The notes beneath the pieces are model-generated. The model was not told the origin of the DNA. It was given only the letters and a program-made list of their open reading frames with translations, and ran no database searches. Shown here in pieces: positions 1-32,000 of a stretch of DNA of 32,000 nucleotides. Numbering within the stretch: position 1 is the stretch's first letter; each line of letters begins with the position of its first letter. A program made the translations under genes and the position numbers. The stretch lies in NCBI RefSeq assembly GCF_000179635.2, contig NC_014833.1, positions 1,200,001-1,232,000 on the forward strand. Direction: 5' to 3'. Origin of the DNA: Ruminococcus albus 7 = DSM 20455 (GTDB taxonomy: Bacteria > Bacillota > Clostridia > Oscillospirales > Ruminococcaceae).

Positions 1-2
1 CT

Positions 3-1949
3 GCAGTAGCTGCAACAACAGATGACTGCAACGACGACTGGCTGCAGGCAAAGGGCAGCAGACTTTACGACAAAAACGGCAACGAGGTATGGCTGACCGG
101 TGCAAACTGGTTCGGTTTCAACTGCAGCGAGGCTTGCCCTCACTACCTCTGGAGTGCTGACGCTGATGACTGTCTGAAAGAGATAGCAGACCGCGGCATC
201 AACATTATCCGTTTCCCTGTTTCTTCCGAGCTTCTCGTTTCATGGATGAAGGGCAAGCCAATGCCCGTAAGCAGCTTCTCCTGCAACACAGACCCTGCTT
301 ACACCATCAATGCTGACTTCTGCGAAGCAGACGGAAAAACAGCAAAGAACAGTATGGAAGTATTCGATATCATGATGCAGAAATGCAAGAAGTACGGTAT
401 CAAGGCTTTCATCGATGTTCACAGCCCACATACTGACAATTCAGGTCATAACTACAACCTCTGGTATGGCAAGGCAGGCGTAACTACTGATGTATGGATA
501 GAGTCACTGGTATGGCTTGCTGACAAGTATAAGAATGATGACACACTTCTCGCTTATGACCTCAAGAACGAGCCTCACGGCAAGGGTCAGGAAGGCGATG
601 AAGCAGCTAAGTGGGACGGTTCCAAGGATGAGAACAACTGGGCTTATGCTGCGACAAGATGCGCAGACGCTATACTTGACGTTAACCCCAATGCACTCAT
701 ACTCGTTGAAGGTGTTGAGCAGTCGATGAGCGGCGCTCAGGCAGGCGACTACTGGGGTATGCCCGACAGAAGAGACAACTCACCTTACATTGGCGCATGG
801 TGGGGCGGTAACTTCCGCGGCGCAAGAAAGTATCCTATCAAGCCCGAGCATGGTACATCTCAGATAGTTTACTCGCCTCATGACTACGGCCCTTCTGTTT
901 ATGCACAGACATGGTTCAATAAGGATTTTACAGAGGAAACTCTTCTGAAAGATTACTGGTATGATACATGGGCATATATCAATGCTGAAGAGATAGGTCC
1001 TGAGCTTATCGGTGAGTGGGGCGGTCATATGGACGGCAAGGAGAACCAGAAGTGGATGACTCTTCTTCGTGACTACATGATCAAGCACCACATCAGCCAT
1101 ACATTCTGGTGCCTCAATACGAACTCCGGCGATACAGGCGGACTCTGGGATGGTCTTGGATTCATGGCAGGCAGCGGTACATCTATCAAGTGGAACGAGC
1201 CTAAGTATGAGCTCTTCGAGAAGGCTCTCTGGCAGACAGCTACTTCCGGCAAGTACATCGGTCTTGACCATCAGGTAGCACTGGGTAAGAACGGTATCTC
1301 CCTGAATGAGTTCTATTCAAAGTATTCATCTACTGAGGGCAGCAACCTTGACGGCGGAAAGAAATCTCCTGGTAATGTTAACAATGATACACCTGTTGTT
1401 CAGAGCATCAAGGTTTCGTACACTGCTGTTGAAGGTGGTGCAAACCTCAGCTGGAACAAGATAAGCAACGCTGATAAGTATGCTGTATACCAGAACGTTA
1501 ACGGTTCCTGGAAGCAGGTTGCCGAAACAACAGGCACTTCCTATAACTGGACAGGTCTGACCTATGGTACTAACTACAAGGTAGCTGTCGTTGCAAGAGT
1601 CAATAATGCATGGACTAATGATTATTCCAATGCTATCACTGTAACTCCCAAGCAGACAACTTCCAACACTGATGATTATCCTAAGAACGTTAAGGCTAAT
1701 TACAACACTCAGTATCATCAGGTACAGTTCACATGGGACAAGGTACAGGGTGCTGACAAGTACGGCATAGCTGTATATCTGGCAGGCAAGTGGAGAGTTC
1801 AGACTTCCAACATCACAACCAACAGCTTTGTAACACCCAAGAACCTCACCCCCGGCATGACCTACAAGGTAGCCGTTGCGGCAAGAGTAGGTGGAAAGTG
1901 GAACACAGCCGATCCTATCAAGAACGCTATAACTGTTACTATTAAGTAA
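3..1949 (+). CDS. Glycoside hydrolase family 5 endoglucanase (cellulase), 5'-truncated by the window edge, with two C-terminal ~85-aa beta-sandwich (Fn3-like) modules
   Basis: The frame of ORF 246..1949 stays open back to nt 3 (AVAATTDDCNDDWLQAKGSRLYDKNGNEVWLTGANWFGFN...). GH5 hallmarks are present: NEPHG (acid/base Glu) and GEWGG (nucleophile Glu). Tandem modules at ~1392-1652 and ~1677-1946 share ADKY...YKVAV.ARV...NAITVT. Confidence 0.9.
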   Translation, partial: AVAATTDDCNDDWLQAKGSRLYDKNGNEVWLTGANWFGFNCSEACPHYLWSADADDCLKEIADRGINIIRFPVSSELLVSWMKGKPMPVSSFSCNTDPAYTINADFCEADGKTAKNSMEVFDIMMQKCKKYGIKAFIDVHSPHTDNSGHNYNLWYGKAGVTTDVWIESLVWLADKYKNDDTLLAYDLKNEPHGKGQEGDEAAKWDGSKDENNWAYAATRCADAILDVNPNALILVEGVEQSMSGAQAGDYWGMPDRRDNSPYIGAWWGGNFRGARKYPIKPEHGTSQIVYSPHDYGPSVYAQTWFNKDFTEETLLKDYWYDTWAYINAEEIGPELIGEWGGHMDGKENQKWMTLLRDYMIKHHISHTFWCLNTNSGDTGGLWDGLGFMAGSGTSIKWNEPKYELFEKALWQTATSGKYIGLDHQVALGKNGISLNEFYSKYSSTEGSNLDGGKKSPGNVNNDTPVVQSIKVSYTAVEGGANLSWNKISNADKYAVYQNVNGSWKQVAETTGTSYNWTGLTYGTNYKVAVVARVNNAWTNDYSNAITVTPKQTTSNTDDYPKNVKANYNTQYHQVQFTWDKVQGADKYGIAVYLAGKWRVQTSNITTNSFVTPKNLTPGMTYKVAVAARVGGKWNTADPIKNAITVTIK

Positions 1950-1977
1950 TTGCGATAGTTCATGATAATAAAGAAAG

Positions 1978-2012
1978 ACCGTCGATCCGTTTGTAGGATC
2001 GGCGGTTTTTCC
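1978..2012. terminator. Bidirectional rho-independent terminator between the convergent cellulase genes
   Basis: Hairpin ACCGTCGATCC-gtttgta-GGATCGGCGGT (one G.T pair). It is followed by TTTTT on the + strand and by a T-rich run on the - strand. It lies between the stops at 1949 and 2030. Confidence 0.65.
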
Positions 2013-2029
2013 TTTCCGCTTTTCAGCGG

Positions 2030-4753
2030 TCATTCTTTGTTTTGATTCTGCATTTTCAGCTTGGTCATCTTGTATATGAATATCTCGGTGGCTACTACAA
2101 GTATTATAACAGCCCCTGCAATAAGCCCTATGAAAAGTATCTTGCTGTCACTGCCTGCCTTTATATTTTCTTTGGTGTTAGCGTCAGTATTCTCATCATC
2201 ATCACTCGCGGATTTCTTTGTTTTGTTCTCAGCCTTGTTTTTGTCAGCCTTTTCTTCGTCATAGGTGGACTTTTCAGCAGGCTCAGCATCACCGCCGTTG
2301 TTTTCTTTTCCTATGTCTTTGCCTCCCTCGCCGGGTTTTATGTCGGCGTTAAGTGCAGAGAAGGCTGTGAGCCATGCAAGTGAAGCGTTCCAGTTTATAG
2401 TACACTCGTTGCAGCTCCATGCTTCTATGGAGTCAACATAGCACTTCTGGGGAGCTATCTCGCCTTTTTTCCAACCCATGCCCTTTACCCAGGGGTCCTG
2501 CATACCCGAGTTTGGTCCGCCCGAGAGTACTCCGCAGGGCGCTTTCGGGAATTTGTCATCTATCTGGTTTGACCACCAGCGGTGATGTGGATTTTCCGTG
2601 GTGTGACTGCCGTAGCCCGTAACATAGGAATAGTCCATAGCATTTCGTCCAAGCAGATAGTCAAGACCCTGTAATGCACCGTCAGTATAGCTGTCGTCCT
2701 CGTTGAGTACAGCCGCATAAGCAAGTACGATTGCGTTATCTGCTACGAATGAGTTCGAGCCCCAGAGGTATCCCTTGTCGCTGTCGTTGTAGCTAAGGGT
2801 GCTCTGCCCGTAGGGAAGCCCGTAGCCCTGCTTTTCTTCTAAAGTGATATAGTGGTCAGCTGCTTCTCTCAGTGACTTTTCAGCTTCGTCCGCATCATCG
2901 AAGGTGTTCTCGTTCAGCAGTGCCGTAAATGTACCCAGTGCTGCGGTATTTCCCCAGTCGAAAGTACCTGTGCTGTCAACACTCTCGCCGCTGCCCATAG
3001 AAACAGGCACCGACATATAGTAGTCTGACTTCTCTGCATCCTTCAGGTAATCCTTCTCCCCTGTGGCAGCATAAAGCTCCATGGCAGCCCAGTAGAATTC
3101 ATCTTCAACGTCATTATCTCCGTAAGCACCGCCGCCCACGCTCTCATCGAGGGGAGCGTACATCTCGGGGTGCTTTTTAGCCGCCGCGTAGGCTTTCTCG
3201 GCAGCTTCAAGGCAGGTATCCGCGAAATCACTGTCGAGGTCTTCCCAAAGTCTTGCAGACTGTGCCGCGCAGGCAGCAAGATTCAGCGTTGCCGCTGTGG
3301 TAGGCGGCTTGATTATCCTGTTCTTGTCATCGTCCGCAGGGGCAACTCCAAGACCTGTCCAGGTCTCATCGTGAGCCTTGTGGTAAGCCATGCCCTCGTA
3401 TTCGCTGGTATCTAGCTGCATTTTCAGCATCCATTCCATTTCCCACCTTGCTTCGTCCAGCAGGTCGGGGAAGCCGTTGCCGCTTTCTGGTATTATCATT
3501 GAACCGTCAGCGAATATATCTTCATTACCGGTATATACAAAAAACTCGTAGAGGTTCTGCAGCATCCACAGGGAAAGTCCGCCGTTTACGGTATACTTGC
3601 CGTGGTCGCCCGCATCGTACCAGCCGCCTGTCACATCGACTCTGCCGCTTGTTGCGCTGTAACCCCATGTGTGCTGTATCTCGGCATCATCAGAGGTATG
3701 TCCGGCCGCACGGGCAAGGTCTGATTTGTCACCAGAACTTATATACTCGCTCTCTATCTCGATGCCGCTGCGGTTCTGGTAGAAATAATTCAGCGAATCA
3801 TACAGCAGTGCCGAGTAATCGCTGACTTCATCCGCCGCGAATACTTTAAATTCTCGGCTCTCAGCACCGTTGTCAGCTTCTATATGGAAAGTTCCGCTCT
3901 CATCAAGCTCTGAAAAGTCTATGATATGAACAGTGTCCTCAGAATCCTCATCGTAGCCGAAATATTCACTTTTGCCCTCATAAACTGTCTTGCCCGAATC
4001 GTCAACCACCTCAAAGCCGATTGCGTCCTTATCGGTGCACAGGAGAGTTGCTTTCTTTTCACGCTTTGCAAAATAACCCACCTGATTTGTGAGGATATCC
4101 GCACGTACCCATTTCTCGGGTACCTGATAATCGTTCTCGTCACTTGTAAGGTCTATGAGCGACATATTATCAAAGGTTATCTCAGTGCCCGCAGGGAAGC
4201 ATCCGCCCTGAGTATACTGACCGTCACCGCCCAGATGGAATGCCCATTCGGCAACATCAAGGGACTGGCTTGCGGTAAAGGTGAGTTCCACCTTTTTTGT
4301 CTCCTTTGCGCTTATTGGTATCGGGTCCCATGTTCCGTCAAGGTCATAACCGTTGGACATATTGTGCCATACCTCAACATCGCCGTCAAGGTTGCCTATC
4401 TTGGTATAGTATTTGCCGCTCTTTGAAGGCGTTATCTCGTAGGATACCTTGTACTGATGTCCCGATACTATCTTCAGTCCTCTGTGGCGGAACTGGCAGT
4501 CCCACCTGTCTTCACCGCCGTTTGAGGCACCGCCAGGGTTCACGATGGTTATTTTGTATTTCCCGTCAGAGATATCGAAGTCCATTTCGGCTGTTCTTGA
4601 TTCACAAATGTGCCAGGGAAGTCCTACTCCGTCATCGAAATCTGTCTGCCCGAGCTGCTGTCCCGCAAATACACACAAGGGTGCAGCGCTGTTCAAAAAC
4701 AGTACCGATGCTGCGGCGGCAGAAGCGATACGTTTTGTTGGTCTGATAAACAT
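2030..4753 (-). CDS. Glycoside hydrolase family 9 endoglucanase: signal peptide, CBM4/9-like module, Ig-like (CelD_N-type) module, GH9 catalytic domain, charged linker and a C-terminal transmembrane anchor
   Basis: 907-aa ORF with a GGAGGT RBS 9 nt upstream of the ATG. N-terminus is MFIRPTKRIASAAAASVLFLNSAAPLCVFA. GH9 motifs GGWYDAGDHGKY, HHRWW and ECTINWNASLAWL are present. The C-terminus is a K/D/E/N-rich linker, then ILFIGLIAGAVIILVVATEIFIY, then KMTKLKMQNQNKE. Confidence 0.92.
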   Translation of the reverse strand: MFIRPTKRIASAAAASVLFLNSAAPLCVFAGQQLGQTDFDDGVGLPWHICESRTAEMDFDISDGKYKITIVNPGGASNGGEDRWDCQFRHRGLKIVSGHQYKVSYEITPSKSGKYYTKIGNLDGDVEVWHNMSNGYDLDGTWDPIPISAKETKKVELTFTASQSLDVAEWAFHLGGDGQYTQGGCFPAGTEITFDNMSLIDLTSDENDYQVPEKWVRADILTNQVGYFAKREKKATLLCTDKDAIGFEVVDDSGKTVYEGKSEYFGYDEDSEDTVHIIDFSELDESGTFHIEADNGAESREFKVFAADEVSDYSALLYDSLNYFYQNRSGIEIESEYISSGDKSDLARAAGHTSDDAEIQHTWGYSATSGRVDVTGGWYDAGDHGKYTVNGGLSLWMLQNLYEFFVYTGNEDIFADGSMIIPESGNGFPDLLDEARWEMEWMLKMQLDTSEYEGMAYHKAHDETWTGLGVAPADDDKNRIIKPPTTAATLNLAACAAQSARLWEDLDSDFADTCLEAAEKAYAAAKKHPEMYAPLDESVGGGAYGDNDVEDEFYWAAMELYAATGEKDYLKDAEKSDYYMSVPVSMGSGESVDSTGTFDWGNTAALGTFTALLNENTFDDADEAEKSLREAADHYITLEEKQGYGLPYGQSTLSYNDSDKGYLWGSNSFVADNAIVLAYAAVLNEDDSYTDGALQGLDYLLGRNAMDYSYVTGYGSHTTENPHHRWWSNQIDDKFPKAPCGVLSGGPNSGMQDPWVKGMGWKKGEIAPQKCYVDSIEAWSCNECTINWNASLAWLTAFSALNADIKPGEGGKDIGKENNGGDAEPAEKSTYDEEKADKNKAENKTKKSASDDDENTDANTKENIKAGSDSKILFIGLIAGAVIILVVATEIFIYKMTKLKMQNQNKE

Positions 4754-4800
4754 TTTAAAAATACCTCCATTTTTCTGACCTGTGTATAGTCACAGTAATG

Positions 4801-4829
4801 ATTATAACACATTATTAATCGAATGTAAA
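4801..4829 (-). promoter_or_regulatory. Sigma-A-type promoter for the GH9 gene
   Basis: Minus strand reads TTTACA - 17 nt - TATAAT, with an extended -10 (TGTTATAAT). It lies ~45 nt upstream of the ATG at 4753. Confidence 0.5.
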
Positions 4830-4992
4830 GCGGCTGATATGTATTTTTTTCAGGATTATTTGTGATGATGACAGCAAAAGTACGATAATATGAAATATAC
4901 AATATGCAATACAACGTATATGATATATAAGTGAAATTTGTGCTGAATATGAAAATATTATATTTATTATATTGATCATATGTTATTTTTGA

Positions 4993-5021
4993 TTGACTTT
5001 TTTTCTGCTTTGCTGTATAAT
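4993..5021 (+). promoter_or_regulatory. Sigma-A-type promoter preceding a ~335-nt leader of the GGDEF-EAL gene
   Basis: TTGACT (4993-4998) - 17 nt - TATAAT (5016-5021). Confidence 0.55.
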
Positions 5022-5362
5022 AGTATAGGGTATGTAAGCCTGATATAAATGTGGTGGTAAAGTTCTGTGTCAGGATATGGGTGAAATATTTTCAGATAAT
5101 GATGCATAGGGAAGTGATAGTAATGATTCTTCAGGAGTTGGCAGACAGTTTTTCTACTATGACCTGTATCGTATCCGTCAAGTACAATGTCGGAAGATAT
5201 GGTGATGTAAACAAAGTTCCAGTAAACAACGGTTCCCGCGGTATTATGACAGGGAAAATGTTTAAGACCAGAGGCTTTAATATGGAACACCAAGAAAGAA
5301 AACACGGATAGGAGAATTTAAAAAACAGCAAAAATATCGTGGATTTTATCGAGGTGTACACA

Positions 5363-7099
5363 ATGAAACATGAAAATAAGGCTACAAATAATTTACAGAA
5401 TACGCTGGAGGATCTTTCGGGAGGCAAAAAAGCATCCAAAAGTCTCTTTGTGTTATTGCTCATATCGTATATAGGGGTATCGCTGATAGTAAGTATGTCA
5501 GCAGGGTCACATAAGGTGATGAATGTCGCAGGTACTGAAATAGGTATGTATGCTTTTGCAGGTGTGTTCTCGGCACTGGTGAACATACTGGCTATATTCA
5601 TGGCGGTGTATTTCAAGAAAGTGGGATTCATATCAGCCATCGTTCTGACCGGGCTGCAGTTTCCATCGCTTTTGGTCGGAATATTCAAGCATGATAATCT
5701 GCAGAGTCTGCCCGGGGTGTTTACGAATGTCCTTACGATAATCGCTTTGCTGATAATATACATAAATAATGTGAGGATAGAGCGCTTTCAGGAAAAGATA
5801 AGGGATCAGGCAGTAACGGACAGGCTTACTGGTCTGCCGAACAGATTTGCCTGCCGTGAGCTGGTAGACTCTCTGTTGAAACAGAATGAAAGATTTGCGG
5901 TGGTGTCAATAGATCTGAATAATTTCAAAAGCATCAATGACACTATGGGACATGAAAACGGCAACAAGGTACTTGTGACCATAGCTGAAAGATGGAAAGC
6001 TTTGGCAGAAAGCGGAGAAACTGGTACTCTGGATTTTGTGACCAGACAGGGCGATGATGAATTCACCCTGATAATACGAGGCTACTATTACGAGAAAGAC
6101 ATAGCTGCTACGATAAAGCTTTATCGTGAACGGCTAGAAAAAAAGATAACCATAGATGACTGTGATTTCTATATAAGGGGAAGCTTCGGCTATGCCTTTT
6201 ATCCCAATGATACGGATAATATAGATCATCTGTTTACTTATGCCGATGCTGCTATGCATGAGGTCAAAAGGCTCAACAGCAGCGAATGCATACTCAGATT
6301 CTTCAAGGAACAGCTCAAGCTGGAACGCACCCTGGATATCGAGCGCAAGATAAGAAAAGCACTGGATGATGATTCAATATTCTTTGAACTGCAGCCGCAG
6401 TATGATATGTCATACCAACTGCGCGGATTTGAAGCACTGGCACGAATGAAGGATGCAGACGGTAATGATATAAAACCATCAGAATTTATCCCCGTGGCTG
6501 AAAAGGTAGGGCTGGTAGACAAGGTGGATCTTTGTGTGTTCAGGCAGTCAGCAAAATTTTTCGGTGAGCTTGTAAGGAAAACGGGTGCCAATATCACACT
6601 GAGTATAAATATCTCCGTCAGACACCTGATGAAGAACGATTTTCTTGATGAAGTCATTTCGATAATAACATCAAGCGGTATCCCTGCAGGGCAGCTGGAG
6701 ATAGAGATAACAGAATCGGTGCTTATAGATTCGGCAGAAAAGGCTCTCCAGTGCATAAACGAGATCAAGAAGATGGGCATAAAGATAGCCATAGATGATT
6801 TTGGTACGGGCTATTCTTCGCTCAGCTATCTTTACAATTTCCCTGCAGATCTTCTGAAGGTCGATAAGTCGTTCATCGACAATATGAATACCAACAGATC
6901 TTCAAAGCAGTATGTAGCAGCTATAATCTCCATCGGTCATATCATGAAATACGATGTTATCTCAGAAGGCGTTGAAAAGGAAGACCAGCTTGAGACCCTT
7001 AAAGAGATCGGATGCGATTACATACAGGGCTTCATCTGGGGCAGACCGCTTTCAATGGTGGAAGCCGAAAATATCGTTATGAGCGAAGTGTGCAAATAA
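5363..7099 (+). CDS. Membrane-bound GGDEF(degenerate)-EAL protein, predicted c-di-GMP phosphodiesterase
   Basis: N-terminal multi-TM region. GGDEF-domain start is RLTGLPNRF, but the active-site motif reads GDDEF (6050-6064). The EAL domain is intact: GFEALAR (EAL at 6431-6439), DDFGTGYSSLSYL, KVDKSF, EGVE, QGF. I prefer the ATG at 5363 (GAGGTG RBS 7 nt upstream) over the ORF-track GTG at 5339. Confidence 0.88.
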   Translation: MKHENKATNNLQNTLEDLSGGKKASKSLFVLLLISYIGVSLIVSMSAGSHKVMNVAGTEIGMYAFAGVFSALVNILAIFMAVYFKKVGFISAIVLTGLQFPSLLVGIFKHDNLQSLPGVFTNVLTIIALLIIYINNVRIERFQEKIRDQAVTDRLTGLPNRFACRELVDSLLKQNERFAVVSIDLNNFKSINDTMGHENGNKVLVTIAERWKALAESGETGTLDFVTRQGDDEFTLIIRGYYYEKDIAATIKLYRERLEKKITIDDCDFYIRGSFGYAFYPNDTDNIDHLFTYADAAMHEVKRLNSSECILRFFKEQLKLERTLDIERKIRKALDDDSIFFELQPQYDMSYQLRGFEALARMKDADGNDIKPSEFIPVAEKVGLVDKVDLCVFRQSAKFFGELVRKTGANITLSINISVRHLMKNDFLDEVISIITSSGIPAGQLEIEITESVLIDSAEKALQCINEIKKMGIKIAIDDFGTGYSSLSYLYNFPADLLKVDKSFIDNMNTNRSSKQYVAAIISIGHIMKYDVISEGVEKEDQLETLKEIGCDYIQGFIWGRPLSMVEAENIVMSEVCK

Positions 7100-7111
7100 G
7101 CAAATAATAAT

Positions 7112-7143
7112 TCCCCGACTTGTGAAAGTATACAGGTCGGGGA
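7112..7143. terminator. Bidirectional terminator hairpin between the convergent GGDEF-EAL and fruK genes
   Basis: TCCCCGACTTGT-gaaagtat-ACAGGTCGGGGA (one mismatch). A/T-rich runs flank it on both sides. Confidence 0.55.
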
Positions 7144-7169
7144 TAATTTATATGTTTTTAATTACATGG

Positions 7170-8069
7170 TCATAGCTGTCCGAGCAGTTCTGATATGAGT
7201 GCAGATGATGCAAGACCGTCAGAGAATGCTGTAGCACCGCCTGCTGCAGTACCGAGCTTAATGGCGTATTCATAGTCGCCTTCTGCTGACCCTGCTATAA
7301 ATCCTGCCAGCATGGAATCTCCTGCACCTACTGAATTTTTCACAGTGCCGCGGCACACTCCGCAGATGTGGGTCTTTCCGTTCTTATCGAGCAGTATTGC
7401 ACCGTCACCTGCCATAGATACAAGAACGTTCTGAGCGCCGAGTTTCTGCAGTCTGCCGGCATATTCTATTATATCCTCGGTGGAAGTCAGGGTAACGCCG
7501 AACATCTCACCGAGTTCAAAATTATTTGGCTTTACCACAAAGGGCTTGTATTTCAGTACATTCATCAGAAGCTTGCCCGTGGCATCAACAGCGGTCTTTA
7601 TATCTCTGCCTTCAAGACGTGCCAGGATACGCTCGTAGATATCTCGGGGAAGACTAGCAGGGATACTGCCGGCCAGGACCAGTGTGTCACCGTCCTTTAC
7701 AGCATCGGTCTTCTCAAAAAGCTTTTCCAGAGAGATCTCATCGATATCGGGCCCCTGAGCGTTTATCTCAGATTCCTCCGAAGCCTTTATCTTGACATTT
7801 ATGCGTGAATCACCCTTCGGCAGCCTGACGAAATCAGCCTCAATACCCATAGCTGCAACGCCCTTTTCAATGGCTTCTCCCGTGAAGCCTGCAGTGAAAC
7901 CCAGTGCACGCGACTGCACTCCAAGTTCTTTGAGTACAGCCGAAACATTTATTCCCTTGCCGCCGAAATACATTTCCTCAGCTGTTGTACGGTTGACCTC
8001 ACCTGCCCTGAATGCATCCATGTGAACAACGTAGTCAATGGCAGGGTTGAAAGTTACTGTGTATACCAT
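7170..8069 (-). CDS. fruK: 1-phosphofructokinase (PfkB/ribokinase family; FruK/LacC-like)
   Basis: 299 aa. MVYTVTFNPAIDYVV...GGKGINVS... N-terminus and the C-terminal GAGDSMLAGF motif are typical of FruK-type sugar-phosphate kinases. An AGGAGG RBS lies inside the end of the upstream gene. Confidence 0.78.
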   Translation of the reverse strand: MVYTVTFNPAIDYVVHMDAFRAGEVNRTTAEEMYFGGKGINVSAVLKELGVQSRALGFTAGFTGEAIEKGVAAMGIEADFVRLPKGDSRINVKIKASEESEINAQGPDIDEISLEKLFEKTDAVKDGDTLVLAGSIPASLPRDIYERILARLEGRDIKTAVDATGKLLMNVLKYKPFVVKPNNFELGEMFGVTLTSTEDIIEYAGRLQKLGAQNVLVSMAGDGAILLDKNGKTHICGVCRGTVKNSVGAGDSMLAGFIAGSAEGDYEYAIKLGTAAGGATAFSDGLASSALISELLGQL

Positions 8070-8071
8070 TA

Positions 8072-8956
8072 TCAGACCTCCTGAAATTCGTCAATGAAAC
8101 GCTGTGCTAAATCTGCCAGCTCTCCGCTCCTTTCGGGCTGATGTGAAAGATAGGTCACTATCAGCTCTTTTTCGGGGCACACTACACATCGCTGCCCCCA
8201 TTTGCCGCTTATGGCAAAGGTATTGTCATTTACCCACAGAAAGTATCCGTAGCCGCCTTTTCCGGTATTGACACGGGCAGTGGCAGCTTCACGGACAAGT
8301 TCTTTCGGGATAAGCTGTTCACCATGCCATGAACCCTCCTGCATGAGAAGCTGTCCCAGTCGCGCAAGCTGACTTACAGTGAGCTCCATACCCGTCGCAC
8401 CGTAAAAATGCCCCTCGGGAGAGGTCTGATAAACGGGTCTGCCCCAGCCGAGAGGTTCAAAAAGCCGAGGACGAAGGTATTCTGCCAGCGGCATACCCAC
8501 AGCGTTTTCACAGGCTGCACTTACAAGATAGGCAGGTATATTTGAGTAGTGAAAGCCCCTGTCGCTGTAATCTACAGGCAGGCGAAGTATGTTTTCCAGC
8601 CAGTCAGCCTCATTTGGTTCTTCAATAAGGGAGCTGACCTCCTGCGGACGAAAAGGGTAAGGCGCTGATGTCATGGTCATGAAGTCGCGGAATGTCAGTG
8701 CCCTGAACGGATCAGGGACGATATCTGAATATTTTTTATCCAGATATTTGTACAGCTTATCTGAGATATCCAGCCTGCCTTCACCTTGTGCCATGAGCAC
8801 AGCAGCTGAAGTTACCGACTTTGTGGCAGAGTAGACAGGGTAACATTTATCCTCGCTAAAGCAGCGCTTCAGTACTGTCTTTCCGTGAAAGGATATCTCA
8901 GCACAGTGCAGCGCGATGCCTGCAGCAGCGGTGCTTTCAATAAATCTATCAAACAT
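8072..8956 (-). CDS. Serine hydrolase / beta-lactamase-family (class C-like, PBP4*-type) protein
   Basis: 294 aa. S-x-x-K motif SATKS is near the N-terminus. No signal peptide. The stop lies 2 nt before the fruK start. Confidence 0.75.
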   Translation of the reverse strand: MFDRFIESTAAAGIALHCAEISFHGKTVLKRCFSEDKCYPVYSATKSVTSAAVLMAQGEGRLDISDKLYKYLDKKYSDIVPDPFRALTFRDFMTMTSAPYPFRPQEVSSLIEEPNEADWLENILRLPVDYSDRGFHYSNIPAYLVSAACENAVGMPLAEYLRPRLFEPLGWGRPVYQTSPEGHFYGATGMELTVSQLARLGQLLMQEGSWHGEQLIPKELVREAATARVNTGKGGYGYFLWVNDNTFAISGKWGQRCVVCPEKELIVTYLSHQPERSGELADLAQRFIDEFQEV

Positions 8957-8987
8957 TGTTTTCCTCCGGATACTGTATTACAAAATG

Positions 8988-9016
8988 ATTATACCCCTTT
9001 TTATGCATTAAGTCAA
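8988..9016 (-). promoter_or_regulatory. Sigma-A-type promoter of the hydrolase-fruK operon
   Basis: Minus strand reads TTGACT (9016-9011) - 17 nt - TATAAT (8993-8988). Confidence 0.55.
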
Positions 9017-9078
9017 GTAGCAGGTGAATGGTTAACATATTGTGCAAAAGCTGGTTAAAATTTAAGCAGTATAATATA

Positions 9079-9107
9079 TTGACGGATATTTGATCCGATG
9101 ATATAAT
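9079..9107 (+). promoter_or_regulatory. Sigma-A-type promoter of the alpha-galactosidase gene
   Basis: TTGACG (9079-9084) - 17 nt - TATAAT (9102-9107). Confidence 0.55.
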
Positions 9108-9143
9108 TAAGCAGTAATGGATCTAATGAACGGAGGTATCGCT

Positions 9144-10403
9144 ATGATAGTAAAAACACCGCCTATGGGCTGGAACAGCTGGGACTGCTACGGAGCATCT
9201 GTAGATGAGAAAACGGTGCGCCGTAATGCCGAGTATATAGCTGAAAACCTTAAACAGTACGGATGGGAGTACGTTGTGGTCGATATACAGTGGTATGAGC
9301 CGAAGGCTAAGAGCCATGAATACAACCATTTTACCGAGCTTTGTATGGATGAATATTCACGCCTTATCCCTGATGAAGGCAGATTCCCGTCATCAGCAGG
9401 AGGCAAAGGATTTGCTCCGCTTGCGGAATATGTCCATTCTTTAGGACTTAAATTCGGTATACATATCATGCGCGGTATACCAATACAGGCTGTCCACAGG
9501 AACACTGCTCTGCTTGGGACGGATAAGACCGCACGCGAGATAGCCAAGATGAACAGTATATGCGCGTGGAATACTGATATGTACGGTGTTGACCCCGACA
9601 AGGATGGTGCAGAGGAATACTACAAGAGCATTTTTGCATTGTATGCAGAATGGGGAGTAGATTTCATCAAGTGCGATGATATCTGCCGTGAACTACCCCA
9701 TGAGGAAAGCGAGCTTATTATGCTGAGCAAATGCCTGAGAAGCTGCGGCAGGGATATGGTGCTGAGCCTTTCACCCGGTCCCGCTCTGCTTGAAAAGTCC
9801 GAGGTATATAAGCAGACCGCTGATATGTGGCGCATCACTGACGATTTCTGGGATAACTGGGAGTCGCTGTACAATATGTTTGAAAGGTGTGAAAAATGGA
9901 GCATACACAGCGGCTCGGGACATTACCCTGATGCCGATATGCTGCCTGTTGGAGCTATATTGCAGGATTACAGTCCGGAAAACAGGACTAAATTTACTGA
10001 GGACGAGCAGCGCACTATGATGACCTTGTGGAGTATTTTCCGTTCTCCTCTGATGATAGGCGGTGAGCTGACAAAGAACGATAAGTTCACTCTTGGTCTG
10101 CTGACGAATGCAGGTATCATCGGTATGAATAAGCTCTCACGTCATGCACACATGGTATGGCGCAGGGATATCGGCGGCAGTGAGCATATTCTCTGGACGG
10201 CTGTAAACGCAGAAGACGGTCAGTACGCAGCGGTATTCAACTCAGGTGAAAATGCAGGCTGCTTTGAACTTGATCTTGCAGATCTGGAGATATATGAACC
10301 TGTAAGCTGCACCGAGCTGTGGACCGGCAGTATAAAAGAAAATATCCGCAGCATCCATATTGACCTTCCGCCTCACGGTGCGGCGGCTTATATTATTAAA
10401 TAA
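9144..10403 (+). CDS. Glycoside hydrolase family 27 alpha-galactosidase (melibiase-like), cytoplasmic
   Basis: MIVKTPPMGWNSWDCYG... and DFIKCDD (nucleophile region) are GH27 signatures. No signal peptide. I prefer the ATG at 9144 (GGAGGT RBS 6 nt upstream). The ORF-track ATG at 9117 sits only ~10 nt after the -10 box. Confidence 0.85.
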   Translation: MIVKTPPMGWNSWDCYGASVDEKTVRRNAEYIAENLKQYGWEYVVVDIQWYEPKAKSHEYNHFTELCMDEYSRLIPDEGRFPSSAGGKGFAPLAEYVHSLGLKFGIHIMRGIPIQAVHRNTALLGTDKTAREIAKMNSICAWNTDMYGVDPDKDGAEEYYKSIFALYAEWGVDFIKCDDICRELPHEESELIMLSKCLRSCGRDMVLSLSPGPALLEKSEVYKQTADMWRITDDFWDNWESLYNMFERCEKWSIHSGSGHYPDADMLPVGAILQDYSPENRTKFTEDEQRTMMTLWSIFRSPLMIGGELTKNDKFTLGLLTNAGIIGMNKLSRHAHMVWRRDIGGSEHILWTAVNAEDGQYAAVFNSGENAGCFELDLADLEIYEPVSCTELWTGSIKENIRSIHIDLPPHGAAAYIIK

Positions 10404-10505
10404 TATGGTTATCACACTGACACACTATGTTTCATTGTTATATATCACTTTGGTGGTGTGTTAAATGGGTAGCTTATTTATATAATATCCGGCTTTTTGA
10501 TAAAG

Positions 10506-10545
10506 GCTTTGCGTACCTTTGGTGTGCAAAGCTTTTGCTTTTTTT
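10506..10545 (+). terminator. Rho-independent terminator after the alpha-galactosidase gene
   Basis: GCTTTGCGTACC-tttg-GGTGTGCAAAGC (two G.T pairs), followed by TTTTGCTTTTTTT. Confidence 0.7.
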
Positions 10546-10599
10546 GTACGTCTGAATATCCACTGTCCAAAAAAATTCATACTAAATTTCAAAAACCTC

Positions 10600-10628
10600 T
10601 TGAAATTTGAAAAAATCTGTGTTATAAT
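10600..10628 (+). promoter_or_regulatory. Sigma-A-type promoter of nrdR with an extended -10
   Basis: TTGAAA (10600-10605) - 17 nt - TATAAT (10623-10628), preceded by TGT. Confidence 0.55.
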
Positions 10629-10681
10629 GTATTTTAGAGAAAAAAAACGTACTTCATCAAATCGGAATAGGAGTTTTATTT

Positions 10682-11128
10682 ATGAGATGTCCCTTTTGCA
10701 GTTATGAGGATACAAGAGTAATAGATTCACGTCCGAGTGAGGGCAAAAAGCGCAGAAGGCGTGAGTGTCCAAAGTGCGGCAGACGCTTCACCACATATGA
10801 GGTGGTTGAGAAGCCGCTGCTGATGGTATACAAAAAAGACGGCTCTTTTGAGCCTTTTGACAGGCAGAAGCTGATAAAGGGTCTTCAGAATGCTATAAAA
10901 AAGCGTCCTGTCAGTGTTGAACAGGTTACTAATCTGGTCGATGATATAGAAAACACATACGCAAACAAGATGCAGACAGAAACTACCACCGGTGAGATAG
11001 GCGATATGGTACTCAGCGGACTCAAAAAGCTGGATAATGTTGCTTATGTTCGCTTTGCATCTGTGTATAAGGATTTCAATGATGTCGATTCATTTATACA
11101 GATAATCTCTGAACTATCCGAAAAATGA
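10682..11128 (+). CDS. nrdR: Transcriptional repressor NrdR (zinc ribbon + ATP-cone)
   Basis: MRCPFCSYEDTRVIDSRPSE...CPKCGRRFTTYE zinc ribbon followed by an ATP-cone. 148 aa, the typical NrdR length. Confidence 0.95.
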   Translation: MRCPFCSYEDTRVIDSRPSEGKKRRRRECPKCGRRFTTYEVVEKPLLMVYKKDGSFEPFDRQKLIKGLQNAIKKRPVSVEQVTNLVDDIENTYANKMQTETTTGEIGDMVLSGLKKLDNVAYVRFASVYKDFNDVDSFIQIISELSEK

Positions 11129-11178
11129 TGACCCGCAATAAATAAGTTTTCTCATAAAACTCAAATATAAGACCGATG

Positions 11179-11211
11179 AACGCCCTGCATATAACAATGC
11201 GGGGCGTTTGT
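11179..11211. terminator. Bidirectional terminator between nrdR and the convergent EamA gene
   Basis: AACGCCCTGCAT-ataaca-ATGCGGGGCGTT (one G.T pair), followed by TG and a T-containing tail. Confidence 0.55.
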
Positions 11212-11241
11212 CGTCGTTGCAGGATATTTGATGCGTAAGCT

Positions 11242-12126
11242 TTATTCTGCTTTTTTATCGGCAGATAAAAGCTGTGCTGCCAGTACGGCTGAAAATACAA
11301 GCGCACATCCGCATATCTCACGCGGAGAAAGTTTTTCGTTAAGTATCACCCAGCCTGAAAGTGCTGCAAATACCGATTCCAGACTCATAAGCATAGTTGC
11401 CCGTGCAGGTTCTGTCTGCCGCTGACCGAGTATCTGCAAGGTGTAGGCAACGCCGCAGGACATTATGCCCGTGTAAAGTATAGTCAGCTTTGCATCGGAT
11501 ATTGACGAAAGCACAGGCTTTTCAAATATGAACATACATATCAGCATTATAGTACCTGCTGTAAAAAATTGTAAACAAGCCATGACCATGCCGTCTGCAC
11601 CCATATCATTGAATTTGTCGATCACCATGATATGAACAGCAAAAAATACCGCCCCCGCAAGCACCAGAAGGTCACCCACGGATACTGCAAAGTCTTCCTT
11701 TATGCACAGCAGGTAGAAGCCTGCCAGTGCACCTGCGGCACATATCCAGATGACAGACCTCGGGCGTTTGCCAAGAAAAAGCCCAAGTACAGGTACTATT
11801 ATTATGTAAAGTGCAGTCACGAAGCCTGCCTTGCCTGCGGTGGTCATGATTATACCTGCCTGCTGCAGTGAACTTGCTGCGAACAGTACTGTACCGCATA
11901 GGATCCCGCCTTTGACGGTTGTTTTTGACGGTGTGTTTTTTTGTGTGCTTTTGCTCCGCCTGAAAAGTGCTATCACGGGTATGAGAACTATCCCGCCAAG
12001 CAAAGTACGCAGAGCATTATACGTGAATGGCCCGATGTAGTCCATGCCCTTGCTTTGTGCCACAAAAGCCGTACCCCAGATAAGGGCAGTGATGATCAGC
12101 ATTATACTGCCTTTTAAGTTTTTCAA
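11242..12126 (-). CDS. EamA/DMT-superfamily transporter (10 TM)
   Basis: Two EamA-type halves, hydrophobic throughout. The proposed start is TTG at 12126 (MKNLKGSIMLIITALIWGTAF), with GGGAGAAGGA upstream. The ORF-track ATG at 12198 lies upstream of the predicted promoter and inside the neighbour's terminator hairpin. Confidence 0.8.
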   Translation of the reverse strand: MKNLKGSIMLIITALIWGTAFVAQSKGMDYIGPFTYNALRTLLGGIVLIPVIALFRRSKSTQKNTPSKTTVKGGILCGTVLFAASSLQQAGIIMTTAGKAGFVTALYIIIVPVLGLFLGKRPRSVIWICAAGALAGFYLLCIKEDFAVSVGDLLVLAGAVFFAVHIMVIDKFNDMGADGMVMACLQFFTAGTIMLICMFIFEKPVLSSISDAKLTILYTGIMSCGVAYTLQILGQRQTEPARATMLMSLESVFAALSGWVILNEKLSPREICGCALVFSAVLAAQLLSADKKAE

Positions 12127-12157
12127 ATTATCCTTCTCCCTGTTATTGATGAGATTA

Positions 12158-12186
12158 ATTATACCACCTTTCTGACTGCTTTGCAA
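12158..12186 (-). promoter_or_regulatory. Sigma-A-type promoter of the EamA gene
   Basis: Minus strand reads TTGCAA (12186-12181) - 17 nt - TATAAT (12163-12158). Confidence 0.55.
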
Positions 12187-12195
12187 GTGTAGGGT

Positions 12196-12228
12196 CAAAA
12201 TAAGAGTGCTGTTTTTTTCAGCACTCTT
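12196..12228 (-). terminator. Rho-independent terminator of the HD-GYP sensor gene
   Basis: Perfect 10-bp stem AAGAGTGCTG-ttttttt-CAGCACTCTT (12202-12228). On the minus strand it is followed by ATTTTG. Confidence 0.7.
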
Positions 12229-12243
12229 ACGTATGATATCAGT

Positions 12244-15200
12244 TTATGCCTTTCGGACTGCCTCTTTGTCAAGACGTTTGTGTATGTTGTCGATATCCTC
12301 GGTAGTTCCGCCGCCCTCATCATCAGGTGCGCGGAATTCACCTTTTTCTACCAGCCGCAGAAAAGCATCAACAACATCTTCTGTCAGCTGGGTGCCTCTG
12401 ACTTCTTTCATGATAGATACAGCCTTATCGAAGTTCATTCGCTTTCGGTACGGTCTGTCAGAATACATGGCATCAAAGGTATCGGCAACTGCGATTATCT
12501 GTGCTACACGTGGTATCTCATCGCCCTTGAGTCCCTTGGGGTAGCCCTTGCCGTCTGGACGCTCATGGTGTGCCCCCGCACCTATGGCAAGCTCCGGCAT
12601 TATGCTGATATCTTTCAGCGTATTGTATCCAAGCGCAGAGTGTGATTTGATTATCTTGAACTCGTTATCGGTGAGTTTGCCGGGCTTGTTGAGCACCTCG
12701 GCAGGTACACCTACTTTGCCTATATCGTGCAGAAGGGCGATGTTGTAGTACTTCTCGATGGTTTCTTCGTCGAGCCCCAGCTCACGGGCAAGCATCATGG
12801 TGTATTCTGCTACGCGTGAGGAATGTCCGTTGGTGTATTTGTCCTTCATATCTATAACTTTAGCGAAGGCTTCGACTATCTCACGGATGAGCTGCTTCTG
12901 TTCTTTTTCCTTTTTGAGGAAACGCTCAGTCCTGCGGCCGATATAAAGCTTTATCAGCAGAACTATCACGGTGAGCATAACGGCAAGACATAGCAGCATG
13001 AACCAGATGTGTTCGTATATAGCCTTCTTTTTTATTATATTTATGACCTTCTCCTTGACTCCTGTTCCACTCGGATCCTTTATCTGCATAACAAAACGGT
13101 ATGTACCGCCGCGAAGATTGGTGTAATCCACAGGTGCAAGTTCGCTTCTCTTTACTGTGACAGGCTGTTTGTCAAAACCTTCAAGGCAGTAGGTTATCTG
13201 AGGATTTATAAGCGAATAGTTATAGGCGTAACTGTATATGGTGAGCTTTTTGACATTTGATGGTATAACGATGTTTCCGTTTTCATCGGGATATATCATT
13301 TCTCCGTCAGCCTCAGCGTAGGGAACTGAGAGCTTTATGCGGTTGACATCGTTAAATTCCTTTTCTATGTTGACCTTAGCCACACCTGTTGTGCCTGAGA
13401 TATACAGGTCTCCGTCTGCGGTAAGCTCGCTGTATGAATTTGAAGTAGTTATGCAGTGAAGACCGTTGTCCCTTCCGTAATATATCGGAGAGATATCTTC
13501 GTTGGCGAGCAGAGTATCTACATCTTCAACGTATACGCCGTTGCTGCTTAGTATCCACATATCGCCGCGGCTGTTTTCGTACAGGTCGAAATTGTTTGAA
13601 TATGGGAATTTTCTTATGGTGGTGATATTGTAGTCAGCATCCATGTATGCCAGGGAATTGCTGGTAACTATCCAATATATCTCCTTCGTTCTGTCCTTCT
13701 TGATACGCATGATGACATCTGAGTTAAGCCCGTCATCAATGCCAAGATGGGTGGTCGAGCTTTCATCTATGACGAATATCCCTCCGCCGTCTGTGCCGAG
13801 TATGATATCACCGTTTTCGGCTGAGGCGGCTGTAAGTATCTCGGTATTGCTTATGCCGTCGCTCTCGTCGTATACCTTGGTGATCTTATCATCCTTTATT
13901 ATCGCTGCACCGCCTGTGTATATTGCGATGAATGATCCGTCTGCCCTTTCGATAACTGTTCTGACGCGGCTTGATGGAAGACCGTCTTTTTCTGTGAATT
14001 TAATCAGCTTGCCCTTGTCGTACCGAAGAAGTCCCTGTTCACCGAAGGTGGAGAACCAGAGCCTGTTTTTGCTGTCACGTATTATCGAGCGTATCTTGCA
14101 GCCCTGCAGCAGCCTGATAAGATCGCTGTCATTGAATATTTCACCCGAAGCACTTCTCGATGATGTAATGGGAAGTGTATCCACTTTTTTTCCGTTTGTA
14201 AGTACCAGCAGTCCGCTGTTCTTTGTGCCGATGAACAGCTTTCCGTCTGTCGCACAGGTGGAGTATACTACCTCTGTATCCAGCTTGTATTTTTCAAAAA
14301 TATCAGTGAACTGATTGGGTACTATCTTCATGACTCCCTGCTGTGAGGATACGAACCACAGGTTTTTCTGATAGTCGGTCATCATGCCTTCGACAGAGTT
14401 GTTGAATGGGGTATTCTCTATCTGTGTGAACTTTCCGTTTTCCACAAAGCCTATGCCGCTGTCAGTGCATACCCACAGCATATCACCGGTGGCAGACATT
14501 GAATTGATATATCCCAGCGGTGATATATCTGTAGGTGATACATTACTGAATCCTTTTTCAAGCTCGCCGTGATATATCTCCGAACCCTTTGTGCCGACGT
14601 ATATATACCCTGCACGCAAAGGGTCGGGGAGTATTGTATGTATATCCTCGACTCCCAGCTTTTCAGCATCACAGAAGCTTTTAAGCCTTTTATCCTTTAG
14701 TGTGAACACTGCACCGTCCAGAGTAATACCGTATATTATACCGTCTATGCCTTTTTCAAGCATACGTATATACTCATTGTTCAGCTGGGGTTCATCTATG
14801 ATCGTCAGATCACCGTTTGTATCTATAAGTGCTGCACCCTGTGTAGTACCGAGATATATGTTGCCGTCGCTATCCTCTGCAATAGAGCGAATCGACAGTG
14901 AACGCAGACCATTGTCCTTGTTGTACATCTTGAATGTTCCGTTTTCCATAACAGCAGCACCGCTGTCATTGGTTCCTATCCACAATCTGTCCTTTGAATC
15001 TACGAATAGCTTCACAACGCTGGCTATACCTGTTGTTGAATCTATACGCTCGAAGGTATTGCCGTCATATCGTATAAGTCCGCTGTAGCTGCCTATCCAG
15101 ATAAATCCCTCGCTGGTCTCGACGATATCATTTGCTTCCGAAGTTGGAAGCCCCGAGGTGTTGTCGTACAGCACTGCCGAATAACCGTCGCCTTTGCCTG

Positions 15201-15354
15201 TCGGGTCTACTGAAAGTTCTTCTGCGGGAGAAAGTGCATCACCGCCGGTGTGCAGAACTACAGTGGACGGTACAGCTGTCAGCATCAATGCAGAAGCTAT
15301 AATACAAAGCATTTTTTTTGATATACTTTTTATCACGCTGGATATGATCTTCAT
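12244..15354 (-). CDS. Transmembrane sensor: extracytoplasmic two-component-regulator propeller repeats + Y_Y_Y-like module, one TM helix, cytoplasmic HD-GYP domain (c-di-GMP phosphodiesterase)
   Basis: N-terminal signal/anchor. Repeated propeller blades are visible (IWIGSYSGLIRYDG, LWIGTNDSGAAVMENG, LWFSTFGEQGLLRYDKG, MWILSSNGVYVEDV and others). TM helix is IWFMLLCLAVMLTVIVLLIKLYI (~12941-13012). HD-GYP motifs are LLHDIGK and HHERPDGKGYP (12538-12570). I prefer the ATG at 15354 (GGGGAGAG RBS 8 nt upstream) over the GTG at 15363. Confidence 0.88.
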   Translation of the reverse strand: MKIISSVIKSISKKMLCIIASALMLTAVPSTVVLHTGGDALSPAEELSVDPTGKGDGYSAVLYDNTSGLPTSEANDIVETSEGFIWIGSYSGLIRYDGNTFERIDSTTGIASVVKLFVDSKDRLWIGTNDSGAAVMENGTFKMYNKDNGLRSLSIRSIAEDSDGNIYLGTTQGAALIDTNGDLTIIDEPQLNNEYIRMLEKGIDGIIYGITLDGAVFTLKDKRLKSFCDAEKLGVEDIHTILPDPLRAGYIYVGTKGSEIYHGELEKGFSNVSPTDISPLGYINSMSATGDMLWVCTDSGIGFVENGKFTQIENTPFNNSVEGMMTDYQKNLWFVSSQQGVMKIVPNQFTDIFEKYKLDTEVVYSTCATDGKLFIGTKNSGLLVLTNGKKVDTLPITSSRSASGEIFNDSDLIRLLQGCKIRSIIRDSKNRLWFSTFGEQGLLRYDKGKLIKFTEKDGLPSSRVRTVIERADGSFIAIYTGGAAIIKDDKITKVYDESDGISNTEILTAASAENGDIILGTDGGGIFVIDESSTTHLGIDDGLNSDVIMRIKKDRTKEIYWIVTSNSLAYMDADYNITTIRKFPYSNNFDLYENSRGDMWILSSNGVYVEDVDTLLANEDISPIYYGRDNGLHCITTSNSYSELTADGDLYISGTTGVAKVNIEKEFNDVNRIKLSVPYAEADGEMIYPDENGNIVIPSNVKKLTIYSYAYNYSLINPQITYCLEGFDKQPVTVKRSELAPVDYTNLRGGTYRFVMQIKDPSGTGVKEKVINIIKKKAIYEHIWFMLLCLAVMLTVIVLLIKLYIGRRTERFLKKEKEQKQLIREIVEAFAKVIDMKDKYTNGHSSRVAEYTMMLARELGLDEETIEKYYNIALLHDIGKVGVPAEVLNKPGKLTDNEFKIIKSHSALGYNTLKDISIMPELAIGAGAHHERPDGKGYPKGLKGDEIPRVAQIIAVADTFDAMYSDRPYRKRMNFDKAVSIMKEVRGTQLTEDVVDAFLRLVEKGEFRAPDDEGGGTTEDIDNIHKRLDKEAVRKA

Positions 15355-15495
15355 TATGCTCACTCTCCCCGGTGATACTGACAGCAGTTGCTTATATGTT
15401 GGAATGCGATATTTACCTGTTGTCAGGATCTGTATAAGTACTATCCGACTTATGACTATGATTTTTCCTTAATTTTACTGTTTTGTTATTTATAT

Positions 15496-16721
15496 TTACT
15501 TAATACAGAGTACATGAATTATTTATATATATGATATCACATTCTCATGTATATTGTCAATAGTATAAATACAAAAATCACCCTCGAAATCATCTGCGGC
15601 TCCATAAGACATTCAAACATAAGTTTGGATATGGCGGCTTTAGAATTGTTCCGATTTTTAAAGTTCTTGATTAAATTTATCGCAGCTTTTCTGAACATAT
15701 TCAGGCATTGCTGAACGTCTTTGTTTTCGACTCTGCACCAATCTTCTTCAAAATGAACATCAAGCAGCCAGTGCATTGACTCAACCGACCATTCCATTCT
15801 TGCATGATGAAGGAGCTGTTCCGCTGTCATTTCGCGGCTTGAAAGGTAATAGTGCCATTCGCTCGAAGTGCCTTTTTTCGTTGAAAACTCAGTATGAATG
15901 GCTCCTATGCACTTCAGATTTTTCCACTCTTTTTTCTGTTCCAGCCAGTTGATATCTGTTGTTACATACGCTGTCCTTGTTTCAACTCTGCCACGGTTTT
16001 TCTCCGTTCTTGAAACTGTTTGCATAGTGTCTCTGAGAGAACTGTCCTGCACATAATCCTCGATATCTTTCTTCAAATTTGGGTGATTATCCTTAACGCA
16101 AAGCAGATAATCTGCCTTTTGTTTTACGATAATCTCAGCAGTTTCTTTCTGACAGTTCAGTGCATCCGCAACAACTATATTACCCTTTATTTTCAGTTCT
16201 TTCAGAAGCTCCTGCACCGCAGGTATCTCGTTGCTTTTATCGTCCGTGCTGCGTTGTGCCAGGGTCAATCCAAGTTCGCATACCTGTGCGCTGATGATGT
16301 GCAGAGGACTTTCGATCTTACTCATTTTAAGTGTCGAACAAACAGTTTTCCCGTCAAGAGAGATCGTCATACTTTTGGACTTTTCGGGCATGAATGAATA
16401 GACCCAATCCGCAAAACAGCGGTTGAGCGATTCGGGCTTGACATATTTCAGCAGGCTCAATATCCAATAATAGCAAGGGACATGATCGATTCCGAATTTC
16501 TCCTTTAAGAATTCGCTTACTCTGTCATTTGTCGCCCATTGATGAATCTGATGAATGTTTCTAAGTCCACAGATACTTCCAAGAATTGCTATTGTAATGA
16601 TATCGGGGATACTGCAAAAATAGCCGTCATATTCCTCATATAATTCAATATCTTCAAAATACTCGGTTATTCCATTATTCATGCCTATATTATATCATTT
16701 TCCAGGTGCTCTGTCCAGTAA
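15496..16721 (-). mobile_element. ISAs1-family insertion sequence (boundaries tentative)
   Basis: One intact ISAs1-type transposase gene. It is flanked by weak imperfect terminal inverted repeats: TTACT-taat-ACAGAGTAC (15496-15513) and the reverse complement of 16706-16721, TTACT-gg-ACAGAGCAC. The ~1.2-kb size fits the family. I could not identify a target-site duplication. Confidence 0.5.
15537..16682 (-). CDS. ISAs1-family transposase (DDE_Tnp_1 with N-terminal associated domain)
   Basis: 381 aa. Family-typical blocks are IPDIITIAILGSICG, ISLDGKTVCST, VVADALNCQKETAEIIV..ADYLLCVKDNHPNL and WSVESMHWLLDVHFEEDWCRV. Confidence 0.9.
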   Translation of the reverse strand: MNNGITEYFEDIELYEEYDGYFCSIPDIITIAILGSICGLRNIHQIHQWATNDRVSEFLKEKFGIDHVPCYYWILSLLKYVKPESLNRCFADWVYSFMPEKSKSMTISLDGKTVCSTLKMSKIESPLHIISAQVCELGLTLAQRSTDDKSNEIPAVQELLKELKIKGNIVVADALNCQKETAEIIVKQKADYLLCVKDNHPNLKKDIEDYVQDSSLRDTMQTVSRTEKNRGRVETRTAYVTTDINWLEQKKEWKNLKCIGAIHTEFSTKKGTSSEWHYYLSSREMTAEQLLHHARMEWSVESMHWLLDVHFEEDWCRVENKDVQQCLNMFRKAAINLIKNFKNRNNSKAAISKLMFECLMEPQMISRVIFVFILLTIYMRM

Positions 16722-16842
16722 TTTGTACAATCTGAAATATAAATGTAACTTTTGAAACCTGATTTTTTGAAAATTGATTTCCGTGTACAAAAATAGTGGA
16801 CTGTCTATAATATGTTTGATAGGGTCTTAATAATAAAGAGAT

Positions 16843-16878
16843 CACCCGCTCGTCTTGATGTACGCAAGAGAGCGGGTG
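16843..16878 (-). terminator. Terminator hairpin after the heptad-repeat gene
   Basis: CACCCGCTC...GAGCGGGTG with an extended imperfect inner stem. On the minus strand it is followed by a T-rich stretch (CTCTTTATTATT). Confidence 0.5.
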
Positions 16879-16932
16879 AAGAGGAAATATTATGAAAAAG
16901 ATCCGATACTGTCTTTTTTGTATAACTGATGA

Positions 16933-19900
16933 TCAGTCATTCTTTTTGTCTGCAGAAACCGGTGCAGTCTCGTATATGAACTTGACTTCGCCCTTAGTGT
17001 CTGCTGCTTTACCCGAGAAATTATCGTAAGCCTTGCCTGCTGCCTTTATTGCATCAAGTCTGTCCAGCAGGGGAGTGATATCATCGTTGTAAGCGTTGAT
17101 TATCTTGTCGATGCCCTCGCGGCGGAATTTCTTCATGCCGTTGTTGAGTTCTTTTGCACCGTCTTCAAGTTTCTGAGAACCGTCTTTCAGCTTTGCGGCT
17201 CCGTCATCGAGGGTAGTTATACCTGCATAAAGGGTGCCGCTGCCGTTGGAGAGCTTTTCAGCGCCCTCTAAAAGCTGTGCACTGCCTGTGGATACACTGT
17301 AAGTACCGTCTTTTAGTGTCTGTCCGCCCTGCCAGATAAGTCCCAGACCGTCATCGAGTGCAAGAGCACCGTCTGAAAGCTGTGTAAGTCCGCCCTGTAA
17401 TGAGCCTATGCCTGTATCCAGCTGTACAGCGCCGTTGCGTGCCGCTGCTATGCCGTCGGCAAGGGAATGTGCGCCGCCCGAAACTTTCTTAGCACCGTCG
17501 GAAACTGCTGTGCTGCCGTCAGCCAGCTGTCCTGCTCCTGCTACAAGCTCGGTCACTCTTGAAGCCAGCGTGCCTGTACCTGCCTTGAGCTTTTCTCCGC
17601 CATCGGTCAGCTGACCAAGACCGTCATCGAGCTTTGATGCGCCGTCTGAAAGCTGACCAAGTCCGCCGTTAAGCTTGCCTGCACCAGCATCAAGAGCAGC
17701 CGCACCTGTATTTGCGGAGTTAAGTCCTGTTGAAAGGGCAGCAGCGCCTTCGCTGAGTGAGCCTGCGCCTGTTGCCAGAGCCTTGATACCCTCGTAAAGG
17801 GAAGTAGTACCTGTATCAATGGCTGCGATGCCGTTGAAAAGTGTGTCTGCGCCGACTCTGAGTTCGCCAGAGCCGAATGACAGCTTGCCCAGACCCTCGT
17901 CAAGGGCTGAAGCGCCTGCACTGACCTGTTCTAAACCTGCCTTCAATGCCCCTGCTCCGCTGTCAACGCTCTTGGCCCCTGCGGAAGCGGTAGTCAGTCC
18001 CTTGGAGAGTGAACCTGTACCTTCGGAAAGTGAGTTAGCACCTGTCAGAAGCTCGCTGCTTCCTGCTTTCAGTCCTGCCGCACCGTTTGATACCTGTGCA
18101 GCACCGTTAGCCAGAGTTTTTGAACTTGTATAGAGTTTGCCTGCACCTGCCGCCAAAGCCTTGCCGCCCTCATCGAGAGTTGCCAGCCCTGTATCGAGAG
18201 CCTGAGCACCTTCTACCAGTGCAGCGGCACCTGTTTTCAGGTCTGCGATACCGCCTGTGAGCGCTGAAGTATCTGCCGATATCTGAGAAGAACCCTCAGC
18301 CAGACCTGCGGCTATCTGCTCCTGAGATGCGATAGTCTGCTGTAAAGTGCCTATCATGGCGGCTATGTCATCAGAGGGGTTAGAGGCATATACCTGCTGT
18401 AATCCTGCCAGCACCTGTTTGTTGTATTCTATGGTAGAGTTAAGGCTGTCTGCGGCATTTGTCATAGAAGCCGAAACACCATTCAGCTTTTCGGGGATAG
18501 CTGCTGCACCGCCGGCTAGAGTATCTATACCGCCTGCCAGTGCCTGTGCTCCTGCAAGCACCTTTTCGGAACCTGCCTTTGAGGAAGTTATGCCTGCCGA
18601 AAGTTTACCGGCTGATGTGCTGAGTGAACCTGCGCCTGTGGAAAGCTGTGTAGAGCCTGCCGCTACGTTAGCCGCTCCCGAATCAAGAGTTGCCGCTCCT
18701 TCAGCCAGAGCCTTTGAACCGCTTGCGACTTTCTTTGCACCGCTGTGAACGTCTGCTGCGCCCTTATCGGCAGAGCCTATGCCCTCAGCCAGTTTTGCTG
18801 TGCCTGATTTGAGTTCGCTTGCGCCGTTTTTTAGCTGTGAAGTTGCGTCTTTCAGTTTTTCAGAACCTTCCTTGGCTGACTTGATCCCGTCATCAAGAGT
18901 TTTAGCACCGTCAGCCAGACCCTTTGCGCCAGCCTTTGCCGATGATGTACCGTCTTTGAGAGTCTTTGCACCTGCGGCGGCGGTGTCAGCACCGTCTTTG
19001 AGTTTGTCAGCGCCGTCTTTCAGTTTCGCCGCACCCTCATCTGCATCTGCAATACCTGCCGCCAGCTGTGCTGTGCCTGCTTTCAGGTTTGCCGCACCGG
19101 AATTTACCTGTATGAAACCACCCACCAGCTGTGCAGAACCTTTCTTTGCCGCCTTTATGCCGTCAAGCAGGGACTTTGCGCCATCATCGAGAGTTTTTGT
19201 ACCCTCAGCCAGTGCGCCCGAACCACCTGCAACTTTCTGTATGCCGTCATTGAGTTTGCTTGCTCCGTCTGCAAGAGAAGCCGCACCCTCATCGAGGGTC
19301 TTTGCGCCTGTGTCTGCATCGCCCAGACCGTTTGCCAGCTTTGCAGAACCGTCTTTCAGCTGTGCAGCACCGTCATTTACCTGTATGAAACCGCCGGCTA
19401 GCTTGCTGCTGCCGTCCTTTGCGTTTTTTATACCGTTTACCAGGTCGCCTGCACCGCTGTCGAGGGTCTTTGTGCCGTCAGCGAGTTTCCCTGCGCCGTC
19501 AGCCAGAGATACAGCGCCGTCGTTCAGCTGCTTGCCGCCGTCAGCCAGCTTATCTGCACCGTCTTTCAGATCTCCAACACCCTTGTTGAGTTCCTTTGTG
19601 CCGTCATAAAGCTGTTGTGAGCCGTCAGAAAGCTGATCTACTGCATCAGCAAGTTCGCCAAGCTTTTCTTCCAGTTCATCGAGCTTGTCGATACCGTCAA
19701 AGTCTATATCATTGAAGAATGAGTTAGTTCCTGCAGTGAATACTGTTTTCAATTCAAAATCTGTAACATCGGCAGTGAATTCAAAATACTCGGGTATGCC
19801 GATGTCGCTTTCATCATCAAGCCCAAGACTTTCTTTCAGTCCCGGCAGGGCATAGCCGATGACAGCCTGTCTGCCGCCGTCGGAGATCAGCTTACCGTTA

Positions 19901-20583
19901 GTCACACTGATATTACTGAACTTTTCACTGTCCAGCAGTGCACCTGTTGCCATAAGGAACGGGGTATAGATCGTTTCGTTCTTTCCGTTTATCTTTACTG
20001 TGGAAGTCGAATTGTTTGTATAATCGTACCTTACAGTGACCTTGCCGCTTTTGCCTGCCAGTTCCTCGGGAGTGATGCTTTTGCCGTCAAGGGTGTAGCT
20101 GACTTTTATATCAACAGGCAAAGCTGCATCTGTGTAGCCCTTGTAGTATACATCTCCGCCTGATGTGTTCCACTGCATATTATCTCCGCTGCCTGAGAAG
20201 GTATCATCGTTCTTCATATTTTCTATATCGGTAAGAGTGGATATATCCATAAGCGAAGTGAGTCCCTGAGGATTAACAAGATGGTCACTCACCACAGTCT
20301 TTGTCGGAGCGCCGTTTGCATCGGTCAGTACGTAAACAGTTTCCTCTTTGCGTGCAGTATTGCTGTCGGCGGTCTTTGTATCTTCTGTTTTCTTCTTGTC
20401 ATGCTTTTTTATCTCGGGCGACTTGTGATCATCGTCAGCTTCGGAACTGTCTTTATCCGAAGTCTTTGAGGAACTGTCATTTGCGGATGTATCGTCCTTG
20501 TTTGCAACTGCGTAAAATCCTGTTGAGCCTGCCGATATCAGTACTGCCAGGACACCTGCTAAAAATCTGCTGTATTTTTTCAT
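16933..20583 (-). CDS. Secreted/N-terminally anchored giant xxxLxxG heptad-repeat protein (YhgE/Pip- and EsaA-like repeat type, but no C-terminal membrane domain)
   Basis: 1216 aa with an AAGGAGAG RBS. N-terminus is MKKYSRFLAGVLAVLISAGSTGFYAVA, then a K/D/S-rich spacer and a ~200-aa globular region. About 850 aa then follow in a strict 7-residue register (DKLADGG KQLNDGA VSLADGA GKLADGT KTLDSGA ...). The C-terminus is hydrophilic. Confidence 0.85.
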   Translation of the reverse strand: MKKYSRFLAGVLAVLISAGSTGFYAVANKDDTSANDSSSKTSDKDSSEADDDHKSPEIKKHDKKKTEDTKTADSNTARKEETVYVLTDANGAPTKTVVSDHLVNPQGLTSLMDISTLTDIENMKNDDTFSGSGDNMQWNTSGGDVYYKGYTDAALPVDIKVSYTLDGKSITPEELAGKSGKVTVRYDYTNNSTSTVKINGKNETIYTPFLMATGALLDSEKFSNISVTNGKLISDGGRQAVIGYALPGLKESLGLDDESDIGIPEYFEFTADVTDFELKTVFTAGTNSFFNDIDFDGIDKLDELEEKLGELADAVDQLSDGSQQLYDGTKELNKGVGDLKDGADKLADGGKQLNDGAVSLADGAGKLADGTKTLDSGAGDLVNGIKNAKDGSSKLAGGFIQVNDGAAQLKDGSAKLANGLGDADTGAKTLDEGAASLADGASKLNDGIQKVAGGSGALAEGTKTLDDGAKSLLDGIKAAKKGSAQLVGGFIQVNSGAANLKAGTAQLAAGIADADEGAAKLKDGADKLKDGADTAAAGAKTLKDGTSSAKAGAKGLADGAKTLDDGIKSAKEGSEKLKDATSQLKNGASELKSGTAKLAEGIGSADKGAADVHSGAKKVASGSKALAEGAATLDSGAANVAAGSTQLSTGAGSLSTSAGKLSAGITSSKAGSEKVLAGAQALAGGIDTLAGGAAAIPEKLNGVSASMTNAADSLNSTIEYNKQVLAGLQQVYASNPSDDIAAMIGTLQQTIASQEQIAAGLAEGSSQISADTSALTGGIADLKTGAAALVEGAQALDTGLATLDEGGKALAAGAGKLYTSSKTLANGAAQVSNGAAGLKAGSSELLTGANSLSEGTGSLSKGLTTASAGAKSVDSGAGALKAGLEQVSAGASALDEGLGKLSFGSGELRVGADTLFNGIAAIDTGTTSLYEGIKALATGAGSLSEGAAALSTGLNSANTGAAALDAGAGKLNGGLGQLSDGASKLDDGLGQLTDGGEKLKAGTGTLASRVTELVAGAGQLADGSTAVSDGAKKVSGGAHSLADGIAAARNGAVQLDTGIGSLQGGLTQLSDGALALDDGLGLIWQGGQTLKDGTYSVSTGSAQLLEGAEKLSNGSGTLYAGITTLDDGAAKLKDGSQKLEDGAKELNNGMKKFRREGIDKIINAYNDDITPLLDRLDAIKAAGKAYDNFSGKAADTKGEVKFIYETAPVSADKKND
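17130..19690 (-). repeat. Coding heptad (21-nt) repeat array with 273-nt super-repeats
   Basis: Period-7 pattern of Leu and Gly across roughly 100-120 heptads (hand estimate: ~850 aa / 7). An identical 18-mer, ATTTACCTGTATGAAACC, occurs at 19102 and 19375, exactly 273 nt apart. Confidence 0.8.
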
Positions 20584-20611
20584 AATGATCTCTCCTTATC
20601 TATTCAACTAT

Positions 20612-22723
20612 TCAACTGTTCAGTGAGGGGACTTTGAAAGCTTTTTCCCTTCTTGCTGTATCCTTCATGCCTATTGTGCTGTTGATTATCACCTTATCAA
20701 AAAGCAGCAGCATGGATGGGAGTGCACATATTACCGTTACCATTGATACCAGCGCACCTCTGGACATCAGTGTGCAGAGCTGTGATATCATATCTACGCT
20801 GGAGTATACACCGACACCGAAGGTCGATGCAAAGAAGCCCAGTGCGCTTACCATAATGGATTTCATCGAGGTAGCTAATGCTATGGTCACGGCTTCGGTC
20901 TTGTCCTTGCCGTCTATACGTTCCTGCTTGTATCTTGTGGTCATTAGTATAGCATAGTCAACAGTGGCGCCCAGCTGTATGGTGCCTATTACTACAGATG
21001 CTATAAAAGGTATCTTGGTATGTGTGAAGCAGGGAACTGCCATATTTACGGTTATTGCGAATTCTATCACTGCAACGAGTATCATAGGCAGAGATACCGA
21101 TCTCAGCGCGAAAAGTATGATTATGAATATTGCTGCTATGGATACCGTGTTTACAACTGCGAAGTCACGTTTTGTTATACTGATAAGATCCTTTGTTGCG
21201 GCAGCCTCACCTATTACCATGCCGTTGTCATCATACTTTTTGAGTATATCTATGAGTTCATCTACCTGTGCGTTGACTTCGGGGGATGCTACCTTGTAAT
21301 CAGAGCCTACCAGCATCAGCTGCCAGCCGCCCTCTTTCAGAAGACCGCTCACCGATTCGGGGATAGCTTCTTCGGGGATGGACGGACCTATAAGAGTATC
21401 GAATGCCATAGTCATGCTGACACCGTCCACCTTTTTCATCTCATCAGTCATACTGATAACATCACTGCGCTTCATATCAGCGCTGCACAGTATCATGTGG
21501 GTTGAGGTTATATTGAACTCATCCTGAAGCTTGGTGTTTGCGATCACGCTGTTCAGATCAGTGGGGAGCGTGTCTGTCAGGTTGTAGTAAACATCTGTAT
21601 GGGTCTGTCCGTAAATACCCGGTATCAGCAGGGCTATGAACAGTACAACGAATACAGTGTGATGCTTTACTATAAAAGAAGCGGCTTTGTCCATGCTGGG
21701 GATAATATCCTTGTGTATGGTCTTTTCGAGCAGCTTATCAAAGACGAGTATCATTGAGGGCAGTACAGTCACACAGCATATAACGCCGATGACAACACCC
21801 TTAGCCATAACTATGCCCATGTCAAGACCCAGTGTATAACTCATGAAGCACAGTGCCAGGAATCCTGCAACTGTAGTTACCGAACTTGATACTACAGAGG
21901 AGATGGTCTGTGCTATGGCTTCAGCCATGGCTTCGTATTTGTCGGAGAAATTCTCTTTTTGTTCCTTGTAGCTGTGCCACAGGAATATTGAGTAGTCTAT
22001 CGTTACCGCCAGCTGTAAAACAGCTGTCAGCGCCTGTGTGATGAAGCTTATCTGTCCGAGGAATATGTTGGTTCCAAGATTGTAAAGTATCGCAAGACCA
22101 ACGCTAAGCATAAAGAATACAGGTATCAGCAGAGAATCCATAGTCACCGCAAGTATGATGCTTGTAAGAAGTACCGCTATTCCGACGTATGCGGTGGTCT
22201 CTTTCATCGTCAGGTCTTTAATGTCTTCAACTATGGCGGTCATGCCGTTTATGAAACACTGCTTGCCTGCTATCTTTCTCATCTCAACTACCGCTTCAAG
22301 GGATTCGTCAGCAGAAGTGGCTTGATTGAAGAACACAGCCATCATTGTGGCACTGCCGTCCTCATTGTTGAAGAAACTGTAGATGTCCTCAGGGAGTATC
22401 TCTTTTGGTATGGATATATCAGCTATACTGTCATACCAAAGCACATCACTGACAGCATCTATTTTTTCAAATTCGGATTTAAGTGCTGCAACATCCTTGT
22501 CCTCCATGCCTTCTACAACTACAAAGGCGAAACCGCCTTTACCGTATTCGTCAAGCATTATCTGCTGACCTTTCATCGTGTCGATATCTTCGGGAAGATA
22601 AGAGAGTATGTCGTAGTTTATCCTAGTTTTCAGCATACCTATCGCCGCGGGCACCGCAAGCACCAATGCCAGTATGACGATGAGTATACGCAGTCTGACA
22701 ACTGCTTTACCGAAGTTTTTCAT
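20612..22723 (-). CDS. MMPL-family (RND-superfamily) membrane transporter
   Basis: 703 aa with two repeats of TM1, a large extracytoplasmic loop, then a 5-TM bundle. This is typical Gram-positive MMPL/YdfJ-like topology. Its stop is 28 nt upstream of the next ORF. Confidence 0.88.
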   Translation of the reverse strand: MKNFGKAVVRLRILIVILALVLAVPAAIGMLKTRINYDILSYLPEDIDTMKGQQIMLDEYGKGGFAFVVVEGMEDKDVAALKSEFEKIDAVSDVLWYDSIADISIPKEILPEDIYSFFNNEDGSATMMAVFFNQATSADESLEAVVEMRKIAGKQCFINGMTAIVEDIKDLTMKETTAYVGIAVLLTSIILAVTMDSLLIPVFFMLSVGLAILYNLGTNIFLGQISFITQALTAVLQLAVTIDYSIFLWHSYKEQKENFSDKYEAMAEAIAQTISSVVSSSVTTVAGFLALCFMSYTLGLDMGIVMAKGVVIGVICCVTVLPSMILVFDKLLEKTIHKDIIPSMDKAASFIVKHHTVFVVLFIALLIPGIYGQTHTDVYYNLTDTLPTDLNSVIANTKLQDEFNITSTHMILCSADMKRSDVISMTDEMKKVDGVSMTMAFDTLIGPSIPEEAIPESVSGLLKEGGWQLMLVGSDYKVASPEVNAQVDELIDILKKYDDNGMVIGEAAATKDLISITKRDFAVVNTVSIAAIFIIILFALRSVSLPMILVAVIEFAITVNMAVPCFTHTKIPFIASVVIGTIQLGATVDYAILMTTRYKQERIDGKDKTEAVTIALATSMKSIMVSALGFFASTFGVGVYSSVDMISQLCTLMSRGALVSMVTVICALPSMLLLFDKVIINSTIGMKDTARREKAFKVPSLNS

Positions 22724-22748
22724 ACTACCGTTCCTTTCTTTGTGGTTT

Positions 22749-22765
22749 AATGACTCACGGTCATT
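22749..22765. promoter_or_regulatory. Operator site 1: perfect palindrome AATGAC-TCACG-GTCATT
   Basis: Read directly from the sequence. It lies just downstream of the predicted MMPL promoter -10 box (about +5 to +21). Confidence 0.6.
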
Positions 22766-22776
22766 TCTTTATATGT

Positions 22777-22805
22777 AGTATAGCACTAAAATGACCAACG
22801 GTCAA
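22777..22805 (-). promoter_or_regulatory. Sigma-A-type promoter of the MMPL/heptad-protein operon
   Basis: Minus strand reads TTGACC (22805-22800) - 17 nt - TATACT (22782-22777). Confidence 0.55.
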
Positions 22806-22806
22806 T
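22790..22806. promoter_or_regulatory. Operator site 2: AATGAC-CAACG-GTCAAT
   Basis: 11/12 palindromic positions match. It overlaps the -35 box and spacer of the MMPL promoter. Confidence 0.55.
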
Positions 22807-22812
22807 AGCTAA

Positions 22813-22829
22813 AATGACCTTTGGTCATA
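22813..22829. promoter_or_regulatory. Operator site 3: AATGAC-CTTTG-GTCATA
   Basis: 11/12 palindromic positions match. Confidence 0.5.
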
Positions 22830-22848
22830 ATTTTGTAGAGATAAACAA

Positions 22849-22865
22849 AATGACTGTCAGTCATT
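22849..22865. promoter_or_regulatory. Operator site 4: perfect palindrome AATGAC-TGTCA-GTCATT (extends to 7+7 with 22848/22866)
   Basis: Read directly from the sequence. It lies 26 nt upstream of the -35 box of the plus-strand promoter. Confidence 0.6.
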
Positions 22866-22890
22866 TGCGATCACTGTTGATTTTGACCTA

Positions 22891-22919
22891 TTGACAAAAA
22901 ATTCTAAATATCATATAAT
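22891..22919 (+). promoter_or_regulatory. Consensus sigma-A promoter of the methyltransferase-TetR unit
   Basis: TTGACA (22891-22896) - 17 nt - TATAAT (22914-22919). Confidence 0.6.
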
Positions 22920-22950
22920 TATAGCAAACGACGTATAAGAGGATAATAGG

Positions 22951-23634
22951 ATGCTTGATAAGAATAATATTGAAAAACAGTTCAATATGGTAGCAGAGGA
23001 GTATGATATGAACCGCAGAAGATTCATACCCTGCTACGATGATTTCTATATAAACACGACGGCGCTTATCGCTGCTAATATTGATGCACCTGAACGTATC
23101 ATTGATCTTGGTACGGGTACAGGACTGCTTTCGGAACATTGGTACAGACATTTTTCTGGAGCAGAGTATATACTTACAGATATCGCAGAGGATATGCTTG
23201 AAGTGGCAAAGTGCAGGTTCAGCGGGCTTGAGGGCTTTTCGTATAAGGTTGCTGACTACCTGAAAGGTCTGCCTGATGTTTCTGCGGATACAGTTATATC
23301 AACGCTTTCCATACATCATCTGGAAGATGATGAAAAGCAGGTATTGTTCGGCAATATATACAATGCACTGCCCGATGGCGGTCTGTTTGTGAATTACGAT
23401 CAGTTCTGTGCAGTTGATGACAGACTCAGCCGCTGGTATGACCGCTTCTGGGAAGGTCAGCTGTATAACTCCGGTCTGACGGACAAGGATATCGCACTAT
23501 GGCAGGCGCGCAGAAAGCTCGATCGGGAATGCTCAGTCGAGCAGGAGATAAATATGCTGAGAAAAAGCGGTTTTTCTATGGTGGAATGTGTATATTCATA
23601 TCATAAATTCGCTGTTATAGCGGCGTTAAAATAA
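22951..23634 (+). CDS. Class I SAM-dependent methyltransferase
   Basis: 227 aa. SAM-binding motif I is IIDLGTGTGLL, with acidic loop LTDIAEDML and motif LSIHHL. An AAGAGGA RBS is present. Confidence 0.85.
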   Translation: MLDKNNIEKQFNMVAEEYDMNRRRFIPCYDDFYINTTALIAANIDAPERIIDLGTGTGLLSEHWYRHFSGAEYILTDIAEDMLEVAKCRFSGLEGFSYKVADYLKGLPDVSADTVISTLSIHHLEDDEKQVLFGNIYNALPDGGLFVNYDQFCAVDDRLSRWYDRFWEGQLYNSGLTDKDIALWQARRKLDRECSVEQEINMLRKSGFSMVECVYSYHKFAVIAALK

Positions 23635-23708
23635 TGAATGAAATGTAATAATATGGTAATGATAAATATAAAGTCAACCCTCATATTCGCAAAAACGGAG
23701 GTTATATA

Positions 23709-24320
23709 ATGGGAAAGCTGGATATCAATAAAAAGGCCAAGGAGGATTCTCTGCTTGCCACTGCATATAAGCTGTTCACAACAAACGGTGTCAGCAAGAC
23801 CTCGGTATCCGATATAGCCAAGAGTGCTGGGGTGGCAAAGGGTACTTTCTACCTTTATTTTAAAGATAAGTACGATCTTAAAAACAGACTGGTGGCACAT
23901 CAGTCTTCAAAGTTGTTCAGTAATGCGATCTCAGCACTGGAGGCTGAAAGCAAAGAAATGTCTTTCAATGAAAAGATCATTTTCGTTATAGACAATATTC
24001 TCGACCAGTTGGAGGGCAATCATGCCATGGTGGCATTCATCGCTAAAAACCTGAGCTGGGGAGTGTTCAAACACGCTGTCACTTCACCTTCAAAGGGCGA
24101 TAATATGGATCTGCGTGCAATATACGATGCTATACTTGCTGATGCACCTGACAGCATAACAGAACCTGAGATCATGCTTTTCATGATAGTTGAACTGGTA
24201 AGCTCTACCTGTCATTCTGCTATACTTTACGGTGAACCAGTCAGCCTTGAAAAGCTTAAACCCTATGTTTACCGCAGTGTCAACGATATCATCAACAGGC
24301 ATATCTCGGCAGATAACTGA
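23709..24320 (+). CDS. TetR/AcrR-family transcriptional regulator
   Basis: 203 aa. The N-terminal HTH is LLATAYKLFTTNGVSKTSVSDIAKSAGVAKGTFYLYFKDKYDL. A GGAGGT RBS is present. No terminator lies in the 74-nt gap after the methyltransferase gene. Confidence 0.9.
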   Translation: MGKLDINKKAKEDSLLATAYKLFTTNGVSKTSVSDIAKSAGVAKGTFYLYFKDKYDLKNRLVAHQSSKLFSNAISALEAESKEMSFNEKIIFVIDNILDQLEGNHAMVAFIAKNLSWGVFKHAVTSPSKGDNMDLRAIYDAILADAPDSITEPEIMLFMIVELVSSTCHSAILYGEPVSLEKLKPYVYRSVNDIINRHISADN

Positions 24321-24352
24321 TCCCGCAACTATGGGAGCCCATACGGATAAAT

Positions 24353-24387
24353 GCGCTTGCACCGTTTCGGTGTTAGCGCTTATTTTA
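24353..24387 (+). terminator. Terminator after the TetR gene
   Basis: GCGCTTGCACCG-ttt-CGGTGTTAGCGC (2-nt internal loop), followed by TTATTTTAT. Confidence 0.55.
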
Positions 24388-24493
24388 TGGAATGTATAAA
24401 GCGTGTATAAAAGTTGCCTGTATTCACTGAAATATAAATTATGAATTATGAATAGATGAACATTAAATATAATGAAGTTTTTGCAATTTAATC

Positions 24494-24522
24494 TTGCAAT
24501 TTGTCTGTAAATATGTTATGAT
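24494..24522 (+). promoter_or_regulatory. Sigma-A-type promoter of carB with an extended -10
   Basis: TTGCAA (24494-24499) - 17 nt - TATGAT (24517-24522), preceded by TGT. Confidence 0.5.
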
Positions 24523-24584
24523 ATACGTTAAGGGATTTTTTTAGTGAATCAATTCGCACAGTTGTGCGGGATAGGAGAATATGT

Positions 24585-27500
24585 ATGCCAAAGAAACAGG
24601 ATATCAACAAGATAATGATAATCGGTTCCGGTCCTATAATCATAGGCCAGGCCTGTGAGTTCGACTACTCGGGTACTCAGGCTTGTAAGGCGCTGAGAAA
24701 TCTGGGATATGAGATAGTGCTGGTCAATTCAAACCCCGCTACCATCATGACAGACCCCGATGTTGCCGATATCACTTATATCGAGCCCCTTAATCTTGAC
24801 AGGCTCACACAGATAATCGACAAGGAGCGCCCCGATGCTCTGCTGCCTAACCTGGGTGGACAGTCGGGTCTTAACCTTTGCTCGGAGCTTGACAAGGCAG
24901 GCGTGCTGAAAAAGTACGGCGTACAGGTAATAGGCGTTCAGGTAGATGCTATCGAACGCGGTGAGGACAGGATAGAGTTCAAGAACGCTATGAACGAGCT
25001 GGGTATCGGTATGCCCAAGAGCCAGGTGGCTTACTCGGTAGACGAGGCTGTAAAGATAGCTGAGGAGCTGAAATACCCTGTAGTTCTTCGTCCTGCTTAT
25101 ACCATGGGCGGCGCTGGCGGCGGTATGGTATACAACGTTGACGAACTCAAAGTAGTATGCGCAAGAGGTCTTCAGGCTTCTCTCGTCGGACAGGTGCTTG
25201 TTGAGGAGTGCATCTTCGGCTGGGAAGAGCTGGAGCTTGAAGTAGTAAGAGATGCAAACAACAACAAAATAACAGTATGCTTCATCGAGAATATCGACCC
25301 CATAGGTGTTCACACCGGTGACTCCTTCTGCTCTGCACCTATGCTGACTATCCCCGAGGACGTTCAGAAGGAACTCCAGGATATGTCTTACCGTATAATC
25401 GAGTCTATCGAAGTTATCGGCGGCTGCAACTGCCAGTTTGCAAGAAATCCCGAGGACGGCAGGATAGTCGTTATCGAGATCAACCCCAGAACATCACGTT
25501 CTTCCGCACTGGCTTCCAAGGCTACAGGTTTCCCCATAGCACTGGTATCCGCTATGCTGGCTTGCGGTCTTACTCTTGATGAGATACCCTGCGGCAAGTA
25601 CGGTACTCTCGATAAGTATGTTCCCGACGGCGACTATGTAGTTATCAAGTTTGCAAGATGGGCATTTGAGAAATTCAAGGGCGCTGAGGACAAGCTGGGC
25701 ACTCAGATGAGAGCTGTCGGCGAGGTAATGAGCATCGGCAAGACCTACAAGGAAGCTTTCCAGAAGGCTATACGTTCTCTTGAAACAGGCAGATACGGTC
25801 TGGGCTTTGCAAAGGATTTCCATGATCTTTCCAAGGAGGAGCTTATGGATAAGCTCCGTTTCCCCACAAGCGAAAGACAGTTCATTATATATGAAGCACT
25901 GCGCAAGGGCGCTACAATAGATGAGATCTGGCAGCTCACCAAGATCAAGCACTGGTTCCTCGAGCAGATGAAGGAACTTGTTGACGAGGAAGAAGCTCTG
26001 CTGAAAAACAAGGGCGCTGTTCCCGCTGAGGCTGTACTCAAGCAGGCTAAACTGGACGGTTTCTCTGACAGATATCTGTCTTCTCTCCTTGAAGTTACCG
26101 AAGAGGAGATAAGAAATGCCCGCATCGGCTTCGGTATCAAGGAAGCATGGGAGGGCGTACACGTAAGCGGCACAAAGGATGCAGCTTACTACTACTCCAC
26201 CTATCACCTTGCTGAGGACAACAGCCCTGTTAATACCGAAAAGCCCAAGATCATGATACTTGGCGGCGGTCCTAACCGTATCGGTCAGGGTATCGAATTC
26301 GACTACTGCTGTGTACACGCTGCACTGGCACTGAAAAAGCTGGGCTTTGAGTCCATAATCGTTAACTGCAACCCCGAGACAGTATCTACCGACTATGATA
26401 CTTCCGATAAGCTGTACTTCGAGCCTCTGACTCTTGAAGATGTTCTGGCTATCCACGATAAGGAGAAGCCCGTGGGCGTTATCGCACAGTTCGGCGGACA
26501 GACTCCTCTGAATCTGGCTAACGACCTGAAAAAGTACGGCGTAAATATACTGGGTACAACTCCCGAAACTATCGACCTCGCAGAGGACAGAGATCACTTC
26601 CGCGCTATGATGGACAAGCTGGGTATTCCTATGCCCGAAGCAGGTATGGCTGTCAATGTTGACGAAGCTCTGGAGATAGCTAACCGTATAGGTTATCCCG
26701 TAATGGTAAGACCTTCTTACGTACTGGGCGGCCGCGGCATGGAGATAGTTCACGACGATGAGATGATGAGAGTTTATATGTCTGCTGCGGTAGGCGTAAC
26801 TCCCGACAGACCTATACTGATAGACCGTTTCCTCAACCACGCAACAGAGTGCGAGGCTGACGCTATATCCGACGGCGAGCACTGCTTTGTTCCCGCTGTT
26901 ATGGAGCATATCGAGCTTGCAGGCGTACATTCCGGTGACTCCGCTTGCATACTGCCTTCCAAGAACCTGAGCGAGAAGCAGGTAGCTACCATCAAGGAAT
27001 ACACCAAGAAGATAGCTGTGGAGATGAACGTAAAGGGTCTGATGAATATGCAGTACGCTATCGAGGGCGATACTGTATACGTACTGGAGGCTAACCCCCG
27101 TGCATCGAGAACAGTTCCGCTGGTATCCAAGGTTTGCTCTATCAACATGGTAAAGATAGCTACCGAGATAATCACAAGCGAACTGACTGGCAATCCTTCT
27201 CCTGTACCTCAGCTGAAGGACAAGAAGATAGGTCACTACGGCGTTAAGGAAGCTGTATTCCCCTTCAATATGTTCCAGGAAGTTGACCCTGTACTCGGAC
27301 CTGAGATGAGATCCACAGGTGAAGTTCTGGGTATCTCACCCAGCTTCGGTGAGGCTTACTACAAGGCTCAGGAAGCTACCAAGACAGCACTGCCCACAGA
27401 GGGTACAGTACTGCTCAGCGTATGCGACAGAGATAAGCCCGAGCTTATTGAGATCGCTAAGTCTTTCAGCGAACTCGGCTTCAATATACTGGCAACAGGC

Positions 27501-27809
27501 AAGACCTACGAGATGATAGTTGATGCAGGTATCCCCGCAAAGAAGATCTTCAAGATCTACGAGGGCAGACCCAACATCGCTGATGAGATCGCAAACGGCG
27601 AGATCCAGCTGATAATCAACACTCCCGCAGGCAAGACCAGCGCTCACGATGACAGCTATATCAGAAAGAACGCTATCAAGCACCGCATACCTTACATCAC
27701 CACCATGGCAGCAGCCAAGGCAAGTGCCGAGGGCATACGTGCTATCAAGCAGAAGACCCACTTCGGCGTTAAGTCTCTCCAGGCTCACCACGCTGATATC
27801 ACTGAGTAA
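24585..27809 (+). CDS. carB: Carbamoyl-phosphate synthase large subunit
   Basis: MPKKQDINKIMIIGSGPIIIGQACEFDYSGTQACKAL..., with duplicated ATP-grasp halves and a C-terminal MGS-like domain. The ATG at 24585 has an AGGAGA RBS 6 nt upstream. The ORF-track GTG at 24564 is unlikely. Confidence 0.97.
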   Translation: MPKKQDINKIMIIGSGPIIIGQACEFDYSGTQACKALRNLGYEIVLVNSNPATIMTDPDVADITYIEPLNLDRLTQIIDKERPDALLPNLGGQSGLNLCSELDKAGVLKKYGVQVIGVQVDAIERGEDRIEFKNAMNELGIGMPKSQVAYSVDEAVKIAEELKYPVVLRPAYTMGGAGGGMVYNVDELKVVCARGLQASLVGQVLVEECIFGWEELELEVVRDANNNKITVCFIENIDPIGVHTGDSFCSAPMLTIPEDVQKELQDMSYRIIESIEVIGGCNCQFARNPEDGRIVVIEINPRTSRSSALASKATGFPIALVSAMLACGLTLDEIPCGKYGTLDKYVPDGDYVVIKFARWAFEKFKGAEDKLGTQMRAVGEVMSIGKTYKEAFQKAIRSLETGRYGLGFAKDFHDLSKEELMDKLRFPTSERQFIIYEALRKGATIDEIWQLTKIKHWFLEQMKELVDEEEALLKNKGAVPAEAVLKQAKLDGFSDRYLSSLLEVTEEEIRNARIGFGIKEAWEGVHVSGTKDAAYYYSTYHLAEDNSPVNTEKPKIMILGGGPNRIGQGIEFDYCCVHAALALKKLGFESIIVNCNPETVSTDYDTSDKLYFEPLTLEDVLAIHDKEKPVGVIAQFGGQTPLNLANDLKKYGVNILGTTPETIDLAEDRDHFRAMMDKLGIPMPEAGMAVNVDEALEIANRIGYPVMVRPSYVLGGRGMEIVHDDEMMRVYMSAAVGVTPDRPILIDRFLNHATECEADAISDGEHCFVPAVMEHIELAGVHSGDSACILPSKNLSEKQVATIKEYTKKIAVEMNVKGLMNMQYAIEGDTVYVLEANPRASRTVPLVSKVCSINMVKIATEIITSELTGNPSPVPQLKDKKIGHYGVKEAVFPFNMFQEVDPVLGPEMRSTGEVLGISPSFGEAYYKAQEATKTALPTEGTVLLSVCDRDKPELIEIAKSFSELGFNILATGKTYEMIVDAGIPAKKIFKIYEGRPNIADEIANGEIQLIINTPAGKTSAHDDSYIRKNAIKHRIPYITTMAAAKASAEGIRAIKQKTHFGVKSLQAHHADITE

Positions 27810-27824
27810 TAGTAAAAATAAAAT

Positions 27825-27860
27825 AGCGCTCGCATCGTTAAGATGCGGGCGCTGTTTTTC
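27825..27860. terminator. Bidirectional rho-independent terminator after carB (it may also serve the convergent sigma/anti-sigma operon)
   Basis: AGCGCTCGCATC-gtta-aGATGCGGGCGCT, followed by GTTTTT on the + strand. The - strand has ATTTTATTTTT after the stem. Confidence 0.7.
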
Positions 27861-27991
27861 GTATTATGTCTATCCATTTAACACACTAAATAATGCGACT
27901 GTATAAAGTAGTACATTTGTTGATACCACTAATTACTATTAGTTGTCAGCAAAGGATGTTTAGTGTGTCAGTGGGATTGCCATATTTCATA

Positions 27992-28576
27992 TTAATTGAG
28001 TGGTGTTGTGCTGATAGAAGTGTTTTTGTTGGGCTCTATCTCGATATCAATGAGCTGCTCACCGTCATTGAGCTGACACTTGCAGTAGCCGTTCTCGTCG
28101 AACTTGTCTGTTATATCCTCTTTGAAGTCCTTGCTGTAGACCCATACAGTGCCGTCATCCTTGAAATCAACATAAATATCATCCTCGATACACTCAAGTA
28201 CCTCTTCCTCAGTCAGCGGTCTTTCTCCGCCAAAGCCGTCCATAGCCATACCGCCGCCGTGTATCTCCTTTTCCTCGCCGCTCTCATCGGTGTATTTCAG
28301 CTCGTATTCAGTAATATCCTCACTTTGCTTTATATCCACAACAGCTTCTGTCTGCTCGCCGTGGAGCCATATATTCACTTTCTTCTGTATACCGCCGATA
28401 TCTGCCGCATAAGCACCTACGCTCATAGCTGCCACGATAGCTGCTGCTGCACAAACTGCTGTTATTCTCTTTGAAATTCTTATACCTTTTCTCTTGTTCA
28501 TTGTCAGTTCCTCCAAATCAAATTCGGAGGCATGAAGCACTGAAAATGTACGCTGATATTTTTCCTTGTTAGTCAT
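27992..28576 (-). CDS. Putative membrane-anchored anti-sigma factor (short cytoplasmic N-terminus, one TM, acidic extracytoplasmic domain)
   Basis: 194 aa. The start overlaps the sigma gene stop by 8 nt (ATGACTAA). TM helix is ITAVCAAAAIVAAMSVGAYAA. No zinc-binding HxxxCxxC motif. The function is assigned from gene context only. Confidence 0.55.
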   Translation of the reverse strand: MTNKEKYQRTFSVLHASEFDLEELTMNKRKGIRISKRITAVCAAAAIVAAMSVGAYAADIGGIQKKVNIWLHGEQTEAVVDIKQSEDITEYELKYTDESGEEKEIHGGGMAMDGFGGERPLTEEEVLECIEDDIYVDFKDDGTVWVYSKDFKEDITDKFDENGYCKCQLNDGEQLIDIEIEPNKNTSISTTPLN

Positions 28577-29048
28577 TGTTCCATTCCTCCGTCAACATTT
28601 CTTTCAACAGAGCACGCCCTCTGCTGAGCTGACTTTTTACCGTTCCCTCGCGTTGTTTCAGCGTATTCGATATCTCGGTGATGCTCATTTCCTCGTAGTA
28701 AAACAAGTGTATAACTATACGATATTTGTCGGGAAGCTTCATCACTGCCTCGAACAGTTCGCTGTCTTCGGGGGCTGCAAATTCCAGCTCGTCCATATAG
28801 TCCTCCCACGGGACGGAATTTTTTCTTGCGAACGAGCGTGTGAGATCCTTTGCACGGTTGATAGCAGTACGCAGAAGCCACGCTTTGATATGCTCATCAT
28901 CATTATAGTCCATATTTTTGGATATGTACTTGAAGAAAGTGTCATGTACAGTATCATCGGCATCTGTCTTGTTGCGACATATACTGAATGCCGCTGCAAA
29001 GGCATTGTCTGCATATCTGCGGTAAGCTTCGTCTGCTGTCAGTCTCAT
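28569..29048 (-). CDS. ECF-type RNA polymerase sigma-70 family factor
   Basis: 159 aa. Region 2 is ...DADDTVHDTFFKY...AWLLRTAINRAKD. Region 4 HTH is LFYYEEMSITEISNTLKQREGTVKSQLSRGRALL. An AGGAGA RBS lies 6 nt upstream. Confidence 0.9.
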   Translation of the reverse strand: MRLTADEAYRRYADNAFAAAFSICRNKTDADDTVHDTFFKYISKNMDYNDDEHIKAWLLRTAINRAKDLTRSFARKNSVPWEDYMDELEFAAPEDSELFEAVMKLPDKYRIVIHLFYYEEMSITEISNTLKQREGTVKSQLSRGRALLKEMLTEEWNND

Positions 29049-29097
29049 CGGGTGTCTCCTAGATTTATTTTTGTCTGAAAGGTCCTTTCAACAATAA

Positions 29098-29124
29098 CAC
29101 GTATGAGGGCTGCGAAAGGTTGCA
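29098..29124 (-). promoter_or_regulatory. Candidate ECF-type (autoregulated) promoter: TGCAAC-N17-CGTG
   Basis: On the minus strand the -35 is TGCAAC (29124-29119), followed by a 17-nt spacer and the -10 CGTG (29101-29098). It sits ~50 nt upstream of the sigma ATG. AAC/CGT-type elements are typical of group IV sigma promoters. Confidence 0.45.
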
Positions 29125-29161
29125 AAAAAAGAAAATTTTTTTCAAAAAAATATTTTCAGCC

Positions 29162-29190
29162 GTGAAATGCCCGATAAATCGGGATTTCAC
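29162..29190 (-). terminator. Possible terminator hairpin downstream of the ATPase gene
   Basis: 12-bp stem with one bulge: GTGAAAT(G)CCCGA ... TCGGGATTTCAC. On the minus strand a long T-rich tract begins ~10 nt after the stem, so it is not canonical. Confidence 0.4.
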
Positions 29191-29210
29191 AAAACATGCG
29201 CCCGCTGAAA

Positions 29211-29332
29211 CTGCGAGCGCATACGAATTTTTTTTACGTATAACAAATTGTACGAACGCATATGTATCATTACAAACGTATACCAAATTGTACAAGCGCA
29301 TACGGAGGCATACAAAAACTTACGAACGTATC
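29211..29332. repeat. Phased array of TAC(G/A)A(A/G)CG(C/T)ATA motifs with a 20-bp period (about 40-bp tandem units)
   Basis: CG(C/T)ATA hexamers start at 29218, 29237, 29257, 29277 and 29297, with CGTATC at 29327. Full 12-mers are at 29251 (TACGAACGCATA), 29271 (TACAAACGTATA), 29291 (TACAAGCGCATA) and 29321 (TACGAACGTATC). Two 27-nt cores (29236-29262 and 29276-29302) are 24/27 identical. Confidence 0.7.
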
Positions 29333-31173
29333 TTCATGGTTCTCATGGCATTGAGTATTGCTATCACAGAGACGCCAACGTCTGCAAATACCGCCAGCCA
29401 CATATTAGCGATACCAAGCGCACCCAGTATCAGCACCAGCGCTTTTACACCAAGTGCGAAAACTATGTTCTCACGAACTATTCGTACCGTCTTGCGTGCT
29501 ATCTTCATCGCAAGTGATATCTTAGCAGGGTCATCGTCCATAAGAACTATATCAGCCGCTTCGATAGCCGCGTCGCTGCCAAGGCTTCCCATGGCTATGC
29601 CGACATCTGCGCGTGTAAGAACAGGCGCATCGTTTATGCCGTCACCCACAAATACCAGTGAAGAACCCTCCTGCTTTTCTTTCAGAAGTTCTTCCACCTT
29701 TTCCACCTTGTCCGCAGGCAGAAGTTCAGCGTAAACCTTATCAAGTCCAAGCGTATTTGCAACTTCCTCAGCTGTTGACTTTGCATCGCCCGTAAGCATA
29801 ACAGTCTGCTTAACGCCGTTCTCTTTAAGACTTTTTATAGCCTCTGCTGAAGTTTCCTTTACAACATCGGATATAACGATATGTCCCGCATATCCGCCGT
29901 CAGCCGCAACGTGTACCATAGTACCCCTGCAGCTGCATTCGGGAACATCAACGCTTTGCTTAGCCATCAGCTTTTTGTTGCCTGCATATATTTCTCTGCC
30001 GTCTATCACAGCACGTATGCCGTGACCCGATATCTCCTCATCGGAAGTTATCCTGCCGTGATCGACTTCCTTGCCGAACTTAGCGCATACCGACCTTGCT
30101 ATGGGGTGGTCGGAATAACTCTCTGCATGGGCGGCAAGGTCAAGAAGTTCGTCCTCGCCCATAGAATCGGAGTGTATCTTCGTTACTTCAAAACTGCCCT
30201 TCGTAAGCGTTCCTGTCTTATCAAAAACAACAGTTTCGGCATTAGCAAGTGCCTCCAGATAATTTCCGCCCTTTACCAGTATGCCGCGCTTGCTTGCACC
30301 GCCTATGCCTCCGAAAAAGCTCAGTGGTACAGATATTACCAGCGCACAGGGGCAGGATATTACCAGGAATATCAGCGCACGGTGTATCCAGTCAGCCCAG
30401 CCGCCGCCCAGTATCAGCGGAGGAAGCACAGCAAGCACCGCCGCCGCGATAACTACCGAAGGCGTATAGTACCTTGCAAAACGAGTAATGAAGTTCTCGT
30501 ACTTAGCCTTTTTAGTCGCTGAGTTTTCCACCAGTTCAAGTATCTTAGTAACAGTGGAATCCTCATATTCCTTAGTGACTTTCACTTTCAGAAGGCCGCC
30601 CTGATTGATGCATCCGCTTATTACTTCGTCCCCGACTTTTACCGACCTCGGAAGGCTTTCGCCTGTAAGTGCCGCTGTATCCACCGAAGAACTGCCCTCG
30701 ATTATAACGCCGTCAAGTGGTATCTTTTCGCCGGGCTTTATAACGATGATGCTGTCAAGCTCAACTTCCTCCGGGTCAACTTCTTCAAGCTGACCGTCCC
30801 TTTCAACGTTTGCATACTCGGGACAGATATCCATAAGGTCTGATATTGACTTTCTCGATCTGCCCACAGCCACGCTCTGAAAAAGCTCACCTGTCTGATA
30901 AAACAGCATGACAGCCGAAGCTTCGGGATATTCACCCACAAAAAGCGCACCTACGGTAGCCACGCACATCAGGAAATTTTCATCAAAAACCTGTCCGTGT
31001 ATTATACCGCGCACAGCTTTCCAAAGCACATCATAGCCTATCACAAAATACGGCACCAGAAATGCTGCCAGCCGCAGCAGGCTTTTTTCTTCAAGGGGCA
31101 GAAGTGCCGCTGTTATAAGCAGCGCCCCTGCTGCGATTATCCTTATCAGAACGTTTTTCTGCTTCTTCGTCAT
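29320..31173 (-). CDS. Heavy-metal translocating P1B-type ATPase, Zn2+/Cd2+/Pb2+-like subtype, lacking a fused N-terminal metal-binding domain
   Basis: 617 aa. Motifs: CPC in TM6 (ISCPCALVISVP), DKTGTLT, TGES (TGESLP) and GDGINDAP. A TM7 Lys (GVKAL) and TM8 ADVG are typical of the ZntA/CadA class. Confidence 0.92.
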   Translation of the reverse strand: MTKKQKNVLIRIIAAGALLITAALLPLEEKSLLRLAAFLVPYFVIGYDVLWKAVRGIIHGQVFDENFLMCVATVGALFVGEYPEASAVMLFYQTGELFQSVAVGRSRKSISDLMDICPEYANVERDGQLEEVDPEEVELDSIIVIKPGEKIPLDGVIIEGSSSVDTAALTGESLPRSVKVGDEVISGCINQGGLLKVKVTKEYEDSTVTKILELVENSATKKAKYENFITRFARYYTPSVVIAAAVLAVLPPLILGGGWADWIHRALIFLVISCPCALVISVPLSFFGGIGGASKRGILVKGGNYLEALANAETVVFDKTGTLTKGSFEVTKIHSDSMGEDELLDLAAHAESYSDHPIARSVCAKFGKEVDHGRITSDEEISGHGIRAVIDGREIYAGNKKLMAKQSVDVPECSCRGTMVHVAADGGYAGHIVISDVVKETSAEAIKSLKENGVKQTVMLTGDAKSTAEEVANTLGLDKVYAELLPADKVEKVEELLKEKQEGSSLVFVGDGINDAPVLTRADVGIAMGSLGSDAAIEAADIVLMDDDPAKISLAMKIARKTVRIVRENIVFALGVKALVLILGALGIANMWLAVFADVGVSVIAILNAMRTMKIRS

Positions 31174-31229
31174 CTTTATTCTTCTTTCTTCACATACTTT
31201 AGATCAGCGGTTTCAGGGCTGTAAGGTTA

Positions 31230-31451
31230 TTATAATACTATCTGACAATCAGGCTCGACCTTTTTGCACAGCTTTACAACCTTATCCATCAGTGCGTCCA
31301 TATCAGTTCCGTCGGGAACTTTAATGGTCATTTTCTGTGTCAGAAAACTTACTGTGCAGTCCTCAACCTCGGGAAGATCCTTGATAGAATTCTCCATTTT
31401 AGCAGCGCAGTTTGCGCAGTCCAGATCAATAAGTTTGTATACTTTTTTCAT
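31230..31451 (-). CDS. Stand-alone heavy-metal-associated (HMA) domain protein / metallochaperone
   Basis: 73 aa. A ferredoxin-like HMA fold is suggested by KLIDLDCANCAAKMENSIKDLPEVEDCTVSF (CxxC metal site). It ends with the double stop TAA TAA, 56 nt upstream of the ATPase start. Confidence 0.85.
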   Translation of the reverse strand: MKKVYKLIDLDCANCAAKMENSIKDLPEVEDCTVSFLTQKMTIKVPDGTDMDALMDKVVKLCKKVEPDCQIVL

Positions 31452-31509
31452 AATAAGTCATTCCTTTCAAATAAATATTAACTAATACTTTGCTCAGCGT
31501 TTTGTCAGA

Positions 31510-31998
31510 TCATTCTTTTGTTATCACAGCTATGGCACATGGCATCCTGCCGTCTACCAGATCATATACGACATTCTTATAACCGCCCTCGGTGAAGAAC
31601 TGCTTGTAGCTATCTTCATCAAACTGTCTTTTAAAATTGGCTCCTGCTTTGTCTATCAGCTTTACCGGGAGGGAATTGCCTTTCTTCTGTAGGTTTATAT
31701 ATGTGGGAATTATTACCTTTCCGCCCTTTTTGCATACCCTCAGAAGCTCGTCAACAGCTTTGTAGGGTTCGTCCAGCAGATGTATGACGTTTCCTGCCAC
31801 CACATAGTCAAAGCAGTTATCTCTGCATCTCAGATCATATATATCACCTTTGCACAGCCTTACGTTATGGAAGTTTCTCAGATTTTTTTCAGCCTGCCTG
31901 AGCATACCTGATGAAAGGTCTACTGCCCTGAGAAAGCCTGCTTTTTCTGCGAGATAACGGCTTATAGAACCTGTACCGCAGGCACATTCCAGAACTCT
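31510..31998 (-). CDS. Class I SAM-dependent methyltransferase, 5'-truncated by the window edge
   Basis: The frame of ORF 31510..31905 stays open to the window end. The upstream part encodes RVLECACGTGSISRYLAEKAGFLRAVDLSSGML (SAM motif I E.GCGTG-like). Confidence 0.85.
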   Translation of the reverse strand, partial: RVLECACGTGSISRYLAEKAGFLRAVDLSSGMLRQAEKNLRNFHNVRLCKGDIYDLRCRDNCFDYVVAGNVIHLLDEPYKAVDELLRVCKKGGKVIIPTYINLQKKGNSLPVKLIDKAGANFKRQFDEDSYKQFFTEGGYKNVVYDLVDGRMPCAIAVITKE

Positions 31999-32000
31999 GC

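Follow-up and report, generated by a model that had tools for sequence, protein, structure and literature searches.

A putative repressor-controlled export module of Clostridia composed of an MMPL transporter and a separate hairpin-stalk protein

The mycobacterial cluster I siderophore and drug exporters, formed by MmpL4 or MmpL5 together with MmpS4/5, belong to the same transporter superfamily as the MMPL protein of Ruminococcus albus described here. Several of their traits recur in the R. albus locus: an antiparallel coiled-coil hairpin, which in MmpL4/5 extends into the envelope from the pump and is required for export; a TM-anchored beta-domain at the base of the coiled coil, there contributed by a small accessory protein; and an operon under a dedicated repressor, i.e., Rv0678 in mycobacteria and presumably a TetR-family protein in R. 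albus. In MmpL5, efflux requires an antiparallel coiled coil of 196 aa, which was modelled as a trimeric tube of 13 nm (PMC12501195). A second group of related proteins, EsaA/YueB of the T7SSb and YhgE/Pip, has TIGR03057 heptads, an N-terminal TM helix and an elongated extracellular stalk in common with the R. albus protein. Such xxxLxxG stalk proteins, namely Pip, YueB and EsaA/PIP-EF, are used as phage receptors. For EsaA a “there and back again” stalk was proposed that spans the wall (10.1101/2020.08.17.254201). Finally, adaptors of the AcrA/MacA type resemble the system in that they are membrane-tethered extracytoplasmic partners of inner-membrane transporters, combine an alpha-helical hairpin of variable length with beta domains and share an operon with the pump, which is often controlled by a TetR-family regulator. 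They also exist in monoderms, where YknX and Spr0693, adaptors of MacB-type pumps, form hexameric assemblies very similar to MacA (PMC8277102).

The window, i.e., the whole stretch of 32,000 nucleotides of R. albus 7 DNA analyzed here, encodes on the reverse strand an MMPL/RND-superfamily transporter of 703 aa (20612..22723; PF03176, E 8.6e-52), as originally predicted, the sequence of which exactly matches R. albus 7 ADU21587.1/WP_013497765.1. The models TIGR00833 and TIGR00921 also match, both below their cutoffs. The top matches in the PDB are MmpL5 and MmpL4 (E ~2e-15), and 49 aa of the R. albus protein (residues 456–505) align across 261 aa of MmpL5 (residues 499–760), the region that carries the coiled-coil insertion. 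Judged from this alignment, the R. albus transporter is devoid of the coiled-coil insertion that MmpL4 and MmpL5, its best solved relatives, possess. The gene is followed after 28 nt by an ORF of 1216 aa (16933..20583, reverse strand), and the gap contains the Shine-Dalgarno sequence AAGGAGAG (20590..20597, reverse strand) 6 nt ahead of the ATG; gene, spacing and ribosome binding site were all found as predicted. The two-gene operon ends at a terminator-like hairpin, CACCCGCTCTCTTG-cgtacat-CAAGACGAGCGGGTG with a T-rich tail (16843..16878, reverse strand), that was read from the sequence; a simple terminator scan missed it, probably owing to a bulge in the stem.

The domain order of the 1216-aa protein was derived from the ORF, TIGR03057 matches, a family search and an AlphaFold2 model of residues 61–1216. 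A Kyte-Doolittle scan revealed residues 8–26 (20506..20562) as the only TM-like segment. The N-terminal signal or anchor helix of the original prediction is therefore present as a hydrophobic segment; these 21 hydrophobic residues at the N-terminus may be cleaved off as a signal peptide or may remain as an anchor. It is followed by the expected charged spacer, a low-complexity region rich in D/K/S/E/T (aa 27–77; 20353..20505), where the model begins with a pLDDT below 50. The globular part of about 200 aa turned out to be a conserved, family-defining, all-beta base domain (aa ~78–290; 19714..20352; pLDDT ~90), which belongs to no curated family. Foldseek matched it to no known adaptor, MmpS or EsaA fold; the best match, the AP-2 mu2 homology domain, is weak (TM ~0.3). 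Arm 1 of the repeat region comprises 54 heptads in register phase 3 (aa 318–695; 18499..19632) and arm 2 comprises 56 heptads in phase 5 (aa 761–1152; 17128..18303), both defined by register scan and position composition and helical in the model. A non-heptad helical segment of about 65 aa, the tip, is placed in between (aa 696–760; 18304..18498) and was delimited by the register break and by comparison across loci; its motif S.I.YN.QVLAGLQ..YA.NP.D...MI.TL.QTIA.Q.QI is common to the Ruminococcus-type relatives compared. The protein ends with a conserved C-terminal return module (aa 1153–1216; 16936..17127), in which a short helix (FRREGIDKII...) precedes the beta strand EVKFIYETAP that rejoins the base in the model (pLDDT ~90). 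All of these features are located on the reverse strand. As stated before, no C-terminal TM segment is present, the maximal 19-residue hydropathy after residue 40 being 1.1.

The assignment of the repeat to the TIGR03057 type was borne out by a score of 255 bits (cutoff 18.6; E 2e-78), spread over 20 stretches. This repeat model was the only NCBIfam match, TIGR03061 and TIGR03062 being without a match, and Pfam yielded sub-threshold coiled-coil noise only, so that no profile of either collection places the protein in a family of known function. Profile searches detected neither a CBM, dockerin, SLH, LysM or SH3 domain nor a sortase signal. Of the 110 heptads, 82 carry Leu at position a and 105 carry Gly at position d, far above chance. 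The 28 consecutive heptads that had been followed by hand do hold and are part of a first run that is in fact 54 heptads long; the unbroken register of about 850 residues had to be given up, as the phase changes across the tip.

The lengths of arm 1 and arm 2 co-vary strongly among 237 distinct relatives (r=0.966, uncorrected for phylogeny; range 5–60 heptads), and in the R. albus protein both arms share a super-period of 91 aa. The AlphaFold2 model of a 568-aa homologue (pLDDT 78.8) consists of a beta base (56–263), an outgoing helix (278–386), a returning helix (414–520) and a C-terminal strand (552–561). The R. albus model has the same order of parts, with several low-confidence kinks; both models are monomers with low pTM (0.53 and 0.39). 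Because the arm lengths co-vary and the models run from the base along one helix to the tip and back along a second helix to a strand in the base, we read the stalk as a helical hairpin and, on these models, regard its topology and overall architecture as established. Since the chain runs there and back rather than extending 850 residues in line, the modelled reach is about 57 nm and not that of a 125-nm fibre. In methyl-accepting chemotaxis proteins hairpin arms likewise gain or lose heptads symmetrically, as in the MCP heptad classes. Their long antiparallel coiled coils with symmetric arms gave weak profile and Foldseek matches; however, these are cytoplasmic signalling domains unrelated in function and location, and coiled-coil geometry is the only common point.

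The stalk family is present in at least 564 species genomes; the base domain retrieved 894 homologues and 5172 clusters at 50% identity (E<=1e-3). Its hosts are hundreds of gut and rumen Clostridia, and it occurs widely among gut taxa that are not cellulolytic, e.g., C. leptum and Roseburia, and in taxa labelled Oscillibacter or Oscillospiraceae. Family members usually have 565–900 aa, and most have arms of 8–30 heptads, corresponding to 8–30 nm, compared to about 55 heptads per arm and about 57 nm in R. albus; the giant size is a Ruminococcus-specific expansion. Complete relatives of 551–1268 aa share the hydrophilic C-terminal motif FxxEGI...G.VKFIY.T. The genomic neighborhood was compared in 85 related loci, i.e., the 80 most similar of the at least 564 and five from two close metagenomic homologues. 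An MMPL ORF (median length 703 aa) lies directly 5' of the stalk gene on the same strand in every one of them, and both reading frames overlap by 4 nt in 26 pairs and by 8 nt in six; a conserved third gene 3' of the stalk gene was not found in these loci. No literature on a system of an MMPL protein and a hairpin stalk was found; this two-part machine of the envelope, carried by hundreds of gut and rumen Clostridia, seems to have gone unstudied.

Upstream of the MMPL gene we found a promoter-like sequence, TTGACC-17-TATACT with an extended TG (22777..22805, reverse strand), and four operator-like palindromes: (A)TGACCGTGAGTCA(T) shortly after the -10 hexamer (22751..22763), TGACCGTTGGTCA overlapping the -35 hexamer (22792..22804), (A)TGACCAAAGGTCA(T) (22815..22827) and (A)TGACTGACAGTCA(T) (22851..22863). 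The array thus overlaps both the -35 hexamer and the region in which transcription presumably starts. The consensus ATGAC-N5-GTCAT is present in 25 of 75 loci, most of which have 2–5 copies 5' of the MMPL gene at a background of 0.019 per kb elsewhere in the loci. A TetR-family regulator, the presumed repressor, is encoded divergently on the forward strand (23709..24320; PF00440, E 5.9e-15), and a TetR homologue is found ~2.3 kb from the start of the stalk gene in about 30 loci. Based on this sequence evidence, regulator and operator array belong to the MMPL/stalk module in Ruminococcus. The layout was seen only among Ruminococcus-type loci; in those of the Oscillospiraceae type its place is taken by a same-strand TetR gene and a DUF308 gene. 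Between operators and TetR gene a SAM-dependent methyltransferase is encoded (22951..23634, forward strand; Methyltransf_25, E 4.8e-14); its membership of the module is uncertain, and the spacing of the TetR gene suggests that most related loci have no such gene at this position. In S. aureus, farR is transcribed divergently from the FarE gene. As described in the abstracts on this system, FarE is an MMPL-type RND pump of a Firmicute under a TetR-family regulator that confers inducible resistance to antimicrobial fatty acids, and these abstracts mention no stalk partner. By analogy, we take FarE/FarR as a functional model for that half of the module which comprises pump and regulator.

The comparison with the systems introduced above shows clear differences. 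In MmpL5 the hairpin is a 196-aa insert in PD2 of the pump, whereas in R. albus it forms a polypeptide of its own together with a base and an anchor. The R. albus repeat is xxxLxxG with a near-invariant Gly, whereas MmpL5 has Met-lined type I/II heptads, and the arms have 385–392 aa compared to about 95 aa. The sequence similarity between the stalks is marginal (~15 bits), and the system occurs in a monoderm Clostridium, whereas mycobacteria are actinobacteria with a mycomembrane. EsaA/YueB and YhgE/Pip end in a multi-pass membrane domain, unlike the R. albus family. The beta base domain also differs from EsaA/YhgE; EsaA carries a beta domain at its tip, where the R. albus protein has a short helical turn, and it sits in ess loci, whereas the R. 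albus-type stalk gene follows an MMPL gene. In contrast to AcrA/MacA-type adaptors, no HlyD, lipoyl or beta-barrel domain (Pfam/NCBIfam) and no Foldseek adaptor match was found in the stalk protein, the pump gene precedes that of the partner, the hairpin is far longer and the C-terminus rejoins the base as one strand.

With slightly better than even confidence, we propose that both genes encode a two-component exporter of the MMPL type (RND superfamily) in monoderm Clostridia, which is controlled by a repressor and has its stalk supplied in trans. The first gene would encode a proton-driven pump with 12 TM helices, an MmpL5 minus the coiled coil, and the second its dedicated extracytoplasmic subunit. 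The N-terminal hydrophobic helix and the flexible charged linker would hold the beta-rich base at the membrane surface, presumably on the periplasmic domains of the MMPL protein. From there the chain would leave as one long helix, turn in the small helical tip and return as a helix of equal length, and the C-terminal strand would re-insert into the base. The heptads with Leu (a), Gly (d) and a small residue (e) may pack into a tight antiparallel coiled coil that projects through the thick wall and capsule. It might provide in trans what the coiled-coil insertion of MmpL4/5 provides in cis, comparable to the alpha-hairpin adaptors of RND and MacB pumps, acting as a track, or upon oligomerisation as a tube, that moves a lipophilic substrate off the membrane. 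In the absence of inducer, TetR would occupy the four ATGAC-N5-GTCAT operators that cover the promoter and thereby silence the operon. We infer the physical link of MMPL protein and stalk from gene adjacency and overlapping reading frames, and likewise infer oligomeric state, conduit role and substrate. For the latter we can only guess, by analogy to FarE/FarR and MmpL/HpnN, at toxic long-chain fatty acids, bile-type amphiphiles or an envelope lipid. The core would equally well suit a hairpin or four-helix rod that has no channel, because Leu, Gly and Ala form no obvious hydrophobic lumen like that of the Met-lined MmpL5 tube. Moreover, 57 nm exceeds a typical wall, and the stalk could have another purpose.

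Alternatively, the stalk might partner the MMPL protein as a structural spacer, ruler or tether rather than as a transport path. It would then position or stabilise the pump relative to the wall, space wall and capsule layers or gate access, and the substrate would leave the transporter straight into the wall. This is conceivable, albeit rather unlikely. The stalk length varies more than 10-fold among lineages at a constant base, C-terminal module and MMPL protein, and it seems to shift by multi-heptad blocks, as seen in the 91-aa super-period of both arms; the Leu/Gly/small core fits a tightly packed two-helix rod and not a lumen. For many MMPL pumps no requirement for a stalk is reported; MmpL3 has no PD2 insertion and the FarE abstracts mention no partner. 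However, the coiled coil of the nearest solved relatives is needed for efflux itself, the tip is small and helical, and the searches detected no wall-binding module (SLH, LysM, SH3, CBM, sortase motif) in the stalk protein. A surface fibre with external partners, i.e., a phage receptor or decoy or an adhesin, linked to the MMPL gene by co-expression only, is still less probable. It would agree with the phage-receptor use of Pip, YueB and EsaA/PIP-EF, with tip and length as the most variable parts, as expected under phage pressure, and with a reach that would put the tip beyond the wall. Nevertheless, the invariant adjacency in the 85 loci and the frequent 4-nt overlaps argue for a function shared with the transporter, the tip motif is conserved and not hypervariable within the Ruminococcus group, and receptor use would anyway be secondary to a host function. 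The adhesion to cellulose considered before finds no basis in a family abundant in non-cellulolytic gut taxa and in a protein for which the searches returned no domain for adhesion or carbohydrate binding and no dockerin, SLH or sortase signal.

The core of the original prediction, a split system of a long stalk and an MMPL exporter, stands, because no profile assigns the stalk protein to a family of known function, its complete relatives end alike and the MMPL adjacency is conserved in the 85 related loci; its single linear fibre has to be replaced by the hairpin of about 57 nm. A degraded YhgE/Pip or EsaA/YueB member that lost its C-terminal membrane domain, e.g., through the nearby IS, would share the TIGR03057 repeat and the N-terminal hydrophobic helix, and an ISAs1 transposase gene is located 250 bp downstream of the stalk gene. 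This origin is effectively refuted and of negligible probability: the protein is not truncated, because all complete relatives retain the same hydrophilic C-terminal module and none has a C-terminal membrane domain. TIGR03061 and TIGR03062 were found neither in the R. albus protein nor in 10 relatives scanned singly, and they are absent from the 25 families most frequently matched by 83 aligned relatives. No T7SS gene occurs among the window ORFs scanned, and the terminator-like hairpin stands before the IS. R. albus KH2T6 encodes the same stalk protein with 1215 aa without the IS, and there the next ORF on the same strand is one of 1039 aa that matches the sensor gene of the window.

The two open reading frames (ORFs) lie exactly where the original prediction had placed them, i.e., an ORF of 703 aa at 20612–22723 and an ORF of 1216 aa at 16933–20583, both on the reverse strand. 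The 28-nt gap between the stop codon of the first and the ATG of the second holds AAGGAGAG at 20590–20597 (reverse strand), and a hairpin with a T-rich tail 3′ of the second ORF (16843–16878) is terminator-like. The 703-aa protein, hereafter the pump, is identical to ADU21587.1/WP_013497765.1 of Ruminococcus albus, which, together with GH5 and GH9 cellulases encoded elsewhere in the window, assigns the window to the chromosome of R. albus 7. The pump belongs to the MMPL family of the RND superfamily: PF03176 matches in two stretches with 176.6 bits (gathering threshold 20.5; E 8.6e-52), and MMPL/HAE3/HpnN models of NCBIfam match below their equivalog cutoffs. It carries multiple hydrophobic segments, seven of which were resolved by a crude scan; for the MMPL family twelve transmembrane (TM) helices are expected. 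The 1216-aa protein, hereafter the stalk protein, is called as the same 1216-aa product in other assemblies, and an exact-sequence look-up gave no match.

The stalk protein starts with the only TM-like segment found in a hydropathy scan (aa 8–26), followed by a spacer rich in D, K, S, E and T (aa 27–77) and an all-beta domain, the base (aa ~78–290). The remainder is dominated by a heptad repeat, for which the assignment to TIGR03057 was borne out with 255.4 bits (cutoff 18.6; E 2e-78) in 20 stretches; members of this family are defined by at least four tandem X-X-X-Leu-X-X-Gly heptads above the model cutoff. The unbroken register originally described does not hold, as the register scan resolves two arrays around a segment of 65 aa without repeat, the tip (aa 696–760). 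Arm 1 comprises 54 heptads in a single phase (aa 318–695) and arm 2 comprises 56 heptads (aa 761–1152) in a phase offset by two residues from arm 1. With position a set as Leu, Leu is found in 82 and Gly at position d in 105 of the 110 heptads, and position e is occupied by Ala, Ser, Ile, Leu or Thr. Tandem Repeats Finder reported just five short 21-nt two-copy matches in the stalk gene, showing that the regularity of the heptads is kept by selection on the protein and not by recent DNA amplification. Moreover, both arms show a super-period of 13 heptads (91 residues), with identities at offset 91 of 0.31 and 0.26 compared to means of 0.20 and 0.16, and across the family arm lengths cluster near 11–14, 23–30, about 40 and 54–60 heptads. 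Taken together, this suggests that the arms grew by matched blocks of ~13 heptads, corresponding to roughly one superhelical turn of a coiled coil. The gene is overlain by antisense shadow ORFs, e.g., 18779–19609 (forward strand, 276 aa) and 18347–18748 (forward strand), and by a same-strand ORF in another frame at 17607–17921 (reverse strand), and the GC content reaches 52–55% at 17607–19609 compared to 39–45% in the flanks. These shadow ORFs and the rise in GC are by-products of the Gly/Ala/Leu-rich repeat and neither genes nor foreign DNA.

Three independent lines of evidence, i.e., the equal arms, their co-variation and AlphaFold2 modeling, show a hairpin stalk as the predicted fold of this protein. 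The two arrays are near-equal in length (54 vs. 56 heptads), and among 237 distinct family members with 5 to 60 heptads arm 1 and arm 2 are correlated in length with a Pearson r of 0.966, uncorrected for phylogeny, with pairs such as 11/8, 27/27, 40/41, 54/56 and 60/57 heptads; tip length showed no correlation with arm length among the family members. For a homologue of 568 aa, modeled with an alignment of 83 sequences (pLDDT 78.8), AlphaFold2 predicts a beta base (56–263), a helix (278–386), a short tip, a return helix (414–520) and, at the C-terminal end, a short helix followed by a strand (552–561). The model of the window protein (aa 61–1216) repeats this arrangement, with a pLDDT of about 90 both for the base and for the strand EVKFIYETAP at the C-terminus and with everything in between predicted as helical. 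Since the base is the sole sheet, the terminal beta strand implies that the chain comes back to its starting point. Both models are monomers of low pTM and the long one contains kinks of low confidence; computed at about 1.5 Å per residue, each arm would be ~57 nm long.

The stalk protein represents an unnamed family with an N-terminal anchor, a conserved beta base with ETVYV…, two matched xxxLxxG arms, a C-terminal FxxEGI…VKFIY strand and a gene located directly downstream of an MMPL gene. A query with its N-terminal 332 aa (signal/anchor helix, spacer, base and first heptads) retrieved 894 homologues, which are unnamed or annotated as “hypothetical” or “putative membrane protein”; the complete proteins among the matches listed mostly have 565–581 aa. 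With a profile restricted to the base domain, the number of matching clusters (50% identity) was 5172 at E ≤ 1e-3 and 2405 at the stricter E ≤ 1e-30, the domain always starting within the first ~130 residues in the 150 matches listed. Scanning one genome per species, relatives were found in at least 564 genomes, the best match being R. albus KH2T6, whose base domain is 87% identical. Among the labels of the 80 most similar loci are Ruminococcus, Oscillospiraceae, Lachnospiraceae, Clostridium leptum, Roseburia and Acutalibacteraceae. Together with five loci for two close metagenomic homologues, this gave 85 related loci, and in all 85 a same-strand MMPL ORF lies immediately upstream (median 703 aa; E below 1e-230 where the ORF is complete), so that the adjacency noticed in the window extends to all loci examined and MMPL and stalk gene form an obligate pair. 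The two ORFs overlap by 4 nt in 26 pairs and by 8 nt in six, and no conserved gene was found 3′ of the stalk gene in the related loci. Arms of 40–63 heptads occur in Ruminococcus-labeled loci only, bar one labeled “Clostridia bacterium,” and most other taxa have 8–30 heptads per arm. The Pfam accessions PF28175 and PF28544 are precomputed on some homologues, and a model touching this family may already be part of a very recent release of Pfam.

The heptad type raises the question of whether the gene is a truncated relative of the YhgE/Pip proteins. This can be excluded: the models for the N-terminal (TIGR03061) and the C-terminal domain (TIGR03062) of that family matched neither the stalk protein (E ≤ 0.01) nor ten relatives (E ≤ 0.05), and the C-terminal multi-pass membrane domain is absent, the segment at aa 8–26 being the only hydrophobic one. 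The lack of a C-terminal TM segment was stated correctly at the outset, with a maximal hydropathy of 1.1 after aa 40, and it holds for the complete homologues, none of which has such a segment; they share a hydrophilic C-terminal module with FxxEGI… followed by G.VKFIY.T. Truncation by the neighboring insertion sequence, an ISAs1-family transposase gene between stalk terminator and sensor gene (15537–16682, reverse strand; NF033564, E 4.9e-85), is likewise excluded, as R. albus KH2T6 has the same protein without IS. In KH2T6 a same-strand ORF of 1039 aa, the length of the sensor gene product in the window, follows 413 bp after the stalk gene, showing that the IS inserted specifically in the window strain and without loss of sequence. 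A role as cellulose adhesin was discarded, since the stalk protein contains no binding module and the family is present in non-cellulolytic taxa.

Other known systems were compared as well. EsaA, which also carries xxxLxxG repeats, has an elongated extracellular part of the “there and back again” type, for which a passage through the wall was proposed (10.1101/2020.08.17.254201). The features of EsaA/YueB, a core subunit of T7SSb, i.e., an ess/yuk locus with EssB, EssC and WXG100 and C-terminal TM helices, were not found for the stalk protein, whose neighbors in the window are MMPL, methyltransferase, TetR, CarB, the IS element and an HD-GYP sensor. Neither an MmpS match (PF05423) in Pfam nor a match in Pfam or NCBIfam at E ≤ 0.01 to the HlyD family (HlyD/AcrA/MacA adaptors, with lipoyl, beta-barrel and membrane-proximal domains) was obtained for the stalk protein. 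Foldseek against the PDB listed 50 hits per model, which included neither MmpS chains nor adaptor structures; E ≤ 1e-3 was reached by 11 hits of the 568-aa model and by no hit of the window model. The base matched no curated family and no solved fold convincingly. No family was assigned from the Foldseek similarity of the base of the 568-aa model to AP-2 mu2 homology domains (E 1e-5, TM about 0.3) or of its stalk to chemoreceptor and alpha-pore-forming-toxin hairpins. In Pfam, the stalk protein and five homologues gave nothing but sub-threshold matches to coiled-coil families (Laminin_I, Synaptobrevin, ZapB, Mce4_CUP1 and DUF1664), which were judged compositional. Sequence searches of the PDB, performed with the single sequence and a profile of 83 short family members, gave weak E-values only, for designed coiled coils (sc-apCC-6, protein origami), for chemoreceptors and for Mce1F, reflecting generic heptad similarity. 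Of the 83 short members, 18 weakly match the MMPL model TIGR00833, in the two checked (P0038 and P0054) at profile positions ~486–655, which is the coiled-coil insertion of actII/MmpL4-5-type pumps, and 35 weakly match the helical part of Mce proteins (TIGR00996). These matches may stem from a common origin of coiled coils in envelope lipid transport or from composition alone and are taken as a lead only.

Among proteins of solved structure, the pump is best matched by MmpL5 and MmpL4 (E ~2e-15). Both halves of the pump align to MmpL5, and 49 aa of the pump (aa 456–505) stand opposite 261 aa of MmpL5 (residues 499–760) that include its coiled-coil insertion, with total lengths of 703 vs. 964 aa. 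The ~200-aa coiled-coil insertion in periplasmic domain 2 that defines cluster I MmpL proteins (MmpL4/5 type) was not found in the pump, and this alignment shows that an in-cis coiled coil is absent. The coiled-coil tube of MmpL5 was recognized only in 2025. Its antiparallel coiled coil of 196 aa is essential for efflux; in the model, a trimer forms a six-helix tube of ~13 nm, for which MmpS5, a TM-plus-Ig protein, serves as clamp (PMC12501195). MmpL4/5 carry their stalk in cis, whereas in the window pair it is a separate membrane-tethered protein. In that respect the pair resembles adaptors, whose coiled-coil stalk stands in trans to the pump as proposed here; MacB-type pumps of monoderms use the alpha-hairpin adaptors YknX and Spr0693 (PMC8277102). 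MMPL pumps, xxxLxxG hairpin stalks and pumps with coiled-coil stalks are each already known, and what is notable in the present system is its breadth, a stalk length that varies more than ten-fold in nature and the extreme form in R. albus. Full-text literature searches found no paper on the MMPL-stalk pairing or on the stalk family.

A TetR-family gene (23709–24320, forward strand; TetR_N E 5.9e-15) is divergent from the MMPL operon. In this strain the TetR gene is separated from the operator region by a gene for a SAM-dependent methyltransferase (22951–23634, forward strand); at other Ruminococcus loci the TetR gene is located ~2.3 kb from the stalk gene start, i.e., directly divergent from the MMPL gene. 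Within the 227 bp preceding the MMPL gene there are four palindromes of 13–15 bp with the consensus ATGAC-N5-GTCAT (22751–22763, 22792–22804, 22815–22827 and 22851–22863), putative operators of which one overlaps the −35 hexamer of a promoter-like TTGACC-17-TATACT and another lies just downstream of its −10 hexamer. In 25 of 75 loci the motif precedes the MMPL gene, mostly in two to five copies, and elsewhere in the loci it is found at 0.019 per kb; the palindrome-bearing loci are largely of the Ruminococcus type with a divergent TetR gene found. An adjacent TetR gene and candidate operators over the pump promoter are the features of a TetR-repressed efflux operon, which this sequence arrangement fits. 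In S. aureus, a Firmicute, FarE/FarR is an MMPL fatty-acid pump under TetR control. Two Oscillospiraceae-type contexts examined have same-strand TetR and DUF308 genes ahead of the MMPL gene. At four such loci (L001–L004, at ~4500–5900) the TetR protein has TetR_C_8 and the DUF308 (HdeD-like) gene encodes a membrane protein, which may point to a third component specific to this lineage.

In monoderm bacteria, lipophilic substrates that have left a membrane pump face a wall of 30–50 nm. The best-supported reading of the module is a repressor-controlled two-component MMPL exporter with the stalk as a separate membrane-tethered protein. The base would dock on the pump, the stalk would oligomerize and serve as conduit or rail through the wall, and the pump would export a substrate along it. 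A more specific version appears rather unlikely at present: the partner would oligomerize on a trimeric (or dimeric) MMPL protein into a multi-helix tube or rail of up to ~57–65 nm, a modular trans-encoded conduit of the MmpL5 type whose length is set in blocks of ~13 heptads (~13.5 nm) matching wall plus capsule of the lineage. If true, this would be the first export duct spanning the wall to be described for an RND pump of a Firmicute. The main rival, a stalk acting as spacer or ruler, arises because the core of Leu, Gly and small residues suits a bundle and a tightly packed rod alike. It is also plausible that the tip is a phage receptor; the analogy to Pip, YueB and EsaA makes the exposed tip a candidate for this role in important rumen fiber degraders, although such a role would come second to a host function. 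For the two-component exporter, the data suggest that wall crossing is solved with a separately encoded stalk in a large group of Clostridia from gut and rumen. The carriers, which number at least 564 genomes of different species and ~5000 clusters of sequences, are all unannotated, and the family offers an annotation handle for thousands of “hypothetical proteins.” Moreover, with stalks of ~8 to ~65 nm on a constant pump and base, it provides a natural experiment on length, envelope thickness and export, and the putative TetR operator ATGAC-N5-GTCAT offers a way to the inducer and hence to the substrate.

Beyond the IS element, the 1039-aa membrane sensor (12244–15363, reverse strand) combines Reg_prop beta-propeller repeats, Y_Y_Y and a C-terminal HD domain of the HD-GYP type and is probably a c-di-GMP phosphodiesterase; a GGDEF-EAL protein is encoded at 5339–7099 (forward strand). 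Finally, a GH5 cellulase with an fn3 domain (246–1949, forward strand) and a CBM4_9-CelD_N-GH9 cellulase (2030–4753, reverse strand) are encoded convergently, a pair typical of the fiber-degradation content of R. albus.
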